Shown here: one piece after another, positions 1 to 64,000 of the stretch | Position numbering within the stretch: the stretch's first letter is position 1 | Layout: each line of letters opens with the position of its first letter | DNA from: Bacilli bacterium | GTDB lineage: Bacteria > Bacillota_I > Bacilli_A > ML615J-28 > CAG-698 | Assembly (NCBI GenBank): GCA_918272565.1 | Contig: CAKJYW010000002.1 | Coordinates: 44,266-108,265 of the forward strand | Length of the DNA stretch: 64,000 nucleotides | Direction: 5' to 3' | Position numbers and translations under genes: made by a program | Notes under the pieces: generated by a model | The model's input: only the letters and a program-made list of their open reading frames with translations | Database searches by the model: none | Told to the model about the DNA's origin: nothing

Positions 1-90
1 TTGTATCATACCAAAATCATTTTCGCAACAACAATAAATATAACAAAAAAATCTAGAGAAATATCTCTAGATAATTTTTTGTTTTCTTTA

Positions 91-2361
91 TCATTTTGTA
101 TATTCTACGCTTATTTTTGCACCTTCCAGAGTTATACTACTTACTGTCATAACAAAGCCTAGCTCACTGATATATAAAGTGTCTCCAACTTGGAATAAAT
201 CCGTAGAATCAGTAATTAATGTTTTATCGATATCGTTAGTTCCTGCGCAAACTAATTCTATTAATCTCTTATCTTTTCCGCCATTATTGTAATTATAGAT
301 TTCTCCAATAGTAGTGTAATCTACAAATGGTTTTAAAACTGATACAACATGATAAACTTGTACACCACTAATTCCATATATTCCGCATTCTAAATCTTTT
401 TTATATTCGTTTAATCCAGTTGGAGTATAGTAAGTTATAATATAGAATTCATCAAAATAAGATTTATTATCGATTCTAGCAATAAATAAGCTATCGCCAG
501 TTGATGCAAATGGTTTTAACGTTATTTCATAATCTTGGTTAAATAAAATAGTAGGGTTAGTCCAACCTAGAATGGCTTTACTAAATGGATCTAGGTCTCC
601 TTGATTAGAGTCCATCATTGATGATCTACCTAGTCCTCCTAAAGGATTCTTTATATTTACTGTATCGTAATAATCATCTAACCCTAAAGCGTGACCACTT
701 TCATGAATGATTACTTCAGCGTTAGCATCTACATAAACATCTTTACTATCATCATCTGAATCATAAATTGGACGAGATAAGAATTCAATGCTAAACCAAA
801 CAAATGCATCGAGTGTTAATCCGTCATAGATATGACTATTATCTAGATAGTAATAATAATTATAAGCCCACCAAAGCTTAGAATCTTGATTATATGGAGC
901 TAGATACACTAAATAGATAGAGTCCAATGCCCCATCGTTATTAGAATCATATTTAGAAAAATCAAATCCAATACTATCATAATAATCTAGAGCACTAACT
1001 AAGCACCAAAAATCATAATAATCTTTTAACTCTTTTTGTTTAAATGGGTCAGTTTCCCACTCTGGATCATAGTCTACTCCCATATTATATGGAGCTAAAA
1101 CATTGGCACTAATATTTAGCTTACCAAATGAAGCATCTAAATAATAACTATTAAGTGAATTCCATCCTGTTTCTTCTTTTGTTCCATTAAAGGCTTTTTC
1201 AATGATAGATAAGTCATAATCTTTACTATTAGTAAAAGCAATCGGAATAACTAATACTTCGATATCTCCACTTGATGCAAGGCCTTTGCTTAATTGAATA
1301 TCACTTGCTACATCATCAAGGGTATCATAGCTTGCTTTTTCTATTACTTCACCAGCCTCTGGTCCCTGTGGTGTATAGTCAATCAAATTAGAAAAGACAA
1401 ATTCGATTAAAGTATCAGTAGTAATATCAAATGTTATTTCATAGCCTTCACCAACTTTTTTGGCCTCTACTATCTCACCATTAAACAACAAAGATACACT
1501 ATAATAATATTTATAATCTCCTTTAAAAACAAAAGCAACTCTTACAAAGCTTCCTTCTTCAACAAAAAGATCTGGTCCTTTAGCAATTCCTTCATTGACA
1601 TTAATGAAATAATATAGATATTCATCATTACTGTTAATTATTAATTCATATTTCTTAATTTCATGATAAACACTAAATTCATATTCTTTAGTACTAGTCT
1701 TTCCATTAAATGAAAATGTAGCTTTTAATTTAACTTTTACTTCTTCCTCTTGAGGAGTAACTAATACTTTAGTATTATCGCTATTTAATTTAATAATGTC
1801 TAAATAAGCACTATCTACGCTCCAACTAATACTAGCTTTAAGCCCGTAATAATCTGCTATAGTCGCAAGATCAACATCTTCATAGATAGTTTTACCAGCA
1901 AGTTCAAACTTAAAGCTTTTTGCAAAGTCATCTGCACTAACTAAAACCTCTTGGTGTGCCTCACACACTGAGCAAGTGTAAAATAGTGATGCCTCAGTTT
2001 TTCCAGTTAAATCCCATATGTGACTAGCTTTTTCAATAATTTCTCCACAGTGGCATTCTTTATAATGATTAGCTTCATCGTGCTTAAGTTCATAGATATG
2101 CTTATAGTGACCTAGATTAGTTTCAGTTTCACTATTAAACTTAACAATTAAATCACCGTTATCATCTAAATATAAATCTATTATCTCTTGGTCTTTGTTA
2201 GCATCAAGAGCACTAACCCACTCTTCGTAAGATTTTTCATATCCTAGTCCTATAGCTGTATTGTAAAACTCGGCAAATGAAGCAGGTTTTTCTTCTTTTT
2301 GCTTAGAGCAACTACATAACATTAATAAAAGTGTAATTAATAATAATATATGTTTTTTCAC
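91..2361 (-). CDS. Secreted lipoprotein zinc metalloprotease, InhA/M6-like (HExxH zincin)
   Basis: N-terminal lipobox signal MKKHILLLITLLLMLCSCS. Zincin motif VIIHESGHALGLDDYYD resembles the M6 immune-inhibitor-A HEFGHDLGLPDEYD motif. 756 aa. Confidence 0.55.
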   Translation of the reverse strand: MKKHILLLITLLLMLCSCSKQKEEKPASFAEFYNTAIGLGYEKSYEEWVSALDANKDQEIIDLYLDDNGDLIVKFNSETETNLGHYKHIYELKHDEANHYKECHCGEIIEKASHIWDLTGKTEASLFYTCSVCEAHQEVLVSADDFAKSFKFELAGKTIYEDVDLATIADYYGLKASISWSVDSAYLDIIKLNSDNTKVLVTPQEEEVKVKLKATFSFNGKTSTKEYEFSVYHEIKKYELIINSNDEYLYYFINVNEGIAKGPDLFVEEGSFVRVAFVFKGDYKYYYSVSLLFNGEIVEAKKVGEGYEITFDITTDTLIEFVFSNLIDYTPQGPEAGEVIEKASYDTLDDVASDIQLSKGLASSGDIEVLVIPIAFTNSKDYDLSIIEKAFNGTKEETGWNSLNSYYLDASFGKLNISANVLAPYNMGVDYDPEWETDPFKQKELKDYYDFWCLVSALDYYDSIGFDFSKYDSNNDGALDSIYLVYLAPYNQDSKLWWAYNYYYYLDNSHIYDGLTLDAFVWFSIEFLSRPIYDSDDDSKDVYVDANAEVIIHESGHALGLDDYYDTVNIKNPLGGLGRSSMMDSNQGDLDPFSKAILGWTNPTILFNQDYEITLKPFASTGDSLFIARIDNKSYFDEFYIITYYTPTGLNEYKKDLECGIYGISGVQVYHVVSVLKPFVDYTTIGEIYNYNNGGKDKRLIELVCAGTNDIDKTLITDSTDLFQVGDTLYISELGFVMTVSSITLEGAKISVEYTK

Positions 2362-2444
2362 ACTTAATTACCTCTAAAATTTATTTTATCATAATATCGA
2401 TGGACCACCTAAAAACGAATCTGATTGGTAAAATAATACTATAG

Positions 2445-2545
2445 TTTCACTTTTCCTCTTTAAATTTCACCTTTTTGAGGATTTAAAAGATTATTAATTT
2501 CACCTTTTTACAAGTATTTTTGAATAATTATTTTCACCTTTTTCG
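2445..2545. promoter_or_regulatory. Four direct copies of TTTCAC(C)TTTT(T) upstream of the metalloprotease gene
   Basis: Copies start at ~2445, 2466, 2498 and 2532 (spacings 21, 32, 34 bp), just upstream of the promoter/RBS region of the minus-strand gene ending at 2361. Confidence 0.3.
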
Positions 2546-2714
2546 CTTAAATTGCTCACAATGAAACATTATAATATATTGTTTCACCAGTTTGTCGGGA
2601 ATTCTTTGTTCTCGATTAACTGCCCATTTAGAAAGAGCAATTGGACGACGCTCTCGACGATGCAATCAAAGATGCGCAGTCTAGGGAATAAGTTTGCAGT
2701 TTTAAGCCCATTTA

Positions 2715-3227
2715 TTACAAGCTTTTTGCAATTATTTCTTTAACTATTTCTTCTGGTGTTCTATTTACAGTATTAATGTGTGTTGCATTTAAATCATTGT
2801 TTTGTGCTTCAATACACATTTTAACATTTTTCATACACCAGGCTTCTTCACTTTCTCCTCTTTTTAGAATTCTATCATGAATAGTTTGATAGTCTCCATC
2901 CAAAAAGAAATAGCCAACTTTGATATTATCATCTTTTAATTTCTTAATAATATCATTATAAGATTCTTTTCTAACTAATGTCATTGGTACTACTATATCA
3001 CCATCATATTTGCTAGAAATATCTTTTAATAATTCATAATTATATTTTCTCCATAATTCATAATCTTCAAATATATAGCTGAATATTAATTCTTGTGGAT
3101 GATTATCCCTCACAGCGTTACCTACTGCCTCAGGATCAAATATATATGCTTTCTTTAATTTTTTAACTAAAGCTTCGGCTATAGTTGTTTTACCAACACC
3201 ATAACTTCCATTAATCCAATAAATCAT
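2715..3227 (-). CDS. tmrB: TmrB-like ATP-binding protein (tunicamycin-resistance / AAA_33 P-loop kinase family)
   Basis: N-terminus MIYWINGSYGVGKTT matches B. subtilis TmrB (MIIWINGAFGSGKT) and shows colinear similarity throughout. 170 aa. Confidence 0.6.
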   Translation of the reverse strand: MIYWINGSYGVGKTTIAEALVKKLKKAYIFDPEAVGNAVRDNHPQELIFSYIFEDYELWRKYNYELLKDISSKYDGDIVVPMTLVRKESYNDIIKKLKDDNIKVGYFFLDGDYQTIHDRILKRGESEEAWCMKNVKMCIEAQNNDLNATHINTVNRTPEEIVKEIIAKSL

Positions 3228-3300
3228 TTTTGTTCCTCATTTTATCTTATCATTTATCTTATCACTTTCTAATTTAATATGATAAGATATCTCATGTTAT

Positions 3301-4608
3301 CTATTTTATAAACCTCAATAAAAAGTCTGCTATTCCTATCACAGTAAAACCATTTAAATCTAATGACTCTTCTAGTGGCTTATTAATTACGATTATTTTT
3401 TGAATTGAATCTTTTAACGCAAAGAAAGGTTTAAGTTCCCTTGCTTTAGTTTCTGCATTTGAGATGTCGCTAGCAACTTGTATGTAGTATTTTTTTATTC
3501 CACGTTGTGCCACAAAATCAATTTCATATGTATTTCTAACACTTTCGCCATTTTTATTTTTTTCATATTTTTCAAATGTTCCTACATTAACAGTATAACC
3601 ATTGTAAAGCAATTCATTATATACCATATTTTCAAGCATTTGTCCTTCATCATCATAAGCAAAATTAAGTCTTGCGTTTCTCAAGCCATTATCAACAAAG
3701 AAATACTTTCTTAGAGCTCCAATTTCATTATTTCCTTTTACATCATAACGTGTTGCTTCTCTTAAAATAAATGCATCAATAAAATAATCAATATATTTTT
3801 TTACAGTGTCTTTATCTATGCTGTCTTTTGTCACGCTCTTATATGTATCAGCTATTTTTTGCGAATTAAAGAGTTGTCCTGTACCTTCACTTATAATATT
3901 ACATAGTGAATCAAGAGCTTCTGTTTTTTCTAATTTATTATGCTCTAAAATGTCTTTAAAATATGTTGTTTCAAATAATCCCTTTAAGTAATCTTTTTTA
4001 TCATTAATATCTTTTAATACTGCAAGAGGCATACCTCCATATCTCATATATTCAAATACAGTATCAGAAGATCTACTATTTTTATAATTTGAAAATTCTT
4101 CAAAAGAGAGTGGATATAAAGAAATATTTGTTGCTTTATCCCTAAATTCTGTAATTACATCAGATGATAACATCTTAGAGTTAGAGCCAGTAGCATATAA
4201 ATCAATATATTTTTCTCTAGATAAACCTAATACTACTTCTACAAAAGAAATAACATCTTTATCGTCTTCTTTAGCAATAACATATTCTCCATTTGTAAAA
4301 ATTGGATTAACAATTGTTGTTACTAGTTGTACCTCATCTATAAACACATAATTAATTGTATTAACATTACATTTATTCCTTATATATTTATCTAGTTCTA
4401 TTGGATTTCTATATTTTGCATTCTTTAAATCATCAAGCTCAACAATTATAATATTGTCTTCTGATACACCCTCACCTAGCAAATGCTTTTTAAATATTTC
4501 TTTTAACAAGTATGATTTTCCACATCTTCGTACACCTGTTATTATTTTTGGAAAACCGTTCCCTTTTGATGAAATCAATTTAGATAAATAAACATTTCTT
4601 TCAATCAT
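3301..4608 (-). CDS. AAA+ ATPase of the AAA_14/DUF4143 (COG1373) family
   Basis: Walker A GVRRCGKSYLLKE near the N-terminus; 435 aa, the typical length and architecture of archaeal-type COG1373 ATPases. Confidence 0.55.
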   Translation of the reverse strand: MIERNVYLSKLISSKGNGFPKIITGVRRCGKSYLLKEIFKKHLLGEGVSEDNIIIVELDDLKNAKYRNPIELDKYIRNKCNVNTINYVFIDEVQLVTTIVNPIFTNGEYVIAKEDDKDVISFVEVVLGLSREKYIDLYATGSNSKMLSSDVITEFRDKATNISLYPLSFEEFSNYKNSRSSDTVFEYMRYGGMPLAVLKDINDKKDYLKGLFETTYFKDILEHNKLEKTEALDSLCNIISEGTGQLFNSQKIADTYKSVTKDSIDKDTVKKYIDYFIDAFILREATRYDVKGNNEIGALRKYFFVDNGLRNARLNFAYDDEGQMLENMVYNELLYNGYTVNVGTFEKYEKNKNGESVRNTYEIDFVAQRGIKKYYIQVASDISNAETKARELKPFFALKDSIQKIIVINKPLEESLDLNGFTVIGIADFLLRFIK

Positions 4609-4619
4609 GTGCTTTCTCC

Positions 4620-4724
4620 TTTTTCATAGAATTCTATGTTTTTTTCGATTATAGTTTAACATTTTTAATATATATTGTCAATTTTTGTAATGCTTTTTTT
4701 CATAGAATTCTATGTTTTTTTCGG
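4620..4724. promoter_or_regulatory. Duplicated 28-nt element containing the perfect 14-bp palindrome CATAGAATTCTATG (putative operator)
   Basis: TTTTTCATAGAATTCTATGTTTTTTTCG occurs at ~4620-4647 and ~4696-4724, immediately upstream of the ATPase gene that starts at 4608 on the minus strand. Confidence 0.4.
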
Positions 4725-5133
4725 TTGTATTAAATTTGTTCAACTGCAATAGAAAGAATTAAAATACTTATCACGAAATTTTTTATACTTAAATTGAATA
4801 CTGATGCATTAAAAAAAGCCTAAAATTTTGTTCTTTAGGCTTCATAAATTTGAACTATTCTTTTTCTGTTACGTTATAAATCTTTTCTTTATTACTTTGT
4901 AATAAAGTAGTTTATTTCCGAAGGCTCTTATCGGTTTTGACAAGACAACAAACTGCCTCAAGTGGCGACCAATACTTCTGGTCAACTAGGCAAATCACAA
5001 AGAACATATTATTTCAACATGCTACCAACGAGCGAACCCAACTGGGAAATGATAAAATGATTAATACGCAACAAATCTATTGTATTCCACAAGGCCTAAA
5101 TTCCATAGTGTTCTTTTTTAAAAAATGTTACTC

Positions 5134-6486
5134 TTATATATCCGTTTTTCCAATTGCAAACGTTAAATAATGAGGAATCGTTATGATATCACCTGTTTCA
5201 GAAATATTATAATCGCCTATCTTAATCAACTTAGTTTTACCATAGTGGTTAGGATTATTCATAACTTGTTTACTTGATTTCGCATTACCTGTTTTTGATT
5301 TAGCTTCAACTAAAGTAGAAAATCCTTTATATGAAATAACAAAATCAATTTTTAGGCCACTATCTTTTCCAAAATAATATAGCGGTACTCCTGCCTTATA
5401 TAATGAATCAGCAACAACTGCCTCAAACAAATAGCCCTTGTTCATTCCTAGATTATCTTGTAAAATTCCTTGAATTACGTCAAATCCTAAAGTGTTTATC
5501 ATAATTCCAATATCGCCATAGAAAAGTTTATAATCCGAGGCAATCTTACGTATACCTAATGGTAAAGAAGGAACTTCAACATTATAAGCTTTAAAGGCAA
5601 TCGATGCATTTACTAAATAATTAATAGCATCATCTCTTTGATAACTATTACCACTTATTTTTGATGTTACAAATCTATGATTATTATTAACAATAAATGA
5701 AGCAATCAAATCAAATGCTTTTTGTATTCGCATTATCTCTGTGGTTGTATAAAGCGGTTTTCCTTGAGAATCTAATCTTTTTGACGGATCACCTTTAATA
5801 TCAATCACAAGACTATTAACCTTTTTAAATACTTCAGAAAAACTGTTTGTTTGTATAAATTTCAAAACAACTTCAGGATACCCCCCAACACAAACATATT
5901 CTTTAAATAATTGTTTCATTTTATTATGAATTGTTTCTGGTACAGGTATTTTGTTTTCAAAACATTCTAATAAGTTATTTATATGCTCATCATTATAGCC
6001 AAGTGCCCATAAAAACTCTTCAAAATCCATTGTTTTCATTTCAATAAAATCTTCAGAGCCATTTGGTTTTGGAACACCATGACTATTATCTATATTAAGC
6101 CCAACATATGAACCACTTGAAATAACTTCAAATCTTCCATCTTCTTTAAAACTTTTAAATGCAAGTCTAGCTTTCGGACAGTCTTGTATTTCATCGAGAA
6201 TTAATACTGTTTCGTTTGGAACAAATTTAAAAGAAGGGAATAATGCAGATAAAGATTTTAGTATTTCATCAACCTCTAAAGAATCATCAAAAGCTGATAC
6301 AGCATTAGGTGTTTTCCAAAAATCTATTAAATTAACATATTTAAAATTGTTTTTAGCAAACTGCTTTATGCTTTCGCTTTTTCCACATTGTCTTATTCCA
6401 TAAACAAGAGCAGGAGAATGACCTTTACTTTTAAACCAAATTTCTAATTGTTCATCTATTTTTCTTTTAAAGTAAACTTTTTCCAT
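5134..6486 (-). CDS. AAA+ ATPase of the AAA_14/DUF4143 (COG1373) family, second diverged copy
   Basis: Walker A GIRQCGKSESIKQF; 450 aa; same architecture as the 3301..4608 gene but low identity to it. Confidence 0.55.
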   Translation of the reverse strand: MEKVYFKRKIDEQLEIWFKSKGHSPALVYGIRQCGKSESIKQFAKNNFKYVNLIDFWKTPNAVSAFDDSLEVDEILKSLSALFPSFKFVPNETVLILDEIQDCPKARLAFKSFKEDGRFEVISSGSYVGLNIDNSHGVPKPNGSEDFIEMKTMDFEEFLWALGYNDEHINNLLECFENKIPVPETIHNKMKQLFKEYVCVGGYPEVVLKFIQTNSFSEVFKKVNSLVIDIKGDPSKRLDSQGKPLYTTTEIMRIQKAFDLIASFIVNNNHRFVTSKISGNSYQRDDAINYLVNASIAFKAYNVEVPSLPLGIRKIASDYKLFYGDIGIMINTLGFDVIQGILQDNLGMNKGYLFEAVVADSLYKAGVPLYYFGKDSGLKIDFVISYKGFSTLVEAKSKTGNAKSSKQVMNNPNHYGKTKLIKIGDYNISETGDIITIPHYLTFAIGKTDI

Positions 6487-6541
6487 AAATAATTCCTTCC
6501 AGCAATTATAATATCAAATAATGTGTAATTAGTAAATATAT

Positions 6542-6595
6542 TTGCACCAATTTCATAGCGACTTTTTCCCTATTTTGCACCAATTTCATAGTGAG
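6542..6595. promoter_or_regulatory. Direct repeat TTGCACCAATTTCATAG(C/T)GA, two copies, upstream of the second ATPase gene
   Basis: Copies at ~6542-6562 and ~6575-6595, 33 bp apart, lying 60-110 bp upstream of the start at 6486 (minus strand). Confidence 0.3.
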
Positions 6596-6711
6596 TTTTT
6601 ATAATAATCACACCAAATAATTATTAATAAAAAAAGTTGAACAATTGATATGATATCTTCAAAGTAGACAGTTTCCACTTTTTATCATTATTAAAATACG
6701 TAATAGATAGC

Positions 6712-6770
6712 AATAAAAAAAGGTGAACACCCTGGGTTCGTTAAACGAACACAGCTAATGCTCACCTATA
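6712..6770 (-). terminator. Rho-independent terminator of the LRR lipoprotein gene
   Basis: On the minus strand, immediately 3' of the stop: imperfect hairpin GGTGAGCA..GTTCGTTTAACGAAC..GTTCACC followed by an 8-T run. Confidence 0.5.
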
Positions 6771-6773
6771 TCT

Positions 6774-8138
6774 TTATTCATCCATTTCAACAATGTTATC
6801 AGCGTATGCACTCCATGTTTGGTTAGCAATGTACATTTCTTTACTTCCTTTTGGAACATAGATTGTTACATTACTAGGTAGACGGAATGATGTACCCGCA
6901 ATTGAGAATGAGTTAGGGTTCTTAGCATAGATATACATCTCTGTAAGTTTAGGGCATCTTTCGAATGCTGATGCTTGAACCTTAATCTTTTCTGGAGTAG
7001 GGCTAACAGTAATTTGTACTGTTGCTTTGATTGTTGGATCACTCTTTAGAGCACAAGTGATAGTTAAGTTACCAGCCGCAACACCTCTGATTGTACCTTT
7101 ATCAGCATCTACTGCAGCTACATTACTACTATTAACACTCCAAGTAACAAGTTTACCACTTGCTTCTGTTAATTTAATGATATCACCGATGTGAATGTTT
7201 CTAGCTCCTTTAATAACAAGTCCAGATGCTGATTCAGAAGCAACTTCTGTCATGAATTCTTCAGAATATAAATCATCATCGTTAACCATGAACTTAACAG
7301 TCTTTAGACGTTTGCTACTACTGAATGCAAATTCACCAATACCAGTAACGCTTGCAGGAATGACAACTTCTCTTAATCTCTTGCTTTGGAAGAAAGCATA
7401 TTCTTCGATTGTAGTGACATTATTACCAATTGTAAGTTCTCTAATAGTACTTGCAGGATATGTGATTTGGAAAATCTTTCCAAATCTAGCAAATGCAAAT
7501 TTCTTAATTATTGTTACAGGAAGACCATCAATTTCATCAGGGATTGTAACTGTTCTCTCTCTACCTGCATAATTAACTATCGCAATATTAGAATAAGTAA
7601 CTTTATCAGTTTCAAGTTTATATGAAGGACGATATTCAAAATCTTCATATACATGTAAAGCAGTCTTTAACCACAAATCATCAGGAAGATTTCCTAATCT
7701 CTCATAATCAGGGTTAATATAAACAGTTGATGTGAAAACCCAAGGATTTTCATTTGTTTGGCTCATGTAAATATCGAATTCGATATCTTGAGCTGATCCA
7801 CTTTGAGTTACAGTAGCAGTAACGTGAGCACTATAATATAGTTGCTTTACAGCTGAAGATGAAAGGTCAGCTTCAGTTGTGAATTCAAATGTCTTTGTAG
7901 CTATCTTATCAATATCACTGAATTGATCAAAGTTTTCTTCTTTTTCTAAGTATGCTTTGTAAGTAGAAGCTCCTTCAGGGTAGTAGCAAGCAGTAATCTT
8001 TTCTCTATTTTTAGCATTTACTGCGCTAACATAATTTTCCCAAAGTTGCTTTGCACCTTCGTTTTTGTTACCACACCCACTGATTAGAGCAAGGCAAATT
8101 ATAGTCATAACTACAATAATAGTTTTTCTGAATTTCAT
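6774..8138 (-). CDS. Surface lipoprotein with BspA-type leucine-rich repeats and a Big_2 Ig-like domain
   Basis: Lipobox LALISGCGNK. LRR_5-like repeats IPDEIDGLPVTIIKKFAF...IPASVTGIGEFAF. C-terminal Big_2 segment ...TIRGVAAGNLTITCALKSDPTIKATVQITV. Confidence 0.6.
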   Translation of the reverse strand: MKFRKTIIVVMTIICLALISGCGNKNEGAKQLWENYVSAVNAKNREKITACYYPEGASTYKAYLEKEENFDQFSDIDKIATKTFEFTTEADLSSSAVKQLYYSAHVTATVTQSGSAQDIEFDIYMSQTNENPWVFTSTVYINPDYERLGNLPDDLWLKTALHVYEDFEYRPSYKLETDKVTYSNIAIVNYAGRERTVTIPDEIDGLPVTIIKKFAFARFGKIFQITYPASTIRELTIGNNVTTIEEYAFFQSKRLREVVIPASVTGIGEFAFSSSKRLKTVKFMVNDDDLYSEEFMTEVASESASGLVIKGARNIHIGDIIKLTEASGKLVTWSVNSSNVAAVDADKGTIRGVAAGNLTITCALKSDPTIKATVQITVSPTPEKIKVQASAFERCPKLTEMYIYAKNPNSFSIAGTSFRLPSNVTIYVPKGSKEMYIANQTWSAYADNIVEMDE

Positions 8139-8221
8139 ATGTCCTCCAAAACGTGTGTTTAATAAAGATATTACAACTTATTATATATCTTTTTATAACC
8201 TTTTGCAAACCTTTTCTATTA

Positions 8222-9190
8222 TCAATTATTCTTTTTATCAATTAAATATTTAAAATAACCAGCAACCGCAATCATTGCGGCATTGTCTGTACAATATTTC
8301 ATTGAAGGGAAACTTAATTCTACGTTAGGTAGCTCAGCTTCTACTGCACTAGCTAATGCTAAGCGAAGACCTTTGTTTGCTGCAACCCCTCCAGCCACAA
8401 CAACTTGTCTTACTCCATATTCTTTAGCAGCTTTAATAGTTTTACTAACTAAAACTTTAATTACGCTGGTTTGGAATGAACAAGCTAGGTCAGCTTTATT
8501 AATTTCTTCACCTTTCATATTGCATTTATTAACAGTATTAATAACTGCACTCTTTAAACCTGATAAACTGAAATTATAGCTATCTTTATCAAGGAGTACT
8601 ACAGGAAGTTTATAGCTAGGACTACCTTCAAAGCTTAATTTATCAACCTTAGCTCCAGCAGGGTATGTTAATTCTAGGACTCTACCTACTTTATCGTAAG
8701 CTTCTCCAACCGCATCGTCCAGTGTTTCACCTAAAAGAGTAAAATCATAATGGTCTTTCATTAACCTTAGCTCAGTATGACCACCACTAACAACTAAGGC
8801 AATCATTGGGAAATTAAAATCATGCTCGATAAAGTTTGCATAAATGTGCCCAACAATATGATCAACCTCAATTAGTGGCACATGGTAAGTTAAAGCAAAA
8901 GCCTTAGCCGCATTAATTCCAACTAAAAGAGAGCCTATTAATCCGGGATGAGTAGTAACACATACTAAATCGATGTCTTCTTTTTTTACATTAGCTATTC
9001 TAAAAGCTTCTTCAAATACATATGTTATTTTTTTAACGTGGTGACGACTAGCAACTTCAGGTATTACCCCACCATAAACTTCATGGAAAGGTATTTGAGT
9101 ATAAACAGCATTTGCTAAAACCTCTTTACCATCTTTTAATATTGCTACACTAGTTTCATCACAACTACTTTCAATACCTAATACTAACAT
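8222..9190 (-). CDS. tsaD: tRNA N6-adenosine threonylcarbamoyltransferase TsaD
   Basis: MLVLGIESSCDETSVAIL N-terminus plus the HH..GH metal-binding motifs of the Kae1/TsaD family. Confidence 0.9.
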   Translation of the reverse strand: MLVLGIESSCDETSVAILKDGKEVLANAVYTQIPFHEVYGGVIPEVASRHHVKKITYVFEEAFRIANVKKEDIDLVCVTTHPGLIGSLLVGINAAKAFALTYHVPLIEVDHIVGHIYANFIEHDFNFPMIALVVSGGHTELRLMKDHYDFTLLGETLDDAVGEAYDKVGRVLELTYPAGAKVDKLSFEGSPSYKLPVVLLDKDSYNFSLSGLKSAVINTVNKCNMKGEEINKADLACSFQTSVIKVLVSKTIKAAKEYGVRQVVVAGGVAANKGLRLALASAVEAELPNVELSFPSMKYCTDNAAMIAVAGYFKYLIDKKNN

Positions 9191-9636
9191 TATTCTTCCA
9201 CCTTTTTAATTAGAACTAAAGCATCTTCACCATCTTTGTAATATCTTTCTCTTTTGTGAGAGAAAGTAAAGCCATATTCTTCATATAGTGAAATAGCTAC
9301 CTCATTAGACTCTCTAACTTCTAAGCTAATAGATTTAACACCACTCATCTTACAAAGCTCTAAATAAAACTCTAACATCATTCTACCAAAGCCTTGATGT
9401 TGGTATTTCTTACTAACATAGAAATTAACAATCTCTCCTCTTTCTCCTTCAATCCAAGTGCTAATATAACCACTTACCTTTTTATCGATATCAAGAACAA
9501 AATAATAAGCATAAGGATTAAGTTTAAGCTCGCTATAAAGCATATCGTAGCCTAAAGACTCTCCGAAGACTTCTTCTTCACCCTTAACAACTTCTTCGAT
9601 ATCATCAATGGTCATTTCTCTAATTTCGTACCTCAT
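9190..9636 (-). CDS. rimI: Ribosomal-protein-alanine N-acetyltransferase RimI (GNAT)
   Basis: GNAT motifs (QHQGFGRMML); sits in the conserved position between tsaB and tsaD. Confidence 0.75.
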   Translation of the reverse strand: MRYEIREMTIDDIEEVVKGEEEVFGESLGYDMLYSELKLNPYAYYFVLDIDKKVSGYISTWIEGERGEIVNFYVSKKYQHQGFGRMMLEFYLELCKMSGVKSISLEVRESNEVAISLYEEYGFTFSHKRERYYKDGEDALVLIKKVEE

Positions 9637-10214
9637 GATAAGGCCTCACGTAAATAATTAGGCTCTACTTCGTGAATATTATCTACCTTATTTTTAGCTA
9701 TTTCTAATATCACTTTAGCATCATATTTATAATTATCTTCTGTTATTAGCGTAATACCTTTATCTAAGTTATCGATAAATTCTTCTTTTAGAATAAATTT
9801 ATCGTCTTGTAGAGTTTCTAACTTTCCACCATTAACTTTAATAATCTTAGAATAGATATAATCACGTTTAGCAGTATTAGTAATAGCATAGGTGCCATCA
9901 TTATTAAAATAGCCACTACCTAAAATATCAAGGCTACTAATAGTGTACAAAGGAATATCTTTAGCCCAACTAAACATCTTACAAATAGTTAAAGCAACTC
10001 TTAAGCCAGTGTATGACCCTGGTCCAATACCACAGATAATTCTTTCTAGGCTACCTACTTCCATATTAAGTTTATTTAGCCCATCACTAATTAGATCCAT
10101 GATTTTTTCTGAATGGTTGTTTCTTCCTTCTAGAACTACACTATAGTCTTTTTCCCCATTAGTTAAAAACAAATATAAATAATTACTTGATGTATCTAAT
10201 ATTAAATATTTCAT
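9633..10214 (-). CDS. tsaB: tRNA threonylcarbamoyladenosine biosynthesis protein TsaB (YeaZ)
   Basis: MKYLILDTSS...GIGPGSYTGLRVAL; inactive Kae1 paralog in the tsaE-tsaB-rimI-tsaD cluster. Confidence 0.8.
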   Translation of the reverse strand: MKYLILDTSSNYLYLFLTNGEKDYSVVLEGRNNHSEKIMDLISDGLNKLNMEVGSLERIICGIGPGSYTGLRVALTICKMFSWAKDIPLYTISSLDILGSGYFNNDGTYAITNTAKRDYIYSKIIKVNGGKLETLQDDKFILKEEFIDNLDKGITLITEDNYKYDAKVILEIAKNKVDNIHEVEPNYLREALS

Positions 10215-10681
10215 TATTTAGCTACCTCACTTAATAATTCTAAATATTCACTATTACCTTTTATACTTTCATCAACTTCTAAAGTAATCTTTCTAGTTGA
10301 TGAATCGATATATGATATTGTGATTAAGATAAAGTTCTTAGGAAGTATCGCACTTACCTGATGTGCCCACTCGATAACAGTTACGCCACCTGCTTCAAAA
10401 TATTCTTCTAGGTATTCGTCTCCGCTATCGTTATTAAGGCGATATACATCCATATGATATAAAGTGAGATTTCCTTCATAGATCTTAAGAATCGTAAATG
10501 TTGGGCTATTAACGACTCTATTTACACCTAGTGCCTTAGCAATCCCCTTAGTTAAAGTAGTCTTACCAGCACCTAAGTCGCCTTCCATTAATATAACCAT
10601 GTTCTCTTTTAAGTAGCGACCGATAGACTCACCAAATAAAACCATTTCGTCACTACTATTTATAATCCTAACTAATTCCAT
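10214..10681 (-). CDS. tsaE: tRNA threonylcarbamoyladenosine biosynthesis ATPase TsaE (YjeE)
   Basis: Walker A GDLGAGKTTLTKGIAKALGV; 155 aa. Confidence 0.8.
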   Translation of the reverse strand: MELVRIINSSDEMVLFGESIGRYLKENMVILMEGDLGAGKTTLTKGIAKALGVNRVVNSPTFTILKIYEGNLTLYHMDVYRLNNDSGDEYLEEYFEAGGVTVIEWAHQVSAILPKNFILITISYIDSSTRKITLEVDESIKGNSEYLELLSEVAK

Positions 10682-10718
10682 AATTTCACCACTTGAAAAA
10701 TAAGACTTATAAAAAGTC

Positions 10719-11174
10719 TTATTTTAATTCAATATAACTTTCTAACCAAGCCTTAAAAGCCTCTAAGTTTCTAAAGCATTCAGTATCATCATCGCTTGAA
10801 GTATCTAAGAAATCAACGATTTTTCCATTTTTAAAAATCACAACAGATGGAGAATATTTGACAGTTTTCTTTAAAGTTGATCCTTTTTCCATACTATCAT
10901 ATGGTAGTGACAAAATCTCTAGATTAGTGTCTTCTAGATAGTCATCTAATATTTTTCTTAGTTCGTCACAAGTTGTGCATCCGTCTAAGAAAATATAAAG
11001 CAAGAAATTATCTTTATTATTAATCCTACTGTTAACTTCTTCGATATCTACTTCTGTGATTCCCTTGTTTTCTAGCTCATAGAACTCATCATTTAAATAG
11101 AATTTCTCTTGTTCCCCACATCCAACAAGTAAACATCCAATAACCAAAAGAGCAAACACTAATACTCTTTTCAT
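10719..11174 (-). CDS. Thioredoxin-fold lipoprotein (CxxC = CTTC)
   Basis: Lipobox LLVGCGEQ. Thioredoxin-like pattern FLLYIFLDGCTTCDEL...SPSVVIFKNGK. Confidence 0.45.
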   Translation of the reverse strand: MKRVLVFALLVIGCLLVGCGEQEKFYLNDEFYELENKGITEVDIEEVNSRINNKDNFLLYIFLDGCTTCDELRKILDDYLEDTNLEILSLPYDSMEKGSTLKKTVKYSPSVVIFKNGKIVDFLDTSSDDDTECFRNLEAFKAWLESYIELK

Positions 11175-11184
11175 AAATTACTCC

Positions 11185-11847
11185 TTATTTTTTAGTTAAT
11201 TTATCGAATTCGATTTCGTGATAAGCAACTTTATAGAAGTCGTAAACTACTTCGCCACTTGCTAGTGTACGTTTAGTAATTACGTTATTATTTCCTTCGT
11301 AATAAGAATAACCACCAATGTTATAAAGCTTATTTGCATCCCATCCTAAAGCAACTAGCATTGCTTTTGTCATTCCAGCATATCCACCAGCACCGCACAT
11401 GATAAAGATAACTTTATCTTTAGGGAACAAGTATTCTAAGATTTCCATTGATTCAACGTAATTTGCTACATAGTTACCATTACCGTCTTGAGTAAATAGG
11501 GTAGGTCCAGTGTATGATTCACCGATTTCAGCAGGTAAGCCCATTACATTAACTAGAAGTGGATAAGGTACGACTTCAAATCCTTTAACAAATCCATTTA
11601 AGTGACTATCAAGACCAATTGCTTCATAGTTTGCAGGATCTTTTAACATTCTAACATCACGGTAAACAGCATCGCTTCTACCTAAATACTCATCAATTGT
11701 TGCTTCATTGATATTCTTATCAATTCCAAATTGTTCGCCTCTTATACCACTATCAAGTTCAGGTGCTGGTAACTTCTTTAATCCACTACCACATCCAACT
11801 AATGCTAGTGATAAAACCATTATTAAAACTAAAACTATTTTTTTCAT
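11185..11847 (-). CDS. Lipoprotein with a C-terminal rhodanese-like domain
   Basis: Probable true start is the internal Met (MKKIVLVLIMVLSLALVGCGSG lipobox); the 30-codon N-terminal extension in the ORF track overlaps the pgi 3' end. C-terminal VIFIMCGAGGYAGMTKAMLVALGWDANKLYNIGGYSYY fits the rhodanese active-site loop and GG..W pattern. Confidence 0.4.
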   Translation of the reverse strand: MKKIVLVLIMVLSLALVGCGSGLKKLPAPELDSGIRGEQFGIDKNINEATIDEYLGRSDAVYRDVRMLKDPANYEAIGLDSHLNGFVKGFEVVPYPLLVNVMGLPAEIGESYTGPTLFTQDGNGNYVANYVESMEILEYLFPKDKVIFIMCGAGGYAGMTKAMLVALGWDANKLYNIGGYSYYEGNNNVITKRTLASGEVVYDFYKVAYHEIEFDKLTKK

Positions 11848-11857
11848 ATTAATCCTC

Positions 11858-13147
11858 TTATTTCTTAGGTTTACCAAGTAAACTAAACATTTCTTTCTTG
11901 TAGGCTTCAACACCTTCTTGGTTAAATGGATTGACATCTAAGATGTATCCACTTACACCACAGCTAGCCATAAAGAAATATACTAGGTAACCAAAATTAT
12001 ATTCATTTAATTCGTCTATGTTAATAATAGCATTAGGAACCCCACCCTCTACATGAGCGATAGCTGTTGCAAGGAGCGCTTGTTTATTAACATAATCTAG
12101 TTTTTTACCAAACAAGTAATTAAGATTATCTCTATTTTCTTCATCGAAAGAATTTACGATATCAAATTTAGGTTTATTTATATTAATTACTGTTTCGAAT
12201 AATATTCTTTTTCCATCTTGAACATATTGACCCATTGAATGAAGGTCAGTTGAATATATTACACTTGCAGGGAAAAGACCTTTTCCTTCTTTTCCTTCGC
12301 TTTCACCAAACAGTTGCTTCCACCACTCTTCTAAATAGCGAAGCTTTTCTTCATAAGAAACTAAGATTTCAATTTCTTTCCCTTTGTTTAATAGAGCATT
12401 ACGAACTGATGCATATTTCATAGGTCCATTTTGTTCAAATTCATCATCTTTAAAATCATTGTATGAATCTAGCGCACCTTTAAGAATTTCTTTAACATCA
12501 TAACCCTTAAACGCTAGAGGTAGGACCCCAACAGCAGTTAGTACTGAGTAACGTCCGCCGATGTCTGCTGGGATGAAGTATTCTTCGAAACCTTCAACTT
12601 GAGCCATCTCATGTAGTGAGCTACCTACGTTACTAGTGACTGCGATAATCCTCCTATTATAATCTTTACCATATTTTTTCTTTAAGAGGTTCTTTAAGAA
12701 TCTAAAACTGATTGCAGTTTCAGTTGTAGAACCTGATTTAGAAATACAAACAACACTGAAATCTTTATCTTTTAAATAATCCAAAGTTTCACTCATCTCA
12801 GTTGAAGAGAAACTTTTACCAACATATATTATTTTATATTCGTTTGCGTCATAATAATCACTTAAGAAAGCATCACAGGCCTTAGTTCCTAAATAACTAC
12901 CACCGATACCTGCTACAACCAAAATCTTTGATAGACTTCTCAAGCGATTAGCACTATCAATAATAGCGTTAACTTCATCTTCTTTAATTAAACTAGGCCA
13001 CTTAACCCAACCAACAAAGTCATTCCCTTTACCAGTTTTGTTAAGTAATTTAGTTCTTGCATCATTTGCTTTTTCTTTAAATGAATTAATTTCATCTTCA
13101 GATACGAACTTTAAAACATTTGAGTAATAATAATTAACGCACTTCAT
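11858..13147 (-). CDS. pgi: Glucose-6-phosphate isomerase
   Basis: Gram-positive-type PGI, 429 aa; contains LFGESEGKEGKGLFPASVIYSTDLHSMGQYVQDGKR. Confidence 0.9.
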   Translation of the reverse strand: MKCVNYYYSNVLKFVSEDEINSFKEKANDARTKLLNKTGKGNDFVGWVKWPSLIKEDEVNAIIDSANRLRSLSKILVVAGIGGSYLGTKACDAFLSDYYDANEYKIIYVGKSFSSTEMSETLDYLKDKDFSVVCISKSGSTTETAISFRFLKNLLKKKYGKDYNRRIIAVTSNVGSSLHEMAQVEGFEEYFIPADIGGRYSVLTAVGVLPLAFKGYDVKEILKGALDSYNDFKDDEFEQNGPMKYASVRNALLNKGKEIEILVSYEEKLRYLEEWWKQLFGESEGKEGKGLFPASVIYSTDLHSMGQYVQDGKRILFETVININKPKFDIVNSFDEENRDNLNYLFGKKLDYVNKQALLATAIAHVEGGVPNAIINIDELNEYNFGYLVYFFMASCGVSGYILDVNPFNQEGVEAYKKEMFSLLGKPKK

Positions 13148-13497
13148 TAGTATCTCTCCCCAAACTTTTTATCACCTAGTTGTTTAGAAATAAAACCAGG
13201 CATTGCTTTTTTTAATGTTTGAAAACCAATTTCATATTTTGGAACTTCGCCCTTAACACCACGGCTTTTATTAATTGCTTTGTAACTTAAGCGTAACTTC
13301 TTCTCTTTATCATCAACATCAAGTACTTTTAGTTTTACTTTTTGCCCTACTGATACATATTCATGAATGTCTCTAACAAAATTATCAGAAAACTCAGATA
13401 TGTGGATTAAACCATCATATTCTTTAACAGTGACAAAAGCCCCATAGCCTAAAATGCTAGTGACTTTTCCATAAACGATCTCACCTTTTTTGACCAT
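13147..13497 (-). CDS. S1 RNA-binding domain protein (YugI/GSP13-like)
   Basis: GEIVYGKVTSILGYGAFVTVKEYDGLIHISEF S1 OB-fold signature; 116 aa. Confidence 0.7.
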   Translation of the reverse strand: MVKKGEIVYGKVTSILGYGAFVTVKEYDGLIHISEFSDNFVRDIHEYVSVGQKVKLKVLDVDDKEKKLRLSYKAINKSRGVKGEVPKYEIGFQTLKKAMPGFISKQLGDKKFGERY

Positions 13498-13564
13498 TAT
13501 TTACTACCTCTAATATGTGCTTATTATAACACAAAAGATAAAAAAAGTATATTACAACACTTTT

Positions 13565-14389
13565 TTAGTCAAATCGCTTCCTATAGCTGCACCTTTTACA
13601 AAGAGCGCTAATTGCCTTGCCTTCTTTAAAACCATTGTGAATTGCTTTGAACTTTTCACTGTTTATTACATCGCCTAAATCATCTTTAAAGATATTACCA
13701 AGTACTTCAGCACCACTAGAATCAAGGCAACAAGGAACGATATCACCACTAGCAAGGATTCCTATATGAGTAAATGTTCCTTTACATTTACCATCGTCAC
13801 TTACAAAATCATTATTCAAACTAGGCCAAACAAATTCTTCGTCGAAAGAAAGAAATGTTTTATCCATGATTTTCTTTTTGTTATAATCTAAAACTTTGCC
13901 TAACTTTTCTCCTAAATAACTAAAGATATAATTATTTACTTCATCATCTTTAATCCAAAGTCTTAACTGAATATAGATCTTTTTATCTATTTGGTTATCT
14001 AAAATGAACCGAGATATACCATCTAGGTATTTTTCTTTGTCTTTGCTCAGTACATAAGGAAGAGCATGGGCGGAAATATTCACTTGACGAACGCAAGGGG
14101 AATTAAGCAAAACATCACTAAATTCAGGGAGTAAAGTAGCGTTTGTTGTGAGGTTAACATTGATTTTTGCCTTATTACATTCCTCTAAAATAGCCAAAAA
14201 ATCCTTATGAAAAAGGGGTTCACCCTTGATATGAAGGTATATATAATCAGTGTAATCTTTGATTTTTGATAGCACTATTTTAAATTCTTCTAGTGTCATT
14301 TGTCTTTTTTTCACACTATCATTAGAACAAAAAAGGCAATGCATGTTACACATGTTGCCTATTTCAACATATATTCTTTTGAATCTCAT
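13565..14389 (-). CDS. Radical SAM protein with C-terminal SPASM/twitch-like Cys cluster
   Basis: CNMHCLFC (CxxxCxxC) at the N-terminus; C-terminal CCLDSSG...CKRCSY auxiliary-cluster cysteines; 274 aa. Confidence 0.6.
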   Translation of the reverse strand: MRFKRIYVEIGNMCNMHCLFCSNDSVKKRQMTLEEFKIVLSKIKDYTDYIYLHIKGEPLFHKDFLAILEECNKAKINVNLTTNATLLPEFSDVLLNSPCVRQVNISAHALPYVLSKDKEKYLDGISRFILDNQIDKKIYIQLRLWIKDDEVNNYIFSYLGEKLGKVLDYNKKKIMDKTFLSFDEEFVWPSLNNDFVSDDGKCKGTFTHIGILASGDIVPCCLDSSGAEVLGNIFKDDLGDVINSEKFKAIHNGFKEGKAISALCKRCSYRKRFD

Positions 14390-14787
14390 TTCTTCTGTTC
14401 CCTTACTGTTGGGCTAGCACTAAACACTAAAACAAGCGCTCCAACAAACGATAAAGTCTTAGCCACAATTAGATTTCTTAAAAACCAAATCGCTAAAATT
14501 GAACCAACTCCACCAAGGTATGCTAGTAATATCTTTATTAATAATAACTTCTTATTATACACACCTGATGTGATTTCTCTAACAAATGCTCCTGTTGGAA
14601 TGATCAAAAATAGTACGGCTATAATGATAATATATCGATAAATATATTTAGTGATTAGCAGTTCTTCATCTTCAATGTCTTTAACATTGATAAAGAATAC
14701 TGCTAAAACTAGTAACACAATACTAATGATCATTGAAGCATAATAGAAATATTTACCAAAATTTTGTTTCTTATCCAAGGTTCTCAA
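14386..14787 (-). CDS. Small integral membrane protein (4 predicted TM helices), function unknown
   Basis: Hydrophobic segments throughout. Its 3' end overlaps the radical SAM start and its 5' end overlaps the nifU-like gene by a few nt (translational coupling). Confidence 0.4.
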   Translation of the reverse strand: MRTLDKKQNFGKYFYYASMIISIVLLVLAVFFINVKDIEDEELLITKYIYRYIIIIAVLFLIIPTGAFVREITSGVYNKKLLLIKILLAYLGGVGSILAIWFLRNLIVAKTLSFVGALVLVFSASPTVREQKK

Positions 14788-15010
14788 CTCCTATAATTCC
14801 TGGAACTTCTTCTAATAATAGTGATTCGATTCCATCTTTTAATGTAACATCAATACTAGAACAACCAGCACAAGCGCCAAGCATTCTAACATAAACGATT
14901 CCGTTTTCGATTCTAACGAATTCAACATCACCACCATCTCTAACAAGATATGGTCTGATTTTATCAATTATCTTTTTACATAACTTTTCTTGTTCTTCTA
15001 AATTCATCAT
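14771..15010 (-). CDS. NifU/Nfu-type Fe-S cluster carrier domain protein
   Basis: MLGACAGCSSIDVTLKDGIE NifU C-terminal-domain CxxC motif; 79 aa. Confidence 0.7.
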   Translation of the reverse strand: MMNLEEQEKLCKKIIDKIRPYLVRDGGDVEFVRIENGIVYVRMLGACAGCSSIDVTLKDGIESLLLEEVPGIIGVENLG

Positions 15011-15081
15011 GATTTCTACCTCTTTTATCTTAGATATTATAATATAAACACTTTAAAAAGTCCATTAAATTGCTTTCGTTA

Positions 15082-16110
15082 TTACAATTGCTTTTTCACA
15101 AATTCAACAAATCTTGGAAGAATTATTCGACATTTCCCGTATTCAGTGCCTTCAATAATTCCTCTTTTAATTAATCTATCTCTATAAACAGAATATTCTT
15201 TAATTGTTAGATTAGTATTTGTCATAATGGTACTAGCATCTAACAGATCATCATTAAAGACTTTCAAAAACATCTTTTCTTTTTCAGGTAAACCACTCCA
15301 AATTTTAGCGTAAACATAGATAGACATATATTTATCAAATTCATCAATTAGATCTTCTATTTTTCCATATTTACTAAACAAGAAACCAGCAACCTGGTAA
15401 GCAAAAGCATAACCTTTAGTTAAGTTTGCTAGTGAAAATAGTTCTTCTTTTGAAGCATCACTAAAAATCTTTTGATATTCTATTTCAATTAAATTCAAAT
15501 CAAGGGGAACAAGTTCAATTTTAGGAGCACGATAAAGGAAAGTAAGATTTTTGTTATTTTGCAAAGAATTTACGTTTTCATATAATCCAGTCATTAGAGT
15601 AAAAACTGGATAATCATTCCTTAAAAACCCTTGAAAATCATGAGCGAAAGCTCTCATATATGAATTATTTGATGCTTCATCAATAGTAAACAAAACTCTT
15701 TTATCATTCTTCTTAACAACATCAAGCATTTTTTCAATAATTGTTTTTACATTAGATACAGGCTCTTTACCCTCAATTGAGATACCTAATCCATGAAAAG
15801 AAAACGAAAATGTCTTAGATAAAAATAGATACTTAGAATTTCTATTTTCATATAAGCCTGATGCTATTTGTTCTAATATATCCCTATCAGGATTAATGTC
15901 AATCAGTATCCACTTTTTATCTTTCTTAATATCGTTTGATATATCATTAAGCAAAACAGTTTTTCCAGATCCTCTTACTCCACATATAATGTATATATGT
16001 GATAAAGGATAATCTAATGTAAAATCATCGTACACTTGCTTTTTTAAAAAATCTCTATTGATATAACTTGTTGGGGAAAGACCAAAAGTAACTGAGAAAT
16101 TATTGTTCAT
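15082..16110 (-). CDS. AAA+ ATPase, archaeal-ATPase-like (Arch_ATPase/AAA_16-type) with probable C-terminal winged helix
   Basis: Walker A ICGVRGSGKTVLLND; Walker B-like VLFTIDEAS; 342 aa. Confidence 0.45.
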   Translation of the reverse strand: MNNNFSVTFGLSPTSYINRDFLKKQVYDDFTLDYPLSHIYIICGVRGSGKTVLLNDISNDIKKDKKWILIDINPDRDILEQIASGLYENRNSKYLFLSKTFSFSFHGLGISIEGKEPVSNVKTIIEKMLDVVKKNDKRVLFTIDEASNNSYMRAFAHDFQGFLRNDYPVFTLMTGLYENVNSLQNNKNLTFLYRAPKIELVPLDLNLIEIEYQKIFSDASKEELFSLANLTKGYAFAYQVAGFLFSKYGKIEDLIDEFDKYMSIYVYAKIWSGLPEKEKMFLKVFNDDLLDASTIMTNTNLTIKEYSVYRDRLIKRGIIEGTEYGKCRIILPRFVEFVKKQL

Positions 16111-16120
16111 ATGTGCCTCC

Positions 16121-16200
16121 TGTTAGACTTCATTTTTTGTTAGGTTTGTTAGGTCTGTTAGACTTCATTTTTTGTTAGGTCTGTTAGGTTTGTTAGACTT
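16121..16200. repeat. Tandem array of about eight 9-bp TGTTAG(G/A)(T/C)(T/C) units, including a duplicated 36-bp block
   Basis: tgttagacttcattttttgttaggtttgttaggtc repeated twice plus partial copies, directly upstream of the ATPase gene start (16110, minus strand). Confidence 0.5.
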
Positions 16201-16257
16201 TACAATAAAATTATATAGTACACAATAATATTTGTCAACAAAAAAAGTCATAATTTC

Positions 16258-17412
16258 TTATGACTTTCTTAGTAGAACTATAGCTTCAGCCACAACCGCC
16301 TTGCTTTCCCCAACATCTCCTACTTTTTCTCCTCTAGTTGCTTTAACATTAATTTTGTAACTAGGAACTTCAAGTAATTTAGAAATGTTATCTACCATAT
16401 CATGAATATAGGGACGCATCATTGGTCTTTCTATATATATAGTAGAATCTAGGTTAACAATGGTGTAGCCTGCTTTATCTAACATCTTTTTAGCATTTTT
16501 TAGAAAAATGCTAGATGAGGCATCTTTATATTTATCATCATTATCAGGAAAATGGGTTCCAATATCTCCCTTAGCTAGCGCTCCAATTATTGCTTCAGTT
16601 ATTGCATGAAGAAGTGCATCACCATCAGAGTGCGCAACAATCCTATATTCACAAGGAATCTTAACTCCACCTAAAGTTATTGCATCTCCACAATCTAAGC
16701 GATGTGTATCTTTTGATTGACCAACTAAATAGTCATTATTAAATCCAATCAAAGCATTAACTAATTCAAAATCATTCTCAGTTGTCACTTTAATGTTATT
16801 AGTCTCTGTTTGAATTAGTAAAGGATTGATATTGAAATAGAATTCTACAGCACTAACATCATCAGTAAATTCGATGTTTTCTTTTCTTGATCTAATTAAT
16901 GCTTTTAAAAGTAAATCAGTTTTTGATCCTTGAGGTGTCTTCATCGCCATTAAGTTGTGTCTTTCAACAACCCTATTTCTTGTTCCTGTTACTCTTCTAA
17001 CACTATCGTTTACTTTAGAAACTAAAGAAACTAAAGGATAATCCTTTAATCCATCTAAGACATTAGTGATGTCTTTTACAGATATTATAGGACGAGCACC
17101 ATCATGAACTAAAACATATTCACTAACCGCATTAACAAGACCATTATAGACGCTTTCGCTTCTAGCATTTCCCCCTTCAACAAACTCTATTCTTTTATCA
17201 CTAACTAAAGAATTAATGGTTTCAACCATTTTTTCTTTTTCTTCTTTTCTAACTACAACAATCAATTTTTGTAAATTATCAAAAGATAAGAACTTAACTA
17301 GTGAATAATAGAGCAGAGGTTTACCATTAACTTCGTATAAGACCTTATTATAGCCTAAACCGGCTCTAGTTGAAGAGCCGGCAGCAAGTACTATTGCATC
17401 AAATTCAATCAT
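16258..17412 (-). CDS. ispDF: Bifunctional 2-C-methyl-D-erythritol 4-phosphate cytidylyltransferase / 2-C-methyl-D-erythritol 2,4-cyclodiphosphate synthase (IspDF)
   Basis: N-terminal IspD motif AIVLAAGSSTRAG. C-terminal IspF segment HSDGDALLHAITEAIIGALAKGDIGTHFPDND. 384 aa, equal to the sum of both enzymes. Confidence 0.85.
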   Translation of the reverse strand: MIEFDAIVLAAGSSTRAGLGYNKVLYEVNGKPLLYYSLVKFLSFDNLQKLIVVVRKEEKEKMVETINSLVSDKRIEFVEGGNARSESVYNGLVNAVSEYVLVHDGARPIISVKDITNVLDGLKDYPLVSLVSKVNDSVRRVTGTRNRVVERHNLMAMKTPQGSKTDLLLKALIRSRKENIEFTDDVSAVEFYFNINPLLIQTETNNIKVTTENDFELVNALIGFNNDYLVGQSKDTHRLDCGDAITLGGVKIPCEYRIVAHSDGDALLHAITEAIIGALAKGDIGTHFPDNDDKYKDASSSIFLKNAKKMLDKAGYTIVNLDSTIYIERPMMRPYIHDMVDNISKLLEVPSYKINVKATRGEKVGDVGESKAVVAEAIVLLRKS

Positions 17413-17426
17413 AAATAAATCTTTTC

Positions 17427-18698
17427 TTATAGATTCTCTAAGAACTTATTACTTAAGTCAACTTTGCACTTTTCGAATTCAAGGTCGTTATTCTTTAGAG
17501 CATTTAAGTCATACTCAAAGTATCTACATTCTTTGTTTGTAGCGATGTATAAAGCTAAGCGACCAGCTTCAACATATTCTAATGAATTCTTTTCGCTAAC
17601 ACTTTCAGAATGAACAAATCCTAATACGTTAGTAACAAAGTACTTCTTTCCTTCGTAATCTGTTTCAAGTTCTAATAATTCAGAGTTCTTGCTCTTAACC
17701 ATGTGGATGTTATCACGATAAACATCAACATCAGTTGTTAAGATACAATATTCTCTACTACTAATCTTATAGATTGAATCGTTTTGTTTGAATAAATCTT
17801 TTTGAACACTTCTTAAGTAGTTTTCGATAACTGCATTTGCAGCTTCTTTACCTAAGTGTTTGATCAAGTTTTGGTTGTTAGTTACAAGAATTAAAGTCAT
17901 ACCAAATTCTTCACCAACAGAGATTAATCTTGATAATTCAAGTTCTAAGTCGTTACGATCGAAGATAGCTTCTGGATTAATTTGTTCTTTATGGAATGTA
18001 GCGATAACATCATCTTTTTCAAGATGTTTAACTTCTTCAAACCATATAATTCCGCTATTAGTTCTTAAACGATAACGATATTTAGCTTTAGCGCTTTTTT
18101 GTTTTAATAAGCCTTCATAAACATTGCTATCATCTTCAACAATAAAGTTCTTATATTCATCAACTGAAAGAGTTCTTGATTTAATATCGATTAACTCTCT
18201 CATTCCTTTTGTTAAGTGATATCCATTGATTCTTGCATCATAGAATCCTAGAGGTTCATCGATTGTATCTAAGTACTTATCAAATGCAAAAGTGAATTCA
18301 ACTTTTGGCGCAACTTCTGGAACTACTTCTTCCTCTGGTTGTTCTTCTTCACCTTCTGCTTCTTCTTTCTTAGATAGTCTTACAGCAAGAATAATCCAAT
18401 CAGCCACAAGCACTAAGAAATATAGGATTGTGGCAAAAAGAATCCAAGTTAAGTCTTGACGGCCTTCCCAATAGATAACATATCCTAGTAAACCTGCAAT
18501 AAAGTGAATTAATATCGCAAGTAGGGCTGATGCAAACATGAAGAATTCAAGGAAGAATATCTTCTTTTTCTTAGCAATCATCAAAACAAATAATAAAACG
18601 AACAAAACAGAAATTCCAATAACTAATAACAAATAGTTTTTGTTAATAAAGCTAATTATTGGGTTCAAAATGCTATTAATGTCAAAACTCAAAATCAT
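17427..18698 (-). CDS. Membrane protein (about 4 N-terminal TM helices, acidic linker) with a C-terminal degenerate GGDEF-like / nucleotide-cyclase-fold domain; sits in the CdaR position after cdaA
   Basis: The C-terminal segment TLILVTNNQNLIKHLGKEAANAVIENYLRSVQKDLFKQNDSIYKISSREYCILT aligns with the GGDEF pattern L.D.D.FK.IND..GH..GD..L...A..L......D...R.GGDEF..LL, but the GGDEF signature is replaced by SSREY. Confidence 0.3.
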   Translation of the reverse strand: MILSFDINSILNPIISFINKNYLLLVIGISVLFVLLFVLMIAKKKKIFFLEFFMFASALLAILIHFIAGLLGYVIYWEGRQDLTWILFATILYFLVLVADWIILAVRLSKKEEAEGEEEQPEEEVVPEVAPKVEFTFAFDKYLDTIDEPLGFYDARINGYHLTKGMRELIDIKSRTLSVDEYKNFIVEDDSNVYEGLLKQKSAKAKYRYRLRTNSGIIWFEEVKHLEKDDVIATFHKEQINPEAIFDRNDLELELSRLISVGEEFGMTLILVTNNQNLIKHLGKEAANAVIENYLRSVQKDLFKQNDSIYKISSREYCILTTDVDVYRDNIHMVKSKNSELLELETDYEGKKYFVTNVLGFVHSESVSEKNSLEYVEAGRLALYIATNKECRYFEYDLNALKNNDLEFEKCKVDLSNKFLENL

Positions 18699-18707
18699 AT
18701 TTGCCTC

Positions 18708-19508
18708 CTATTTAACATCTAAGAATCCATCTAACATTTCTTTTAATCGGTCAATTCTAAGTCCTAAACTTATTGTTCCACTAGATGCAACAGATATATT
18801 ACCTGTTTCCTCACTAACAACAATTGTTAAAGCATCGTATCTTTCACTTAAACCTATCGCTGCTCTATGACGTGTACCTAAGTTCTTAGGGATATCATAT
18901 TTATCAGTTGATGGTAAGTAAGCACCTGCGCACATGATCTTGTTCTTTCTAATGATAACTGCACCATCATGACAAGCAGTACCAGGATAGAAGATTGTTG
19001 TGAGGATTTCTTGGTTAATTGAAGAGTTGATAGGAATTGCTTTTTCAATGAAAGAATTCAAACTATCATTTCTTTCTATACTTATTAAAGCACCAATTTT
19101 CCTTTTTGACAAGTATTCTGCTGTATTACATAGTGTATCAATGATTTCTTGCTTTTCTAAAACGCTACTAAAGGCATTGTTTGTCTTGTTTGTTGTGAAA
19201 CGAATTTCAAAGTCATGCTTGATTTCTTGTGAATACACAACAATCAAACATACACCAAGTAACAAGGCACAGAACTTAAGTAGTACGTTAAATAACTCTA
19301 AAGAGAATACTAAAGACACAATATAAAGTATTATTCCAATCCCTAGTAAAATATAAAAGACAGGCTTTTTAATCTTCTTTAGAATGAAAGAAATCAGTAT
19401 CGAAATAACCACTATTGCTAGTATTACATCAATAACTAACTTTATTATACCACCAATTGAGTATCCATTGGTATATTCATTTAATAATTTTGTAAAAGTT
19501 TCAATCAT
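18708..19508 (-). CDS. cdaA: Diadenylate cyclase CdaA (DisA_N domain, membrane anchored)
   Basis: Three N-terminal TM helices, then DisA_N motifs ...TACHDGAVIIRKNKIMCAGAYLP...TRHRAAIGLSERYDALTIVVSEETGNISVA. Confidence 0.85.
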   Translation of the reverse strand: MIETFTKLLNEYTNGYSIGGIIKLVIDVILAIVVISILISFILKKIKKPVFYILLGIGIILYIVSLVFSLELFNVLLKFCALLLGVCLIVVYSQEIKHDFEIRFTTNKTNNAFSSVLEKQEIIDTLCNTAEYLSKRKIGALISIERNDSLNSFIEKAIPINSSINQEILTTIFYPGTACHDGAVIIRKNKIMCAGAYLPSTDKYDIPKNLGTRHRAAIGLSERYDALTIVVSEETGNISVASSGTISLGLRIDRLKEMLDGFLDVK

Positions 19509-19514
19509 TTTTTT

Positions 19515-20078
19515 CTACTCCTCTTTTAAAATCATATCTACTTTCATCTTTCTAGCTTCATCTAATGACTGACGAGGCAAAAAATATCTAATAATTTTCT
19601 CGTCTTTCTCATCAATGGCATAATCAATTGGTAGATTGTTTATTTCATCTAATAACAAAATATCAGCACCATTATCTACTAACAACTTAACCATATCTAA
19701 GTTACCTTTAGTAACGGCTAGATGCAAAGGTGTCTGTTCTAATTCCGTTCCAATATTTACATCGCACCCATAATCAATCAAGCATTTAACGAATTTAAGT
19801 TTATCTTCCATAACCGCTTTATGAATAGGCGCATCTCCGCTTTCATTTGCTAAATTAACATTAACACCACTTTCTAAGAAAATCTTAAAAAGTCTTAAGT
19901 CGTTCATCTTAATAGCAAGATGCAGTAAAGTGTTACCACTAGAGTTTTGAGTGTTAATATCAATATCTTCTTCTTTTAATCTATTTAGTGTATTTTTGAT
20001 ATATAGATAACGATGGGGATCACATTTAATAGAATATACAAAGTCACTAAATTTCTTCTTATTTCCTCTTTTGTACAT
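19515..20078 (-). CDS. Ankyrin-repeat protein (3-4 ANK repeats)
   Basis: GNTLLHLAIKMNDLRLFKIFLESGVNVNLANESGDAPIHKAV...TPLHLAVTKGNLDMVKLLVDNGADI. Its start overlaps the 3' end of the upstream helicase-like gene by 20 nt. Confidence 0.75.
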   Translation of the reverse strand: MYKRGNKKKFSDFVYSIKCDPHRYLYIKNTLNRLKEEDIDINTQNSSGNTLLHLAIKMNDLRLFKIFLESGVNVNLANESGDAPIHKAVMEDKLKFVKCLIDYGCDVNIGTELEQTPLHLAVTKGNLDMVKLLVDNGADILLLDEINNLPIDYAIDEKDEKIIRYFLPRQSLDEARKMKVDMILKEE

Positions 20079-23000
20079 TCTTTCCTCGCTTCATCTCTTC
20101 TAGCATCTTTTCATAATCTTTCGCAATACCAATCTTTGATATTAGTTTTGTATCAAAACCACTATTTAAATGGTTTTCATAAACATCACGATAAGTATTC
20201 ATTGATTCATCAGGAGTAGCATTTCCCCATAAGATTATATCAGCTTGAATGTTTTCTTGATTATATCTATATATTACTCCATTAGATGAGCAACTTGCTT
20301 TATATCCATCAGTCTCTAGATGCTTCTTGATATGTTCCATAACAGGTGTAGCACTAACCTCAGGTAGAGCATTCTCACAAACAAGTAGCTTCTTAATTCC
20401 TAAATAGAAACGATAAGCAAATTCACCATCAAGTAACTTATTATCATCATAGATAACCACTTTGTTTTTAGTGATTAAAAGTGAATCAATCAAGTTATCA
20501 CTAATATAGTCGACATCGATTGTATAATAATCTTCTAAGAATAAGATATTATAATCGCTATCATAATAATAACCACTAGATAAATCACATACATTAACTT
20601 GAGATAGAAGCAATGATAAAATCACATCTTCATTAATTCCCTTAGATAAGAAATAACCAGCAAATGCTTCGATAAACTCACTTTGTTTACCGATTTGTTT
20701 GATAAAGACATTTACTTTGATATTACAATTACGTTTGTAATTATCGTAAATGTATTTACAAACATTACCAGTTAAAACTTCAATTCCACAGTTATCGTTA
20801 TAATTTCTAGCGATTAACCCACTTATGCCACTAACTTTACATTGTAAGTTCTTAGGCATTGGTGTGTAGCGGTAATCGAAAGTGATTGTAGCGACTTGTC
20901 TTGTTCTACTGATTAGGTTATTAATAACTGATGTGTGGGTAGGTTTTTCACCACTTATAATAACTTGTTTAGCTAAGATGAAATCACCATAAGCGCTAGA
21001 TGAAAGCAAATGAGCATCATCAATAATAACCAAATCAAAATAGTTCTTATCTAAATACAAATTACAAATATCACTACTAGCAAGTATTACTTGCTTACTA
21101 TTACGACGAACATAATCAGCGTAATCCATAAACTTCTTGTTAATGTTACCATTACGAGAAGGTTCTCTCTTAATTCTTGATAATAACTTTTCTTCGTTAT
21201 TAACTACAACTTTCTTTTCTAGTTTGTATATTTCTTCTAACTTATTAATAAATTCTAAACTATTTTCTAGTTCAGGATATTTCTTGAAATAGATATTTAT
21301 GATATTAGTGAAATAAGTGTACTTAAAGTCATCAACTAACCCTTCACCATACTTACATTTAGAAGCGTAATTAATTAAACCATCTAAATGATATTCAGTT
21401 AATGCACTTAATCCCTCATTAGCATTTAGATATAATTCTAATTCGCTAGTAGAATTAAGTAAAGTCTCTAAATAATTAACAGTTTCATCTAAATCACTAT
21501 AATAATATCTAGAAACACCATCAACAAACATATGAGAATATGCTTTAAAGATATCGTTGATTTCATCACCTGTCTTCTTACATTTATCTAGGTGAACACT
21601 AATCTTTTCATATGTTTCATTCTTAAGGGCATCTAAGAAGCCACGAGCAGAGCTAAATGATTCCACAAAATCATTGTATGCATCAATTAAATCTGATAAA
21701 GCATTAATATCAGTTGCTTCTCCTTTGTAAGCTTCACCGAATAGTCTTTCATATTCGTAGTTGATATCAAAGTGCTTCTTTAAGTTCTCTCTCTTCGATA
21801 AACTTTCCTTTAAGAAATAATATGTCTTACTAGAAACAAAGTTTCCTTCTTTCTTCTTTAAGATCTTCTTTAGTCTATCGTTAGATGCATAGATATTACG
21901 CAAATAATCTAACACTTCAGTGATTTCTTCAATCTTCTTATTGAAATCTTTACTTAAAGTGATTCTATAACTTCCAATTAATAAAGCTAAATCCTCTAAG
22001 CCATAATAAGTTCTACGGAAGTTATTCAAAGATTTATTGATAGAAACATTATCTTTCTTGCATACTTCAATCAAAATCTTAATGATGCTCTTCTTATAAG
22101 TTTTTGTTGAAATGCTATCGTAGTATTCTTTAAAGTCACTAATCTTTTCTAAAACATCGTTATTAGGACGATATTTCTCAAGTGTTAGTTCGCTATATTC
22201 CTCTTTCTTTATTCTTAGTCTTTGAATATCAGAGAAATATCTTCTAACATGAGAGATTTGCTCTTCTAGATTACCACGTCCAAAGTACTTCTTTAATACA
22301 GAAGCCAAAGCCTTCTTAACTTTCTTTTCGTTACTTTGAAGATATTCTTCAATCAAACTCAAGATATCTTTAGCTTTCATCATTGCAACTTTAGGATAAT
22401 CAGTTGTGAAGTCTTTGATGTAATGAGTAGCATCATTGATTTCTTCTAAAACACTAGATACTTTTTTATAATATCCATCATATTCATCATTATTAATAGC
22501 ATTAATAACATTGCTATTAATCTCATGACTATCCAAAAATGTCATTAACTTTAATAGTTCACCAATCGAATCGTTGTTCTTACCAAAGTTGTATCCACTA
22601 ATCTTTTCGAATGTGGCGATACTCTTTCTGTAGTTGGCTATTTGTTCATTACCATCTAGAACTCTAACCATAATATCATTACGATTAGCAAATAGTTCAT
22701 CAATCAAATCTAGGTCATTTCTTGTATAGTATTTACCCATTATTTCATTGATTTCATCGTTGATATTAATCAAATCATAATTGTTAAATACTTGACCCAA
22801 ATTGAAATTGATCTCTTGGTAACTAGCTACATTATTCTTTAAACGTCTAAATTCATTTTGAGCTTTTCTAAAGCTTGATAAGTCACTGGTTTTCCAGCTT
22901 GAAGGAACACTGCGAATATCAAGTGCCTCAATCTTAGAAACGATCTTACGTAAAGATGCATAGTCGTTAATCTTAACTATAGAAAACTTTTCTTCTAGTG

Positions 23001-24324
23001 CCTTCTTCTCTTTTTTAAAGATAGAGAAGCATTCATAAATTCTCTTAATTAGCGTCATTATGACTTTAGCATCGCTTGCTTTGTTAGTTCTAGCAAGTGA
23101 CTTCCAATTAGAGTCGTTAAATACACCCATAGATTTAAGCGCTTCTTGGATTTTCTCTAATGCCTTAACGACTTCTAGATATTCATTTTTATATATATTA
23201 GAAAGGTCATCAATATCAATGATATTAGGTTTCTTATCAATCAAATTGATGATTTCATCTATTACTTCAATAAAACGATGGTCTAAGATTCTACTTCCAA
23301 TCTTTTCTTCAATCGAATTAATATATTGATAATCATCTTCTAATAAAGAATAATCAATATCGATGTGTTTAGCTGTCCAATCTTTTAACACTTCGCTATA
23401 AATCTTTTGATATGAATTAGTTAGATTAGATACATTATTACCTAGTCCATAATTATCAAGGTAATCTTCTACACTATCTAAAGTCTCTTTCATATTAGAG
23501 ATAAATAGAGTCTTTTTATTATCATACATTGCATTAAGCAAAATGTTCTTTAGAGCTAAAGTCTTACCAGTTCCATTTCCCCCAACAATCGTAAAGCTCT
23601 TTCCTAGTTTACTAACATAAACAGCTTTTCGTTGTTTCTTGTTTAACATGTCCGCAAAATAAACATCGCTTCCACGTAAATACATCTTATCATAGAAGAT
23701 ATCATCTTCAATATTTAATTCAAACTGGTTAGAATCAATCATGAACTCACGATTAGCAACTTCACCAAATGTTAAATAGTTTTCGATTTCTAGTCCTAGT
23801 CCATCAATCTTAACGATTTGAATACAGAAATGGTCGATACCATAAATTGTATCTTCTTCTAATGAAAGGCCTTCGATACCTCTACTTGATAATACCTTAA
23901 GTAAATAAGGATTAACAAATGATGTGGCTATCTTTTGAATTAAGATATCGTTTTGTTCATAATAAAGTTTAACAGGTATTAAAACAGCAGGAACAAACAC
24001 TTCTTTTTTGTCCTTGATATATTTAACAATGCCATATGTGATAAATAGTTGTCTATTTATGTTTTTCTTATTGATATTAAGAAAATAAATATATGGCATG
24101 ATGTTACGCATCTTGCTATTATTTAAGTTACTATGTCCAATGCCGGTATTTTGAATAGGCAAGTAAGCAACATCACTTAAAGAAACTAGTTCTTTTTTGA
24201 TTATTCTTTCAAATACAGTGACGTCAATGTTTCCTAGTTCAACATAACAATTGTCATTGAATATATTATTAAGATGTTGATTGTTATTACTAAGTTTTAA
24301 TAGTAATTCTTTTGCCATAATCAA
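20059..24324 (-). CDS. Large SF1 (Upf1-like, AAA_11/AAA_12-type) helicase-like ATPase with DUF4011-like N-terminus, ~840-aa helical insertion and a possible Vsr/DUF559-like C-terminal tail
   Basis: N-terminal LFITYGIVKY...VFVPAVLIPVKL resembles the DUF4011 core. Walker A TIVGGNGTGKTLALKN at ~aa 245. Motif II-like LVIIDDAHLL at ~aa 1090. Lys/Glu-rich low-complexity region in between. C-terminal HLETDGYKAS...DIILWGN resembles the E.DG..H endonuclease-fold tail common on such helicases. 1421 aa. Confidence 0.5.
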   Translation of the reverse strand: MIMAKELLLKLSNNNQHLNNIFNDNCYVELGNIDVTVFERIIKKELVSLSDVAYLPIQNTGIGHSNLNNSKMRNIMPYIYFLNINKKNINRQLFITYGIVKYIKDKKEVFVPAVLIPVKLYYEQNDILIQKIATSFVNPYLLKVLSSRGIEGLSLEEDTIYGIDHFCIQIVKIDGLGLEIENYLTFGEVANREFMIDSNQFELNIEDDIFYDKMYLRGSDVYFADMLNKKQRKAVYVSKLGKSFTIVGGNGTGKTLALKNILLNAMYDNKKTLFISNMKETLDSVEDYLDNYGLGNNVSNLTNSYQKIYSEVLKDWTAKHIDIDYSLLEDDYQYINSIEEKIGSRILDHRFIEVIDEIINLIDKKPNIIDIDDLSNIYKNEYLEVVKALEKIQEALKSMGVFNDSNWKSLARTNKASDAKVIMTLIKRIYECFSIFKKEKKALEEKFSIVKINDYASLRKIVSKIEALDIRSVPSSWKTSDLSSFRKAQNEFRRLKNNVASYQEINFNLGQVFNNYDLININDEINEIMGKYYTRNDLDLIDELFANRNDIMVRVLDGNEQIANYRKSIATFEKISGYNFGKNNDSIGELLKLMTFLDSHEINSNVINAINNDEYDGYYKKVSSVLEEINDATHYIKDFTTDYPKVAMMKAKDILSLIEEYLQSNEKKVKKALASVLKKYFGRGNLEEQISHVRRYFSDIQRLRIKKEEYSELTLEKYRPNNDVLEKISDFKEYYDSISTKTYKKSIIKILIEVCKKDNVSINKSLNNFRRTYYGLEDLALLIGSYRITLSKDFNKKIEEITEVLDYLRNIYASNDRLKKILKKKEGNFVSSKTYYFLKESLSKRENLKKHFDINYEYERLFGEAYKGEATDINALSDLIDAYNDFVESFSSARGFLDALKNETYEKISVHLDKCKKTGDEINDIFKAYSHMFVDGVSRYYYSDLDETVNYLETLLNSTSELELYLNANEGLSALTEYHLDGLINYASKCKYGEGLVDDFKYTYFTNIINIYFKKYPELENSLEFINKLEEIYKLEKKVVVNNEEKLLSRIKREPSRNGNINKKFMDYADYVRRNSKQVILASSDICNLYLDKNYFDLVIIDDAHLLSSSAYGDFILAKQVIISGEKPTHTSVINNLISRTRQVATITFDYRYTPMPKNLQCKVSGISGLIARNYNDNCGIEVLTGNVCKYIYDNYKRNCNIKVNVFIKQIGKQSEFIEAFAGYFLSKGINEDVILSLLLSQVNVCDLSSGYYYDSDYNILFLEDYYTIDVDYISDNLIDSLLITKNKVVIYDDNKLLDGEFAYRFYLGIKKLLVCENALPEVSATPVMEHIKKHLETDGYKASCSSNGVIYRYNQENIQADIILWGNATPDESMNTYRDVYENHLNSGFDTKLISKIGIAKDYEKMLEEMKRGKNVQKRK

Positions 24325-24429
24325 TACCTACTTATCCAAAATATATTATATCATAAACAATGATAAAAAAAAATAAAAGTGATTTATTTAATGTATTTTG
24401 ATATAATAAATAGGAAAGAAGATGAAATT

Positions 24430-25713
24430 ATGAATAGTAATATTATTCCTTATCAAAAAGCTTTGATTGTGGCAGTGGATACAAAGGATGATGAAGCTAA
24501 GTTCAATTTAGAAATTGAAGAGTTAAAAGATCTAGCATACGCCTGTGAGATTGAAGTTGTTGATGTTGTCACACAAAAGAGAAGATTTGTTGATACGAAC
24601 ACCTATGTTGGTAAAGGTAAATTAGATGAAATAAAACTAGCGATTGATGCTTTAGATATTGAAGTCGTTTTATTTAATGATGAACTTCTTCCATCTCAAA
24701 TATCTAAGTTGCAAGAAGCGCTAGATATCCAAATCTTTGATAGAACATATGTAATATTAGAGATCTTTAGACGTAGAGCTAAAACTAAAGAAGCTTACCT
24801 TCAAGTAGAAATTGCGTCTTTAGATTATATGCTACCGCGCTTAACGGGCTTGCACCAAGGGTTATCTCGTCAAAGAGGTACTGGTGGTGGATTTGCTCAT
24901 GGTCGTGGTGCTGGTGAAACAAAACTAGAATTAGATAAACGTGTTACAACTAATAGAATCGTAGCGCTAAGGGAAGAACTCGCTGACTTAACACGCTTAA
25001 GACAAGAACAAAGAACTCTAAGAAAGAAAAACGAAGAAAAAGTAGTAAGCCTAGTTGGCTACACTAATAGTGGTAAATCATCTACTTTAAATGCTATTCT
25101 TAATTACTCAACTGGTATCAAGAAGGAAGTATTAGAAAAAGATATGCTTTTTGCAACTCTTGAAACTTCAACAAGGCGAATCGATTTAAAGAATAACGCT
25201 CACTTCCTCTTAACTGATACAGTTGGATTTGTTAATAAACTACCTCATCATTTAGTTGAATCATTTAAATCAACCTTAGAAGAGGTAAAAGAATCTGATT
25301 TAATCATCCATGTAGTCGATGCCTCTAACCCTGACTTTGCTAGTCAAATTGAAGCAACAAACAAAGTATTAACTGAACTTGAAGTAAATACCATTCCTGT
25401 AATCTATGCATTTAATAAAATAGATAAAGTTGAAGGCTACTTCTTCGCACCAGTTGAATACTACCCATCAATAACAATCAGTGCAAAAAGCGGAACAAAC
25501 ATCGATGAATTAATCAAATTAGTCACAAATAAACTATTTAGTGATTATACTTATCAAAAACTATTAATACCTTATAAAGATACAAAGGACCTAGAAATAA
25601 TCAAGCAAAACTCTTTCGATTATGAAATAGAATACTCAGATGAAGGTTCTATCTTTAAAGGAAAAACTAACAATAGAATTAATAAGTTAATTGAGAAATA
25701 CAAAAAAGCTTAA
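24430..25713 (+). CDS. hflX: GTPase HflX
   Basis: G1 GYTNSGKSS, G3 DTVGF, and an HflX N-terminal domain. Start chosen at the Met of MNSNIIPYQKALIVAV; the ORF track offers 24379 as an alternative upstream start. Confidence 0.85.
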   Translation: MNSNIIPYQKALIVAVDTKDDEAKFNLEIEELKDLAYACEIEVVDVVTQKRRFVDTNTYVGKGKLDEIKLAIDALDIEVVLFNDELLPSQISKLQEALDIQIFDRTYVILEIFRRRAKTKEAYLQVEIASLDYMLPRLTGLHQGLSRQRGTGGGFAHGRGAGETKLELDKRVTTNRIVALREELADLTRLRQEQRTLRKKNEEKVVSLVGYTNSGKSSTLNAILNYSTGIKKEVLEKDMLFATLETSTRRIDLKNNAHFLLTDTVGFVNKLPHHLVESFKSTLEEVKESDLIIHVVDASNPDFASQIEATNKVLTELEVNTIPVIYAFNKIDKVEGYFFAPVEYYPSITISAKSGTNIDELIKLVTNKLFSDYTYQKLLIPYKDTKDLEIIKQNSFDYEIEYSDEGSIFKGKTNNRINKLIEKYKKA

Positions 25714-25739
25714 AATTAATGAGTATAAATTATTCAATA

Positions 25740-25772
25740 ACTATCTAGACTAATTTCTAGGTAGTTTTTTCT
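25740..25772 (+). terminator. Rho-independent terminator of hflX
   Basis: Hairpin CTATCTAGACTAATTTCTAGGTAG followed by a 6-T run. Confidence 0.5.
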
Positions 25773-25783
25773 TAAACAATGCA

Positions 25784-25830
25784 GTTATGGGGGTAAGTTT
25801 TAAGAAAAATCAAAAAGATACCCCCATAAC
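25784..25830. repeat. G/C-rich stem-loop GTTATGGGGG-(27 nt)-CCCCCATAAC in a convergent intergenic spacer
   Basis: 10-bp perfect inverted repeat with G5/C5 runs, unusual in this AT-rich DNA; not followed by a T-run. Confidence 0.4.
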
Positions 25831-25849
25831 TTGCAAAATACCACCACAA

Positions 25850-25897
25850 CTAAAAAAACAATCCTAAATTGATTCAACATCAATTCGGGATTGTTTT
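25850..25897 (-). terminator. Rho-independent terminator of the ribokinase-like gene
   Basis: On the minus strand: AACAATCCCGAATTGATGTTGAATCAATTTAGGATTGTT followed by a 7-T run. Confidence 0.5.
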
Positions 25898-25900
25898 TAT

Positions 25901-26821
25901 TTAATCATCACTTTCTTCTAATGTTTCTAATATTGCTTCTATCTCTTTAAGGCTAGCCTTATAATTAATTGCTCCTTTATATAAAGTAGATAAAGATGCA
26001 CAAACATTTGAATAAATGATTGCTTTTTCTATATCATAATTATTTGACAAGCAGTAACATAGCATCGCATTAAAAGCATCACCAGCACCTGTTGTATCAA
26101 CTGGTGTTATTTTTATAGTTTCATATTTTGTAATAATTCCATCTTTGAAGTGAAGTGCTCCATTTTTACCAATTGTAACAATAACTTCTTTTATTTTTAG
26201 TTCATCCATTTTACTAGCAATTAGTTCTAAATCTTCATCTTCATCTAAATTAAAGATTGCTCTAGCTTCCCCTTCATTTGGAGTAATGATATCTGCAAAT
26301 TGTAAAAGGGATGCATATTCGCTATTATATGGAGCCGGATTAATGATAATCTTTACTCCTTTTTCTTTAGCAATACTAATAGCTTCTAAATTAGCACTAA
26401 AAGGAACTTCAAACTGAAGTGATAAGATATCACTTGCTTCGATTCTTTCTTTATAGTCTATAATATCATTTACTTTTAGTTTTAGGCTTGCCCCTGGATA
26501 TTCAGTAACGATGTTTTCTCCATATTTATCTTTTAAGATATAAGCAAAGGCAGTTTTATCATCTTTTTTAATTAAATCAAAATTGATTCCTCTTTTTCTT
26601 AAGTCGCTAATACACTTTTCTCCACCTTCATCATTTCCAATTGATGATAAGAAAAAGACATCAGTTCCAAGACTATTTAAAATAACTGCTTGGTTATAGC
26701 CTTTTCCTCCTACTTCTTCAGAGAAATTAGATGTAATTATTGTTTCACCTTTTTTAGGTAAATGATCTGACTCTAAAAAATAACTATTTCCACTTAATCC
26801 AATAACAAATACTTTATTCAT
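25901..26821 (-). CDS. rbsK: PfkB-family sugar kinase, ribokinase-like
   Basis: GGKGYNQAVIL and DTTGAGDAFNAML ribokinase signatures; 306 aa. Confidence 0.6.
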   Translation of the reverse strand: MNKVFVIGLSGNSYFLESDHLPKKGETIITSNFSEEVGGKGYNQAVILNSLGTDVFFLSSIGNDEGGEKCISDLRKRGINFDLIKKDDKTAFAYILKDKYGENIVTEYPGASLKLKVNDIIDYKERIEASDILSLQFEVPFSANLEAISIAKEKGVKIIINPAPYNSEYASLLQFADIITPNEGEARAIFNLDEDEDLELIASKMDELKIKEVIVTIGKNGALHFKDGIITKYETIKITPVDTTGAGDAFNAMLCYCLSNNYDIEKAIIYSNVCASLSTLYKGAINYKASLKEIEAILETLEESDD

Positions 26822-26869
26822 AATAAAACCCTCATAAATATTCTATCAAAAGATTAATTAATGAGCAAA

Positions 26870-26902
26870 TAAAAAATTGAGGCATAATATGATGCCTCAA
26901 TT
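26870..26902 (-). terminator. Rho-independent terminator of the SIS-protein gene
   Basis: On the minus strand: TTGAGGCATCATATTATGCCTCAA followed by TTTTTTATTT. Confidence 0.5.
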
Positions 26903-26911
26903 TGTTCTTTA

Positions 26912-28726
26912 TTATTTAATATCTTCTTTAGGATCTTTACCTAAACGTTTTAATGTCTCAACAACATAGCTTTCACGATATTCATCTTTACTGCTTCTTT
27001 CATAAGCTGACTTGAAGAATTCTAGGTTAGCTTGTTCATAAGGAATACCAGCGATATTAGCGATGATTCTTGTTGAACGGTCGATTAGTTTCTTGTTTGT
27101 AGGTAAAACTTGGATCATCCAGTTACTCCAAACACGTCCCATCTTAGCCATTGTAGCTGTTGATAAAACGTTGAATGCTAACTTAACCATTAAGTGAGTC
27201 ATTAATTCATTAGAAGTTCTTGTTAATTTAACAGGAATTAAGATTTCGTTTTCGTATTTCTTTCCCTTAGAGATTTCACCCATACGGATTAAAACACCTT
27301 TTTCAAACTTCTTAACTTCTTCTTTGAACCATGCAAGTACTTCAGGAGTAGCACTGCCATTAATATCCATACAAACTAATACGTTAGGTTTACGTGAGTA
27401 ACGTGATTCATCATCACAGTTACCGATGTTGTATTGTTCTACTTCTTCGCTTCCAACTTTAGGCATATTTGCGATAATGTCAGGAGCAGCTTCAAGTCTA
27501 ATATAGTCTTCCTTAGTCCAGTTAAGACCTTTGATTGGACGACGGAATACATGTTGCCATGCAACTTCATTAGGATATAGAGGGTCTTTAACGTATGCCC
27601 AACTTAATTCAGCATTCTTATCATTGAATTTTCTAAATGGTGGAAGTGTGAATGTTGGTTGACGTTCAGTTGTATCAGTCATAATATCAAGTAGATAATC
27701 ATGTGTACAATAAGTAACTAGTCCATGGTTATCATAAATTGATTTTTCAAGTTCAACTGCAGCAGCTAAGCCTTTTAATGCTTTTCCGCTTGATAGTTGT
27801 TTGTTGATGGCTTTGAATTGTTTTGCATATTCGTTGATATCTAAAGCAACGATTCCTGCAACTTCTTTTTCAGCTTCAGTTAAGTTTTCATCACACCACT
27901 TTTGACATGCTAGTTCAAATGCGGCACCAGCAACTAATAATTCAACTGTAGTTACTTGCATACGAGTTGATCCACTAACTGCCATGTTACCAACAAATAA
28001 TGGCATCTTAATGATGTTAGGACGAGCAAATACTTTTCTAACTCTCTCTAAGTGTTCGCAAAGAATATTTTTTGGATTACAGAATAAATAATAAGTAGTA
28101 CATCCACGGATGTCAGCTTCAATTACTGAACCATTGATTGATGCAGAAAGACCGCACTCAGATAAACCAAGTAGTACATCACCAACACCAATTCCTGCTT
28201 CTCTTACTTGTTCAGCACCAAATGTCATATAGTCTTCGAAGTTTTCTACACTTCTAACTAATGCTCTATCGCCACCTGTAGTAAATGATTCAACACGATT
28301 AGCGTTATACATGAATTGTTCACGCTTTGCTGGAATCTTATTAGCAAGGTTAGTCCAGAAATATCTCCATGCTGCATCTAGTTGAATAGCCATTCTTCCA
28401 CTAGCACCAACTGAAGAAATAACAACTCTCTTGTTTTCATCAATAACACGTTTGCAATCATCAACTAATCTAGCAAATTCTTTTGACTTGAATGCACGTG
28501 CAGCAACTGTTGGAATATCAACATGCTTTCCTTCATAAGTGTTCTTAACATCAGCTGATAAGATCATAGCAACACCAGCAGCTGTGTCTTTAGCGATTGT
28601 TGCGCTCAAGTTACGTGTCAAAACGTTAGATTGTTCAGTAGGAATTACACCTAAATGGAATTGTTTTTCATTTTCAATGAAATCTTTAGAGGCTAACTTA
28701 TAGTCCTTTATATCTTTATAATCCAT
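26912..28726 (-). CDS. Long (604 aa) GCKR/MurQ-family SIS-domain protein (N-acetylmuramic-acid-6-phosphate-etherase-like / glucokinase-regulator-like)
   Basis: The segment VSGSTRMQVTTVELLVAGAAFELA matches the conserved MurQ/GCKR loop [23 protein letters not shown], and VISSVGASGRMAIQL looks SIS-like. At ~600 aa it is twice the length of MurQ, as in eukaryotic GCKR. Confidence 0.4.
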   Translation of the reverse strand: MDYKDIKDYKLASKDFIENEKQFHLGVIPTEQSNVLTRNLSATIAKDTAAGVAMILSADVKNTYEGKHVDIPTVAARAFKSKEFARLVDDCKRVIDENKRVVISSVGASGRMAIQLDAAWRYFWTNLANKIPAKREQFMYNANRVESFTTGGDRALVRSVENFEDYMTFGAEQVREAGIGVGDVLLGLSECGLSASINGSVIEADIRGCTTYYLFCNPKNILCEHLERVRKVFARPNIIKMPLFVGNMAVSGSTRMQVTTVELLVAGAAFELACQKWCDENLTEAEKEVAGIVALDINEYAKQFKAINKQLSSGKALKGLAAAVELEKSIYDNHGLVTYCTHDYLLDIMTDTTERQPTFTLPPFRKFNDKNAELSWAYVKDPLYPNEVAWQHVFRRPIKGLNWTKEDYIRLEAAPDIIANMPKVGSEEVEQYNIGNCDDESRYSRKPNVLVCMDINGSATPEVLAWFKEEVKKFEKGVLIRMGEISKGKKYENEILIPVKLTRTSNELMTHLMVKLAFNVLSTATMAKMGRVWSNWMIQVLPTNKKLIDRSTRIIANIAGIPYEQANLEFFKSAYERSSKDEYRESYVVETLKRLGKDPKEDIK

Positions 28727-28882
28727 AATATCCTCCTATATATAAATTATTATTGGATTTTTACCACGAATTATTATACCACATATAACACCTATAATCA
28801 ATAAATATAAAAAGCTGCCATTGGGGCATTCTCAATAATGAAAACGCCTAGAGGCAGCTTTTATATCTGAATATCATAAATT

Positions 28883-30685
28883 CTATTCAATTATTTCAAA
28901 TATTTCTACTAAATTCATCACTTTAATATTAGGATAAGAAGTAGGTTCACTTTTAGCACTTTTTTCAAAATCGCTCTTGCTTCCACAGTACTCATTTCCT
29001 GCACTCTCATTACCAAATCTCTTACCGAATCCATTATTATAATTGAGGTATTCTTCAAAATCATTGTAATGATTATATGTATAGAATACTTTTCTTTGAT
29101 TAATCGATTTAATGCTTTTATCACTAATAAAGCAGAACCTTGCGGCACCACGATTGATTGTTGTGCCCGTGTTATACACTTTTTGTGTATATTTAGTTCC
29201 AGTAACCTTGTTTTCGTTTGTGTAACCACCTAATGTTCCAAAGTCAGTTTCAGTGTATTCATAGATACTAATCCCTGGCATCTCTGGTTCATATGGCCAT
29301 TTTGAGCTATCATACATCATAATATCTTGATTAACCCTACCATAAATACCAAAGTCAGCGATACAATCACTCTTGCCTTTTGATTTATCGTATTTGTTAT
29401 TAACTGGAGTCTCTCCAAATGCTAGGATGTATGCAGCAACTTCATTTAAAGAAGCATATGCTCCACCATACCAAATCATTTGGAAATTGCCTTCTAAATC
29501 ATTAGGTAAATATCCTAAATAGCCTCCATTATAATCAAGCACATAAAAGGCATGAGTTAAATAAATATATGTATCTTCATAAGTTACATCATATTTATTA
29601 GGGATGTGTCCTTGAGGAGTGATATCACCACTCATAAGACCATGAAGTGATCTAAAATAAGAGTCTATATAACTATCTGCTTCACTATAATTATTATAGA
29701 ATTCTTCTTTATCGATACCAGCATAAGGGTCTGTAGCACTACTAATATCATATGAAGTAAAGACACAATAAACATCATCACCATAGATATCTAAATCAAT
29801 TCCATAAGGATTATCAACATCATTAGAATAAATTATAATATCATTGCCTAATACTGAATATAAATATTCTTTATATGATAATTCATATTCATCATAACTA
29901 ATGAAATTATTAACTTTAGCTAATTCTATTTCATTATAGATGATAGAAACATATTTATTACTACTAACGCTAGTAATAAAACCAGTTATTTTTACTTCTT
30001 TATCTAAATAATTGTTTAATGATGATGCATCAATTGGATAAGCAACGCTTATTACGGCTTTAGCTCCATCAATTATCAAATTATAATATGAACCACTTTT
30101 AATTAATGTACCAGCTACACTTACATATTCAGCTTTGATTTCATCGACACTTAAATAATTATCTAAAGCAGCTTTATCAACTTCTTTTGGTTTACTAAAG
30201 TGGATGTCCCATGTTCCTTCTTTAGTATAGGTTGATGATTTATCAAATTGAATTGATTTACCATAACTTACAACATTACCAACAACACTTACTGTATCAC
30301 CAATAGCTAGATCAGTAGTCCAAGTGTTTCCTAAATAAACCAAAATGTTACCAGTTCCATCGCTAAGCAAGAAGCTTTCCTTATTCACCGCTAAAACAAC
30401 ACCTATAGTTTTAGCTTCACCTAACTTTAATTCACTTATCTTTGAATAGTCATCTTGAGGTTGCTCATCTTCCTTAGGGTCTTCTTCGCCTGGTTCTTCC
30501 TCTTGAGGCACTTGTTCCTCTTCAGGCACTTGTTCCTCTTGAGGTTCTTCCTCTATAGGATCATCTATTATTGGATCTTCTTCTTTAGGGGGATTTTGTT
30601 CGGTTTCTAAAAAGGAACAAGCACCTAATATCAAGCTAAAGAATAAAAGTAAAACCAATAATATCTTTTTATAATTAATCTTCAT
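28883..30685 (-). CDS. Surface lipoprotein with acidic EEQVPEEE repeat and an OB-fold-like module, function unknown
   Basis: Lipobox SLILGACSFLE. Low-complexity EEEPQEEQVPEEEQVPQEEEPGEEDPKEDEQ. LKLGEAKTIGVVLAVNKESFLLSDGTGNILVYL resembles tRNA_anti/YhcR-type OB folds. 600 aa. Confidence 0.45.
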   Translation of the reverse strand: MKINYKKILLVLLLFFSLILGACSFLETEQNPPKEEDPIIDDPIEEEPQEEQVPEEEQVPQEEEPGEEDPKEDEQPQDDYSKISELKLGEAKTIGVVLAVNKESFLLSDGTGNILVYLGNTWTTDLAIGDTVSVVGNVVSYGKSIQFDKSSTYTKEGTWDIHFSKPKEVDKAALDNYLSVDEIKAEYVSVAGTLIKSGSYYNLIIDGAKAVISVAYPIDASSLNNYLDKEVKITGFITSVSSNKYVSIIYNEIELAKVNNFISYDEYELSYKEYLYSVLGNDIIIYSNDVDNPYGIDLDIYGDDVYCVFTSYDISSATDPYAGIDKEEFYNNYSEADSYIDSYFRSLHGLMSGDITPQGHIPNKYDVTYEDTYIYLTHAFYVLDYNGGYLGYLPNDLEGNFQMIWYGGAYASLNEVAAYILAFGETPVNNKYDKSKGKSDCIADFGIYGRVNQDIMMYDSSKWPYEPEMPGISIYEYTETDFGTLGGYTNENKVTGTKYTQKVYNTGTTINRGAARFCFISDKSIKSINQRKVFYTYNHYNDFEEYLNYNNGFGKRFGNESAGNEYCGSKSDFEKSAKSEPTSYPNIKVMNLVEIFEIIE

Positions 30686-32937
30686 TATTCAAAATATTCC
30701 TTTTTTATCATCTCTAAATCTTCTCTAATCTTAATATGTTGAGGACAAAGAGTTTCGCACTTACCACACTTCTTGCATAAATCTGGAGTCTCGCCATCTT
30801 TCTTAATTTGACCGATTGACCATTCTTGTTTTATTCCATACATCTTTGAGTCATTAGCAACTCTAAAGATTCTAGGGATATTAACTCCAAATGGACAAGG
30901 CATACAGTACCTACATCCTGTACATGAATTTAATACTCTAGTTTTAAATACTTTAACCGCTTCGCAAATAGCATCATTTTCTCTTTTTGAAAAATATGTT
31001 AAAGATTTAAAAGTATTAATATTATCTTTTACTTGATCTTCGCTACTCATTCCACTTAAGATTACCATGATGTTATCAAATTGAGCAACATACCTTAACG
31101 CCCAACTAGCACTACTCCAAGTGCTATTTACTTTATCTAGACTACTTCTTACATCATCTGGTAACCTTGCTAGTGCTCCACCTTTAACAGGTTCCATAAT
31201 AATTACTGGAATACCTTTTTCTTTACATAGTTTTAAGCCTTTTAATCCTGCTTGATTATCAACGTCTAGATAATTAAACTGGATTTGGCAAAAATCCCAC
31301 TTGTGATAATTAATAATTTCACTAAATGCTTCATAGCTATCATGGAAAGAGAATCCTAAATGACGAATCTTTCCTTCTTTTTTAAGCCCTTCAAAATATT
31401 CAATTAAACCTAATTTCTTAATTGCTTCAAAGCGCTCTTTTCCAATAGCGTGGAATAAATAATAATCAAAATAGTCTTTATGTAGTTTAGTTAGTTGCTC
31501 ATTAAATAGGCGCTTTGCATCGTCTAACGTATTTACTAAATACATTGGAAGTTTTGTGGCTAGATTATAGGTAGATCTATCATATCTATCTAAGACTTCC
31601 CCTACAAAGAGTTCACTTTCTCCATCATGATACATATACGCAGTGTCATAATAATTGATACCTTGTTTATAGGCATAATCAATCATCTCACTAGCTTTCT
31701 CTCTATCAATCTTACCATCTTTTTGAGGAAGGCGCATACAACCAAAGCCAAGTAGACTTATCCTATCATCAGTTTTCTTTCTGTATTCTAATTTTCCCCT
31801 TATATGAGTTGATAGTTCTAGCGTCTTGGTTTCTTTAGTTTCATTATCAATTAAGATGATTTTATAACTAATGTCTTCATCTTTTTCTGGTAATTCTTTG
31901 ATTCTACCATTTGGTAAAACAATATCGCTAGAGCATTCAAACTTGATATCTATTCCTTTAGATAGTTTTAATACTTCTAGCTCCACTTCAACCATTTTCT
32001 TAAAGTTCTCCCACAAATTAGCATGGCGCATTGTCATAGGGCAATCTTTACCACTAAAGAAGTGATGAGGTTTTACTCTTGTTACATCTAAATTATTATC
32101 AAGACATAAATGACTAACAAGCTTAGCACATCTTTGCCATGTTAAATAAAGGTCACTACCTTCATTAACCATTGTTTCTATACCTATTGAGTGTAAATTG
32201 CCACCACGATTAGAAATATAACCGTATCCAGCGCTAAAATATGTTGGACCCATGTAATATTTACCATCAATTAGGTCAATTCTTATTCCTTCATCGTTGA
32301 TTTTAGTTGGGTAGAATTCTTCACCATCTTTTGCACCCTCTGGAGCAAGGCGACGCTGGATCGCTCCATTACAATAATAATGAAGTTTTCCATCTTCACC
32401 CATCTTAAATAAAACTTTAGGAGAAGCAATTTCACTTTTCTTGTTATCGATATAATAATATCCATCAATTATTTCTACTTTTGGATTAGGATTAGTCCCA
32501 CTAACCCCAGTATCAGTTAAGCTAAATGGTACACTTGTTCCATCGCCTGCGTGATATGCCACTTCATCATCAGGTACTTGATGGTAAATCGCATCATCAC
32601 CACTAGAATAGTGCCAACTAGTTCCGCCACCACCATTAGATACATACTTTGCATGAGCTAGGGCGTTAGCAGTTGGTGCAGCGGATGCAGTATCGTGAAC
32701 AACTACATATTCAGTTGATGTTTTAATAGTCCCTGGGCGGTTGTTATTAGGCCCTTCACCATTTTTAGGACAGATATATTCAATAACTTCATGATCCATA
32801 AACAAATATTTGTTTACTGAACCAATTACTCTAGTACCATAATTGTACTGATATCCAAAGGCTTCTAAATCTTTAACAATAACTTCTTTTTCATTTGCAT
32901 CTTTTAAAATAGATGCGATTTTTTCTAATCTACTCAT
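30685..32937 (-). CDS. Fusion protein: N-acetylmuramoyl-L-alanine amidase (Amidase_2/PGRP fold) + aldo/keto reductase with C-terminal 4Fe-4S ferredoxin-like domain
   Basis: Amidase_2 motifs VVVHDTAS, AYHAGDG, NLHSIGIE and KPHHFFSGKDCP (aa ~75-300). AKR core LGFGCMRLPQ...YYDTAYMYHDGESE (aa ~395-700). Cys cluster CTGCRYCMPCPFG...CKKCGKCETLCP at the C-terminus. Single uninterrupted 750-aa ORF. Confidence 0.6.
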   Translation of the reverse strand: MSRLEKIASILKDANEKEVIVKDLEAFGYQYNYGTRVIGSVNKYLFMDHEVIEYICPKNGEGPNNNRPGTIKTSTEYVVVHDTASAAPTANALAHAKYVSNGGGGTSWHYSSGDDAIYHQVPDDEVAYHAGDGTSVPFSLTDTGVSGTNPNPKVEIIDGYYYIDNKKSEIASPKVLFKMGEDGKLHYYCNGAIQRRLAPEGAKDGEEFYPTKINDEGIRIDLIDGKYYMGPTYFSAGYGYISNRGGNLHSIGIETMVNEGSDLYLTWQRCAKLVSHLCLDNNLDVTRVKPHHFFSGKDCPMTMRHANLWENFKKMVEVELEVLKLSKGIDIKFECSSDIVLPNGRIKELPEKDEDISYKIILIDNETKETKTLELSTHIRGKLEYRKKTDDRISLLGFGCMRLPQKDGKIDREKASEMIDYAYKQGINYYDTAYMYHDGESELFVGEVLDRYDRSTYNLATKLPMYLVNTLDDAKRLFNEQLTKLHKDYFDYYLFHAIGKERFEAIKKLGLIEYFEGLKKEGKIRHLGFSFHDSYEAFSEIINYHKWDFCQIQFNYLDVDNQAGLKGLKLCKEKGIPVIIMEPVKGGALARLPDDVRSSLDKVNSTWSSASWALRYVAQFDNIMVILSGMSSEDQVKDNINTFKSLTYFSKRENDAICEAVKVFKTRVLNSCTGCRYCMPCPFGVNIPRIFRVANDSKMYGIKQEWSIGQIKKDGETPDLCKKCGKCETLCPQHIKIREDLEMIKKEYFE

Positions 32938-33044
32938 AAAAACTCCCCTATATAATTAGTATACCAAAAATAACAATGTAAATATATATTTTTATTATAA
33001 AGTCTCCCCTCTTATGTTATAATAATTAGGCATGGAGGTTTATT

Positions 33045-33563
33045 ATGGAAAAACCAATTGTTAAAATAATAATGGAAAATAGTAAAGAAATATTAATAGA
33101 GCTATATCCTGAAGTTGCTCCTATATCAGTAGATAACTTCTTAAAGTTAGTTGATGAAAAATATTATGATGGAGTATGCTTCCATAGAGTCATTGAGGAT
33201 TTTATGATTCAAACAGGTGGATATTTTGTAAAAGGGAACTCAATAGACACAACTAAAAAGACTCCTTCAATAAAAGGAGAATTTAACTCAAACGGAGTTC
33301 GTAACGACCTTCACCACATTCCTGGAGTAATCTCAATGGCTAGAACTAGCGATAAAAACAGCGCTTCAAGCCAGTTCTTTATCTGCTCAGCTAAGTGCCC
33401 TCACTTAGATGGAGAATATGCGGCATTCGGAAAAGTTTTGGATGAGGCAAGTTTAGATGTGGTAATGGATATTTCTAGATCAAATACCATTAATGTTGGT
33501 GGAGGATTAACCGACTTTCCGTATCCCGTAATAAGCATTAAAACAATAGAAAGAGTGAAATAA
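33045..33563 (+). CDS. ppiB: Peptidyl-prolyl cis-trans isomerase, cyclophilin type
   Basis: FHRVIEDFMIQTGG ... MARTSDKNSASSQFFI cyclophilin signatures; 172 aa. Confidence 0.85.
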   Translation: MEKPIVKIIMENSKEILIELYPEVAPISVDNFLKLVDEKYYDGVCFHRVIEDFMIQTGGYFVKGNSIDTTKKTPSIKGEFNSNGVRNDLHHIPGVISMARTSDKNSASSQFFICSAKCPHLDGEYAAFGKVLDEASLDVVMDISRSNTINVGGGLTDFPYPVISIKTIERVK

Positions 33564-34007
33564 ATGAAAGTAGCAATCGTATTAGGATATTATTTAAATG
33601 ATGATGGTTCTCCTCGTGATAGACTTGTAGCAAGACTTAAATTAACTTTAGATATGATCAAAGACTTAAATCCTGATAAAATCATCGTTTCAGGTGGCAT
33701 AGCTAATAGAAAAGCAGGAGTTAGTGAAGCAAGCGTAATGGGCAAATGGCTAATTGATAATGGTGTAGACAAAGATATGATAATCTACGAAGAAAAGAGT
33801 GGATCAACTAGAGGTAACGCTATCTACTCAATGCCAATGGCACTAGCCTTAAACCCTGATATGGTCATCTTAGTATCTACAATGGATCATTTTGTTGATC
33901 AACCATATAACACAATAGCATATTTCAATGATATGTTTGACAGTAGAAACATTAACTTCTTAATTTATTCAAAAAGCAAAACAGAAAAACCATTTAGTGG
34001 GGATTAA
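33564..34007 (+). CDS. DUF218 (YdcF/ElyC/SanA-like) domain protein
   Basis: VLGYYLNDDGSPRDRLVARLK...IIVSGG...ASVMGKWLIDNGV pattern typical of DUF218; 147 aa. Confidence 0.55.
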   Translation: MKVAIVLGYYLNDDGSPRDRLVARLKLTLDMIKDLNPDKIIVSGGIANRKAGVSEASVMGKWLIDNGVDKDMIIYEEKSGSTRGNAIYSMPMALALNPDMVILVSTMDHFVDQPYNTIAYFNDMFDSRNINFLIYSKSKTEKPFSGD

Positions 34008-34049
34008 AATAAGTTCATAAACAAGTTCCTTGTTGTGAGCTTGTTTTTT

Positions 34050-35012
34050 TTATTCAAACAACTCACGACTTTCCATTATTTCACAAATCAAAGGTACATA
34101 GATATCTTTTTCTTCGATTTTGATGATTGTTGTGATGCTACTCCCACTATCTTTACTAGATGAGCCGCAGTGATATAAGGTATATTCTTCTGTATTAAAA
34201 TCAATAACAATATATCTATCATGGAATCTTTTATTGTTCTTCTTAAACTCTAATTTTAGTTTTGTTTCACTTTTAAAATCTTCTACAATACTCTTAGTGA
34301 GACCATTTCTAGCTAGATTATCACTAAATAGTATTATTTCTATATTTTGTTTAACCCCTTTTAAGAGCTCTAGTGTTTTAATACTAATATAATCATCGAT
34401 TATATAAATTGACTTTTTTGCAAAACTATATATCTTTTGATATGCCGTATCAGCTTCAAACTTACATCCATCTAAAATGAGGAAGTGCTTATAATCATTA
34501 AAATCCACAAAATATTTCATCACTATATCAAGCCTAGAATTAATATCGATAATTGCCTCTGTATTAGTGTTCACTTGATTTGATAATTTGAGAATACTAT
34601 CAATTTTTGTAATGCCATCATTTTCATAAATATAATCCTTCATTTGTTTGAAAGCTCTAATTAATGACTTGCTTTGTTTTATAGCCAAATCACCTTTCAA
34701 AACTGTCATAAGCATGTAAATTCCTTGTTCAGTAAAGGCATATGGTGCCGTCCTTCGACCTCCCCATCTTGATATCGCATTTTGCGATATCAAGATATTA
34801 TTCCATTCATTTTCAGTCAGTTGAAATCTGAAATAATCATCAAATCTATCAATGTTTCTTTTTACTTGTTCGTTAAATCTCATTGTTGAAAAGCCATAGA
34901 TTTTAGCCAAATCAAAATCTAGCATAACTTTTTGACCACGTATTTCATATATAATTGACTTGATTGCTTCACTATCTAATTTAAAAACTACTACTTCGCT
35001 TTTATTATCCAT
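34050..35012 (-). CDS. ORF6N (KilA-N-like, phage-associated DNA-binding) domain protein with uncharacterised C-terminal domain carrying a PLD-like H.R....D..GSS pattern
   Basis: N-terminal IRGQKVMLDFDLAKIYGFSTMRFNEQVKRNIDRF...FQLTENE matches the ORF6N consensus. C-terminal KRFHDRYIVIDFNTEEYTLYHCGSSS. Confidence 0.5.
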   Translation of the reverse strand: MDNKSEVVVFKLDSEAIKSIIYEIRGQKVMLDFDLAKIYGFSTMRFNEQVKRNIDRFDDYFRFQLTENEWNNILISQNAISRWGGRRTAPYAFTEQGIYMLMTVLKGDLAIKQSKSLIRAFKQMKDYIYENDGITKIDSILKLSNQVNTNTEAIIDINSRLDIVMKYFVDFNDYKHFLILDGCKFEADTAYQKIYSFAKKSIYIIDDYISIKTLELLKGVKQNIEIILFSDNLARNGLTKSIVEDFKSETKLKLEFKKNNKRFHDRYIVIDFNTEEYTLYHCGSSSKDSGSSITTIIKIEEKDIYVPLICEIMESRELFE

Positions 35013-35139
35013 ATGAAAGCTCCTCCATATATATAATAGTGTGATTATCGTTTTTTTATTTTAAATATCTTATTTTTTTTTTATAGATTAGTTGTTTTTT
35101 TTCTAATTTTGTGAGGTCGAAAAAATCGTCCTCGCGAAA

Positions 35140-35185
35140 AAAAATAAACAAAAAGGACAACTTTAGGTTTTAGTCGTCCTTTTGG
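35140..35185 (-). terminator. Rho-independent terminator ending the lplA-gcv-lpdA operon
   Basis: On the minus strand: AAAGGACGACTAAAACCTAAAGTTGTCCTTT followed by TTGTTTATTTTTTTT. Confidence 0.45.
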
Positions 35186-35204
35186 ATAATTAATTATTAT
35201 AATT

Positions 35205-36545
35205 TTAAGCATTTAAGCTATCTCTAAATATTTCACTTAGAGTAGGATGCGAAAAGATATAATCTTTTGCTTCACATAGTTTTATTTTTTTATTCATCAT
35301 AATGGCTGCTTCATGAATGATAGTTGATGCACTAAATCCTAAGATATGTACTCCAACAAGTTCATCATTAACACTTAAAACTTTAATAAAGCCATCAGTC
35401 TCGCCACTTGCTAGGGCTTTTCCGTTACTACGGTATAAGACTTTATTTGCTTTATAGTCGACTCCACTTATCTTTAACTCTTCTTCAGTCTTACCAACAA
35501 CCGCTACTTCTGGGAAAGTGAATACACAACTAGGAACTATATTGGTGTCAGTACTACATTTTTCACCTAGAATATGAGCTAATACTAATTTACCACTAGC
35601 TTCAGCGAAGTGTGCAAGCATTACTTTTCCGTTGCAATCACCAATGGCATAAATTCCCTTTTGGTTAGTTTCAAAGAATTGATCAACTTCAATTCCACGT
35701 TTAGTGTAATTAATTAAAGCATCATCTAATCCTAAATCATCGATGTTAGGACTTCTTCCAATTGCCATTAAAGTCATTTGGGTATCAACTATTTCTTCTT
35801 TTTCGCCTAATAAGTAATGAACTTTGTCTTTTTCTATCTCGCAAACTTTAGCATTTGTAATAATAGAAATGCCTCTTTGCTTTAAGTATGATGATAATCT
35901 ACGAACAATTTCTAAATCAAGATTAGGTAAAATTGTCTTTTGCATTTCAATAATTGTTACTTTAACACCAAACTCATTGAAGATTGAAGCAACTTCTACT
36001 CCAATTACACCGCCACCTATTATTGTTAGGCTTGTTGGGAGAGTTTCTAAATTAAGGATATCAGTAGAAGTAACACAGTTTTCATACCCTTTGATTGGAA
36101 TAATAGCTTCTTTACTACCAGTTGCAATAACTATATTCTTAGCAGTATATGCTTCATCATTCACAATAACTTCTCTATTTTTGTTTAACTTACCTGATCC
36201 ATTAATAATAGTTACACCAGCTTTATCAAGTGAAAACTTGATTCCATCTTTTAAAGCGCTAACTACACTATCTTTTCTTTCTTTAATTTTACTAAAATCA
36301 AATGTGAAACTTGAACTAATTCCAAGTTTTTCAGATTCTTTAAGCTTTAGAATAAGTTCACTAGAAGCATAGTATGCTTTTGTTGGAATACAGCCATGAT
36401 TTAAGCATGTTCCACCTAATGAGTTTTTTTCTATTAGTAGTGTCTTTAAGCCTTTCTTCTTAGCATCGAGTGCTAAATTGTAACCACCAGGCCCAGCTCC
36501 AATTATTATTAGATCAAAAACTTGATTATCATTCATATTTTCCAA
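35205..36545 (-). CDS. lpdA: Dihydrolipoyl dehydrogenase (L protein of glycine cleavage / E3)
   Basis: FAD motif DLIIIGAGPGGY and redox-active GGTCLNHGCIPTK; 446 aa. Confidence 0.85.
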   Translation of the reverse strand: MENMNDNQVFDLIIIGAGPGGYNLALDAKKKGLKTLLIEKNSLGGTCLNHGCIPTKAYYASSELILKLKESEKLGISSSFTFDFSKIKERKDSVVSALKDGIKFSLDKAGVTIINGSGKLNKNREVIVNDEAYTAKNIVIATGSKEAIIPIKGYENCVTSTDILNLETLPTSLTIIGGGVIGVEVASIFNEFGVKVTIIEMQKTILPNLDLEIVRRLSSYLKQRGISIITNAKVCEIEKDKVHYLLGEKEEIVDTQMTLMAIGRSPNIDDLGLDDALINYTKRGIEVDQFFETNQKGIYAIGDCNGKVMLAHFAEASGKLVLAHILGEKCSTDTNIVPSCVFTFPEVAVVGKTEEELKISGVDYKANKVLYRSNGKALASGETDGFIKVLSVNDELVGVHILGFSASTIIHEAAIMMNKKIKLCEAKDYIFSHPTLSEIFRDSLNA

Positions 36546-37959
36546 TATCCTTGAATTTAATTACAGGGAATCTTGCGGCTTTAACATCATCAAGTCTTCC
36601 AATAATAGTATTATGAGGAGCAGTTGTTAAAACGCTAGCATCTTCAGTTGCGATTTTTTTCATTACATCGATGAATTGATCTAATGTTTCTTTAGATTCA
36701 TTTTCTGTAGGTTCAATCATTAATGCTTCATGGAAAAGTAGTGGGAAGTAGATTGTTGGTGGATGGTATCCATAATCAAGCAAACGTTTAGCCACATCTA
36801 AAGTAGAAGCACGTTTATCGATTAAGCCATCAAATACTACTTCATGCTTACAATGGTTACTAATTGGTAATTTATAATAGTCTTTTAAACTTTCTTTAAT
36901 ATAGTTAGCATTTAAAACAGCTAGGCTACTAACATCTTTAGCATGTTCTTTTCCTAAAGATAAGATATAGCAATAAGCTTTTAGGCAAACGCTAAAGTTA
37001 CCAAAGAATGAACTAACTCTACCAATTGAAGATGCACTATTATAAAACTCATATTTATCATTATTTAATACGATTCTTGGGTTAGGAAGTAAATGTTCAA
37101 GGCCACTCCTTACACCCACTGGTCCACTTCCAGGCCCTCCACCACCATGAGGTGTTGAGAATGTCTTGTGAAGGTTAATATGCATTACATCAAATCCCAT
37201 TGATGTAGTATAAAGTCTACCTAAAACAGCATTAAGGTTAGCACCGTCATAATACATTAAACTTCCATTATCGTGCATAATCTTAGATATTTCTAAGATA
37301 TCTTTTTCAAAGATACCAAGTGTTGATGGATTTGTTAGCATGATTGCGGCGGTATCACTATCAACTAATTCTTTTAGCTTTTTAGTATCTACACATCCGT
37401 CTTCAACGCATTCTACCACAACAACTTCAAAACCAGCTACAGCAGCTGATGCTGGATTTGTTCCGTGAGCACTAACAGGAACTATTATCTTATTACGAGG
37501 AGCACCTAGTTGATTAAAGTATTCTTTAATAATCATTAAACCAGTTAATTCACCATGAGCACCAGCACAAGGAGCAAAAGTGAAAGCTTTCATACCAGTT
37601 AATGCACAAAGCTTTTTCTCTAGTTCATAATAAACTTTCATTGATCCTTGTAAAGAATCAACACTTTGAAGTGGATGTACTTTAGTAAATCCTTCTAAAG
37701 ATGATAATTCTTCATCGATTTTAGGATTATATTTCATAGTACAACTTCCAAGTGGATAGAATCCTTGGTCTACACCAAAGTTCTTAAGTGAAAGGTTAGT
37801 GTAATGTCTAATTACATCAAGTTCACTTACTTCAGGTAAATCTAGACTTGCTTTTCTTTTTAGCTTATCACTTAAGCTAAATCCAGATAAGTTATTATTA
37901 GGTAGAGAATAACCAATTCTACCTTTTTTAGATAATTCAAAAATCAAAGAGTTATACAT
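36529..37959 (-). CDS. gcvPB: Glycine dehydrogenase (decarboxylating) subunit 2
   Basis: PLP-lysine region NLHKTFSTPHGGGGPG; 476 aa; follows gcvPA. Confidence 0.9.
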   Translation of the reverse strand: MYNSLIFELSKKGRIGYSLPNNNLSGFSLSDKLKRKASLDLPEVSELDVIRHYTNLSLKNFGVDQGFYPLGSCTMKYNPKIDEELSSLEGFTKVHPLQSVDSLQGSMKVYYELEKKLCALTGMKAFTFAPCAGAHGELTGLMIIKEYFNQLGAPRNKIIVPVSAHGTNPASAAVAGFEVVVVECVEDGCVDTKKLKELVDSDTAAIMLTNPSTLGIFEKDILEISKIMHDNGSLMYYDGANLNAVLGRLYTTSMGFDVMHINLHKTFSTPHGGGGPGSGPVGVRSGLEHLLPNPRIVLNNDKYEFYNSASSIGRVSSFFGNFSVCLKAYCYILSLGKEHAKDVSSLAVLNANYIKESLKDYYKLPISNHCKHEVVFDGLIDKRASTLDVAKRLLDYGYHPPTIYFPLLFHEALMIEPTENESKETLDQFIDVMKKIATEDASVLTTAPHNTIIGRLDDVKAARFPVIKFKDIGKYE

Positions 37960-39299
37960 TAGTTTTTACCTCCTTGTTTTTTAATTACATCAACAAATTT
38001 ATCAATCAATTCTTTGTTCTTAGTTTCAGTTGCGCAGAATATTACTTTATCACCTAAAACTTCTCCACCAAGCATTTGATTTTCTTCTAATGCTTTATTT
38101 ACTTTATCCATATCTAGCTTAGTTTTTAAAGTGAATTCTTTTATAAATTCGTTATTTGATACTTTTTCAAATAATCCAGTCTTTAAAAGCTCACTTTCTA
38201 GATAATGACTATTTTCGTAGCACATCTCTTGAGTTTCAATTAGTCCTGCTTTACCTAATGTTGCTACATAGATTGTTACAATTAGTGCCATTAAGCTTTG
38301 GTTAGAGCAGATATTTGATGTAGCTTTTTCTCTTCTAATGTGTTGTTCACGAGCTTGAAGCGTTAAAACATAACCACGGTTACCATCTTTATCATTAGTC
38401 ATACCAACGATTCTACCAGGAATCTTACGAAGCAAATCGTTAGTACAAGCGATGTAACCAACATATGGTCCACCAAAGTCTTTACTAATTCCTAGTGCTT
38501 GAGCGTCTCCCGCTACGATTGATGCTCCGATTTCAGCAGGGGTAGCTAAAACGGAGAAGCATGAGATATCACTATTTAAAATTAGTAATGTCTTATTTTC
38601 TTTTAGTTTATCAACAAAATCAAAATCTTCAATATATCCGTAGTAGTTAGGGTAACCTAAAACAACAGCCGCAGTATTAGGATCTAATTTAGAAAGTAAA
38701 TCTTCTTTATCAGTTACTAAATCTTTCTCATTAACTAATACTAATTCATAACCTTTAAAATGAGCATAAGTCCTAATTACTTCTAAAACTCTAGGGTTAA
38801 GTGCCTTACTAACTAATACTTTACTACGTCTAGTTTGGCTTAATGCCATCATTATAGCTTCAGCTGTAGCTGTTGCACCATCGTACATTGAAGCATTAGC
38901 TACATCCATTCCTGTTAGTTCACAAACAACTGATTGGAATTCAAAGATGTATTGTAATGTTCCTTGACTAATTTCAGCTTGATATGGAGTATAGCTTGTT
39001 AGAAACTCTTGACGACTAACTAGAGTGTTAATAACACTTGGAGTGAATACATCATAGCTTCCACAGCCCTTAAAGCAGATTAAATTCTTATTTAGTTTGC
39101 TGTAAGAGTGAATTCTATCTCTTAATTCATCTTCACTTAGTGCACTCTCTAAATCAACTTCATCTTTTTTGATTGAATTAGGAATATCACTAAATAAGTC
39201 TTCTATTTTTTCTACTCCAATCTTATCAAGCATTTCCTTAATATCACTTTCGGTATGAGGAAAATACTTAAAAGGTTTGATTTGTTCCATTATTTGCAA
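37959..39299 (-). CDS. gcvPA: Glycine dehydrogenase (decarboxylating) subunit 1
   Basis: 446 aa, colinear with GcvPA (..TPYQAEISQG..); start overlaps gcvH. Confidence 0.9.
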   Translation of the reverse strand: MQIMEQIKPFKYFPHTESDIKEMLDKIGVEKIEDLFSDIPNSIKKDEVDLESALSEDELRDRIHSYSKLNKNLICFKGCGSYDVFTPSVINTLVSRQEFLTSYTPYQAEISQGTLQYIFEFQSVVCELTGMDVANASMYDGATATAEAIMMALSQTRRSKVLVSKALNPRVLEVIRTYAHFKGYELVLVNEKDLVTDKEDLLSKLDPNTAAVVLGYPNYYGYIEDFDFVDKLKENKTLLILNSDISCFSVLATPAEIGASIVAGDAQALGISKDFGGPYVGYIACTNDLLRKIPGRIVGMTNDKDGNRGYVLTLQAREQHIRREKATSNICSNQSLMALIVTIYVATLGKAGLIETQEMCYENSHYLESELLKTGLFEKVSNNEFIKEFTLKTKLDMDKVNKALEENQMLGGEVLGDKVIFCATETKNKELIDKFVDVIKKQGGKN

Positions 39300-39664
39300 A
39301 GTCCTTCGTAATCAGCTGCTTTAACTAAGTTAGCAAGTTCAGCTTCATCTTTAACTTCAATCTTTAAAATCCAGTTTTTATATGGATCATCATTAACAAG
39401 TTCAGGATTATCGATAACTTCTTCGTTAACTTCTAATACTTTACCACTTAAAGGAGCATTTAGATCACTTGCAGCTTTAACACTTTCGATTGCCCCACAT
39501 TCAGAGAATTGCTCAACTTCATCTCCAACAAACCCTTCAACATAAACTACGCTACCAAGGCTATGTTGTGCATAGTCAGTTACACCAACTGTAGCAATTC
39601 CATTTTCTACTTTTACCCATTCATGAGATTTTGTGTACAATAAATCATTTAAAACTTTCATCAT
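39290..39664 (-). CDS. gcvH: Glycine cleavage system H protein (lipoyl carrier)
   Basis: Lipoyl-lysine context ESVKAASD; 124 aa. Confidence 0.9.
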   Translation of the reverse strand: MMKVLNDLLYTKSHEWVKVENGIATVGVTDYAQHSLGSVVYVEGFVGDEVEQFSECGAIESVKAASDLNAPLSGKVLEVNEEVIDNPELVNDDPYKNWILKIEVKDEAELANLVKAADYEGLCK

Positions 39665-39675
39665 TCTTCTCCTTC

Positions 39676-40785
39676 TTATTTAACATATTTCTTTTTCATA
39701 AATTTTTTATCTCTAATCTTAGCTTTTATTACTCTTCCACGAATAATAACGCCAATCTCTTTGCCAATTTGTGCATAATTAATCTTAACATAGCCTAAAG
39801 CTACAGGTTTATCAACTCTAGAGCTATCAGTTTTAGGAATCATATAGCCAGTTGTGATGTAACCAATTACTTCACTCGTATCTAAGTCACATAGTTCGTA
39901 TCCGCCACGCGCAATTCCTCTATCAATTAGCTCTAATCCAACTAGTTTTCTTGTTTGATTTTCTTTGTATTTAAGTAGAGCACTCCTACCAATGAATTCT
40001 TTATCATAACAGATTGCATAATTTAAGCATGCTTCAACTGGATTAATGTCATTATTAATTTCATGTCCATATAAAGGCATATTTGCTTCAAATCTTAAAG
40101 TGTCACGGCATCCTAGACCACATAATTGCACTTTATATTTATTAACGAATAAATCAAATAATTCGTTGATTTCGTGAGGACTACCATAGATTTCAAATCC
40201 ATCTTCACCAGTATAGCCGCTTCTGCTTACTAACATCGCTTTACCATTAACTTTCATTTCCTTAAAATCAAATAATTTAAGGTCACTTACTTCTTTATCG
40301 CAAATTTTTGCCATGATATTAATAGCGTTAGGTCCTTGCAAAGCAAGTTGAGCGTATTTATCGCTTAGATTTTCTATTTTAACATCGAATTTTCCTTTGT
40401 TTTTTAAGAAATATTCAAAGTCTTTATCAGTATTAGAGGCATTACAAATAACTAATACTTTATCATCACTATATTTATACATCATTAAATCATCTACGCA
40501 ACATCCATTTTCGTATAGCATAACGCCATATGTCATTTTAGCGCATGGAGCTGTAGTTATTGATGAAGTAACCATGTAATCAAGGTAGCAAGATGCATCA
40601 GCCCCAGTAACAAGTACTTCACCCATGTGACTAACATCGAATAACCCAACATTATTACGTACTGCTTGGTGCTCTTCTGTAATACCAACATACTCAATTG
40701 GCATTAAAAAGCCCCCAAATTCAACAATTTTCCCTCCACAAGCAATATGTTTATCATATAAACAAGTTTTCTTTAGTTCTTCCAT
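39676..40785 (-). CDS. gcvT: Aminomethyltransferase (glycine cleavage T protein)
   Basis: 369 aa GcvT; NVGLFDVSHMGE signature. Confidence 0.9.
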   Translation of the reverse strand: MEELKKTCLYDKHIACGGKIVEFGGFLMPIEYVGITEEHQAVRNNVGLFDVSHMGEVLVTGADASCYLDYMVTSSITTAPCAKMTYGVMLYENGCCVDDLMMYKYSDDKVLVICNASNTDKDFEYFLKNKGKFDVKIENLSDKYAQLALQGPNAINIMAKICDKEVSDLKLFDFKEMKVNGKAMLVSRSGYTGEDGFEIYGSPHEINELFDLFVNKYKVQLCGLGCRDTLRFEANMPLYGHEINNDINPVEACLNYAICYDKEFIGRSALLKYKENQTRKLVGLELIDRGIARGGYELCDLDTSEVIGYITTGYMIPKTDSSRVDKPVALGYVKINYAQIGKEIGVIIRGRVIKAKIRDKKFMKKKYVK

Positions 40786-40789
40786 TTTT

Positions 40790-41764
40790 TTATTCTCCTA
40801 ACAAATCTATTATATCACTATTTTTACAATCCACTATGTATTTTGAAACATCATTTTGATTAATTATGTCCTTTATTTTATCTATATCAAATAAAGCACC
40901 CTTAAATTTATCTAAGTATTCACCTAATTCCCCACATAAAAAGAAATCACCCATAAAATTAATGTCCTTAATTTTACCTCTAGCCACATCAATTCTAAGT
41001 TCAATTTCCCCAAAATTAAAGCGTTTCTTTTTAAAATAAGTATATTTAGGGTCATTTAAATAGATGTAATTATAGTCATCAAATCCTTTTTTTATCTCTA
41101 AAACATCATCTATTTCTTCTTTTTCTAGCTTTGATAAGGTATTTTCGTCACTAATATTATGGATAATATAGTCCATAAGCTCATTTTTATCTATTTTTAA
41201 ATAAGGTTTTAGGTTAATAACCCTCGATTTTACGCTTTCTATTCCTTTAGAGATGAGCTTTTCTTTATTTGGAGTAAGAGCCCTAACCAAATTTTCGATA
41301 TTTGTATCATACATAAAGGTTCCATGAAGGATAATTACATTATCTAAATAATAAATAGCGCACCCTGAGAACTTCTTATCCCTAAAAAGAAGGTCATTTC
41401 TACCACTAAATGAGGCATCAACCCCTAAATCATTTAAGATTTTGACTAATTTAGGTAAAGTTTTGTTATATGCATCGTCCTTAGTCTTTGCTTGCACAAT
41501 AAAGCTATACATAAAACAGCCACTATCAGCGTAAATTCCGCCTCCACCACTAGGTCTACGGTAGATTTTAGCACCAATTTCCTTTGTAAAGTCTATATTT
41601 ACCTCGTTTTTTAGTACTTGATTCTTACCAATTATGATTGATTTATCAATTTCCCATAAAAAAAAGCAATCATCTAACTTTTTTTCTTTTACTAAGTACT
41701 TTTCAAGTGCTAAATAAAATGATATTTCATTTGTTCCAAGTTCTTTTAAATCGTATACTTTCAT
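40790..41764 (-). CDS. lplA: Lipoate-protein ligase A
   Basis: RRPSGGGGIYADSG and the BPL/LPL catalytic domain. Start placed at MKVYDLKELG, consistent with LplA N-termini; the ORF track extends 19 codons further upstream to 41821. Confidence 0.8.
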   Translation of the reverse strand: MKVYDLKELGTNEISFYLALEKYLVKEKKLDDCFFLWEIDKSIIIGKNQVLKNEVNIDFTKEIGAKIYRRPSGGGGIYADSGCFMYSFIVQAKTKDDAYNKTLPKLVKILNDLGVDASFSGRNDLLFRDKKFSGCAIYYLDNVIILHGTFMYDTNIENLVRALTPNKEKLISKGIESVKSRVINLKPYLKIDKNELMDYIIHNISDENTLSKLEKEEIDDVLEIKKGFDDYNYIYLNDPKYTYFKKKRFNFGEIELRIDVARGKIKDINFMGDFFLCGELGEYLDKFKGALFDIDKIKDIINQNDVSKYIVDCKNSDIIDLLGE

Positions 41765-42010
41765 AATATTACCTGTATATTTATTATACCAAAAACTCAT
41801 CTTTTTTTTAATACATAACACGAATCGTTATTTTAGACATTTATTCAACTCAAAAATAAAGGGCACTTGAAATTTGCGCATATCTTTTTGAAAGCCTCTC
41901 TAAAACGCCCAAATTGCACAAAATTTGCCCCTATAATCGCATTTTTGCTTATTTCTTGTTAATTATTCACGTTTAAACAAAAATAGAAATTAAAAGAAAT
42001 CCCCGTTTTT

Positions 42011-42673
42011 TCAATTCCTAACGTAGACAAAAGCTTTTCCCTCTTTTCTTACTACCTTTATAACCCCTAAAAATTTCAGAATTGTTAAGGTTAAACTTGC
42101 AAGATTCTTATTTATTTTCTTCTTCTTACTTAAATCACTACTTGTGAATTCTTCGCCCATTTCGCTAACAAAAATCAAATAATCTTCGCTCGTTTTTAAA
42201 ATAATTTCGCCTTTTACTTCAATTGGGAAAGATTCAACCTTAAAAAAACCTTTTCTACTTCTATTTGTCTTAATTCTTTCCTCTAAAACTTCTAAAAATA
42301 CTAATTTTATCTCTAAATTAGGGTTATTTAGATACTTCTTTATTTTATATAACTCTTTTATACTATCATAAACCAGCCCCGTCTTTGGACTTTTCCTCGT
42401 TTTTGTTATATCTCCATCTATTATTTTTATTGTTTTTGTTTTTGCAATTGGATAAATTACACATACTTTATATTTATCTAGGTAATAATCAAGCTTGCCT
42501 CTTAGTTTATCAAGTGATCTAGTCTGTATTTCAGTTATTTTGTCACCTTTTTTTATATCAGCATAGAAACTTCCCACTTTAATCTCATGAAATGCTTCAT
42601 CTACCTCATAATAATATTTTAAAAAACTGTGCAAGCTCTTCTCTTGTAACTCGCCAATAATCTTTTTTTCCAT
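42011..42673 (-). CDS. Hypothetical protein, possible PD-(D/E)xK-like N-terminal core (EIKVGSFYADI...ITEIQTRS) and basic winged-helix-like C-terminus
   Basis: Motif-level resemblance only; 220 aa; adjacent to the toxin-antitoxin pair. Confidence 0.25.
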   Translation of the reverse strand: MEKKIIGELQEKSLHSFLKYYYEVDEAFHEIKVGSFYADIKKGDKITEIQTRSLDKLRGKLDYYLDKYKVCVIYPIAKTKTIKIIDGDITKTRKSPKTGLVYDSIKELYKIKKYLNNPNLEIKLVFLEVLEERIKTNRSRKGFFKVESFPIEVKGEIILKTSEDYLIFVSEMGEEFTSSDLSKKKKINKNLASLTLTILKFLGVIKVVRKEGKAFVYVRN

Positions 42674-42742
42674 AAAATTATCCCTACCTAGCCTATTATA
42701 TCAAAATAAAGTGCATAATTAAATCTCTAAAGTGGTGATTAT

Positions 42743-42772
42743 AAAAAAAGGCCTAGATATCTAGGCCTAAAT
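42743..42772. terminator. Perfect 18-bp palindrome GGCCTAGATATCTAGGCC flanked by A-run and T-rich tail (bidirectional terminator-like)
   Basis: aaaaaaaGGCCTAGATATCTAGGCCtaaattt at the yafQ 3' end. Confidence 0.45.
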
Positions 42773-42773
42773 T

Positions 42774-43049
42774 TCAAAATAAATCGCTATGTGTTCCCGT
42801 TCTAACAAGCGAAAGAACCAAACCATTATCATAAATACGATAAATGAGGAGCCAATCAGACATAATATGGCATTCTCTAGCCCCGCACCATGCTCCCATT
42901 AATTCGTGATCTTTATAATTAACACCTAAAGAATCACCATTAGAAAGAAGTATGATAGCCTCGTCAAGTTTTTCGATTGGAAGTCCTCTTTTCATTGCTG
43001 TCTTATAATCTTTTTTAAACTGATTTGTCCAAATGACATTTCTACTCAT
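42774..43049 (-). CDS. yafQ: Type II toxin YafQ (RelE/ParE superfamily mRNA interferase)
   Basis: MSRNVIWTNQFKKDYKTAMKRGLPIEKLDEAIILLS...GAWCGARECHI...LVRTGTHSDLF is colinear with E. coli YafQ; 91 aa. Confidence 0.8.
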   Translation of the reverse strand: MSRNVIWTNQFKKDYKTAMKRGLPIEKLDEAIILLSNGDSLGVNYKDHELMGAWCGARECHIMSDWLLIYRIYDNGLVLSLVRTGTHSDLF

Positions 43050-43333
43050 TTCTTAAGTTCATTTAGAGCTTCATCTACACTATAAGTTTTTGTTTTTGGA
43101 TCATTTTCTTTTTTTATTGCTTCTAAAATTGCTTCTACTGTATCTTTATTAGGGACATTGATTGTAACTTCAAAAGGAATTCTACCTTCTCTAACCGCTT
43201 GACGCAAAAACATATTAAATGCAGTAGTCATGTTTAACCCTAACGAAGAAAACAAAGCATCTGCTTTATTTTTTAAATCTGTATCAATACGAAAACTTAC
43301 ATTTGAAATACTATTCATTGATATTACCTCCAT
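43046..43333 (-). CDS. dinJ: Antitoxin DinJ (RelB/DinJ family)
   Basis: SFRIDTDLKNKADALFSSLGLNMTTAFNMFLRQAVREGRIPFEV matches the DinJ ribbon-helix-helix. Its stop overlaps the yafQ start by 4 nt. Confidence 0.75.
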   Translation of the reverse strand: MEVISMNSISNVSFRIDTDLKNKADALFSSLGLNMTTAFNMFLRQAVREGRIPFEVTINVPNKDTVEAILEAIKKENDPKTKTYSVDEALNELKK

Positions 43334-43491
43334 TTATAACTCTATTATAGTGCAAACAAAGCGCTGATGTCAAGCAAATAACATTTTAATTGCGTTTAAT
43401 TTGAGGTAAAAAACACAAATAATACTCTTAACAACTTTTCTCCTTTCACTTATATAATAGATACTATCTTATGTTTTTTATTTTTTATATT

Positions 43492-43519
43492 AAAAAAAAC
43501 CTAGATATCTAGGCTTTTA
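43492..43519. terminator. Second copy of the CCTAGATATCTAGG palindrome with A-run/T-run flanks
   Basis: aaaaaaaaCCTAGATATCTAGGcttttat between the aminotransferase 3' end and the dinJ promoter region. Confidence 0.45.
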
Positions 43520-44660
43520 TATATTTCTTTATTTTTTTAGCTAATCCTTTTAGCTTGTCACATTCTAATCCACAAATAGCAACACGCACAATATTACATA
43601 CAGGAAGAATATGAATGTGCTCTGCTTTTAGTTTTTCATATACTTCTTTGTTATTGCTACAAGGGATGCTAATAAAGAAGCCACCATTATATTTAATAGT
43701 ATTTAGGTCGCACTCTTTAGCTTCATCTAAGAATATTTTGCTTCTTTTAATAAGCTCACTTCTTATCTTTTCTAATCCCTCTATGTGTTCTTTCTTGATT
43801 TCCTTATTAAGTTCTACTTCACTAACGACATTAATCATTGCATTATTGCAATTACTCCAAGTAGTTCTTGCATAGAAGCAGGCGACTTTATAGAATTCTT
43901 CGTTTTTTGTTGCTAGGGCACCAAGACGTTGTCCATATATTTGATAACTCTTAGAAAAACTAACGCAATATAAAATATTAACGTTATCATTAACTTTTAT
44001 ATCAAGGAAGCTTCTATCAATATGACGCTTTTCATTTGATATATCAAGGTATGCTAGGTCGTATATAACTGATACAGGTACACTTAAATTATTCAAATAA
44101 TTAAATAATTCTTTTAATTCATCATTACTTAATGAATAACCTGTAGGATTTTGACAAGGATCATTGATAATAAAGACTAGCCTTCTTTGTCTATCTATAA
44201 TTTCATTTGCTTTTTTTATAAAATCACTTAAATCAAATTTATCATCTTTAATTAAATTATAATAAATAGCATTTAAGCTTAACCCCTTAGCCATATTATT
44301 ATATGGCCCCCAACAAGGATAAGGTATAAGCAAGTCTTCTCCTTTTTCTAGTGTAAGGTTAATAGAAGCATTAATTGCGCCTGTTCCACCAGGAGTAGCT
44401 ACAACGTAACAACCATCTAACCCTAAATAAGCGTTAACCGCTTTTCTAAATTCTTCGCCACCATCAACACTACTATATCCATATTTTTGTTTTATTTGTA
44501 ATTTGCTAGATACTCCTTCTAAAAAGCTAAAAGGTTCAAGTGGAGAGAAAATGCCTAGTGTAGCATTAATACCACCTTTATCTTCCCTAGCAATTTTAGC
44601 AATTCCTAAAGCGTCATTTTTTAAAATATTATCTTTCTTTGACTCAGTTACAAAATCCAT
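43509..44660 (-). CDS. Class I/II pyridoxal-phosphate-dependent aminotransferase
   Basis: PLP-lysine motif YCVSFSKSYQIYGQRLG; fold-type I layout; 383 aa. Confidence 0.7.
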   Translation of the reverse strand: MDFVTESKKDNILKNDALGIAKIAREDKGGINATLGIFSPLEPFSFLEGVSSKLQIKQKYGYSSVDGGEEFRKAVNAYLGLDGCYVVATPGGTGAINASINLTLEKGEDLLIPYPCWGPYNNMAKGLSLNAIYYNLIKDDKFDLSDFIKKANEIIDRQRRLVFIINDPCQNPTGYSLSNDELKELFNYLNNLSVPVSVIYDLAYLDISNEKRHIDRSFLDIKVNDNVNILYCVSFSKSYQIYGQRLGALATKNEEFYKVACFYARTTWSNCNNAMINVVSEVELNKEIKKEHIEGLEKIRSELIKRSKIFLDEAKECDLNTIKYNGGFFISIPCSNNKEVYEKLKAEHIHILPVCNIVRVAICGLECDKLKGLAKKIKKYIKA

Positions 44661-44704
44661 AAATCATACCTCTACATTATCTTATCACTAATCATTCTAT
44701 TTTT

Positions 44705-44745
44705 CAAAAAAAAGAATAAATCCGAACCCGGATTTATTCTTATCT
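44705..44745 (-). terminator. Rho-independent terminator of the capD-like gene
   Basis: On the minus strand: AATAAATCCGGGTTCGGATTTATT followed by CTTTTTTTTG. Confidence 0.5.
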
Positions 44746-44746
44746 T

Positions 44747-46585
44747 TTATTGATTCTCATCAATTTTGTATGTTTCAACAAGTTTACTAACTAAATATTT
44801 CATCTCTTTAGTTTCGTTATATGCTTCTTTATAAAGTAGATCTAAATCATCAAACAACTTGTCTTCATCAAAGTCTAATGGCTTTGCTACACTAATTAAA
44901 CCATTAGCAGTTTTTTCTAACCCTTCTTCACTCATTAAGCGCTCTTCGTAAAGTTTTTCACCTGGTCTAAGTCCTGTAATCTTAATTTCCATATCAACTC
45001 CAGGAGTGTAACCTGATAATTTGATTAGGTTTGTGGCGAGATCGTAGATTCTAACAGGTTCGCCCATATCAAGTACATATATTTCACCACTCTTAGCGTA
45101 AGCTCCTGCTTGAAGTACTAGACTAACAGCTTCAGGAATAGTCATGAAATATCTAATGATATCTTTATGAGTTACAGTTACTGGTCCACCTTCAGCAATT
45201 TGCTTTTTAAATAGTGGAATTACTGAACCATTGCTTCCTAATACATTACCGAACCTTACAGCTACAAACCTACAACTCTTGCTCTTCTTTCCAATTGCTT
45301 GAATAATCATTTCGCAAATTCTCTTACTTGCACCCATGATGTTTGTTGGATTAACGGCTTTGTCTGTAGATATTTGAACAAATCTGCTTGATCCATATTT
45401 ATCAGCGCACTTAGCTACATTAAGTGTTCCAAAGACATTGTTTTTAATTGCTTCATTAGGAGAAGTCTCCATTAATGGAACATGCTTATGAGCAGCTGCG
45501 TTAAATACGATATTAGGTCTATATGTCTTAAATACATCTTCAAGCTTACCAATATCACGAACTGATGCAATCAAAGTAACCAAATTCAAATTAGGTAGCT
45601 TTCTCTTTAGTTCTTGTTCAATATCATAAGCATTGTTTTCATAGATATCAAGGATGATTAATTGCTTAGGATTGTGGGTAGCTATTTGTCTACAAAGCTC
45701 ACTACCAATTGAGCCTCCACCACCAGTTACCAAGACAACTTTTCCTTCGATGTATCCCATTATTTCATCAAGATTAACCTTGATTTGCTCTCTACCAAGC
45801 AAGTCTTTTATTTCAACATCTCTAATTTTACTAACAGAAACTGTTCCATTAGCAAGCTCATAAATACCAGGAAGGCTACTTACTTTACATTTAGTCTCTT
45901 TACAAATATCAAGTAGTTCCTTCTTCTCTTTAGCACTAATTGATGGTAGAGCTAAAATTATCTCTTTAACTCCATATTTTTCAACATTATCAATAATAGT
46001 ATTTCTATCCCCAACAATAGGAACACCATAGATTGTTCCTTTATGTTTACTTCTATCATCATCGATGATACAAACTGGAGTCTTATCAGTCTTATCACTA
46101 TATAAAAGCTCTCTAGTAATTACACTACCAGCATCACCTGCTCCAATTATCATTACAGGGTAACTAATAGATAGACGTCTCAAGCTTCCTCTTTTAAATA
46201 GTCCTATAATTCTAGTAACAAATCTAGTAAATCCACTTCCTACAAATATAAGCAAGCTATTAACTAGGCAAAAACCAATATCGAAATATTCTTTTCCTGT
46301 TACAATTGCTACAATTACATTGATTAAAGCAATAATACTAGAGCCAATAGCAATCTTAACAAGCTCGTTAACACTTGCGTATTTCCATAAGCTTCGATAT
46401 AACCTTAATGAAGCATAAACGAAAACAACAAACACTGCTTCAAATACCGCAAAATAAATAATCATGTTAAAGTTTTCTTTGATAGAAAACTTAGTAAAAT
46501 ATGCTGATAAAAAAGCTGAAACAGCGACCATCAACACATCTATAAAAATATATGCTTCACGATGTTTTCTTTTTATCTTATTCAT
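44747..46585 (-). CDS. capD: Membrane-anchored NDP-sugar 4,6-dehydratase/epimerase (CapD/PglF/WbpM family)
   Basis: N-terminal TM helices; two Rossmann GxGxxG motifs (IIGAGDAG, VLVTGGGGSIGSELCRQ); 612 aa. Confidence 0.75.
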   Translation of the reverse strand: MNKIKRKHREAYIFIDVLMVAVSAFLSAYFTKFSIKENFNMIIYFAVFEAVFVVFVYASLRLYRSLWKYASVNELVKIAIGSSIIALINVIVAIVTGKEYFDIGFCLVNSLLIFVGSGFTRFVTRIIGLFKRGSLRRLSISYPVMIIGAGDAGSVITRELLYSDKTDKTPVCIIDDDRSKHKGTIYGVPIVGDRNTIIDNVEKYGVKEIILALPSISAKEKKELLDICKETKCKVSSLPGIYELANGTVSVSKIRDVEIKDLLGREQIKVNLDEIMGYIEGKVVLVTGGGGSIGSELCRQIATHNPKQLIILDIYENNAYDIEQELKRKLPNLNLVTLIASVRDIGKLEDVFKTYRPNIVFNAAAHKHVPLMETSPNEAIKNNVFGTLNVAKCADKYGSSRFVQISTDKAVNPTNIMGASKRICEMIIQAIGKKSKSCRFVAVRFGNVLGSNGSVIPLFKKQIAEGGPVTVTHKDIIRYFMTIPEAVSLVLQAGAYAKSGEIYVLDMGEPVRIYDLATNLIKLSGYTPGVDMEIKITGLRPGEKLYEERLMSEEGLEKTANGLISVAKPLDFDEDKLFDDLDLLYKEAYNETKEMKYLVSKLVETYKIDENQ

Positions 46586-46693
46586 CTTAAACCTCTTAGT
46601 GCATATAGATTATACCAAATTATGTTTTTTTTATCAACTCTATACAAAAACAAGATTATTTGTTATAATAAATCTATAATAAAGGTAATAATT

Positions 46694-47536
46694 ATGGAAA
46701 TAAAAAACAAACAATTTGACGAAGAAAGAGCACTTTATGCTTCATCTGATATCTTAGTTACTAACTGTCGTTTTGAAGGACCAGCTGATGGTGAATCAGC
46801 TTTAAAAGAATCAACTAATGTTCGAGTTGATAGTTCTTATTTTGATTTAAGATACCCATTTTGGCACGATACAGTTCTATCAATTAACTCTTCCGTTTTA
46901 ACAGCTAACTGTAGAGCAGCTCTTTGGTATTCTAAAGAAATAACAATTAGAGATTCCGTTTTAGATGGAATTAAAGCCTTAAGAGAATGTGAAAATATCA
47001 CTATTCTAAATTCAAGTGCCAATTCTAAAGAATTTATGTGGCGATGTAAAGATATTCATATGGAAGATTCAAGTGTTGAAAGTGAATATCCATTCTTTGA
47101 ATCATCTAACATTACACTTAAAAACTTTAATCTAAAAGGAAAATATTCCTTCCAATATGCAAAAAAAGTTCTAATTGAAGACTCAAACCTTGATACAAAA
47201 GATGCTTTTTGGCACACTGATAATGTAACAGTTAAAAACACAATCATTAAAGGTGAATATTTAGGTTGGTATTCTAATAATCTAACCCTAATCAACTGCA
47301 CAATAATTGGAACACAACCTCTTTGTTACTGCACAAATTTAAAGTTAATTGATTGTAAAATGATTGATTGTGATTTCTCTTTTGAATATTCAACAGTTAG
47401 CGCTAATATAATTGGATCAATTTTAAGCGTTAAAAACCCAATTAGTGGTGAAATAATTGCTGATAAAATTGAAGAGATTATTTTAGATAATCATCAAAAA
47501 GAAGGATCAAATTGTAAGATTATAACTAAAGAGTAA
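46694..47536 (+). CDS. DUF3737-family protein (beta-helix-like repeats)
   Basis: Repeated N(C/S)T(I/V) beta-strand motifs (VTNCRF, LTANCRA, LINCTIIG, LIDCKMIDC). Start chosen at MEIKNKQFDE (RBS AAAGGT upstream); the longer track ORF from 46562 overlaps capD antisense. Confidence 0.5.
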   Translation: MEIKNKQFDEERALYASSDILVTNCRFEGPADGESALKESTNVRVDSSYFDLRYPFWHDTVLSINSSVLTANCRAALWYSKEITIRDSVLDGIKALRECENITILNSSANSKEFMWRCKDIHMEDSSVESEYPFFESSNITLKNFNLKGKYSFQYAKKVLIEDSNLDTKDAFWHTDNVTVKNTIIKGEYLGWYSNNLTLINCTIIGTQPLCYCTNLKLIDCKMIDCDFSFEYSTVSANIIGSILSVKNPISGEIIADKIEEIILDNHQKEGSNCKIITKE

Positions 47537-47577
47537 AAAAATATGCTTCCCAAAAGGGAAGCATTATTTTTTATCCT
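47537..47577. terminator. Bidirectional Rho-independent terminator
   Basis: aaaaaaaTATGCTTCCCAAAAGGGAAGCATAtttttt sits between convergent genes. Confidence 0.55.
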
Positions 47578-49847
47578 ACACTATAAACTGTAGTGAATGT
47601 TTGAATGTAAGTATTTTCTAATGAGTCAGTCCATGATTGATAGTCCATACCCTTTAGAACAACTTGGCTAATACCATTTCCACCAGCAATTGTACATCCT
47701 GATACTGAATCAAAGAAGTCATGAACAGCATCATAGAATACATTAGAGTTATTCCAATACATTGCAGCTTCAACTGATTCTGGATCGTCAATCTTATTTT
47801 GGATACCAGTTCTCTTGATTGATTCTGGATCGTATGATGGATCTTCACTATAGTATCTAGCAGTTCTTAAATATAAGTCAGTCATTGCCATGTAAACATC
47901 TTCATAAGTTACTCCAGCAGGGTGAACTGCGTCACGACCTGAAGCAAACATTAATAGAGATGTACCATATTCAGCAACTCTTGTTTTATCTTTATCCATA
48001 TCATCTGGACGAGGGAATGGAACATATCCGTATCTTGTATCTTCACCCCACATGTCAGTAGTCCATCTATTATCAGCTTTAACGAACCACCAAACACCTG
48101 ATGTCATAACAGCTTTACCTTCGATGAATGCACCACTAGATTCCATCCAGCTGTTTTCACCAGTTAAAGTACCTAATGCATATAAGCTTCTTAATACTTG
48201 AGCTGCTTTTTCTTCACGAGGGTTATTTAATGTTACAGTAACACTTGTTGGGTCAGCAATCTTGATACCAGTACAGTTTACCATACCTAACCAGTAATAA
48301 TAAATACTACCAGCAAGTGCGTATTCGCCTTCACCTAATAGTGCTTGAACACCATTTGCCCACTTTTCAAATTCACTATAAGTCCAATTGCCTTCATTGA
48401 AAATCTTAGCAGGACTTTCTACTTTTAATCTTTCAACCCATGCTAGGTTGTAATATAAACCATAGTTAGCAAAGTTAGTAGTTTCATCTGGTCCAGTTGA
48501 AAGTGCATATAAGCCACCTTTATATGTAGCTGATTGCTTTAATGATAAGCTCATTTGGTTCTTACCATATTTAGCATAATAACTCTTAGCATCATGTGCA
48601 CTATTAGCACCAGCAATCTTGCTTAACCAAGCACTACTAATTACATAGAAGTCAGCTTTAGCATCACCAATTTCAGCTTGAGCGTTAATCCATTGATAAC
48701 GGCTAGCACCCCATGGAGCATCATCTGGATAAGCTTCTACACTGATTACACAGTTATAAGTAGATTCGATTTCTCTCCATGCTTGTTGCTTGAACATCTT
48801 GTCACTTCCAGCATATCCATCAAGGAATGGGTCAAGATCAGATAATGCACTATCAGCATTCATCATAACAATCTTATAGTTTTGTAAGTCAGGATATGAT
48901 GTAGGGGCAGTAGATGGAGTTACTTTAACTTTAACTCTACTACTCTTAATAGTTCCATCAGCAGTATAAGCAATAATGTATGTAGTACCTTCAGCAACAC
49001 CAGTAATTCTACCATTAGCATCGATTGTAGCTACTTCAGGTTTAGTTGATTCCCAAGTAACGTTTTGGTCAGCTCCTTGAGGTTCAACTGTTGCTCTAGC
49101 AGTTAGTTTGTAACCAACTTCTACTTCTTCAGCACTTACTTCAACAACAACTGCTGTAGGAACAACAACTTCGATAATTTCTTCTTCAGCAGGAATTACC
49201 TTAATTTCAAATGTTGCTTTAACATTAGTATCAGCAGTAGATGTAGCTGTGATTGTTACAGTACCTTCAGCAACACCAACAACATTACCTTTTGTAACTT
49301 TAGCGATTGCTTCATCGCTACTACTCCAAGTAACAGCTTTTGTAGCTTCTTCTGGAGTTGCGCTAACTGTCAAAGTTACAACTTTACCAACTTGAACTTC
49401 AGCATCACCATTAATCTCTAAAGCAGTTGGGATGATAACTTCTGGTTCAGGTGGAGTTTCTTCTTGACCTGGCTTAACAGTAACAGTGAATTCTTTCTTA
49501 ACAGCCTTATCAGCATCAGCTGTAACTGTGATTGTAGCTGTACCAGCACTAATACCAGTTACTTTTCCATCTTTTATTGTAGCAATTGCACTGCTACTAG
49601 ATGAATATCTAACTTTCTTATTTGTAGCATCATCTGGTAAAACTTTTACTGTGATAGTAAATTCTTCACCAATTTCAATTTCTTCTTTTTGTCCAGTAAT
49701 TTCAATACTAGTTGGTTTAACTTCAGTAGTTGGAGTTTTGTCATCTGGTTTTGGAGTGTCATCTTCTTTAGGATTATCTCCACCACCACATCCAATTAGT
49801 ACTACTGCTAGTACCAATACTAGAATGAAAGAAAACCATTTTTTCAT
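47571..49847 (-). CDS. Paralogous surface lipoprotein 1: signal peptide/lipobox - 3x Big_2 - SBP_bac_1-like solute-binding domain
   Basis: MKKWFSFILVLVLAVVLIGCGG. Three Ig-like repeats (ATITVTADADKAVKKEFTVTVK etc.). The C-terminal ~450 aa follows the family-1 extracellular solute-binding pattern (KIVMMNADSA..., ATYKGGLYALSTG, LYYNLAWVERLKVESPAKIFNEGNWTYSEFEKWANGVQAL). Confidence 0.55.
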   Translation of the reverse strand: MKKWFSFILVLVLAVVLIGCGGGDNPKEDDTPKPDDKTPTTEVKPTSIEITGQKEEIEIGEEFTITVKVLPDDATNKKVRYSSSSSAIATIKDGKVTGISAGTATITVTADADKAVKKEFTVTVKPGQEETPPEPEVIIPTALEINGDAEVQVGKVVTLTVSATPEEATKAVTWSSSDEAIAKVTKGNVVGVAEGTVTITATSTADTNVKATFEIKVIPAEEEIIEVVVPTAVVVEVSAEEVEVGYKLTARATVEPQGADQNVTWESTKPEVATIDANGRITGVAEGTTYIIAYTADGTIKSSRVKVKVTPSTAPTSYPDLQNYKIVMMNADSALSDLDPFLDGYAGSDKMFKQQAWREIESTYNCVISVEAYPDDAPWGASRYQWINAQAEIGDAKADFYVISSAWLSKIAGANSAHDAKSYYAKYGKNQMSLSLKQSATYKGGLYALSTGPDETTNFANYGLYYNLAWVERLKVESPAKIFNEGNWTYSEFEKWANGVQALLGEGEYALAGSIYYYWLGMVNCTGIKIADPTSVTVTLNNPREEKAAQVLRSLYALGTLTGENSWMESSGAFIEGKAVMTSGVWWFVKADNRWTTDMWGEDTRYGYVPFPRPDDMDKDKTRVAEYGTSLLMFASGRDAVHPAGVTYEDVYMAMTDLYLRTARYYSEDPSYDPESIKRTGIQNKIDDPESVEAAMYWNNSNVFYDAVHDFFDSVSGCTIAGGNGISQVVLKGMDYQSWTDSLENTYIQTFTTVYSVG

Positions 49848-49959
49848 ATCTTTCCTCCTTGGTTTTAAGATAAATGTATAGGTTATATATTATGTAAACC
49901 TTTGCATACATATTATAACATATAAATAAATCAAAAAAAATCAATTTTTTTATAAGAAA

Positions 49960-49998
49960 GAAAAAAAGACTCTCACTTCAAAAGTGAGAGCCAGTTTT
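49960..49998 (-). terminator. Rho-independent terminator of paralog 2
   Basis: On the minus strand: CTCTCACTTTTGAAGTGAGAG followed by TCTTTTTTTC. Confidence 0.5.
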
Positions 49999-50006
49999 CT
50001 ATTTAA

Positions 50007-52289
50007 TTATCCCATTGCAGAATACTTAGTATTGAATGTATTAATATAAGTATCTTCTAGAGAATCCATTGTTTGTGAGTAGTCTGCACCTGTAACGATT
50101 GTAGTAATCTTAGCGCAAAGTGGAGATGTGGCAATTGAAGTATAGAAGTCATGAACTGCATCATAGAATACGTTAGAGTTAGTCCACCACATTGCAGCTT
50201 CAACTGATTCAGGATCATCAACCTTAGAGCTGATTGCATTACGTTTCAATGTTTCAGGGTCATATGATGGATCATCACTGTAGTATCTATTAGTTCTTAG
50301 ATACATATCAAGCATTGCCATATAGATATCATCGTAAGTAACGCCAGCAGGATGAACTTTGTCACGACCTTCAGCAAACATTAATACAGTAGTACCATAT
50401 TGAGCGATTTGTTGTTGTTCTTTAGTCATATCATCTGGACGAGGGAATGGAACATAACCAAAACGAGTATCTTCACCCCACATATCACTAGTCCATCTGT
50501 TATCACCTTTCATGAACCACCAAGCACCAGAAACCATAACGCAAGTCTTATCAAAGAATGCACCAGTAGTTTCCATCCATGTATCAAATGCTGTTCCGCT
50601 TCCTAGAGCGCCTTTAGCATATAATCTACTTAATAGCTCAGCAGCTGCAACTTCACGAGGATGTTTCAAAGTTACTTTAATAGCAGCAGGGTCAGCAATC
50701 TTAATACCAGCAGCATTAGTTAATCCAACCCAGTGATAATAGTAACGTCCACCAATTGCATATTCGCCTGCACCTAATAATGCTTGAACATTAGTTGCCC
50801 ATTTTTCAAATTCACTATAAGTCCAGTTGCCTTCATTGAAGATCTTAGCAGGTGATTCAACTTTTAGTTTTTCAACCCATGCAAGGTTGTAATATAAACC
50901 TAAGTCAACATAGTTTTGAGCTTCGTTTGTACCAGTTGATAATCCATATAAGCCACCACGGTTAGTAGCTGCTTGTTTTTGAACAACGTCCATTTGGTTC
51001 TTACCATATCTAGCATAAACTAATCTTGCATCATGTGCACTATTAACACTAGCGAAGTCAGCTAACCAGCTTGATGAAATAGTTAAGAAGTCAGCTTTTG
51101 CATCGCCTAGTTGAGCTTGTGCATTGATCCAGTCAATACGAGAAGTTCCCCAAGGAGCTTCATCTGGATATGCTTCTACACTGATTGTACAGTTATAAGT
51201 AGATTCGATTTCTCTCCAAGCTTGTTGTTTGAACATCTTGTCGCTTCCAGAATATGCATCTAGGAATGGGTCTAAGTCAGCAAGTGCACTATCAGCGTTC
51301 ATTAAAATAATCTTATAGTGTTGTAAGTCAGGATATGCTTCAGGAGCAGTTGAAGGAGTAACTTTAATCTTAACACGGCTACTCTTAATAGAAGGGTCTA
51401 CCTTAGAGTAAGCGATGATGTATGTAGTACCTTCAGAAACACCTAAAATCTTACCATTTTCGTCGATTGTAGCAACTTCAGGTTTAGTTGATTCCCAAGT
51501 AACGTTTTGACTAGCACCTTGAGGTTCAACTGTTGCTCTTGCAGTTAGTTTGTAACCAACTTCAACTTCATCAGCAGTAACACTTACTGTGATAGCAGTA
51601 GGAGCTTCAGTTACAGGACCAGTTTCATCATTCTTAATAACTGTTACTTCAAATGTTGCTTTAACATTTGTATCAGCAGTTGATGTAGCAGTAATAGTAA
51701 CTTTACCTTCAGCAACGCCAAGTACGCTACCCTTAGTTACAGTTGCAATACTAGGATCACTACTTTCCCAAGTAACGCCTTTTGTAGCTTCTTCTGGAGT
51801 GTAGCTAACAGTCAAAAGGATAACTTTGTTAACTTTAACTTCAGTTTCACCACTGATTTCAATAGCAGTAGGAAGGATTACTTCTGGTTCAGGAGGAGTA
51901 ACTTCACCACCAGCTTTAACAGTTACAGTGAATTCAGCTTTAACGTTCTTATCAGCTTCAGCAGTTACTGTAATTGTAGCTGTACCAGCACTGATACCAG
52001 TTACTTTACCATCTTTAACAGTTGCGATTGCACTGCTACTAGATGAATATCTAACTTTCTTATTTGTAGCATTGTCAGGTGTAACTTTTACTGTAACAGT
52101 AAATTCTTCACCAATTTCAATTTCTTCTTTTTGTCCACTAATTTCAATCTTAGTAGGCTTTACATCTTCTACTACTGGAGTGTCATCTGGTTTTGGAGGG
52201 TCATCTGGTTTTTCTGTTTCTCCACCACCACATCCAATTAGTACTAGTGCAAATACCAATACTAGAATGAAAGAAAACCATTTTTTCAT
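50007..52289 (-). CDS. Paralogous surface lipoprotein 2 (Big_2 x3 + SBP_bac_1-like)
   Basis: Same architecture as paralog 1; closest to paralog 1 across the C-terminal domain. Confidence 0.55.
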   Translation of the reverse strand: MKKWFSFILVLVFALVLIGCGGGETEKPDDPPKPDDTPVVEDVKPTKIEISGQKEEIEIGEEFTVTVKVTPDNATNKKVRYSSSSSAIATVKDGKVTGISAGTATITVTAEADKNVKAEFTVTVKAGGEVTPPEPEVILPTAIEISGETEVKVNKVILLTVSYTPEEATKGVTWESSDPSIATVTKGSVLGVAEGKVTITATSTADTNVKATFEVTVIKNDETGPVTEAPTAITVSVTADEVEVGYKLTARATVEPQGASQNVTWESTKPEVATIDENGKILGVSEGTTYIIAYSKVDPSIKSSRVKIKVTPSTAPEAYPDLQHYKIILMNADSALADLDPFLDAYSGSDKMFKQQAWREIESTYNCTISVEAYPDEAPWGTSRIDWINAQAQLGDAKADFLTISSSWLADFASVNSAHDARLVYARYGKNQMDVVQKQAATNRGGLYGLSTGTNEAQNYVDLGLYYNLAWVEKLKVESPAKIFNEGNWTYSEFEKWATNVQALLGAGEYAIGGRYYYHWVGLTNAAGIKIADPAAIKVTLKHPREVAAAELLSRLYAKGALGSGTAFDTWMETTGAFFDKTCVMVSGAWWFMKGDNRWTSDMWGEDTRFGYVPFPRPDDMTKEQQQIAQYGTTVLMFAEGRDKVHPAGVTYDDIYMAMLDMYLRTNRYYSDDPSYDPETLKRNAISSKVDDPESVEAAMWWTNSNVFYDAVHDFYTSIATSPLCAKITTIVTGADYSQTMDSLEDTYINTFNTKYSAMG

Positions 52290-52385
52290 AAAAAATCTCC
52301 TTTTTTAATTTTTGAATTGCGGCTATGCCGCTTATATCCATTTAATATTTTACCATAAATGTAAAGCGCTTGCAATTTTTTTTTA

Positions 52386-52418
52386 CTAAAAAAAGGAGAA
52401 ACTTTTAAAGTTTCTCCA
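52386..52418 (-). terminator. Rho-independent terminator of paralog 3
   Basis: Perfect palindrome GGAGAAACTTTAAAGTTTCTCC followed on the minus strand by a 7-T run. Confidence 0.5.
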
Positions 52419-52431
52419 ATAGTCTATTTAA

Positions 52432-54678
52432 TTATCCACCATATTTATTTACAAGTGTTGTAATGTATTCGTCGATTATAGCTTCCATACCTTGTTCGTA
52501 GTCAGCACTCTTGAATACAGCATTATAAATTGCAGTACTAAATGATGAACTATCACCTGAAATACCAGCATAAATTGGGTCGAACAAAGTCTTTTCAGCA
52601 GTATAGAACAAGAATGCTTCAACTGATTCAGGATCATCTAGTTTATTAGAAACATTTTGTCTCTTAATAGCTTCAGCATCATATGATGGGTCAGCTTGAT
52701 GTAAACGAATAGTTGTTAAATACATTTCTTGTGTTGCTCTAAATACATCTTCGTAAGTAACTGATCCATGAACCCATTCACGTTGAGCTGCCATAATATA
52801 TACAGCACCAGGAATCAAGTTAACATATGTATTTTCTTTACTGATGTTTGGATGATATGGGAATGGAACATATCCATATCTTGTATCTTCACCAAACATA
52901 TCTGAAGTGTAACGAGTTGAGTGTTTAACAAACCAATATTTACCAACATGCATTAATGCTTTACCATTTTCAAAAGCATCAGCTACATCGCTTGAGTTAT
53001 CACTTGTTGGGTCATATGCACCAGCTACATAAATTTGATTTAAGATGCTTGCGGCATCAATTGCAAATCTATGTTTATAATTCATTTCTAATGTAGTAAC
53101 ATTAGCGATTCTAACACCACTAGCATTAACCATACCTTCAAATAATTTACCAACTTGTCCACTTAAAACATATGTTCCACTAGGAAGTAATGCTTGAGCA
53201 GCAAGTGCCCAGTCTAGGAAGTCATCAAATGTCCATTTGCCTTCATTAAATAATCTAGCAGGGTTTTGAATCTTATATTTTTCTAACATTCCAAGGTTAT
53301 AATAAATACCTTCATCAGCATAAGTTGATGTTCCACTTATACCAGTTGATACGGCATACATATCACCTTTAACTGAGGCTGCTTGACGAGCTGCAGGTTC
53401 AATTTGGTTCTTACCATATTTAGCAAAGAATGAAGTTGTAGCTGTCATAGCTCCACTAGAATAGAATCTTGGAACCCAGTCAGTTTCAACAACAAAGAAG
53501 TCAGCTAAAGCTTTACCAAGTTCTGCTTGAGAGTTGATCCATGTGATTCTACTTTCACCCCATGGAGCATCATCAGGATAGCCTATTACTTCAAAGCTAC
53601 AATTGAATTTTTTTCCTATTTCAGTCCAAGCTTGTTGCTTAAACATCTTATCACTTGAGCCATATCCTTCTAAGAATGGGTCAACTTCAGCAAGAGCACT
53701 ATCAGCAATCATAAATTGAATTACATAGCCTTGCATATCATTGATTGGAAAGGCAGCAGATGGGTCAGCATTAACTTTTAATTTGAATCTGCTACTCTTG
53801 ATTGTTTCATCTTTTGCGTAATAAGCAATGATGTATGTTGTACCTTCAGCGACACCTGTTACAACACCTTTATCATCGATTGTTGCAATTTCTGGTTTAG
53901 TTGATTCCCAACGAACACCATTATCAGCACCATCAGGTAAAATGTTAGCTACAAGTCTAACTGAATATCCTACTTCAACTTCACTTTCACCAGTGATAGT
54001 GATTGATTCAGGCTTTACCACTTCAACAACGCTAGCTTCTTTTACTGTGATTTCAACTGAAGCAGTTAAAGTTGCTACTTTATTTGATGTAGCTGTAATT
54101 GTTACAGTTCCTTGTTTAATACCCTTAACAACACCATTAGTGATTGTAGCGATACTTGGATCACTACTAGTCCATGTTACATCATTTGAAGCTCCATCAG
54201 GTTTAGCAGTAACTGTTAAAGCAATTGATTTACCTTCTTCAACTTCGCTCTTACCATTAATTGTAATTTCCTCTGGTAATATTTCAACTGGAGGTTCATC
54301 TCCGTTTGGTTTAACAGTAACTGTGAATTCTTTCTTAACAGCTTTATCAGCATCAGCTGTAACTGTGATTGTAGCTGTACCAGCACTAATACCAGTTACT
54401 TTTCCATCTTTTATTGTAGCAATAGCGCTACTACTAGTTGAATATCTAACTTTCTTATTTGTAGCATCATCTGGTAAAACTTTTACAGTAATTGTAAATT
54501 CTTCACCAATTTCAATTTCTTCTTTTTGTCCAGTAATTTCAATACTAGTTGGTTTAACTTCAGTAACAACTGGTTCTGGATCTTTTCCTTGTTCCTTTTC
54601 AGGTTCTTTTTCTCCACCACAACCAATTAGTACTACTGCTAGTACCATAACTAGAATGAACGAAAACCATTTCTTCAT
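52432..54678 (-). CDS. Paralogous surface lipoprotein 3 (Big_2 x3 + SBP_bac_1-like)
   Basis: Start set at MKKWFSFILVMVLAVVLIGCGG (Met 5 of the track ORF). Its C-terminal domain is closer to paralog 4 than to paralogs 1 and 2. Confidence 0.55.
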   Translation of the reverse strand: MKKWFSFILVMVLAVVLIGCGGEKEPEKEQGKDPEPVVTEVKPTSIEITGQKEEIEIGEEFTITVKVLPDDATNKKVRYSTSSSAIATIKDGKVTGISAGTATITVTADADKAVKKEFTVTVKPNGDEPPVEILPEEITINGKSEVEEGKSIALTVTAKPDGASNDVTWTSSDPSIATITNGVVKGIKQGTVTITATSNKVATLTASVEITVKEASVVEVVKPESITITGESEVEVGYSVRLVANILPDGADNGVRWESTKPEIATIDDKGVVTGVAEGTTYIIAYYAKDETIKSSRFKLKVNADPSAAFPINDMQGYVIQFMIADSALAEVDPFLEGYGSSDKMFKQQAWTEIGKKFNCSFEVIGYPDDAPWGESRITWINSQAELGKALADFFVVETDWVPRFYSSGAMTATTSFFAKYGKNQIEPAARQAASVKGDMYAVSTGISGTSTYADEGIYYNLGMLEKYKIQNPARLFNEGKWTFDDFLDWALAAQALLPSGTYVLSGQVGKLFEGMVNASGVRIANVTTLEMNYKHRFAIDAASILNQIYVAGAYDPTSDNSSDVADAFENGKALMHVGKYWFVKHSTRYTSDMFGEDTRYGYVPFPYHPNISKENTYVNLIPGAVYIMAAQREWVHGSVTYEDVFRATQEMYLTTIRLHQADPSYDAEAIKRQNVSNKLDDPESVEAFLFYTAEKTLFDPIYAGISGDSSSFSTAIYNAVFKSADYEQGMEAIIDEYITTLVNKYGG

Positions 54679-54751
54679 GTTTACCTCCAAGAATAATTCT
54701 TTGTAAGCCTTTTCTTACATATATATTTTATCATACATAGCAATATCAAAC

Positions 54752-54780
54752 AACAAAAAAAGCATGATTAATCATGCTTT
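54752..54780 (-). terminator. Rho-independent terminator of the MscS gene (hairpin spans its stop codon)
   Basis: On the minus strand: AAGCATGATTAATCATGCTT followed by a 7-T run. Confidence 0.45.
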
Positions 54781-55703
54781 TCTTCTTCACTTTTTTTATC
54801 TCTATAACTAACAGTTATTTGGTTGAATGGAATAGTAATATTATTCTCATTGAATATTAAATATAATTCTCTATTTAAATCACGTTGAACCTGATAAATA
54901 TCACTTTCTTTACACTTAGCAATGAATAACAAGTTGACACTTGATGATCCTAGTTCACTTACACCTTTGTAAATAGGCGCATCGACCATTCCATTAACAT
55001 TCTTCTTTAATCTTTCAATATTTTGTTTAAATACTTCTTCTACTCTCTTTAAATCCTCACCATAATCGATACTCATAGTACATTTAGCATAAGATAATTC
55101 TGATGTTTGGTTGATAATGTTTTTAATATCACTGTTATTAATTATCTTAACATTACCACCAGCATCCATAACTTTAGTCACTCTAATACCGATGTCACTA
55201 ACTGTGCCTCTAAATCCATCAATTGTTATGATATCACCAACTTCATATTCTCCCTCAAATACGATGAAGAAACCAGCGATGATGTCAGCTATCAAACTTT
55301 GAGCACCAAGACCTATAACTAGGGCTAAAATACCAGCACTAGCTAGTAGAGTTGAAGTATCAACTCCAAAGGCACCAAGTACAAGTAGTATTGTAATAAT
55401 GATTACTACCCATTTAATAATACTTTTAATTAGACCTAAAATAGTCTTAGCTTTGTTTGACTTTGAAAATGTCTTTTCAGCAACAAAATGAACAATATAA
55501 ATAATCCATGCACTAACAGTAACAATTTGGAATGATTTGATTGCTGCAGGGATCTTTGTCCATAAGAAATTAATTACTGTATTTTGAAATTGATAAGTGA
55601 AAAATATGGAATTTCCACCTGTTATAAAACCTTGAAAAGCCGCAATAGCCACAGTTATTGCAAGCATTACTACTAATGCTATAAAACCTCTACTTATTTT
55701 CAT
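54768..55703 (-). CDS. Mechanosensitive ion channel family protein (MscS-like)
   Basis: Three TM helices, then the MscS beta-domain ...GAQSLIADIIAGFFIVFEGEYEVGDIITIDGFRGTVSDIGIRVTKV...; 311 aa. Confidence 0.75.
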   Translation of the reverse strand: MKISRGFIALVVMLAITVAIAAFQGFITGGNSIFFTYQFQNTVINFLWTKIPAAIKSFQIVTVSAWIIYIVHFVAEKTFSKSNKAKTILGLIKSIIKWVVIIITILLVLGAFGVDTSTLLASAGILALVIGLGAQSLIADIIAGFFIVFEGEYEVGDIITIDGFRGTVSDIGIRVTKVMDAGGNVKIINNSDIKNIINQTSELSYAKCTMSIDYGEDLKRVEEVFKQNIERLKKNVNGMVDAPIYKGVSELGSSSVNLLFIAKCKESDIYQVQRDLNRELYLIFNENNITIPFNQITVSYRDKKSEEEKHD

Positions 55704-55714
55704 AAAATGTCCTC

Positions 55715-56545
55715 CTATATTGAAACATATGTGTCAAGTAGCGAATATACTTCGCCATTATAAATACAAGTAATAACAAGGTGGATATGCTCTTTATTAG
55801 TGAAATCAGCTTCACTAATATCTATTCTTTGTTCGGTAGTGTATCCATCCAAAAAAAAGTACTCTATCTCATTCCCTTTATCATCACTTAAATACGCTTT
55901 AAATTCATAATATGTATATTCCGTATCAATAAAATCAAGCTTTATATGGAAGCATCCATCGATATTACACTTACATTCGTAACTTACTTTAATATCACCA
56001 ATATCAGTAACTATAACATCATGTTGCTTCTTAGTCTTAACTTCAATTTCTTTGATTACATCATTACCATATCTTTCTTCTCCACAAACAGCTAATTTGT
56101 AGCTTGTCTCAGCTTCTAGTTCCATAAACTCACCAGAATTAAAACCACTATAACCAATCACTTCGTATTCATAGTTATCATTATACAATTTGATTGTTAA
56201 ATCTTCAGTGCTTTCTCCGATATCGATGTGATAAAAGATTTCATTTTCTCCAACTTCGACCATCTCAAACTCTACATTAGGTCGCTCATTTAAGATATCC
56301 ATATTTAGAATAAATAGTGTAGCCACAACCGCAACAGTTCCGGTTGCAGCAGTGTAAGTCATAGCTTTAATAATAGTATTAATGGTATCCATTATTTTAT
56401 TACTCTTTTTGCTAGTACCACTACTATTTGTTGCCCCCACATTAAATTCATCTGGAATTTGATATTCTTTTGCTTCACTAAATTCATTTGGTTGGGTGTT
56501 CGTTGGCTTTGGAGTGGATACTATTTCATTGAATTCGTCTTTCAT
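55715..56545 (-). CDS. Hypothetical bitopic membrane protein (cytoplasmic N-tail, one TM, extracellular beta-rich domain)
   Basis: TM segment AATGTVAVVATLFILNM; no recognisable motifs. Overlaps the upstream gene by 4 nt, suggesting translational coupling. Confidence 0.3.
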   Translation of the reverse strand: MKDEFNEIVSTPKPTNTQPNEFSEAKEYQIPDEFNVGATNSSGTSKKSNKIMDTINTIIKAMTYTAATGTVAVVATLFILNMDILNERPNVEFEMVEVGENEIFYHIDIGESTEDLTIKLYNDNYEYEVIGYSGFNSGEFMELEAETSYKLAVCGEERYGNDVIKEIEVKTKKQHDVIVTDIGDIKVSYECKCNIDGCFHIKLDFIDTEYTYYEFKAYLSDDKGNEIEYFFLDGYTTEQRIDISEADFTNKEHIHLVITCIYNGEVYSLLDTYVSI

Positions 56546-58116
56546 ACGATTAGTCCCCTCCTTTTTAGTATAATTACACCTACTACGCTCACTATAGCAA
56601 TCGAAGAAAAAGTGAGGATCATTGCTAGATATGGAGTCTTTTCATATTTCACTAAATAGATATTGCTAATATCTTTTGTTTTAATGACAATTTTTTTATC
56701 ACTATAAACGTAGTCTACTTTTTTTCTAACGCCATCAGTAAAGGTAAATAGATCAAAATCACCTATACCATCTAAATCATCATAAATAGTAATGACAACA
56801 TCACTATCAAAATGCTCTATAACATTATAAGTATCATCTATAATAGTAATAGTATACATTTTATTAGCCCAATCGACGTCAGCTACATTCTTGTATACAT
56901 TAAGTGAATAGTTACCAGTTGCGCTAGTTACGCCTTTAGCACTAGCCCTATATTGATAATCTTCATTGTAATATTCTTTGCTAGTTTCTATAACTACCTT
57001 TTCTATATCATTAATATTACTTAATAATTCACTTCTTAAATTATCTACTTCGTTTCTTAAAGTTAAGTCGGGAAGTAAATCAAAACTATCATCAATCAGC
57101 TTTTTAACTCTAATCAAGTTTTCACTAGTATAGATTTCTTTTAATTTTGCTTCACTATAGAAATCATTAAAATAATTAACAAATCTTTCTTTTGCTTGTA
57201 AAAGATAGACATAATCTTTTCCCTCATTATAGAAATTATCAAGTTCTTCACTCTTTTCTATAACATAGAAATCTCTATCACTATAACATCTATCATATAG
57301 AAAGCCACTTACACTACTAACATACAATGATACTTTACTAACAACTTCTTCTTCATCATGAACATTTAGTAATGCAAGGATTTTATTACTAACTATAATC
57401 TTTTCTTCTTCATATTTAGCTTTCTCTAAATAGTCATCTATAAATAAATCGCTATATCCTTCTTCTTCGCTTCTTTCTATAATATACCTTGAATAAAGGA
57501 TATTAAAAGAACTATAATCACTAGCTATGGTTTCTAAAGAAGATATATCATTTTCATCTATATCATCGAAATCTTTTTGTAATATAGGGTATTTTGCCTC
57601 TATTGCCTCTTTTAAAGCTTCCCTAATATCTTCTTCTACAACACTTCTTAACACCGAGAACTCAATATATTCGTTATCGTTTATAGATTGTAAAATATCT
57701 TCTTCATACTTTTCTATAATAATAGAATAATCTAAACCTAAGTCTTCTTTTAGAATCTCAAGGTGGTTTCTACCAAGGTCACTAAATTCTTCATATATTT
57801 CATTAATCAGTTCATCTATCTTATTATAGAGTTCTTCTATTTCTATATCTATATCTAAGTAATATGACAAAGAATCAATATAACTATCTAAACTTTCATC
57901 ATAGTCATAATCATATCCTTTTAGTGGACTAATTCTTTCACTAAATTGATCGATTAGTTCTTGTCTATATTCTAAATCATCTTCGGCTTCACCTGTCCCT
58001 GTTGGGTCATCCCCCGGTGCTGCAAGGATAGATACACCAAAAGAAAAGACAAAAAGAATTAAGATAAATGATAATATTAACTTTTTGGCATTAATTTTAT
58101 TCATAATCTTCACCAA
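56542..58116 (-). CDS. Hypothetical highly acidic secreted protein with N-terminal signal peptide and C-terminal TM anchor (KRRGLIV tail, no LPXTG)
   Basis: Signal KKLILSFILILFVFSFGVSILAAPGDD. Overall D/E/Y-rich with predicted helices. C-terminal YLAMILTFSSIAIVSVVGVIILKRRGLIV. 524 aa. Confidence 0.3.
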   Translation of the reverse strand: MVKIMNKINAKKLILSFILILFVFSFGVSILAAPGDDPTGTGEAEDDLEYRQELIDQFSERISPLKGYDYDYDESLDSYIDSLSYYLDIDIEIEELYNKIDELINEIYEEFSDLGRNHLEILKEDLGLDYSIIIEKYEEDILQSINDNEYIEFSVLRSVVEEDIREALKEAIEAKYPILQKDFDDIDENDISSLETIASDYSSFNILYSRYIIERSEEEGYSDLFIDDYLEKAKYEEEKIIVSNKILALLNVHDEEEVVSKVSLYVSSVSGFLYDRCYSDRDFYVIEKSEELDNFYNEGKDYVYLLQAKERFVNYFNDFYSEAKLKEIYTSENLIRVKKLIDDSFDLLPDLTLRNEVDNLRSELLSNINDIEKVVIETSKEYYNEDYQYRASAKGVTSATGNYSLNVYKNVADVDWANKMYTITIIDDTYNVIEHFDSDVVITIYDDLDGIGDFDLFTFTDGVRKKVDYVYSDKKIVIKTKDISNIYLVKYEKTPYLAMILTFSSIAIVSVVGVIILKRRGLIV

Positions 58117-58157
58117 TTTTTATATTAATATTTTAATATAAATAGCCCATTTTTACA

Positions 58158-58198
58158 ATAAAAAAATCCCAAGTAGGATTAAATTCCTACTTGGGATA
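58158..58198 (-). terminator. Rho-independent terminator of paralog 4
   Basis: On the minus strand: ATCCCAAGTAGGAATTTAATCCTACTTGGGAT followed by a 7-T run. Confidence 0.5.
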
Positions 58199-58205
58199 TT
58201 ATTCG

Positions 58206-60458
58206 TTATGCATATAATTCTAAGAACTTCAAGTAAATATCATTATAAGCAGCATCAATTGCTTCAATAAAGTCAGTGTTGTTTTTAACAACAGATGAGA
58301 TTGTTGTTGCTGGAGCGCCACTATAGTTAAGGGCGATACCATTGAAGATTGGGTCAAACAAAGTCTTTTCAGCTGTATAGAACATACAAGCAGTTACAGA
58401 CTCAGGATCATCAAACTTAGCTGATAATACTTGGCTCTTAATACCTTCTGCATCAAATGAAGCATCTTGTTGTTGATACTTAATTGTATTTAAGAACATT
58501 TCTTGCATTACTCTAAATACATCTTCATAAGTCATTCCAGCTTTATGATTATATGTTCTTTGAGCAGCCATCATGTAGCATGACTCACCAACAGCATTTA
58601 CATAGCTTCTTTCTTTACCAACTGATGCAGCATATGGGAATGGAACATATCCGTATCTTGTATCTTCACCCCACATGTCTGTTGGGAATCTATTAGATGC
58701 TTTTACAAACCATAATTCACCATCTTGACATAAAGCTGTTCCACCTTGGAAGGAAGCAACACCTTGGTCATATCCATAAACTGGGTCAAATGCACCAGCT
58801 AGTTGAGTACTTTTAAGTACATCAATTGCTTCAACTGAGTATTTATGAGTGAAGTTAAGTTCCATTGTTGTTGTGTTTGCAATTCTAACACCACTAGCTG
58901 AAACCATACCTTGCCAATAGTCTTGAGGAGCACCACTTAATACATAATATCCTTGAGGAAGCAATGCTTGAGCTGAAAGTACCCAGTCAAGGAAATCATC
59001 ATAGCTCCAACGACCTTCATTGAACATCTTTGCAGGTGATTCAATCTTATATTTTTCAAGCATACCTACATTATAGAAGATTCCATAATATGGATAGATT
59101 GTAGTTTGATTGATACCTGTAGAAACGATATATAAATCGTTTTTGTATGAAGCTGATTGACGAACAGCTGGTTCAATTTGGTTCTTACCAAACTTAGCAA
59201 AATATGTTGTAGTTGCTTGCATTGCATTTGCTGCATAGAATTGAGGGAACCAAGTTGATGTAACAATGTAGAAGTCAGCTAAAGCTTTACCATTTTCAGC
59301 TTGTGAGTTAATCCAAGAAACTCTACTTGGACCCCAAGGAGCATCATCAGGATAAGCTACAACAGAGATATTACAGTTGTATTTAGACTTAACTTCTTCC
59401 CATGCTCTTTGTTTATACATTTTATCAGTAGCAGTATAGTCTTCAAGGAATGGATCAATGCTACTTAAAGCACTATCTGCTTGCATAATTACGATTTCAT
59501 ATCCACCTAAGTCATTAACAGGAATTAATGAAGATTGGTCAATATTAACTTTTACTTTGTAACGACTACTCTTGACAGTTTCATCAGCTACAGAATAAGC
59601 GATAATATAAGTAGTACCTTCGCTTACTCCAGTTACAATACCTTTTTCATCGATTGTAGCAATTTCTGGTTTAGTTGATTCCCATCTAATTGTATTATCA
59701 GCTCCATCAGGTAAAACTGTTGCTGAAAGTCTAATAGAATAACCAACTTCAACTTCTTCTTCACCATTTAATGTTATTGATTCAGGTTTAATAACAACAA
59801 CTTCTTGAGTTGGAATAACTTTGATAACGATTGTTGCTTTAATATTAGCATCGATTGTTGAAGTAGCAGTAATTGTTACTTCACCTTCTTTAATACCTTT
59901 AACAATTCCGTTATTAACAGTTGCGATTGCCTCATCACTACTAGTCCAAGTTAAGCCTTTTGTAGCATTTGTTGGAGTATATGTAACTTGCAAGTTAAGC
60001 ATCTTACTAACTTGAACCTCAGCTCCACCACCAATTTCAAGTTCAGTTGGAGGAATAATTTCAGGTTCAGGTGGAGTATCCTCTTGACCTGCTTTTACAG
60101 TAACAGTAAATTCTTTCTTAACAGCTTTATCAGCATCTGCTGTAACAGTGATTGTAGCAGTACCAGCACTAACACCAGTTACTTTTCCATCTTTAACACT
60201 AGCAACACTACTGTTACTAGATGAATAACGTACCTTTTTGTTTGAAGCATTGTCTGGTAAAACTTTTACAGTAATAGTAAAATCTTCACCAATTTCAATT
60301 TCTTCTTTTTGTCCACTAATTTCAATACTAGTAGGCTTAACATCTTCTACTGCTGGAGTTGGTCCAGGTGTTGGTTCTGGTTCTTCTTCCTTACCACCAC
60401 ATCCAATTAGTACTAGAGCTAATACCATAACTAGAATAAAAGAAAACCACTTTTTCAT
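58206..60458 (-). CDS. Paralogous surface lipoprotein 4 (Big_2 x3 + SBP_bac_1-like), distal gene of an amino-sugar utilisation operon
   Basis: MKKWFSFILVMVLALVLIGCGG; same architecture as paralogs 1-3; lies immediately downstream of GNAT-nagB-GH3-permease on the same strand. Confidence 0.55.
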   Translation of the reverse strand: MKKWFSFILVMVLALVLIGCGGKEEEPEPTPGPTPAVEDVKPTSIEISGQKEEIEIGEDFTITVKVLPDNASNKKVRYSSSNSSVASVKDGKVTGVSAGTATITVTADADKAVKKEFTVTVKAGQEDTPPEPEIIPPTELEIGGGAEVQVSKMLNLQVTYTPTNATKGLTWTSSDEAIATVNNGIVKGIKEGEVTITATSTIDANIKATIVIKVIPTQEVVVIKPESITLNGEEEVEVGYSIRLSATVLPDGADNTIRWESTKPEIATIDEKGIVTGVSEGTTYIIAYSVADETVKSSRYKVKVNIDQSSLIPVNDLGGYEIVIMQADSALSSIDPFLEDYTATDKMYKQRAWEEVKSKYNCNISVVAYPDDAPWGPSRVSWINSQAENGKALADFYIVTSTWFPQFYAANAMQATTTYFAKFGKNQIEPAVRQSASYKNDLYIVSTGINQTTIYPYYGIFYNVGMLEKYKIESPAKMFNEGRWSYDDFLDWVLSAQALLPQGYYVLSGAPQDYWQGMVSASGVRIANTTTMELNFTHKYSVEAIDVLKSTQLAGAFDPVYGYDQGVASFQGGTALCQDGELWFVKASNRFPTDMWGEDTRYGYVPFPYAASVGKERSYVNAVGESCYMMAAQRTYNHKAGMTYEDVFRVMQEMFLNTIKYQQQDASFDAEGIKSQVLSAKFDDPESVTACMFYTAEKTLFDPIFNGIALNYSGAPATTISSVVKNNTDFIEAIDAAYNDIYLKFLELYA

Positions 60459-60518
60459 AAAAATCTCCTTTTCTTATTCTTACAATATTATTCTATCATT
60501 TTTAGATAAGTAAATCCA

Positions 60519-61472
60519 CTATTCAGTTAGTTTAATCTTATATTTGTTATAACATTTCCAAACTTCATAATTAAATGTTTGGTAATATTCCATTAAACCA
60601 GTCCAATCGATGAACAAATTATCATGTCCTTCTAAATGTAGGCTATAGAAAGCATTATTAAAGATTTCTCTAGAAACACCTTGTCCCCTATAATCCCTAT
60701 CTACTCCCAGTGGACCAATTCCAATTAAATCATCAAACCTATCACTCCAAGTGATATTATATGAATAATTATCCTTACTTGGTGTATTAATTTTTAAAAA
60801 TCCAATTACTTTATCTTTATCTAAGGCAAGAAAATAACACCTTAAGTCTTTATTAATACTTAAGTACTCTTCAAGTTCAAAGTTCCATCTACCAGGGAAG
60901 TTCTTAACCATAAAAGCGCGAAGTGATGGAATGTCACTATCCTTCATATAGCGGTAGACATAATTAGTTTTATTCTTCACTTCATTACTAAATGGCTTAA
61001 TCATAAGTAAATCATGAGTAATTCCCAAAAAACTAAAGCCACGTTTTTCTAAAAAATTAGTTGTTAAGTTATCAAAATCACTAGGAACTCCAGGGAAGAA
61101 ATTACCTAAATCTTGTCCCATCCAAACTTCTTCTTTTCCTAATTTTTTAAATTCTTCTAACGCTTTGTCTAAAAGCATAGAACCTATACCATTTTTTCTA
61201 CTCTTCCTTTTAACAAAGAATAAGCTAATCCAACCTCTAGTTTTATATGCACTTATTAACTCACCATCATATATTTTAGAAATAATGAATCCTACTAATT
61301 CATTATCTAAAAATGCGCCAAAAGACGCATTTTTATAAAGATATGGCGAGTTAGTAACATGATGATTAAATAAACCTTCGTTTATTGGATACATGAAACC
61401 TAGTTCACTGTTCCAAAGTTCTCTACATTTATCATAATCACTAAAACTGTTAAAACTCTTTATTTCAATCAT
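60519..61472 (-). CDS. GNAT-family N-acetyltransferase (tandem acetyltransferase folds)
   Basis: RKSRKNGIGSMLLDKALEEFKKLG and DYRGQGVSREIFNNAF acetyl-CoA-binding-like motifs; 317 aa. Confidence 0.55.
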   Translation of the reverse strand: MIEIKSFNSFSDYDKCRELWNSELGFMYPINEGLFNHHVTNSPYLYKNASFGAFLDNELVGFIISKIYDGELISAYKTRGWISLFFVKRKSRKNGIGSMLLDKALEEFKKLGKEEVWMGQDLGNFFPGVPSDFDNLTTNFLEKRGFSFLGITHDLLMIKPFSNEVKNKTNYVYRYMKDSDIPSLRAFMVKNFPGRWNFELEEYLSINKDLRCYFLALDKDKVIGFLKINTPSKDNYSYNITWSDRFDDLIGIGPLGVDRDYRGQGVSREIFNNAFYSLHLEGHDNLFIDWTGLMEYYQTFNYEVWKCYNKYKIKLTE

Positions 61473-62194
61473 TTAGCAAGTCCTAATGCTGCTTCATCAA
61501 CAATGATGATAGCATCTTTGTGTCTATTTAGAATTGAAGCTGGACAGTTTTCTGTAACTTCACCGCTTAATAACATCTTAATAGCATCAACCTTATTAGC
61601 GCCACTTGCAATTAGAAGAACCTTCTTTGCTTGCATAATGTTCTTAATACCCATAGTCATTGCATATGTTGGTACTTCATCAATAGAGTTAAAGAATCTC
61701 TTGTTGTCTTGTCTAGTCTTTTCAGTTAGTTTAACAACAAATGTTTCTTGATCAAATGAAGTTCCAGGTTCATTAAATCCAATGTGTCCATTAGCACCAA
61801 TTCCTAATAATTGTAGATCAATTGTAGCTTTATGTAATAAGTCATTATATTCATCACATAATTTTTGAAGGTCACTTCCTTCAGAGTTAGGGATGTGAAC
61901 ATTTTCCTCTTTAATATCAACATGATAGAAAAGATTTCTATGCATAAATGAATAGTAACTTTCTGGATGTGATTTTGGAAGTTGGCAATATTCATCTAAG
62001 TTATAAGTCTTAACATCTTTGAATGATATTTCACCTTTTTCATACATCTTAATTAGGTTTTGATATAAACCAATTGGACTACTTCCAGTAGCTAATCCTA
62101 AAGTACAATCAGGTTTTGCTTTAATTAAGTCAGCAATAATACCTGCTGCAACCTTACTTAATTCTTCATAATTCTTAACTTTAATTACTTGCAT
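61469..62194 (-). CDS. nagB: Glucosamine-6-phosphate deaminase
   Basis: TLGLATGSSPIGLYQNLIKMYEKGEISFKDVKTYNLDEY; 241 aa. Confidence 0.85.
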   Translation of the reverse strand: MQVIKVKNYEELSKVAAGIIADLIKAKPDCTLGLATGSSPIGLYQNLIKMYEKGEISFKDVKTYNLDEYCQLPKSHPESYYSFMHRNLFYHVDIKEENVHIPNSEGSDLQKLCDEYNDLLHKATIDLQLLGIGANGHIGFNEPGTSFDQETFVVKLTEKTRQDNKRFFNSIDEVPTYAMTMGIKNIMQAKKVLLIASGANKVDAIKMLLSGEVTENCPASILNRHKDAIIIVDEAALGLAK

Positions 62195-62209
62195 AATAAT
62201 TCTTCCTTT

Positions 62210-63745
62210 CTATACTAACCTAACAGGTAATTTCCCTTTGAATTCTATTTCTCCCTTTAAAGCACGAGATAATGCTTTAAGGCTATCTTCACCAACCTCA
62301 TATAAACAAATATAGTTTTGTAAACCTTTAAGGTATAGTGAATCATATGGAGAACGCATGCTACAAACAACTGTCTTACTCTTATCTAAACAATCAAACA
62401 CTTTAGTTTGATAATCATCTTTAGTAACATTCATTGTAGCCATTATTATTTTATCATATTTTTTACTAATTGTTTCAATATATTCTAAATTTTCTAATTC
62501 TCTATCGTATTTAATCTCATCAATATCAGTTAGATAAGTTTTCAAAGTTTTATATTCACTAGTTTCATTATCAACTAATGTTAGTAATTTTACTTGAGGG
62601 AATAAAATCAAAGTCTTTTCGTCTTTATTAATTCTAACATCCATGTTATTAAAAGCTAAAGTGACGCTTTCTTCAAATAACTCTTTAGATAAAGCATGAG
62701 CTTTTTCTAAATCGATTTTTGGAGCATCTTTAAGCAAGAATTCGTTCTTAATCTTAATGATTCTACTAACAGCTTTATCAACTGTTTCTATACTAATTTT
62801 ACCTTCTTTAATTAGGCGAAGGAATGTATCATAGATTTCATGTTGCTCTTTTAGCTCAGCTCCACCACAGAACATCAAAACATCGATTCCCGCATTCACA
62901 CTATTAAGTAAGATTTCTTCATATGAGAAATTCTCAGTAATTGCACCCATTGTAAGAGAGTCTGTACAGATAAATCCATCGTACCCCATCTCATCTCTTA
63001 ACAAGTTTTGAATAACTTTCTTAGATAGAGTTGCTGGGTATTTATCATCAACCTTACTATATAATATATGAGCTGCCATAATTCCATCACATTCATTATG
63101 ACTAATAGCTTCCCTAAATGGTAATAATTCTAAAGATCTTAAAGTATCTAAATCTTTAGCAACAGTCGGAAGTGATAGGTGACTATCAACACTAGTATCG
63201 CCATGACCAGGGAAATGCTTTAGTGTTGAAATAATGTTAGCTTTTCTATAGCCTCTTACTGCTTCTCGTACGTATTCTGCTACAACCATAGGATTATCAG
63301 AATAGCTTCTAGAATTAATTACTGGATTAAGTGGATTATTATTAACATCACTAACAGGCGCAAAATTCATGTTAAATCCTAATTCTTTTAACTCACAACC
63401 TTCATAAAAACAAATCTCTTCAATTGATCTAGTTGTAGCACTTAGGGTCATTGCTCCTGGAAGTGGGGTAATGTTTTTCATTACACGCCTAACCATTCCA
63501 CCTTCTTGGTCAACTCCAATAAAGATTGGATATTTAGCGGCTGCTTGAATCTTTTTGTTTAATTCTTTTGTTACTTCTAAATTATCACTATCGATGTTTT
63601 TAGCAAACAAAATGACACCACCAACATTTAAATCTTTAATTTGTTCTTCAAGTTGATCACTATAATTAACACCATGAAAAGCAAACATTAACATTTGCCC
63701 AACTTTTTCTTCTAGTGTTAAATCTTTGATATTCATCTTTTTCAT
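62210..63745 (-). CDS. nagZ: Glycoside hydrolase family 3 beta-N-acetylhexosaminidase (NagZ-like)
   Basis: KHFPGHGDTSVDSH catalytic His-Asp motif and the GH3 N-terminal domain; 511 aa. Confidence 0.75.
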   Translation of the reverse strand: MKKMNIKDLTLEEKVGQMLMFAFHGVNYSDQLEEQIKDLNVGGVILFAKNIDSDNLEVTKELNKKIQAAAKYPIFIGVDQEGGMVRRVMKNITPLPGAMTLSATTRSIEEICFYEGCELKELGFNMNFAPVSDVNNNPLNPVINSRSYSDNPMVVAEYVREAVRGYRKANIISTLKHFPGHGDTSVDSHLSLPTVAKDLDTLRSLELLPFREAISHNECDGIMAAHILYSKVDDKYPATLSKKVIQNLLRDEMGYDGFICTDSLTMGAITENFSYEEILLNSVNAGIDVLMFCGGAELKEQHEIYDTFLRLIKEGKISIETVDKAVSRIIKIKNEFLLKDAPKIDLEKAHALSKELFEESVTLAFNNMDVRINKDEKTLILFPQVKLLTLVDNETSEYKTLKTYLTDIDEIKYDRELENLEYIETISKKYDKIIMATMNVTKDDYQTKVFDCLDKSKTVVCSMRSPYDSLYLKGLQNYICLYEVGEDSLKALSRALKGEIEFKGKLPVRLV

Positions 63746-63862
63746 ATCTTTACCTCTTTATCCTTTATTAGTATACCACTAAAAGCTTGTTTTTTATACC
63801 CTTTTTTAAAGAAAAAAGGATGGTGAAGCTGATATATTATCAGTTTTCCCATCCTTATATAT

Positions 63863-64000
63863 TAACCAACGATACCAGTTCTTTCGATACTTTCTACGAA
63901 CAACTTTTGAACGAAGAAATAACCGATTAGTAAAGGTAACATCATTAATAATGCGGCTGTATTTGCAATGATTGATCTAAATAGTGGGTCTTGAGCGATA
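63863..64000 (-). CDS. Carbohydrate ABC transporter permease, 3' end only (truncated by the window edge)
   Basis: C-terminal translation ...LLMMLPLLIGYFFVQKLFVESIERTGIVG* is typical of MalG-type sugar permease termini. Confidence 0.45.

Follow-up and report, generated by a model that had tools for sequence, protein, structure and literature searches.

Genes of the COG1373 class, which combine an AAA_14 ATPase domain with DUF4143, are listed in PADLOC as the phage-defence candidate PDC-S01. They are among the commonest 'defence candidate' genes of bacteria and archaea: in one survey they form the fourth most common system across prokaryotes, and in rumen genomes they are the most frequent single locus. 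The DUF4143 domain has been placed in the PD-(D/E)XK nuclease superfamily (PMC3424549). The one representative examined in E. coli B gave no protection against T4, T5 or T7. A preliminary description of the DNA studied here stated that the family has no established function; the literature agrees, with PDC-S01 listed as an untested candidate, and no mention of promoter repeats or autoregulation in the COG1373/PDC-S01 family was found in the literature searched. Repeated protein-binding sites around promoters are well known from other systems. In regulation of the gal, lac and deo type two operators support loop repression over a promoter, and in MalT-box-like or iteron-like arrays tandem activator or repressor boxes are located upstream of the -35 box.

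The window, the whole 64-kb stretch of DNA that was analysed, contains two such genes on the reverse strand, ATPase 1 (3301..4608, 435 aa) and ATPase 2 (5134..6486, 450 aa). Both genes and the repeats upstream of them are present where the preliminary description had placed them, and its assignment of DUF4143 to both proteins was borne out by a domain scan (7.9e-20 and 71.6 bits for ATPase 1, 1.1e-16 and 61.5 bits for ATPase 2; Pfam gathering threshold 28.1 bits). The AAA_14 matches are also above the gathering threshold of 27 bits (5.8e-26, 91.4 bits and 3.5e-17, 63.1 bits, respectively), and the Walker A lysine and the Walker B D-E pair are conserved in this domain. Both proteins match PDC-S01, ATPase 1 through PADLOC profile PDLC04787 (4.8e-101) and ATPase 2 through PDLC04786 (8.6e-105). 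Like that candidate they are encoded by stand-alone genes with a widespread but patchy distribution, and no known defence system surrounds the locus. The two proteins are strongly diverged from each other, with BLASTP similarity at the P-loop only and about 20% identity in an alignment. Exact-protein look-ups gave no identical protein on record for ATPase 1, its 100% cluster or ATPase 2.

The nuclease-like domains differ in their catalytic residues. The PD-(D/E)XK catalytic signature (an acidic residue in helix 1, D, (D/E)-x-K) is present in ATPase 2 only, as a canonical E355...D381...E-A-K with the E-A-K about 12 residues past D381. The corresponding residues of ATPase 1 are E326...D364...Q378-V-A, which do not include the lysine. 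The catalytic lysine is missing from ATPase 1 and from nearly all of 108 representatives of its branch; in ATPase 1 it may have been relocated.

The structural model of ATPase 2 is confident (pLDDT 91) and predicts a STAND/Orc-like ATPase with a helical lid and a winged helix, followed by the nuclease-like C-terminal domain. The model of ATPase 1, based on a shallow alignment, is unusable (pLDDT 59), and for this reason its domain layout is taken from that of ATPase 2. The ATPase, helical lid and winged-helix module that characterize STAND and Orc-Cdc6-like AAA+ proteins are thus predicted to be present. However, STAND proteins such as Avs, NLR and Apaf-1 have a C-terminal repeat sensor where ATPase 2 has a PD-(D/E)XK-like domain, and in Orc1/Cdc6 the winged helix is a demonstrated DNA binder, whereas in ATPase 2 a winged helix is predicted from the model. 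Since the winged helix of STAND NTPases usually touches the nucleotide-binding domain and not DNA, its presence in the model is no proof of DNA binding. The nearest known proteins are STAND NTPases, Orc1/Cdc6-type AAA+ initiators and the archaeal PF01637 ATPases (PDB 2qen, 2fna). Sequence and profile searches of the PDB revealed no sequence-level relationship to any solved structure.

The ATPase 1 cassette (3250..4777, reverse strand) consists of a promoter, two operator-like units and the gene, and is the minimal unit common to other genomes. An IMG/VR contig (L042) is 98.6% identical over exactly this span and unrelated on both flanks, and in all other loci homologous to ATPase 1 the alignment is restricted to about 3301-4729. 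Proceeding upstream on the same strand, the start codon is preceded by the ribosome binding site GGAGAAAG (4612..4619), which was read from the sequence and of which the GGAG is conserved in the alignment, and then by the proximal unit TCGAAAAAAA-CATAGAATTCTATG-AAAAA (4620..4653; palindrome 4625-4638), situated between the -10 box and the ribosome binding site at about +9 to +22 of the inferred transcript. A promoter-like TTGACA-17-TAAACT with the TG of an extended -10 element (4653..4681) separates this unit from the distal one (4696..4729; palindrome 4701-4714), which is centred at about -61 and lies 76 bp from the proximal copy. The two copies of this 34-nt unit are 94% identical, and each contains the exact palindrome CATAGAATTCTATG. 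No further exact copy of the palindrome repeat occurs in the 64-kb window, where a search allowing up to two mismatches gave 3 matches against 0.64 expected. Between the two ATPase cassettes lies an intrinsic-terminator-like hairpin (4815..4843, reverse strand).

The same arrangement is found in 15 loci, with two unit copies 72-76 bp apart bracketing the promoter and a spacer that has diverged in sequence; the position of the promoter holds TTGAC.../TGnTAxxAT in 14 aligned loci. Positions 2 and 13 of the dyad form an A-T pair in 9 loci and a G-C pair in 5; this holds for both copies, without a single mismatch. These changes are symmetric, so that the dyad is preserved. No residues in the predicted winged-helix region separate the loci of the A-T type from those of the G-C type. 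The TAGAATTCTA core is invariant in the scanned loci, an invariance that is partly inherent in the search pattern used. Recombination between the two units, which would delete the promoter in a phase-variation-like manner, was considered as well and rejected: the single-unit loci (L016, L023) retain the -10 box and simply have no distal unit.

In the ATPase 2 cassette (5003..6644, reverse strand), again defined as the span common to other genomes (95% identity to L036, 84% to L037 and L038), the repeated units have a different form. Two direct 27-nt units (6541..6600; AAAACTCRCTATGAAATTGGTGCAAA on the sense strand) follow each other with a period of 33, the nearer copy lying 5 nt from the -35 box of a promoter-like TTTACT-17-TATTAT with TG (6508..6536). 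Within them TTGCACCAATTTCATAGYGA occurs at 6542-6561 and 6575-6594, and no other copy with up to three mismatches is present in the window (0.03 expected). The core of a decayed third unit, read from the sequence, lies exactly 33 bp farther out (6608..6619, 8/12 matches), at an offset that is occupied by a third or fourth copy in homologous loci. In homologues of ATPase 2 with 58-98% identity the unit AAATTGGTGC is present in 2-4 direct copies spaced by exactly 33 bp, the array reaching up to the -35 box, and in 10 loci the last copy is found at -67 to -72 from the ATG. Of the 118 matches in a metagenome scan for tandem AAATTGGTGC about 8 were relevant, the scan being mostly swamped by unrelated tandem repeats. 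A recurrent 'junction' sequence that could have been a recombination site turned out to be the 3' end of an RlmCD/TrmA-type methyltransferase gene adjoining ATPase 2-type cassettes. Elsewhere in the window, at 2445-2543, a third array with a 33-bp period and a similar A-rich/GGTG make-up is located upstream of an unrelated lipoprotein gene; it was not found in IMG/VR.

The repeats had been proposed to be operator-like cis elements specific to these genes and not genome-wide repeats, a proposal that is upheld by their absence elsewhere in the window. In other genomes each motif is almost confined to the DNA directly preceding a homologue of its ATPase, or a decayed remnant of one, and both sets are placed around sigma-70-type promoters, the repeated sites flanking or overlapping the gene's own promoter and being conserved together with the gene. 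When 185,579 species genomes were searched with a degenerate pattern of the ATPase 1 unit, 28 loci emerged; in 21 of these the unit directly precedes an ATPase 1 homologue (63-99% identity) or what is left of a truncated one. Such homologues with the same A-tract/palindrome unit come from rumen and gut genomes and from phage contigs, and the MAGs concerned are assigned to Acholeplasmatales, Erysipelotrichaceae, Lachnospiraceae, Christensenella and Treponema (a remnant). The unit is also present at homologues that were retrieved by protein similarity only (85% and 82% identity); an additional search aimed at wider diversity yielded the same clade again.

In more distant relatives the geometry is kept and the unit sequence is different. 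A paralogue at 41% identity has TAAAAAC-GCAAGAACTTGC-AAAAA twice, 65 bp apart; in relatives at 39-47% the promoter is flanked by two copies of non-palindromic units at a distance of 73-76 bp; relatives of ATPase 2 at 31-33% have other units with a period of 33; and in a clade at 28-31% identity AAAGTTTNTGC is present in two copies with a period of 39. Different cassettes within one genome also bear different units. Characteristic repeat periods were found in 21 of 29 upstream regions of the family and in 10 of 50 controls, a comparison for which the period windows were picked after the data had been seen.

The genes move between gut bacteria as one-gene packages of promoter plus gene. The cassettes are clearly mobile and often decayed, and the neighbouring genes differ in every locus context compared. 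Loci are homologous from the outermost repeat to just beyond the stop codon and no farther, from which it follows that no regulator gene is co-inherited and that the ATPase is the only co-inherited protein. The dedicated repressor, or small HTH gene, that the preliminary description had anticipated was accordingly not found: the intergenic regions contain no plausible ORF, the neighbours vary, and nothing except the ATPase travels with the repeats. Its grouping of a kinase and the two ATPases into a single block also had to be abandoned, as the kinase stands beside the ATPases in no other fetched locus that extends past the ATPase, and ATPase 2 is missing at the equivalent position in the closest relatives of the window, with synteny lost at 4961-4963 in L024 and L031. 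The small P-loop kinase-like gene (2715..3227, reverse strand, 170 aa) is an unlinked neighbour that is part of neither cassette. It lies outside the span shared with L042 and gave no tblastn match in the other loci searched. Its Pfam matches are generic (AAA_18, 1.2e-7; AAA_33, 1.6e-5) and its best NCBIfam matches far below the cut-offs, so the label 'TmrB-like' has no family-specific match behind it.

In view of the above, we lean with moderate confidence towards the joint claim that these are independent mobile one-gene cassettes, in which the repeats are operators most likely bound by the cassette's own ATPase. The direct basis is the anatomy of the cassettes, the linkage of motif and gene, the constant geometry with diverging units, the lack of a co-inherited regulator, and the fold. 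Each cassette would comprise a sigma-70-type promoter, clade-specific repeated DNA units and the gene, and would be horizontally mobile. The units would serve as operators for a sequence-specific DNA-binding protein, most likely the encoded ATPase, which would make the gene autoregulated. For ATPase 1, one site just past the transcription start and a second, identical one about 76 bp upstream bracket the promoter, an arrangement that suggests a roadblock combined with a short loop or a wrap around an oligomer. For ATPase 2, two or three head-to-tail sites spaced by 33 bp, which is three helical turns, lie on the same DNA face and abut the -35 box. The reader of the sites in this STAND/Orc-like NTPase, fused to a restriction-endonuclease-like domain, could be the winged helix or the nuclease-like domain. 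We infer that a protein binds the units, that the cassette's ATPase is this binder, and that it exerts a repression which is lifted upon activation; the inducible expression put forward in the preliminary description is likewise inferred. A single shared binding mode is awkward, because the two branches differ in having a dyad (ATPase 1) or a direct repeat (ATPase 2).

Other explanations should be considered. We judge it unlikely that the units are operators bound by a different regulator, be it a small dedicated repressor with its gene elsewhere or a global regulator of the host. The placement of the sites around the promoter would suit any repressor or activator, the scan covered the 64-kb window so that a regulator could be encoded elsewhere in the source genome, and the array at 2445-2543 precedes a gene of another kind. 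However, there is no candidate ORF in or beside the cassettes, the neighbours differ in every locus, and the same unit is present in MAGs of widely different lineages, from Acholeplasmatales to the Treponema remnant, while different cassettes of one genome bear different units. A host factor would therefore need to be universal and yet cassette-specific.

Somewhat less probable still is a role of the units as recognition, docking or mobility sites and not as transcriptional operators. One possibility is a restriction-like palindrome with GAATTC at its centre, read by the nuclease-like domain as its cognate site and serving to mark or park the enzyme; another is a part in the recombination that takes the cassette to new locations. 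The C-terminal domain has the PD-(D/E)XK fold (PMC3424549), which type II restriction enzymes use to read short palindromes as dimers, and both the stop of cassette homology close to the distal unit and the evident mobility and decay of the cassettes would fit. Yet the gene is not flanked by the two copies, both of which are on its upstream side, deletion remnants (L013, L118) end inside the promoter or the gene and not at the units, the ATPase 1 branch is without the catalytic lysine, and the units of relatives are non-palindromic. Moreover, ATPase 2-type cassettes drag along a piece of the neighbouring methyltransferase gene, which points to ordinary recombination.

It is improbable that the proximal ATPase 1 unit acts in the mRNA as a 5' stem-loop, bordered by A-runs and beside the ribosome binding site, that influences stability or translation, and that the distal copy was left behind when the leader was duplicated. 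The proximal palindrome does fall within the inferred 5' UTR, the covariation of paired positions fits a hairpin equally well, and several loci have a decayed copy of the ribosome-binding-site region after the distal copy, as a tandem duplication would leave. The hairpin is weak, though (5 bp, -3.6 kcal/mol, z -1.96), an Rfam scan of the whole window was without any match, and the distal copy keeps the dyad and the same covariation despite its position upstream of the -35 box; the units of ATPase 2 and of many relatives are non-palindromic and located upstream of or inside the core promoter. That the repeats are neutral products of local duplication is very improbable: AT-rich intergenic DNA is easily duplicated and chance accounts for many of the short two-copy repeats of the region, but the unit spacing is fixed across 58-99% protein identity while the promoter spacer diverges, and the copies are alike within a locus and completely different between clades.

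Returning to autoregulated cassettes, a broader and rather doubtful extension is that the COG1373/PDC-S01 class as a whole consists of sequence-specific DNA-binding STAND-type NTPases with the recognition sequence written in their own promoter, the repeats being dual-purpose and the module self-regulating. The promoter repeats would throttle a potentially toxic ATPase-nuclease and at the same time reveal the motif that it can read, and matching incoming DNA could titrate or activate the protein. Such a one-gene module, immune or selfish, would be restriction-like and would regulate itself. If true, this would offer the first direct experimental handle on a highly abundant prokaryotic gene family without known function. 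The private, geometrically fixed promoter repeats of each clade predict self-controlling, sequence-specific DNA binders and supply the candidate sites, turning an 'unknown ATPase' into a protein that can be tested by gel shift and reporter assay. Heterologous tests may have failed, for instance, because the protein represses its own gene or because a trigger is missing.

Compared with known regulatory systems, ATPase 1 resembles the gal, lac and deo type: one site precedes the -35 box and an identical one follows shortly after the start, at a separation of 72-76 bp that is shorter than in classical loops. ATPase 2 resembles MalT-box-like or iteron-like arrays in its head-to-tail sites in helical phase beside the -35 box. 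Unlike in either of these systems, the regulated gene and its presumed regulator would here be the same one-gene mobile unit.

Two diverged AAA_14/DUF4143 (COG1373) genes lie on the minus strand, ATPase 1 (3301-4608, 435 aa) and ATPase 2 (5134-6486, 450 aa). Both genes and their upstream repeats are located where the preliminary description had placed them, and in a domain scan the AAA_14 and DUF4143 scores of both proteins exceeded the Pfam thresholds. BLASTP alignment between the two is confined to the P-loop, the rest being too diverged. The label of TmrB-like kinase given earlier to the minus-strand ORF at 2715-3227 (170 aa) is not established, as this P-loop kinase-like protein matches generic P-loop kinase models only. 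Its upstream region (3228-3300) carries TGATAAGAT twice in direct and once in inverted orientation (ATCTTATCA), the direct copies resembling tandem extended -10 boxes. Surface-protein genes flank the ATPase cassettes (promoter, repeat units and gene), namely a BspA-type LRR and Big_2 lipoprotein (6774-8138) and an M6-like metalloprotease lipoprotein (91-2361), with the housekeeping genes tsaD-rimI-tsaB farther out; no further recognisable defence gene adjoins the cassettes.

ATPase 1 is preceded by two copies of a 34-nt unit that contains a perfect palindrome, CATAGAATTCTATG; they occupy 4620-4653 and 4696-4729, and between them lies the promoter-like site TTGACA-17-TAAACT with an extended -10 TG (4681-4653). 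Five nucleotides separate the end of the -10 box from the conserved TCGAAAAAAA. Relative to the inferred transcript start the proximal palindrome occupies roughly +9 to +22 and abuts the GGAG ribosome site; the distal one is centred near -61. ATPase 2 is preceded by TTGCACCAATTTCATAGYGA at 6542-6561 and 6575-6594, 33 bp apart, with a decayed third copy exactly 33 bp farther out; 5 nt downstream of the nearer repeat begins the -35 box of the promoter-like site TTTACT-17-TATTAT, also with TG (6536-6508). Both motifs are confined to these sites upstream of the ATPases, further copies being absent elsewhere in the 64-kb window, and an Rfam scan of the window returned no RNA family. Another array (2445-2590), with AATTTCACCTTTTT three times (starts 2463, 2496 and 2530; period 33-34) and weaker copies near 2445 and 2582, is found upstream of the minus-strand M6-metalloprotease-like gene. 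It has the 33-bp period and an A-rich/GGTG/A-rich make-up in common with the ATPase 2-type array, and the stretch is strain-variable, synteny of strains L226 and L227 with the window ending at 2652. It could be a solo array from a lost cassette, or unrelated.

Two ATPase 1 homologues (85% and 82% identity), identified through their protein sequence only, show the same arrangement in unrelated contexts, one beside terminase and ParB-like phage genes and the other beside a tRNA gene. A scan of 185,579 species, one genome each, for the pattern GAAAAAAANNTAGAATTCTANNAAAAA gave 28 loci, all in MAGs of several lineages from mostly rumen- or gut-labelled samples. In 21 of these the unit immediately precedes an ATPase 1 homologue (63-99% identity) or the remnant of a truncated one; of the others, one is probably a chance match and a few are solo units. 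Two units lie 72-76 bp apart in 15 loci. Alignment of 14 promoters showed conservation of the A-tracts, palindrome core, -35 TTG and -10 box, but not of the intervening spacer; the search pattern is partly responsible for the invariance of the core TAGAATTCTA, a bias from which the protein-similarity loci are free. Nine loci have an A-T pair at dyad positions 2 and 13 and five have G-C; the two copies of any locus agree in this, and the pair is without mismatch throughout. ATPase 1-type cassettes are also carried by phage-like contigs (L001, 1-5800; L042, 2351-5930). The neighbours of the 85% homologue include a PAPS-reductase gene besides the terminase and ParB-like genes, and a 99% copy is located on a 55.9-kb IMG/VR contig near HNH/NUMOD homing-endonuclease and GNAT acetyltransferase genes.

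For ATPase 2, all ten loci with homologues (58-98% identity) contain two to four head-to-tail units with core AAATTGGTGC and a period of exactly 33 bp, the last core being at -67 to -72 from the ATG. Solo arrays persist where the gene has been deleted: in L125 the array alone is left, in L118 the promoter and four codons, and in L017 a solo array and the ATPase 1-type cassette downstream of it are 170 nt apart.

Among paralogues and distant relatives the repeat geometry is kept while the unit sequence is not. In a 41% relative of ATPase 1 the unit is TAAAAAC-GCAAGAACTTGC-AAAAA, present twice at a distance of 65 bp and with its proximal copy at the RBS; IMG/VR relatives of 39-47% identity have non-palindromic units (for example AAATACGCAAAATTCC and TCCAAACTTTTGTGTAAAA) twice, 73-76 bp apart, around a clear promoter. 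Relatives of ATPase 2 at 31-33% carry GGTTGGAAAAGTTTAGT three times or ATTGGAAAACC twice with period 33, and in a clade of 28-31% identity two copies of AAAGTTTNTGC or AAAAGTTTAGGG, with period 39, lie astride the -35 box. Of 29 non-redundant family upstream regions, 21 had their best internal repeat at period 33, 39-40 or 73-78, as did 10 of 50 controls, a descriptive comparison only, since the period windows were picked after viewing the data and some controls share the same intergenic regions. Copies within one locus stay alike but differ completely between clades, as would be expected of copies that both have to suit a single co-evolving binder. In three different MAGs (L030, L032, L033) a conserved ~45-nt element upstream of COG1373 paralogues, AAAGCCCTAATAGGTTTCATCTAA...GTTAGGGAT, whose inverted ends are CCCTAA/TTAGGG, separates paralogues that stand in tandem. 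Several of these genomes have adjacent COG1373 genes or pseudogenes, 2-4 in number.

The IMG/VR contig and the window have only 3250-4777 in common (98.6% identity), with both flanks different. L024 (98% nucleotide identity) and L031 are the nearest genomic relatives; their synteny with the window ends at 4961-4963, and they lack ATPase 2 at this position; the shared span of ATPase 2 is 5003-6644. Strains with 99.7% identity across the kinase and ATPase 1 lose synteny with the window again at 2652, and the kinase accompanies these ATPases in no other fetched locus reaching past the ATPase. The proposed accessory block of kinase and two ATPases thus dissolves into independent units juxtaposed in a variable region. 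The segment 4844-5133, between the ATPase 2 stop codon and a terminator-like hairpin (4815-4843), is non-coding and of higher G+C, with no Rfam match or credible ORF; 4844-4961 is common to the window, L024 and L031, 5003-5133 is the conserved 3' flank of the ATPase 2 cassette (95% to L036), and the junction lies at about 4962-5003. A boundary sequence, CTGTCTGC(C/G)TTTTAACGAACCGGxCTGG, recurs in L017 (1633-1650), L036 (4780-4797), L118, L125 and L226 (985-1002), with a decayed trace at 6660-6685 of the window. It belongs to an RlmCD/TrmA-type RNA methyltransferase gene, of which it forms the 3' end; L037 (1788-3182) and L038 (2118-3467) retain this gene intact. ATPase 2-type cassettes tend to lie downstream of it and take a scrap of its 3' end along when they move, which points to ordinary recombination rather than a dedicated transposition mechanism. 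Decay is frequent, with truncated or frameshifted copies in L010, L014, L020, L022, L026, L030, L033 and L035.

The family is large (9,764 clusters at 50% identity, E <= 1e-3), and sequence and profile searches detected no solved structure for it. Both proteins match PADLOC candidate PDC-S01, part of a set proposed by 'guilt by embedding' as candidates only; PDC-S01 is reported among the commonest and gave no protection in the single published test. The predicted structure of ATPase 2 is confident (pLDDT 91, pTM 0.90) and comprises an ATPase domain, a helical lid, a winged-helix module (helix-helix-hairpin, ~248-323) and an alpha/beta C-terminal domain. A canonical E...D...E-x-K nuclease signature is present in the ATPase 2 clade. 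In ATPase 1 and nearly throughout its wider branch the pattern is E...D...Q-(S/V)-(A/C), and the missing Lys makes nuclease activity doubtful there.

The repeats are real, gene-specific, under constraint and placed as operators. The suggestion that they are operator-like stands, but the dedicated repressors proposed with them are not evident. The only protein always inherited with the repeats is the ATPase, and one or more modules of its modelled fold could plausibly read DNA, so that autoregulation by the ATPase acting on its own putative operators is the most economical explanation, and we consider it somewhat better than an even chance. In ATPase 1-type promoters binding would form a roadblock at the start site, which a second site at the distance of one short loop or wrap would strengthen; in the ATPase 2 type it would occupy a same-face array beside the -35 box. 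Binding of the repeats by a separate or host regulator would also fit their placement, but is unlikely. Slightly less probable still is that the repeats serve the nuclease-like domain as sites of recognition, parking or mobility. An RNA hairpin in the 5' leader, where the proximal palindrome lies, is improbable: it would be weak (-3.6 kcal/mol) and cannot account for the untranscribed copies. Neutral duplication is very improbable. Beyond autoregulation the ATPase may act as an immune sensor-effector, a selfish element or a regulator.

Both genes are unremarkable representatives of a family that is known but uncharacterised. Literature searches found no earlier description of a COG1373/PDC-S01 promoter architecture, which, on the upstream regions compared, is conserved family-wide in geometry and clade-specific in sequence, and which offers a concrete, testable handle on the function of the family.

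Follow-up and report, generated by a model that had tools for sequence, protein, structure and literature searches.

The gene for a 342-aa P-loop NTPase at 15082-16110 (- strand) of the 64-kb stretch of DNA analysed here, hereafter the window, is preceded by a compact array of 9-bp boxes, all in the same orientation, that fills the interval between its promoter and its ribosome-binding site. Such a module of gene and array, with a repeat word specific to the lineage, is found again and again in hundreds of gut and soil bacteria. Comparison of these loci makes it probable that the encoded ATPase uses the array in front of its own gene as a DNA operator: the protein would bind the boxes head-to-tail in an ATP-dependent manner and regulate its own synthesis negatively. 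The module appears to be undescribed, and the full-text literature, which was incompletely covered, yielded no description of it under PF01637, Arch_ATPase, DUF234, PABY2304 or STAND combined with direct repeats.

Seven exact copies of the hexamer TGTTAG, which is CTAACA when read along the gene, lie between 16121 and 16196, all on the same strand, with forward-strand (+) starts at 16121, 16138, 16147, 16156, 16173, 16182 and 16191. Read along the gene (- strand), the CTAACA cores lie at 16196-16191, 16187-16182, 16178-16173, 16161-16156, 16152-16147, 16143-16138 and 16126-16121. Start-to-start spacings of 9, 9, 17, 9, 9 and 17 give a 3+3+1 layout, and the proposed operator (16120-16200, - strand) reads AAGTCTAACA RACCTAACA RACCTAACA AAAAATG twice and then AAGTCTAACA. 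Tandem Repeats Finder described 16120-16200 as 2.3 copies of a period of 35 with 95% matches, at a score of 148 that is the highest of any tandem repeat in the window; the two full 35-nt blocks differ at one base (97% identical). An earlier note on this DNA, made from the letters alone, had reported about eight 9-bp units and a duplicated 36-bp block at 16111-16257. The exact box matches and Tandem Repeats Finder bear out the array, the 9-bp boxes and the duplicated block, whereas the exact boxes number seven, the block is 35 nt long, and 16111-16257 is the whole intergenic region, which beyond the array proper holds the GGAGG, the promoter and a hairpin. The same note had suggested looking for the motif elsewhere. 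In the 64-kb window the two-box pattern CTAACARACCTAACA has four exact matches on both strands, every one within the array, and nothing outside comes closer than two mismatches. Its gene call of 342 aa at 15082-16110 is correct, and the winged helix that it thought probable is present at the C-terminus of the predicted structure described below.

The window has a G+C content of about 31%, and within the stretch from 12 to 20 kb, which was looked at for this purpose, every long ORF is on the - strand. The names attached to homologs suggest an uncultured gut or rumen lineage of Bacilli or of Erysipelotrichaceae-like bacteria. Two 18-nt tandem repeats were also seen, at 30494-30554 (TTCCTCTTGAGGCACTTG x2.7, 93% identity) and at 52176-52212 (TGGAGGGTCATCTGGTTT x2.1); their period is divisible by three and they are possibly coding repeats.

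Along the gene strand the elements follow one another as hairpin with T-run, promoter, 9 nt, seven boxes, GGAGG, 5 nt and ATG. The promoter is of the sigma-70 type (16210-16238, - strand; TTGACA at 16238-16233, a 17-nt spacer, TATAAT at 16215-16210), agrees with the consensus at 12 of 12 positions, is the best site within 14500-17600 and is identical in four conspecific assemblies. The first box begins 9 nt past the -10 box, all seven boxes lie downstream of it, and the Shine-Dalgarno sequence GGAGG (16116-16120, - strand) adjoins the final repeat unit, so that the array is located exactly between the TTGACA-17-TATAAT promoter and the GGAGG. The arrangement expected of an operator, repeated sites that overlap or directly follow the promoter of the gene itself, is therefore what we found. 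The upstream gene, identified as ispDF by Pfam and NCBIfam, ends in a terminator at about 16239-16266 (- strand), a hairpin AAGTCATAA-GAAA-TTATGACTT followed by TTTTTTG, which was reported as an inverted repeat and has the ispDF stop codon inside it. The consensus terminator scan, which needs at least three G-C pairs, missed this hairpin because its stem is A+T-rich. The hairpin and T-run insulate the ATPase promoter from read-through.

The encoded protein is predicted to combine a P-loop NTPase, a helical domain and a C-terminal winged helix in an archaeal-ATPase or STAND-like fold. An AlphaFold2 model built on 28 homologs has a pLDDT of 84.9 and a pTM of 0.81. The Walker A motif GVRGSGKT (residues 44-51; 15958-15981, - strand) retains G44, G47, G49, K50 and T51 without exception in the 28 homologs, and in the Walker B region LFTIDE (residues 140-145; 15676-15693, - strand) L140 and D144 never vary, while conservation of E145 reaches at least 90%. 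By the secondary structure of the model, the winged helix-turn-helix takes up residues 276-342 (15085-15285, - strand), with helices at 276-283, 292-299 and 303-315 and strands at 289-291, 319-322 and 326-329; residues 303-315 (IKEYSVYRDRLIK; 15166-15204, - strand) form the predicted recognition helix. Residues 273-341 give weak matches to the BlaI and Fic winged-helix domains, and the winged helix is the sole nucleic-acid-binding module predicted in the protein. Against the Pfam profile PF01637 the protein scores 28.2 bits, below the gathering cut-off of 33.2, with generic P-loop matches besides; most homologs carry a precomputed PF01637 match. The window protein has both the GxxGxGK[ST] Walker A and the hhhhDE Walker B of the PF01637-type core as well as the three-domain fold of that type, namely NTPase, helical domain and C-terminal winged helix. 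NCBIfam gave nothing above noise for the protein, and PADLOC gave weak matches only, confined to the N-terminal ATPase region (residues ~24-114). The 342 aa end in the winged helix and contain no C-terminal sensor or repeat domain and no LuxR-type HTH, the features of MalT/LAL-type proteins.

More than 2249 homologs are detectable, and the more than 550 species-representative genomes that encode them are chiefly Bacilli (RF39- or Erysipelotrichales-like MAGs) and Lachnospiraceae. The homologs lie overwhelmingly on chromosomal contigs; they occur on 13 of 72,556 plasmids and in none of 50,697 phages. A non-trivial 7-mer is present at least four times in the upstream 220 nt at 63 of 76 homolog loci, compared with 10 of 2510 control windows drawn from the same loci, and at nearly all of the 80 loci that were fetched, direct repeats of 9-10 nt stand in tandem immediately 5' of the ribosome-binding site. 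Repeat words differ between lineages and include CTAACAAAC, AATAACAAA, GTATAAA, GTTATATAA, GTTATAAAA, GATATAAAA, AGTAAAGAA, GTTCTAAAG, GTATGAMA and TGATAAAG. At most homolog loci the last unit runs directly into GGAG, as it does in the window. The link between gene and array extends to homologs of about 25% identity in Actinobacteria, and upstream arrays also accompany plasmid-borne distant homologs (23-34% identity). Among distant homologs, that of Pseudobutyrivibrio has ATACTAAAG x7 upstream, that of Lactobacillus crispatus about six AGTAAAATG-type units, those of two Arthrobacter plasmids GACTCACARG x4, and those of Collinsella and Bifidobacterium looser 10-nt periodic units. A clear array is missing at one closer homolog (locus L012) and at two distant ones (L177 and L178). 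Locus L012 (3800-4001) is the only close homolog, at 60% identity, without an upstream array, and in its recognition helix a tyrosine replaces the near-invariant S307; the same MAG carries a second paralog (L071) with one TTCTAAA-type unit pair upstream.

The spacing of the units follows a common grammar. In lineages with 10-nt units it runs 10, 19, 10, 19, 10, and in the CTAAC clade 9, 17, 9 or 9, 9, 17, 9, 9, 17; the units therefore form blocks of two to four, about one helical turn apart, and the spacer between blocks is one base shorter than the unit. Arrays hold from three to nine units depending on lineage. The 3+3+1 layout of the window is also found at locus L007, whose protein is 57% identical to that of the window, and the nearest relatives (72-73% identity) have a 2+2 layout. 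Four conspecific assemblies from independent samples (for example GCA_963426235.1, contig CAUJZM010000022.1) are 98.0-98.6% identical over 4 kb and carry the same 3+3+1 array, differing in homopolymer lengths only. The flanking positions of these strains differ by 1.4-2% and the array copy number is unchanged, which indicates that the tract is stable and does not resemble a contingency locus.

The repeat word changes together with the part of the protein that would read it. In the recognition helix, S307, Y309, R310, R312 and L313 are invariant or nearly so among the 28 homologs, and positions 304, 305 and 308 vary with the repeat word, the first turn of the helix differing by box class. Within a Lachnospiraceae subclade, counts that take in 80 further metagenomic loci place leucine at 305 with TTATATAA-containing arrays in 73 of 74 cases, and glutamine, lysine, valine or another residue with pure TTATAAAA arrays in 20 of 21. 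The L and non-L states are interleaved in a neighbour-joining tree made from residues 1-275 only, with the winged helix left out and without bootstrap support, and all six phylogenetically independent L/non-L pairs differ as predicted (one-sided sign test, 1/64). Glutamine at position 308 accompanies GTATGA in two lineages sharing no more than 51% identity with each other, one of which is 74% identical to a lineage with P308 and GTATAAC; P308 accompanies GTATAA, AGTAAA and TGATAAA. From helix geometry, residues 305, 308 and the invariant R312 would share one face of the helix (i, i+3, i+7). When box class was compared with protein segments by partial correlation in a sliding window, the recognition helix came near the top and was not singled out (partial r of 0.21 at 298-310, 0.23 at 85-97 and 0.21 at 172-184), and the case for co-variation therefore rests on the specific positions and on the unbootstrapped tree.

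The position of the units relative to the promoter bears on whether they act as DNA or as RNA. At 71 of the 81 loci with a strong promoter-like site, the spacer between -35 and -10 contains one or two units, and at 10 loci there are units upstream of -35, although predicting promoters in A+T-rich arrays is partly circular, given that the units themselves resemble -10 boxes. In those 71 loci a TTGACA-like -35 directly precedes the first unit pair and the end of the second unit is the -10. The alternative that survives best, though we regard it as improbable, is an RNA-level element in the 5' leader, either a set of sites at which the ATPase or another protein would occlude the adjacent Shine-Dalgarno sequence in the manner of TRAP on the trp leader or an unstructured A/C-rich translation enhancer. 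Such an element would suit the window, where all repeats fall within the transcript and the last adjoins the GGAGG, and an RNA-level effect may exist there; it would also suit the family-wide junction of last unit and GGAG, the A-rich units that are always on the sense strand, and a leader that folds without excess structure (z-score +0.7). In most relatives, however, the predicted promoters place units inside or upstream of the core promoter, that is, in the untranscribed -35/-10 spacer or beyond it, and a first repeat pair within the core promoter favours a DNA operator over an RNA element. The 10-bp pitch fits the helical repeat of DNA, the predicted module is a winged helix, which is typical of double-stranded DNA binders, Rfam gave no match to the leader with an E-value below 5, and an enhancer would leave the joint change of word and recognition helix unexplained. 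Taken together, the promoter placement, the pitch of about 10 bp, the winged helix and a leader with neither RNA structure nor an Rfam match favour an operator in duplex DNA.

A known RNA family or structured leader was rejected on the same Rfam and folding results. A leader peptide was rejected as well. The two mini-ORFs, MKSNRPNKPNKK and MKSNRRHI (each ending in a stop codon), lie at 16131-16170 and 16108-16133, comprise 12 and 8 codons and start from ATGs in the A-rich spacers, and the stop of MKSNRRHI overlaps the main start (ATATGA). Relatives do not conserve the spacer ATG, which is ATA in L002-L006 and lies in a different frame in L088, and no Shine-Dalgarno sequence lies ahead of it.

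The surroundings of the gene argue against a role in replication or segregation, the second reading that the earlier note had offered. According to this reading the array would be an origin-, iteron- or centromere-like site, and the ATPase either an initiator of the Orc1/Cdc6 kind or a protein of segregation. Genes for initiators and for partition usually adjoin their repeat arrays, and some of the homologs are plasmid-borne. In plasmid R1 the arrays of parC flank the promoter, and a flanking arrangement of this kind is seen at loci L015 and L026. Arch_ATPase/Cdc6-like proteins beside predicted origins have been reported in Methanococcales (PMC4009838). Nevertheless, we consider this reading very unlikely. 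GC skew is negative and monotonic over the 64 kb, with no switch at 16 kb, and a chromosomal origin or terminus was rejected on this ground. The gene sits in a chromosomal housekeeping context between ispDF and nifU, an order kept in the four conspecific assemblies, and the rarity of homologs on plasmids and their absence from phages speak against the initiator of an autonomous replicon. Among 80 loci there is no conserved neighbouring gene and no conserved partition partner or cytomotive NTPase partner; the largest cluster of neighbours, made up of generic ABC ATPases, is found at 10 of the 80 loci, and its position varies. Walker A has the classical GxxGxGKT form, not the deviant ParA type, and the array measures only about 80 bp and is confined between promoter and ribosome-binding site. 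An association with phages or defence was likewise rejected, given that there are no phage homologs, only weak PADLOC matches and no conserved neighbour.

At 17 of 80 genome loci a same-strand ORF of at least 80 aa starts no more than 60 nt downstream of the homolog. On the 82.7-kb plasmid pNP95 (L081:3001-6652), co-directional glycosyltransferase genes within a polysaccharide cluster begin 23 nt after the homolog, and because of this close co-directional arrangement the array may control an operon there.

The sites are almost exclusive to the gene. Core pairs specific to each locus and at unit spacing number 189 in the upstream 260 nt and 3 in 1.09 Mb of flanks (both strands). Plasmid pNP95 has no further pairs beyond those upstream of its homolog, and the 231.5-kb plasmid p232 has pairs solely upstream of its two paralogs. 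The latter (L181 and L182, at 108942-110024 and 178199-179287 of the Arthrobacter plasmid, NC_018532.1) are both preceded by the same GACTCACA x4 array. A search for a regulon in the 64-kb window, about 1 Mb of flanks and the two plasmids found no extra sites save a stray CTAACAAACCTAACA pair at about 3316 of L015, some 680 nt upstream of the ATPase gene and outside its main arrays, which is the only convincing extra site in the 1.09 Mb of flanks.

These data also make it most doubtful that some unlinked regulator other than the ATPase, or a global factor of the host, uses the array as its operator. Arrays upstream of other genes do exist, such as that of ATTCGGAAA in L032, yet the word at the ATPase gene changes by lineage and stays with the gene in unrelated contexts, it tracks residues of the recognition helix of the ATPase itself, and the pairs are not found at other genes in the window, the flanks or the two plasmids. 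The array in L032 (2421-2640) is a different one, with ATTCGGAAA x4 in direct orientation and then TTTCCGAAA x3 in the opposite orientation, upstream of a SpoVAD-like ORF (2736-3794). The ATPase gene is about 1.4 kb away, and a regulator other than the ATPase probably uses this array as its operator. Finally, a functionless product of slippage or duplication, or a phase-variable contingency tract, might be read from the near-identical 35-nt blocks, which look recently duplicated, and from the unit number that varies between lineages, but is scarcely credible for an array whose spacing grammar is conserved across phyla, whose copy number is identical in four strains with diverged flanks and whose 3+3+1 layout is shared with L007.

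The reading of the array as the operator of its own gene can be set out as a mechanism. Transcription would start from the consensus promoter at 16238-16210, and the seven same-orientation 9-bp boxes (3+3+1) would span the transcript from about +8 to the ribosome-binding site. Each winged helix would read a single box with the beginning of its recognition helix (303-315), and the NTPase domains would associate head-to-tail in a cooperative and probably nucleotide-dependent assembly. Head-to-tail contact is the normal geometry of AAA+/STAND oligomers, and an assembly of this kind would explain why the boxes all point one way instead of being inverted, why they follow at intervals of about one helical turn, and why they are gathered into blocks. 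The occupied array would then block RNA polymerase, in the window as a roadblock just past the transcription start and in most relatives by promoter occlusion, because there the first pair sits between -35 and -10. The outcome would be negative autoregulation, probably tuned by ATP/ADP or by some signal. Repression is predicted from site position only, and we infer physical binding, repression rather than activation, the part played by ATP and any role beyond self-control from sequence. The earlier note had proposed autoregulation by the ATPase at iterated sites, and comparative evidence now supports this strongly at the level of prediction, through the family-wide array, the gene-exclusive sites, the co-variation of word and recognition helix, and the overlap or abutment with the gene's own promoter.

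A more far-reaching version of this proposal, which we put forward as speculation, is that gene and array form a self-contained, horizontally mobile module present in over 500 species-level genomes, that the array serves as the platform for an ATP-dependent filament of a minimal NLR/ORC-like NTPase, and that the rapid re-coding of box and helix keeps co-resident copies orthogonal. If true, the module would represent a class of STAND switch, minimal and bacterial, that is new, perhaps a sensor that is bistable or related to conflict. It would have a one-residue-to-one-base code readable from sequence and could provide a first functional handle on the PF01637 superfamily.

In kind, the array resembles the box arrays of DnaA, ORC and MalT and the operators of ParR- and omega-type proteins. 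It departs from them in the family to which the protein belongs, in a minimal architecture of one gene, and in the way box and helix are re-coded from lineage to lineage. DnaA also binds same-orientation boxes, at oriC and at its autoregulated dnaA promoter; however, the ATPase described here belongs to a different clade, its nearest relatives being 2QEN, 2FNA and NB-ARC, it has a winged helix where DnaA uses domain IV, it lacks an origin context, and its box is hypervariable from one lineage to the next, unlike the nearly universal DnaA box. The origin recognition boxes that archaeal Orc1/Cdc6 proteins have beside their own genes are longer, are usually inverted around an unwinding element and mark origins, in contrast to the short direct repeats that fill a promoter-to-RBS interval at a chromosomal bacterial gene with no skew switch. 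The MalT/STAND factors (LAL, AfsR/SARP-STAND) differ from this minimal 342-aa protein, which lacks a sensor or repeat domain and carries a winged helix in place of a LuxR or SARP domain; its boxes are placed at its own promoter as repressor sites would be, and the window, the flanks and plasmid p232 show no sign of a regulon.

The closest structural matches are PABY2304 (2QEN) and SSO1545 (2FNA), both with the same three-domain layout as the window protein. Between 293 and 299 of the 342 residues are aligned (299 for 2QEN), at a sequence identity to the window protein of only 13-14%, and the structure-match output records no function or DNA target for either.

With respect to the arrays themselves, there is a likeness to ParR-parC of R1, TubR-tubC and the omega heptads of pSM19035, in which direct repeats of 7-12 bp overlap or flank the promoter of the operon encoding the binder, and binding is cooperative and autoregulatory. 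There, a small adaptor does the binding and the cytomotive NTPase is a separate protein, whereas here the proposed binder carries the NTPase itself, has no partner gene and is mostly chromosomal. Short tandem direct repeats in intergenic DNA are also known from Beggiatoaceae and cyanobacteria, where the TAACTGA repeats comprise a single word at 169 sites in one genome and a post-transcriptional role was proposed (PMC4679880). They differ from the arrays described here, each of which is private to one gene and has a word that co-varies with the product of that gene.

PF01637-type proteins are abundant in archaea and in many bacteria, and searchable sources assign them no DNA target or function. 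In this family the gene is strictly linked, across phyla, with a private direct-repeat array, and the binding hypothesis that follows from it is concrete and cheap to test on about 130 bp of DNA. For genome annotation, the array reliably marks the true start and the promoter of the gene. The pairing of L305 or Q305 with a T or A base, and of P308 or Q308 with an A or G base, may offer a natural specificity code for reprogramming. If the proposed mechanism holds, this small protein and its array would serve as a minimal model for the coupling of NTPase oligomerisation to the reading of tandem sites, as in DnaA, ORC and MalT.

Follow-up and report, generated by a model that had tools for sequence, protein, structure and literature searches.

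The gene that directly follows the diadenylate cyclase gene cdaA encodes a membrane protein that carries a PAS domain and a degenerate GGDEF domain, and it belongs to a family that retains neither the active site nor the inhibitory site (I-site) of the diguanylate cyclases. We refer to the protein as X, and by the window we mean the whole stretch of DNA analyzed (64,000 nucleotides, GC ~31%). Given the genes with which X is associated, we consider it plausible, at a probability of roughly 40%, that X is a regulator of CdaA akin to the sensory half of GdpP, and we treat it as a candidate.

Results

Gene structure and domain architecture

The reading frame of X opens with an ATG, encodes 423 aa, and begins 9 nt past cdaA (TIGR00159, 198.3 bits against a cut-off of 188.8), which agrees with the initial annotation of the window, where X had been placed immediately after this gene. 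Its GGAGG ribosome-binding site lies over the cdaA stop codon, an instance of operonic packing. Coordinates of X, its parts, and its neighbors are given in Table 1. An AlphaFold2 model built on a 100-sequence family alignment had a mean pLDDT of 90.6. The initial annotation had also described about four transmembrane (TM) helices and an acidic linker. X is indeed a membrane protein, but only three clear TM helices were found, together with an N-terminal amphipathic helix; the linker stood as described, with 11 Glu within the 27 residues 109–135 and low model confidence. The amphipathic helix is missing from ~65% of the family, judged by the gap fraction in the family alignment. Lys-rich loops follow TM1 (KKKK) and TM3 (RLSKK), and because of them the soluble domains (PAS-GGDEF) are predicted by the positive-inside rule to be cytoplasmic.

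Two features of X had been absent from the initial annotation, namely the PAS domain (residues 137–237) and a conserved C-terminal tail (residues 403–423). The protein ends 23 residues past the GGDEF domain. The tail has the sequence EFEKCKVDLSNKFLENL and corresponds to a family motif of the form [YF]xFExxK[IV]DL[SD][ND]xFL. Since it is conserved and yet modeled with low confidence, the tail may be a short docking peptide.

Table 1. Positions of X, its parts, and the neighboring genes in the window
Feature	Positions	Strand	Evidence or description
X, membrane protein of 423 aa with 3 TM helices, acidic linker, PAS domain, degenerate GGDEF domain, and C-terminal tail	17427..18698	(-)	ORF
GGAGG ribosome-binding site of X, lying over the stop codon of cdaA	18704..18708	(-)	upstream ...GTTAAATAGGAGGCAAAT-ATG
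N-terminal amphipathic helix of X, residues 7-20	18639..18680	(-)	DSSP of model
Three TM helices of X, residues ~22-44, 49-70, 85-109	18372..18635	(-)	hydropathy; model pLDDT ~95
Acidic disordered linker of X, KKEEAEGEEEQPEEEVVPEVAPK, residues 110-132	18303..18371	(-)	pLDDT <50
PAS domain of X, residues 137-237	17988..18290	(-)	
Degenerate GGDEF (diguanylate-cyclase fold) domain of X, residues 245-400	17499..17966	(-)	
SSREY replacing GG[DE]EF, residues 313-317, beta2-beta3 hairpin	17748..17762	(-)	translation and alignments
Conserved C-terminal tail of X, NNDLEFEKCKVDLSNKFLENL, residues 403-423	17430..17492	(-)	pLDDT ~63
cdaA, membrane diadenylate cyclase, 3 TM and DAC domain	18708..19508	(-)	TIGR00159 198.3 bits (cut-off 188.8); PF02457 DAC 1e-40
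Ankyrin-repeat protein, 187 aa	19515..20078	(-)	Pfam Ank families
ispDF fusion, 14 nt downstream of X	16258..17412	(-)	
SF1-helicase-like protein, 1421 aa, first gene of the conserved string	20059..24324	(-)	

A PAS-GGDEF protein without catalytic or I-site residues

As a single sequence, X had no significant match in Pfam, NCBIfam, or the PDB (phmmer), and its homology became visible with the family profile only. Compared with nine canonical GGDEF proteins, the family gave a profile-profile probability of 99.2% (E 1.8e-19) over 160 columns, and the family profile matched solved GGDEF domains at E 1e-10. Individual members matched PF00990 on their own in 62 of 100 cases and PAS_3 in 28 of 100. 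Foldseek searches with the X model placed the PAS-GGDEF-EAL proteins PA0861 and DosP at the top (E ~1e-10), while isolated GGDEF domains were matched with target-normalized TM-scores of 0.7–0.78. The C-terminal domain is thus a member of the GGDEF superfamily (PF00990 fold) by both fold and profile homology, as the initial annotation had proposed from residue spacing. Residues 137–237 form a PAS domain, identified by the PAS fold and a PAS_3-type signature.

The initial annotation had weighed GGDEF homology against homology to the YbbR domains of CdaR, the protein normally expected in this position. While GGDEF was found, there was no YbbR signal by sequence or fold. The location of X directly after cdaA would suit a CdaR, whether canonical or divergent, but a protein with a cytoplasmic PAS-GGDEF arrangement in place of extracytoplasmic YbbR repeats is extremely improbable as a CdaR, and we rejected this assignment.

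In both the profile-profile and the profile-PDB alignments, S313-S314-R315-E316-Y317 of X fell column for column on G-G-D/E-E-F, the replacement that had been noticed in the initial annotation. The GG[DE]EF motif was present in 0 of 101 aligned family members. In PleD numbering, metal-binding D327 corresponds to L271 of X, the guanine contacts N335 and D344 to I279 and N288, and phosphate-binding K442 to T387. The metal-binding Asp was kept in only 6 of 101 members. At the I-site position X has KQND; RxxD was seen in 0 of 101 members and [RK]xxD in 7 of 101.

With the GGDEF motif, metal-binding Asp, guanine contacts, and phosphate-binding Lys all lost, X is, as judged from its sequence, unable to make c-di-GMP, and the description of a catalytically dead cyclase fold holds at that level. 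The GGDEF fold would be compatible with an active diguanylate cyclase that uses an unorthodox motif, but the SSREY sequence, the loss of the metal-binding Asp and of both residues that bind guanine, and the absence of GG[DE]EF from all 101 members make this very improbable, and it was rejected at the sequence level. Binding of c-di-GMP in the manner of known degenerate GGDEF receptors also appears unlikely, because RxxD is absent and the guanine contacts are lost. The counts for GG[DE]EF (0/101), the metal-binding Asp (6/101), and RxxD (0/101) point to a pseudo-enzyme that is old and kept by selection, and not to a cyclase that decayed recently.

Some features of the domain are retained across the family. 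The second Glu of GGEEF, E316, persists in 69 of 101 members, the residue at 317 is aromatic in 101 of 101, Asn occupies the PleD N335 position in 39 of 101, and Asp or Asn occupies the D344 position in 61 of 101. These residues would fit a degenerate domain that still binds or hydrolyzes nucleotide, either as a GdpP/YybT-like ATPase or as a sensor of ATP, GTP, or c-di-AMP, and that couples it to CdaA or another target. The degenerate GGDEF domain of GdpP does have weak ATPase activity (PMC10243994). We nevertheless judge this improbable for X, where the equivalents of the metal-binding Asp, N335, D344, and K442 are all replaced; the metal-binding Asp survives in just the six members noted above, and the GdpP-type GGDEF model PF24898 was not among the 25 most-matched of the 99 families that the 100 scanned members hit.

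Size and variation of the family

The X profile was searched against 1.84 billion cluster representatives with a cut-off of E<=0.001, which yielded 141 proteins. About 100 of them, as cluster representatives at 50% identity, are X family members, all membrane proteins of 370–545 aa, while the weak end of the match list consists of textbook PAS-GGDEF(-EAL) proteins. The recovery of ~100 members by profile shows that selection maintains X, which is no chance ORF. A word-indexed search with X returned 7 close homologues only, and the same kind of search with the family profile returned mostly canonical PAS-GGDEF-EAL proteins. The members come from metagenome-assembled genomes (MAGs) labeled Acholeplasmatales or 'Mollicutes' (two MAG titles) and from digester, bioreactor, and gut metagenomes. 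No name for them was found in the sources searched.

The PAS domain is the best conserved part of the family, with D190 present in 99 of 101 members and R210 in 89 of 101; W219 and E222 are conserved as well. Around the PAS domain the architecture varies. Approximately two-thirds of the family are at least 460 aa long; in place of the acidic linker of X they have an additional, probably PAS-like domain of ~100 aa. The number of TM helices ranges from 1 to 3. The C-terminal tail is kept in about two-thirds of members and is missing from a distant tail-less subgroup. A strict tie between the tail and the ankyrin gene was considered and rejected, as two loci (L022 and L009) have the ankyrin gene and no tail.

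Gene neighborhood in the window

Five genes lie on the same strand in tight packing, in the order helicase-like, ankyrin, cdaA, X, ispDF, and no terminator-like site was found between them. The helicase-like gene runs with its 3' end into the start of the ankyrin gene, which in turn ends 6 nt before cdaA; in relatives, the ankyrin and cdaA genes overlap by 8 nt. Across relatives, the ankyrin protein (84/68/64/50/38/31% identity) is as conserved as CdaA (83/64/54/55/43/37%), and the ankyrin protein could itself be a CdaA regulator. The helicase-like protein has a P-loop at about residue 240 and always heads the conserved string. Among window ORFs of at least 120 aa, there were no YbbR, DHH, EAL, PilZ, or intact GGDEF proteins. 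No Rfam RNA families were found in the window, and hence no c-di-AMP riboswitch.

The helicase-like protein shows a partial, sub-threshold likeness to ProA/Hhe and to PADLOC PDC-S37, and defense systems based on DAC domains exist; those of the Panoptoo/Panoptes type combine a minimal soluble DAC or mCpol with an S2TM-beta effector and have a patchy distribution (PMC13640738). We therefore considered whether helicase, ankyrin, DAC, and X might form an anti-phage system of this type, with a nucleotide synthase and a membrane effector. The cyclase, however, is an equivalog-level CdaA with 3 TM helices and not a minimal DAC, neither X nor CdaA had a PADLOC match, no S2TM-beta effector is present, and the cluster is syntenic with housekeeping genes throughout the clade instead of forming a patchy island. 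A defense role is thus highly improbable, and we rejected it on the PADLOC results, the housekeeping context, and the type of CdaA.

Several other genes of the window were recorded. Genes for ATPases of the AAA/ATPase_2 and AAA_14-DUF4143 types, at 15082-16110, 3301-4608, and 5134-6486 (minus strand), break into the conserved string and may be mobile or defense-related insertions. The one at 15082-16110 sits between ispDF and a NifU-like gene and is missing from this place in L001. An unusual 750-aa fusion of Amidase_2 (N-acetylmuramoyl-L-alanine amidase), aldo/keto reductase, and 4Fe-4S dicluster domains is encoded at 30685-32937 (minus strand). Four paralogues of ~750 aa, each with three Big_2 Ig-like domains, lie at 47571-49847, 50007-52289, 52432-54690, and 58206-60458 (minus strand). 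They are probably surface or lipoprotein paralogues, and one also has a solute-binding-protein-like region. An MscS-type channel gene (54768-55703) lies amid them.

Linkage of X to cdaA across lineages

Linkage was evaluated in two sets of loci. The X-seeded set consisted of contigs of 11 divergent family members and two MAG loci, and gave 12 informative lineages (the window, L001, L004, L007, L008, L009, L010, L012, L013, L017, L071, and L072). The ankyrin-seeded set came from a metagenome scan with a 5-sequence alignment, which gave 52 loci that were then examined with local HMM searches.

All 12 informative lineages of the X-seeded set had cdaA upstream of X and on the same strand. The two genes directly adjoin in the window, L001, L007, L008, L012, L013, and L071. 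A single mgsA separates them in L004 (5637-5990) and L010 (4635-4988), and a micro-ORF of 56–57 aa with a single TM helix does so in L009 and L072. L017 has four genes spanning 5.9 kb between them, namely glmM, glmS, a gene for a 770-aa protein, and mgsA (9628-9999). In this locus (3288-11635) glmM comes right after cdaA and the pair occurs without cdaR; this gene order suggests that cell-wall precursor genes were lost from the string in the lineage of the window. The linkage also outlasts changes in the flanking genes, since L071 has a different upstream context and in L072 the genes for the helicase, the ankyrin protein, and ispDF are missing, yet both keep cdaA with X. Across these loci, identity falls to ~19% for X and to ~37% for CdaA. 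The rate of evolution of X is much higher than that of CdaA or the ankyrin protein, a point against coupling.

The micro-ORF was observed in distant lineages (L009 4609-4779, L016 59-232, and L072 2233-2406). Its sequence shows the pattern MK..LK.....I.P..F, after which comes a single TM helix at the C-terminus. Its product may be a third small membrane component. We rejected the possibility that the N-terminal helix and TM1 of X represent a fused micro-ORF, as X already has 3 TM helices in the lineages with the micro-ORF.

The ankyrin-cdaA pairing was kept in the 52 metagenome loci, where the order is helicase-like, ankyrin, cdaA, (mgsA), X, (MTHFS), ispD/F. For 40 of these loci there was enough downstream sequence to look for X, and it was located downstream of cdaA in 37, with mgsA separating the two in 23 of the 37. 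This mgsA, which is not present in the string of the window lineage, is a true methylglyoxal synthase gene encoding 117–123 aa (TIGR00160, 181–185 bits against a cut-off of 146.9). In two of the three exceptions, L021 and L024, X was not found within 9 kb, and the string is broken by a UPF0236 transposase-like gene directly after cdaA (9292-10707 and 11602-13041, respectively). No CdaR was found at X-seeded or ankyrin-seeded loci, and the gaps in related loci, at 560 nt or less, are too short for a CdaR gene.

The string also includes unrelated housekeeping genes, and because it is shared throughout the clade, the adjacency of X to cdaA could be inherited gene order. X would then act on a target unrelated to c-di-AMP, for example isoprenoid or membrane-lipid metabolism together with ispD/ispF, or on an unlinked partner. 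MTHFS and/or ispD/ispF follow X in essentially all informative loci, often with stop/start overlap, which makes X at least as faithful to MTHFS and ispD/F as to cdaA, and mgsA, NifU, S1, PGI, and TsaBDE are equally syntenic. X can be separated from cdaA by mgsA or by the glmM-glmS-770aa-mgsA block, and it is parted from cdaA where the IS-like gene follows. Against this, cdaA and X stay together in L072 without ispDF and in L071 with other upstream genes, the linkage persists while CdaA diverges to ~37% identity, and no other CdaA-linked membrane regulator was found in the clade. We regard shared gene order without a functional link to CdaA as only slightly less probable than a role of X as a CdaA regulator.

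Discussion

Coupling between X and CdaA is argued for by the persistence of cdaA-X over deep divergence and changes in flanking genes, as well as by the operonic packing, the lack of CdaR, and the precedents of CdaR and GlmM. CdaR binds CdaA through TM domains, while GlmM binds the DAC domain; GlmM is the sole CdaA regulator whose mechanism is understood, and the function of CdaR is obscure (PMC10243994). If X regulates CdaA, it would act as a cytoplasmic sensor whose PAS domain perceives an intracellular cue and which signals onward by protein-protein contact, without catalysis. The likeliest target would be the neighboring membrane cyclase CdaA, and X would take the regulatory role held by CdaR and GlmM in other Firmicutes. 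The interaction surface could be the dead GGDEF domain and/or the C-terminal tail, together with the TM helices; a conserved TM-TM interface is disfavored by the variable TM content of the family (1 to 3 helices).

Among the proteins of c-di-AMP biology, GdpP comes closest to X in architecture through its N-terminal half. GdpP carries a TM-PAS-degenerate GGDEF arrangement ahead of its catalytic domain, so both proteins combine a membrane anchor, a cytoplasmic PAS domain, and a degenerate GGDEF domain within the c-di-AMP system of Firmicutes (PMC10243994). The two differ in several respects. X has 3 TM helices where GdpP has 2, and it has no DHH/DHHA1 domain (no DHH match was found). PF24898 did not match X and was not among the best 25 of 99 families, whereas PF00990 was matched by 62 of 100 members, so that X appears nearer by sequence to canonical GGDEF domains than to the GdpP-type PF24898. 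Finally, X is encoded beside the cyclase, whereas the module in GdpP is part of the phosphodiesterase.

The best structural and profile matches of X were PAS-GGDEF cyclases and PAS-GGDEF-EAL proteins (PA0861/RbdA, DosP, and the PleD GGDEF domain), which have the same folds in the same order; unlike them, X and its family have no catalytic signatures and no I-site. Proteins of the FimX, LapD, and PopA/PelD type take part in c-di-GMP signaling by way of an EAL domain or an RxxD I-site, and X has neither. CdaR, like X, is a membrane protein encoded right after cdaA, and the two possibly occupy the same regulatory niche. It differs in having three to four YbbR domains, a single TM helix, and an extracytoplasmic soluble part, while X has no YbbR domain, 3 TM helices, a predicted cytoplasmic soluble part, and unrelated folds.

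A broader proposal is that the cytoplasmic ankyrin protein is translationally coupled to cdaA and, together with X, forms a module that controls CdaA in CdaR-less, low-GC, Mollicutes-like Bacilli, with X gating c-di-AMP synthesis through PAS sensing and protein contacts. We rate this as rather unlikely. Our literature search, which had incomplete coverage, returned no report of a GGDEF-fold or ankyrin partner of CdaA, nor any publication that connects ankyrin repeats with a diadenylate cyclase. Degenerate PAS-GGDEF proteins are a well-known kind. What is new is a whole family without an active site or I-site that is fixed near the c-di-AMP synthase in a CdaR-less lineage.

Should X and cdaA be linked by gene order alone, what remains is an ordinary result, a divergent degenerate PAS-GGDEF protein that had no annotation. 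If the ankyrin protein and X do form a module, X would mirror the sensory half of GdpP on the cyclase side, and it would be the first instance in which a dead c-di-GMP cyclase domain has been co-opted to control c-di-AMP synthesis. For the tuning of CdaA, X and the ankyrin protein are two new candidate regulators. The CdaR-less lineage offers a natural experiment on the role of the PAS and degenerate GGDEF pair that it shares with GdpP, and the X family documents the survival of the GGDEF fold as a pseudo-enzyme with neither active site nor I-site.

Follow-up and report, generated by a model that had tools for sequence, protein, structure and literature searches.

The large gene at the head of this locus, called bigHel here, codes for a remote relative of DUF4011-type helicase-nucleases. 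It opens a predicted operon, bigHel-ank-cdaA-(TM-GGDEF-like)-ispDF, which is vertically inherited and specific to a clade of wall-less Bacilli/Mollicutes from gut and environmental sources. The overall explanation that we favour, tentatively, is that bigHel is an exapted, nuclease-dead ATPase, that the ankyrin-repeat protein Ank serves as its adaptor, and that the two possibly regulate the diadenylate cyclase CdaA.

All positions refer to the window, i.e. the whole 64-kb stretch of DNA that was analysed, and are collected in Table 1. A preliminary description of this DNA had reported three genes packed tightly on one strand, and the coordinates, the overlap and the short gap that it gave were reproduced exactly. 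The operon is longer than was stated there, with orf423 and ispDF tightly packed 3' of cdaA. The last tightly packed gene is ispDF (Pfam IspD, E 2e-45; YgbB, E 2e-53).

Table 1. Genes, domains, motifs and a putative promoter element of the bigHel operon (positions in the window; aa, residues of bigHel unless stated otherwise).
Feature	Position	Strand	Remarks
bigHel (large gene, DUF4011-like helicase-nuclease relative)	20059-24324	minus	ORF of 1421 aa from TTG
ank (ankyrin-repeat protein, 187 aa)	19515-20078	minus	start overlaps bigHel stop by 20 nt
cdaA (membrane-anchored diadenylate cyclase, 266 aa)	18708-19508	minus	start 6 nt past ank
orf423 (TM segments and GGDEF-like domain)	17427-18698	minus	start 9 nt past cdaA
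ispDF (fused ispD/ispF, MEP pathway)	16258-17412	minus	14-nt gap from orf423
Putative extended -10 promoter TGaTATAAT	24345-24353	minus	predicted by sequence reading
N-terminal DUF4011-like domain	23725-24324	minus	aa 1-200; among the best conserved parts
Walker A / motif I, GGNGTGKT	23560-23583	minus	aa 248-255; invariant in the family alignment
All-helical insertion, ~760 aa	21145-23427	minus	aa ~300-1060; AF2 secondary structure
Walker B / motif II, FDLVIIDDAH	21010-21039	minus	aa 1096-1105; D1097, D1102 and D1103 invariant
RecA2-like domain	20410-20919	minus	aa ~1136-1305; fold kept, motifs V and VI lost
C-terminal domain, ~100 aa	20062-20367	minus	alpha-beta-beta-beta-alpha-beta (AF2 topology); degenerate MTES_1575/Vsr-like

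A likelier start of bigHel than the TTG is the ATG at 24318, which gives a protein of 1419 aa, the same length as the database copy, and has an AGG Shine-Dalgarno core 8-9 nt ahead of it. The putative -10 element is situated about 25 nt 5' of this ATG, inside the gap of about 100 nt that leads to the divergent hflX. The downstream starts have Shine-Dalgarno sequences of their own, GAGGA ahead of the ank ATG and AAAGAGGAG ahead of the cdaA ATG. Promoter-like matches within the operon were at the background level, which leaves room for internal promoters. As had been claimed, no terminator was seen between the genes: the minus strand from 16258 to 24324 had no terminator-like site, and the bigHel/ank and ank/cdaA junctions offer no space for one. 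No Rfam family reached its gathering score in the window, so involvement of a c-di-AMP riboswitch or another known RNA element is not indicated.

The arrangement was followed through relatives retrieved from Acholeplasmatales, Anaeroplasma and related Bacilli MAGs, and the counts given here refer to the 24 out of 25 listed species-level loci in which the sequence continues beyond the stop codon of bigHel. The order bigHel-ank-cdaA and its locus were the same in at least 24 species-level genomes (24/24 of those listed with enough sequence), the locus lying between hflX/clpC and cdaA-ispDF in every one of the 24. At the bigHel/ank junction the stop and the start overlapped, or lay no more than 4 nt apart, in 24/24 listed loci, and cdaA either overlapped ank or started within 19 nt of it, again in 24/24. 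These tight junctions were kept down to 23% identity, the identity of bigHel orthologues being 23-35%. Unlike them, the hflX-bigHel and cdaA-ispDF intervals were variable in gene content. The helicase-ankyrin pair, whose recurrence next to cdaA had been put forward as a check, does recur there across the clade, and the arrangement on which the proposed translational coupling of bigHel to ank and the junction to cdaA were based is conserved there too.

Around the triad, the wider block hflX...ispDF...pgi was also syntenic among the listed relatives. In 14 listed genomes and three metagenome contigs, clpC stood directly upstream of the triad and ispDF downstream. Wherever CdaA had at least 50% identity and enough upstream DNA was available (at least three metagenome loci), clpC-bigHel-ank was present; about 70 listed loci with CdaA at 45% identity or less had neither bigHel nor ank. 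A related lineage, L036, has the neighbourhood hflX/RNR | cdaA...GGDEF-ispD-ispF without bigHel-ank, which indicates that CdaA is able to work without this pair. A 781-aa gene found 3' of cdaA in an outgroup was considered as a divergent bigHel and rejected (hhalign probability 0.2%).

The preliminary description had identified the large protein as DUF4011/AAA_11/AAA_12. In direct scans this did not pass the Pfam thresholds: PF13195 (DUF4011), whose gathering score is 22.2, reached 13.5 bits (E 0.071), covering only profile positions 99-157, none of 36 bigHel orthologues had a precomputed PF13195 match, and bigHel had no Pfam match to AAA_12 or to a C-terminal nuclease. Scans with Pfam, NCBIfam and PADLOC gave just sub-threshold P-loop and partial defence-model matches. 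Since direct scans were insufficient to establish family membership, profile-profile comparison and structure were used, and there the remote homology was upheld. The bigHel family alignment matched that of 12 canonical DUF4011 members in hhalign with 99.94% probability (E 4e-37, 1119 columns), from column 67 to 1436 of the former and 100 to 1394 of the latter, i.e. over the full length; against one canonical protein the probability was 97.8%. The canonical proteins were also the nearest sequence relatives of bigHel outside its own family.

At the level of profile comparison, then, bigHel has its origin in the DUF4011-AAA_11-AAA_12-MTES_1575 helicase-nucleases (PF13195/PF13086/PF13087/PF18741; including Hhe NF042953, ProA NF058533 and PDC-S37), whose whole domain order it keeps. 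Both begin with a DUF4011-type head and have Walker A near aa 250-300; a long helical insertion separates it from Walker B, and RecA2 and a small tail of the Vsr/MTES_1575 type complete the chain. On the other hand, bigHel lacks motifs V and VI and the D...E-x-D residues of the nuclease, falls about 100-900 aa short of the length of the relatives sampled, and is always paired with ank and cdaA among the loci listed. It is inherited vertically at one locus, whereas the canonical family is found in variable islands.

The AF2 model of bigHel is confident (pLDDT 85) and has two RecA-like domains with SF1B topology in a Upf1-like fold; its structural neighbours are all nucleic-acid helicases. No solved structure matched the DUF4011-like head, in which H17, E29, G31, G61, P77, G98, F110, P112, P117, N138, E181 and T185 are invariant. 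Walker A is closely preceded by a Q motif (Q231, R232), and the family profile over the Walker A region matched IGHMBP2 with E 2e-10. The helical insertion interrupts RecA1, aligns collinearly with its counterpart in the canonical DUF4011 proteins, and in its middle is the fastest-evolving part of the protein (mean pairwise identity 0.22-0.36 for the insertion compared to 0.48-0.50 for RecA1). In the family alignment 46 columns are invariant, complete Walker A and B among them, and the Q motif and motif Ia are invariant as well. Strong constraint is confined to the DUF4011-like head and the ATP-binding site of RecA1.

Motif II indeed reads DDAH instead of DEAxQ and is followed by a motif III remnant, KQVIISGE. 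Both align to FDLVIFDEASQ / IIAGDxKQLPP of the canonical proteins and to motifs II and III of IGHMBP2. Compared with Upf1-like SF1B helicases (Upf1, IGHMBP2, Senataxin/Sen1, Aquarius, Dna2, ZNFX1, RecD2 and Dda), bigHel keeps motifs I, Ia and, in its altered form, II; motif III is partial, its glutamine not being kept in the bigHel of the window, and V and VI are lost. The 760-aa insertion replaces the 1B/1C domains, and the DUF4011 head and the dead nuclease tail are extra. The erosion of the C-terminal RecA-like motifs that had been noticed earlier is borne out by the alignment to canonical relatives, where motif V (QGDERD) and motif VI (GGERRLNVAITRAK) find no counterpart.

The C-terminal domain was set by hhalign on the MTES_1575 domain. 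Few regions of bigHel are less conserved (identity 0.24); YR(D/E) is its sole conserved motif, and the invariant D and E-C-D of the canonical nuclease stand opposite variable, non-acidic residues. Of the endonuclease-like tail described previously, a catalytically dead remnant is left by this reading. Judged by alignment, decay has reached both the motor motifs V/VI and the catalytic residues of the nuclease. A missing motif VI arginine is no proof that ATPase or translocase activity has gone. The idea of a non-canonical ATPase agrees with profiles, fold and motif alignment, which point to a distant Upf1-like protein of the DUF4011 type whose core is probably non-translocating. We consider it likely that bigHel has lost the ability to unwind or cut nucleic acid and would act as an ATP-gated binding or switch protein in a stoichiometric complex with Ank.

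The presumed partner, Ank, has three to four repeats, which match Pfam Ank families with E 1e-21 to 1e-27; its orthologues, of 134-209 aa, were found only in the same clade as bigHel. Like its counterpart in the canonical cdaA-cdaR-glmM operon of Firmicutes, CdaA is orthodox. It has an N-terminal membrane anchor and a DAC domain (E 1e-40), passes the NCBIfam CdaA equivalog TIGR00159 (198.3 bits, cutoff 188.8), and keeps the DGA and RHR motifs intact, with H180-D-G and R213-H-R invariant. The difference is in the neighbours: here ank is 5' of cdaA and the gene of a degenerate GGDEF-like membrane protein is 3'. No match to YbbR/CdaR or to phosphoglucosamine mutase (glmM) was found in the operon, whose 3' genes are orf423 and ispDF.

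The orf423 protein has N-terminal transmembrane segments and a C-terminal degenerate GGDEF-like domain. Alone it had no Pfam match; its family profile matched GGDEF domains of the PDB with E 1e-4, and no residue of the GGDEF motif is invariant in the family. In L036 a 384-aa gene directly 5' of ispD, the positional equivalent of orf423, passes Pfam GGDEF (36.6 bits); tblastn with orf423 did not detect it.

Whether the pair acts on CdaA is a separate matter. We can imagine, with some doubt, that bigHel-Ank is functionally tied to CdaA, in which case the complex, with Ank as the adaptor, would tune the c-di-AMP output of CdaA to a nucleic-acid or ATP-state signal. The distance matrices of bigHel, Ank and CdaA correlated mutually with r 0.82-0.91 compared to 0.55-0.69 against ispDF or hflX (partial r 0.69-0.85, Mantel p ~5e-4), in a test that covered 10-16 genomes and two control genes, used query-anchored alignments, and in which non-linear saturation could inflate the values. 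Such co-variation is no more than suggestive of a link between the three proteins.

It may be, with the same reserve, that the exapted ATPase and Ank, inherited vertically, have a separate housekeeping task on nucleic acids, such as quality control of RNA/DNA or remodelling at the chromosome or the ribosome. Their adjacency to cdaA would then be a matter of historical synteny, their small genomes being slow to rearrange, and they would have no regulatory link to c-di-AMP. The whole hflX-...-ispDF-...-pgi block is conserved and ispDF belongs to the operon with no obvious functional tie, so operon membership alone is weak evidence of function. The cdaA neighbourhood kept by L036 and the helicases among the structural neighbours of bigHel speak for such a role too. 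Against it, the triad junctions stay overlapped or nearly so in 24/24 listed genomes while adjacent junctions gain and lose genes, the distances of the three proteins co-vary beyond the two neighbouring controls, and the motor motifs that a helicase-type housekeeping role would need are decayed.

A precedent for the control of a cyclase by an ATPase is the RadA(Sms)-DisA module. As in the triad, the gene of a nucleic-acid-related P-loop ATPase stands there directly 5' of that of a diadenylate cyclase, with clpC on one side and ispD/ispF on the other. The clpC and ispDF flanks are found in B. subtilis as well, and one Firmicutes MAG had the order radA-disA-...-PIN-ispDF. The radA-disA-yacL order of B. 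subtilis is given in PMC6755099, and titles cited there report that RadA modulates DisA. By comparison, bigHel is unrelated to RadA in sequence and fold, ank is interposed between the ATPase and cyclase genes, and the cyclase is the membrane protein CdaA, not the DNA-scanning DisA (there is no DisA linker or HhH). In tblastn, RadA, DisA and YacL of L027 had no match in the window or in 26 genome loci. The equivalence would therefore be positional only. If the tie to CdaA is true, bigHel-Ank would be an analogue of RadA-DisA and a stand-in for the CdaR/GlmM missing from the operon. The fullest version, which we regard as unlikely, is that an anti-phage-type DUF4011 helicase-nuclease was domesticated in the ancestor of the wall-less Bacilli clade, lost nuclease and motor, and with Ank as a dedicated adaptor senses the nucleic-acid or genome state in an ATP-dependent way and gates CdaA, replacing both the RadA-DisA and the CdaR/GlmM controls.

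The preliminary description had framed the two genes as a candidate defence pair of the kind that recurs in defence islands. No relatives of bigHel were found in plasmids, phages or IMG/VR, and no defence or mobile genes adjoin the operon, the neighbours being housekeeping genes. Among the relatives listed, bigHel is an orthologous, conserved Mollicutes gene at this locus. On the fixed synteny of the listed relatives, together with the absence of relatives from the plasmids, phages and viral contigs searched, we reject a mobile anti-phage system. What stands of the earlier interpretation is the remote helicase identity, the coupling and the conservation in the clade; the defence framing does not, and of the nuclease tail there is the dead remnant.

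It is improbable that the pair is an anti-phage or anti-MGE system, akin to Hhe/ProA/PDC-S37, that has become fixed in the chromosome. The ATPase would then sense foreign nucleic acid, Ank would be a sensor or effector adaptor, and the proximity of cdaA would be incidental or would trigger a c-di-AMP-linked growth arrest. Its basis is that bigHel comes from a family with a nuclease tail and gives weak but significant matches to anti-phage HMMs (ProA, E 6e-22; Hhe, E 4e-11; PADLOC PDC-S37, E 1.8e-32), and that Ank matches ankyrin-containing candidates of PADLOC. The bigHel scores are far under the equivalog cutoffs, however (ProA, 76.9 bits versus 1500; Hhe, 41 versus 2000), and the nuclease residues and motifs V/VI are lost. 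The presence of one copy per listed genome, held at the same locus through deep divergence, and the neighbours and distribution just described also count against it, as does the fact that DUF4011 genes can be core elsewhere, e.g. in P. aeruginosa (PMC10250203). That bigHel is a functionless, decaying relic of a helicase-nuclease is hardly credible: the lost motifs and residues and the low orthologue identity would fit, but the ORF of ~1420 aa is intact within a narrow length range in all listed genomes and ~80 clusters at 50% identity, and this integrity, with the invariant ATP-site residues and the confident AF2 model, leads us to reject it.

We found no published description of a helicase-ankyrin pair coupled to cdaA or c-di-AMP synthesis, in agreement with what had been supposed, and nothing relevant in the literature on c-di-AMP in Acholeplasma or on PDC-S37. 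As a rule, CdaA makes c-di-AMP under the control of CdaR and GlmM, which are themselves tied to cell-wall synthesis. Wall-less Bacilli/Mollicutes-like lineages include abundant gut organisms of the RF39/Acholeplasma type.

For these lineages the operon names three conserved, uncharacterised candidates, bigHel, Ank and the GGDEF-like membrane protein. For the DUF4011 family, bigHel is a clean case of a core, vertically inherited and, as it appears, catalytically stripped member. It cautions against calling every DUF4011/Hhe-like match a defence gene, and is a tractable starting point for finding out what the conserved DUF4011 head domain does. If bigHel-Ank does gate CdaA, c-di-AMP signalling would have an input that had not been described before.

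The large helicase-like gene (bigHel), the ankyrin gene (ank) and the diadenylate cyclase gene (cdaA) were described in the preliminary description as tightly packed, and the ORF coordinates together with a consensus scan confirmed it. We found a 20-nt overlap of bigHel and ank, 6 nt from the ank stop to the cdaA start, and no terminator-like site on the minus strand from 16258 to 24324. The packing extends farther than had been described, past cdaA to orf423 (a gene with transmembrane and GGDEF-like parts) and, 14 nt beyond it, to the ispD/ispF fusion gene (ispDF). GAGGA lies 5 nt upstream of the ank ATG, while AAAGAGGAG ahead of the cdaA start falls within the 3' end of ank. The bigHel start at ATG 24318, not TTG 24324, agrees with a 1419-aa database copy; it is properly spaced from an AGG Shine-Dalgarno core, and a TGaTATAAT element lies ~25 nt upstream. 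The first perfect sigma-70 consensus on the minus strand was located past ispDF. This layout suggests co-transcription across the operon. In an Rfam scan of the 64-kb window no family reached its gathering score, and no tRNA, rRNA or riboswitch, including the c-di-AMP riboswitch, was detected.

Coordinates of the features in the window and in related loci
Feature	Length	Coordinates	Strand	Remark
bigHel ORF	1421 aa	20059-24324	-	ORF read in window
ank ORF	187 aa	19515-20078	-	ORF read in window
cdaA ORF	266 aa	18708-19508	-	ORF read in window
orf423	423 aa	17427-18698	-	9 nt past cdaA, behind TAGGAGG
sigma-70 consensus		16238-16210	-	perfect TTGACA-17-TATAAT
ATPase_2/AAA_14-type P-loop protein	342 aa	15082-16110	-	behind the 16210-16238 promoter
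PfkB kinase		25901-26821	-	
SIS-domain protein		26912-28726	-	GKRP/MurQ-like
Amidase fusion	750 aa	30685-32937	-	N-acetylmuramoyl-L-alanine amidase + aldo/keto reductase + 4Fe-4S dicluster
ORF6N-domain protein		34050-35012	-	~10 kb from operon
AAA_14/DUF4143 ATPase	416 aa	L030:279-1529		between PfkB kinase gene and hflX
Outgroup protein after cdaA	~780 aa	L035:3456-5795		
Outgroup protein after cdaA	781 aa	L036:8657-11002		
GGDEF protein	384 aa	L036:11018-12172		directly upstream of ispD
Inserted small gene		L001:11526-11879		MGS-like domain

The label "DUF4011-type Upf1-like" held as a statement of remote homology, but no curated threshold was reached. Pfam gave only sub-threshold P-loop matches (~aa 229-390) and no DUF4011, AAA_11 or AAA_12; scores were 77 bits for NCBIfam ProA (cutoff 1500) and 41 bits for Hhe (cutoff 2000), and PADLOC PDC-S37 matched aa 231-774 with E 1.8e-32. 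We found 36 full-length homologs (~1370-1450 aa, 27-100% identity) and, among 1.84 billion cluster representatives, ~80 of 1330-1510 aa, outside of which matches shrank to proteins aligning with aa 227-410 only. The next-nearest proteins all had the canonical DUF4011+AAA_11+AAA_12+MTES_1575 architecture, and the family is sharply delimited in these searches. A profile-profile comparison with 12 canonical DUF4011 proteins produced a probability of 99.94% and E 4e-37 over 1119 aligned columns, starting at column 67 and reaching the C-terminus. The AlphaFold2 model of aa 222-1421 (pLDDT 85) matched Upf1-like SF1B helicases across both RecA domains; Foldseek returned the same set, and the family profile matched IGHMBP2 by sequence (E 2e-10).

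Across 30 orthologs, invariant positions of bigHel were Q231 and R232 of the Q motif, Walker A G248xxGxGKT255, S276 and N277 of motif Ia, Walker B D1097...D1102-D1103 and Q1120, with R1152 (YRY) nearly invariant. Walker B (motif II) reads DDAH, as had been proposed. Also confirmed was the erosion of the C-terminal RecA motifs: in alignment to canonical DUF4011 relatives, motif V (QGDERD), motif VI (GGERRLNVAITRAK) and the nuclease residues (D of RIDLAV, E-C-D of IECDG) had no counterpart or stood opposite variable, non-acidic residues. Mean pairwise identity was 0.48-0.50 in the RecA1 halves, 0.41 in the N-terminal domain, 0.35 in RecA2, 0.24 in the C-terminal tail and 0.22 in the middle of the helical insertion. 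Such a pattern of constraint points to a protein that binds ATP and whose head domain is important, not to a working motor-nuclease.

Searching one genome per GTDB species, we found at least 25 related loci, all from MAGs or metagenome contigs: MAGs of Acholeplasmataceae and Acholeplasmatales, Anaeroplasma bactoclasticum (which NCBI taxonomy places in class Mollicutes), 'Coprobacillus sp. CAG:698' and many MAGs labelled 'Bacilli bacterium'. Among the matches listed, all 24 loci that extend far enough had the order bigHel-ank-cdaA, with an orf423-like gene and ispD/F downstream and hflX nearby, down to 23% bigHel identity. In the same 24, again among the matches listed, the bigHel stop and ank start overlapped by 1-23 nt or were at most 4 nt apart, and ank and cdaA overlapped by up to 32 nt or were at most 19 nt apart. 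Translational coupling is conserved, and the genes are inherited vertically at a single locus. The flanking intervals vary by genome: 0-6 kb between hflX and bigHel (clpC, RNR, MatE), and MGS-like and other small genes between cdaA and ispDF.

Conversely, metagenomes were scanned with a CdaA alignment. Among the matches listed, clpC-bigHel-ank was present in 3/3 loci with CdaA identity of at least 50% and 7 kb of upstream DNA; neither bigHel nor ank was present in ~70 loci with identity of 45% or less. In the related contig L036 (CdaA 37%), which lacks both genes, hflX and RNR are divergent from cdaA, and the genes downstream of cdaA encode, in order, a nucleotidyltransferase, the 781-aa protein, a GGDEF protein, IspD and IspF. 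The pair therefore either joined an older cdaA...GGDEF-ispDF arrangement at the level of the clade or was lost in the L036 lineage. The ~780-aa proteins of the outgroup contigs L035 and L036 (28% mutual identity) have no Pfam match; they carry a Rossmann-like GxGxxG motif near the N-terminus and transmembrane helices toward the C-terminus, and are unrelated to bigHel.

Pairwise distance matrices of bigHel, Ank and CdaA correlated with each other at r 0.82-0.91, compared to only 0.55-0.69 for each against ispDF or hflX. With both controls regressed out, partial r was 0.69-0.85 (Mantel p ~5e-4, 10 genomes). The genomes are few, there are just two controls, the alignments are anchored on the query and saturation may play a part, so this co-variation is weak evidence, compatible with shared constraints.

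CdaA scored above the equivalog cutoff (198 vs 188.8 bits), with invariant DGA and RHR motifs. Ank is an ordinary ankyrin protein of 3-4 repeats, whose orthologs (134-209 aa) are confined to the bigHel clade. The orf423 product carries membrane helices at its N-terminus and by itself matches no Pfam family; its family profile (19 orthologs) matched GGDEF domains of solved structures at E 1e-4. The domain is degenerate, because no GGDEF-motif residue is conserved in the family. The positionally equivalent 384-aa gene of L036 clears the Pfam GGDEF threshold and was missed by tblastn with orf423. Orthologs of orf423 lie between cdaA and ispDF in L001 and L005-L025. Unlike the canonical cdaA operon, which has CdaR, this operon lacks genes for CdaR (YbbR) and GlmM; orf423 occupies the CdaR position and could be another CdaA partner. 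In L001, L009, L011, L012, L017 and L018 an additional small gene of 117-128 aa separates cdaA from the GGDEF-like gene; the L001 copy was the one scanned.

A ClpC-like gene (~650 aa; Clp_N, AAA, AAA_lid_9, AAA_2) immediately precedes bigHel, in the same orientation, in at least 14 genome loci and three metagenome loci (L002, L006, L008, L010, L011, L013, L015-L017, L019, L021, L022, L024, L025, L032-L034); the window has lost it. The ancestral order clpC-bigHel-ank-cdaA-(TM protein)-ispDF parallels, in position only, the Firmicutes order clpC-radA-disA-yacL-ispD-ispF. The parallel is drawn from the B. subtilis radA-disA region, which is flanked by clpC and ispD/F, and from a Firmicutes MAG (radA-disA-...-carD-PIN protein-ispDF-gltX-cysE-cysS). 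It draws also on a published account that places disA and yacL after radA in B. subtilis (PMC6755099). No radA, disA or yacL homologs were detectable in the window or the 26 genome loci L001-L026. RadA-DisA does offer a precedent: a nucleic-acid-handling ATPase beside a diadenylate cyclase, which it is reported to control.

We consider it probable that bigHel and Ank assemble into a stoichiometric complex whose conformation would be switched when ATP is bound, or slowly hydrolysed, in the cleft between RecA1 and RecA2, without translocation or cutting. More tentatively, this complex might communicate with CdaA; in the simplest case the ankyrin repeats would serve as its adaptor to the cytoplasmic DAC domain, and c-di-AMP synthesis would receive nucleic-acid- or energy-state input in organisms with neither CdaR nor GlmM encoded in the cdaA operon. 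In the main rival, a real possibility though short of probable, bigHel and Ank have a housekeeping role of their own on nucleic acids and are no more than fellow members of an old operon with cdaA.

The reading as a defence island failed by the refuting condition that the preliminary description had itself set, and the novel defence system first proposed was not borne out, because the locus is the same in 24 genomes (among the matches listed), no bigHel relatives occur in 72,556 plasmids, 50,697 phage records or IMG/VR, and the neighbors are hflX, a PfkB kinase, a SIS-domain protein, ispDF, a radical SAM/SPASM protein, pgi and TsaE/TsaD. A defence system that became fixed is unlikely, and less likely than the housekeeping role, despite the PDC-S37 match. 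That bigHel is a relic, as its lost motifs might suggest, is highly improbable beside its invariant ones, again less likely than the housekeeping role.

Several neighbors deserve separate mention. The 342-aa P-loop protein is weakly similar to the defence-associated ATPases mad8, PtuA and AriA; its gene is present in L030 and L031, which are contigs of the same species, and absent from other species' loci, and is therefore a lineage-specific insertion after ispDF. The near-identical strain L030 carries the extra 416-aa ATPase gene, which the window lacks, so content beside the operon varies at strain level. The ORF6N domain is common in phage and mobile-element regulators, and its gene is the sole mobile-element-like one among the neighbors scanned. 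The amidase fusion, near the SIS-domain and PfkB genes, forms with them a set that is odd in a lineage presumed to lack a cell wall; it may reflect scavenging of peptidoglycan-derived sugars.

The kinds of components are already known: the DUF4011/Upf1-like superfamily, ankyrin repeats and CdaA. New are a discrete DUF4011 subfamily that is inherited vertically and stripped of its catalytic features, the ankyrin protein that is its obligate partner, and the clade-wide fusion of the pair to the cdaA operon, an arrangement on which we found no literature. The locus is a good, testable lead on how wall-less Bacilli control CdaA and on the function of DUF4011.
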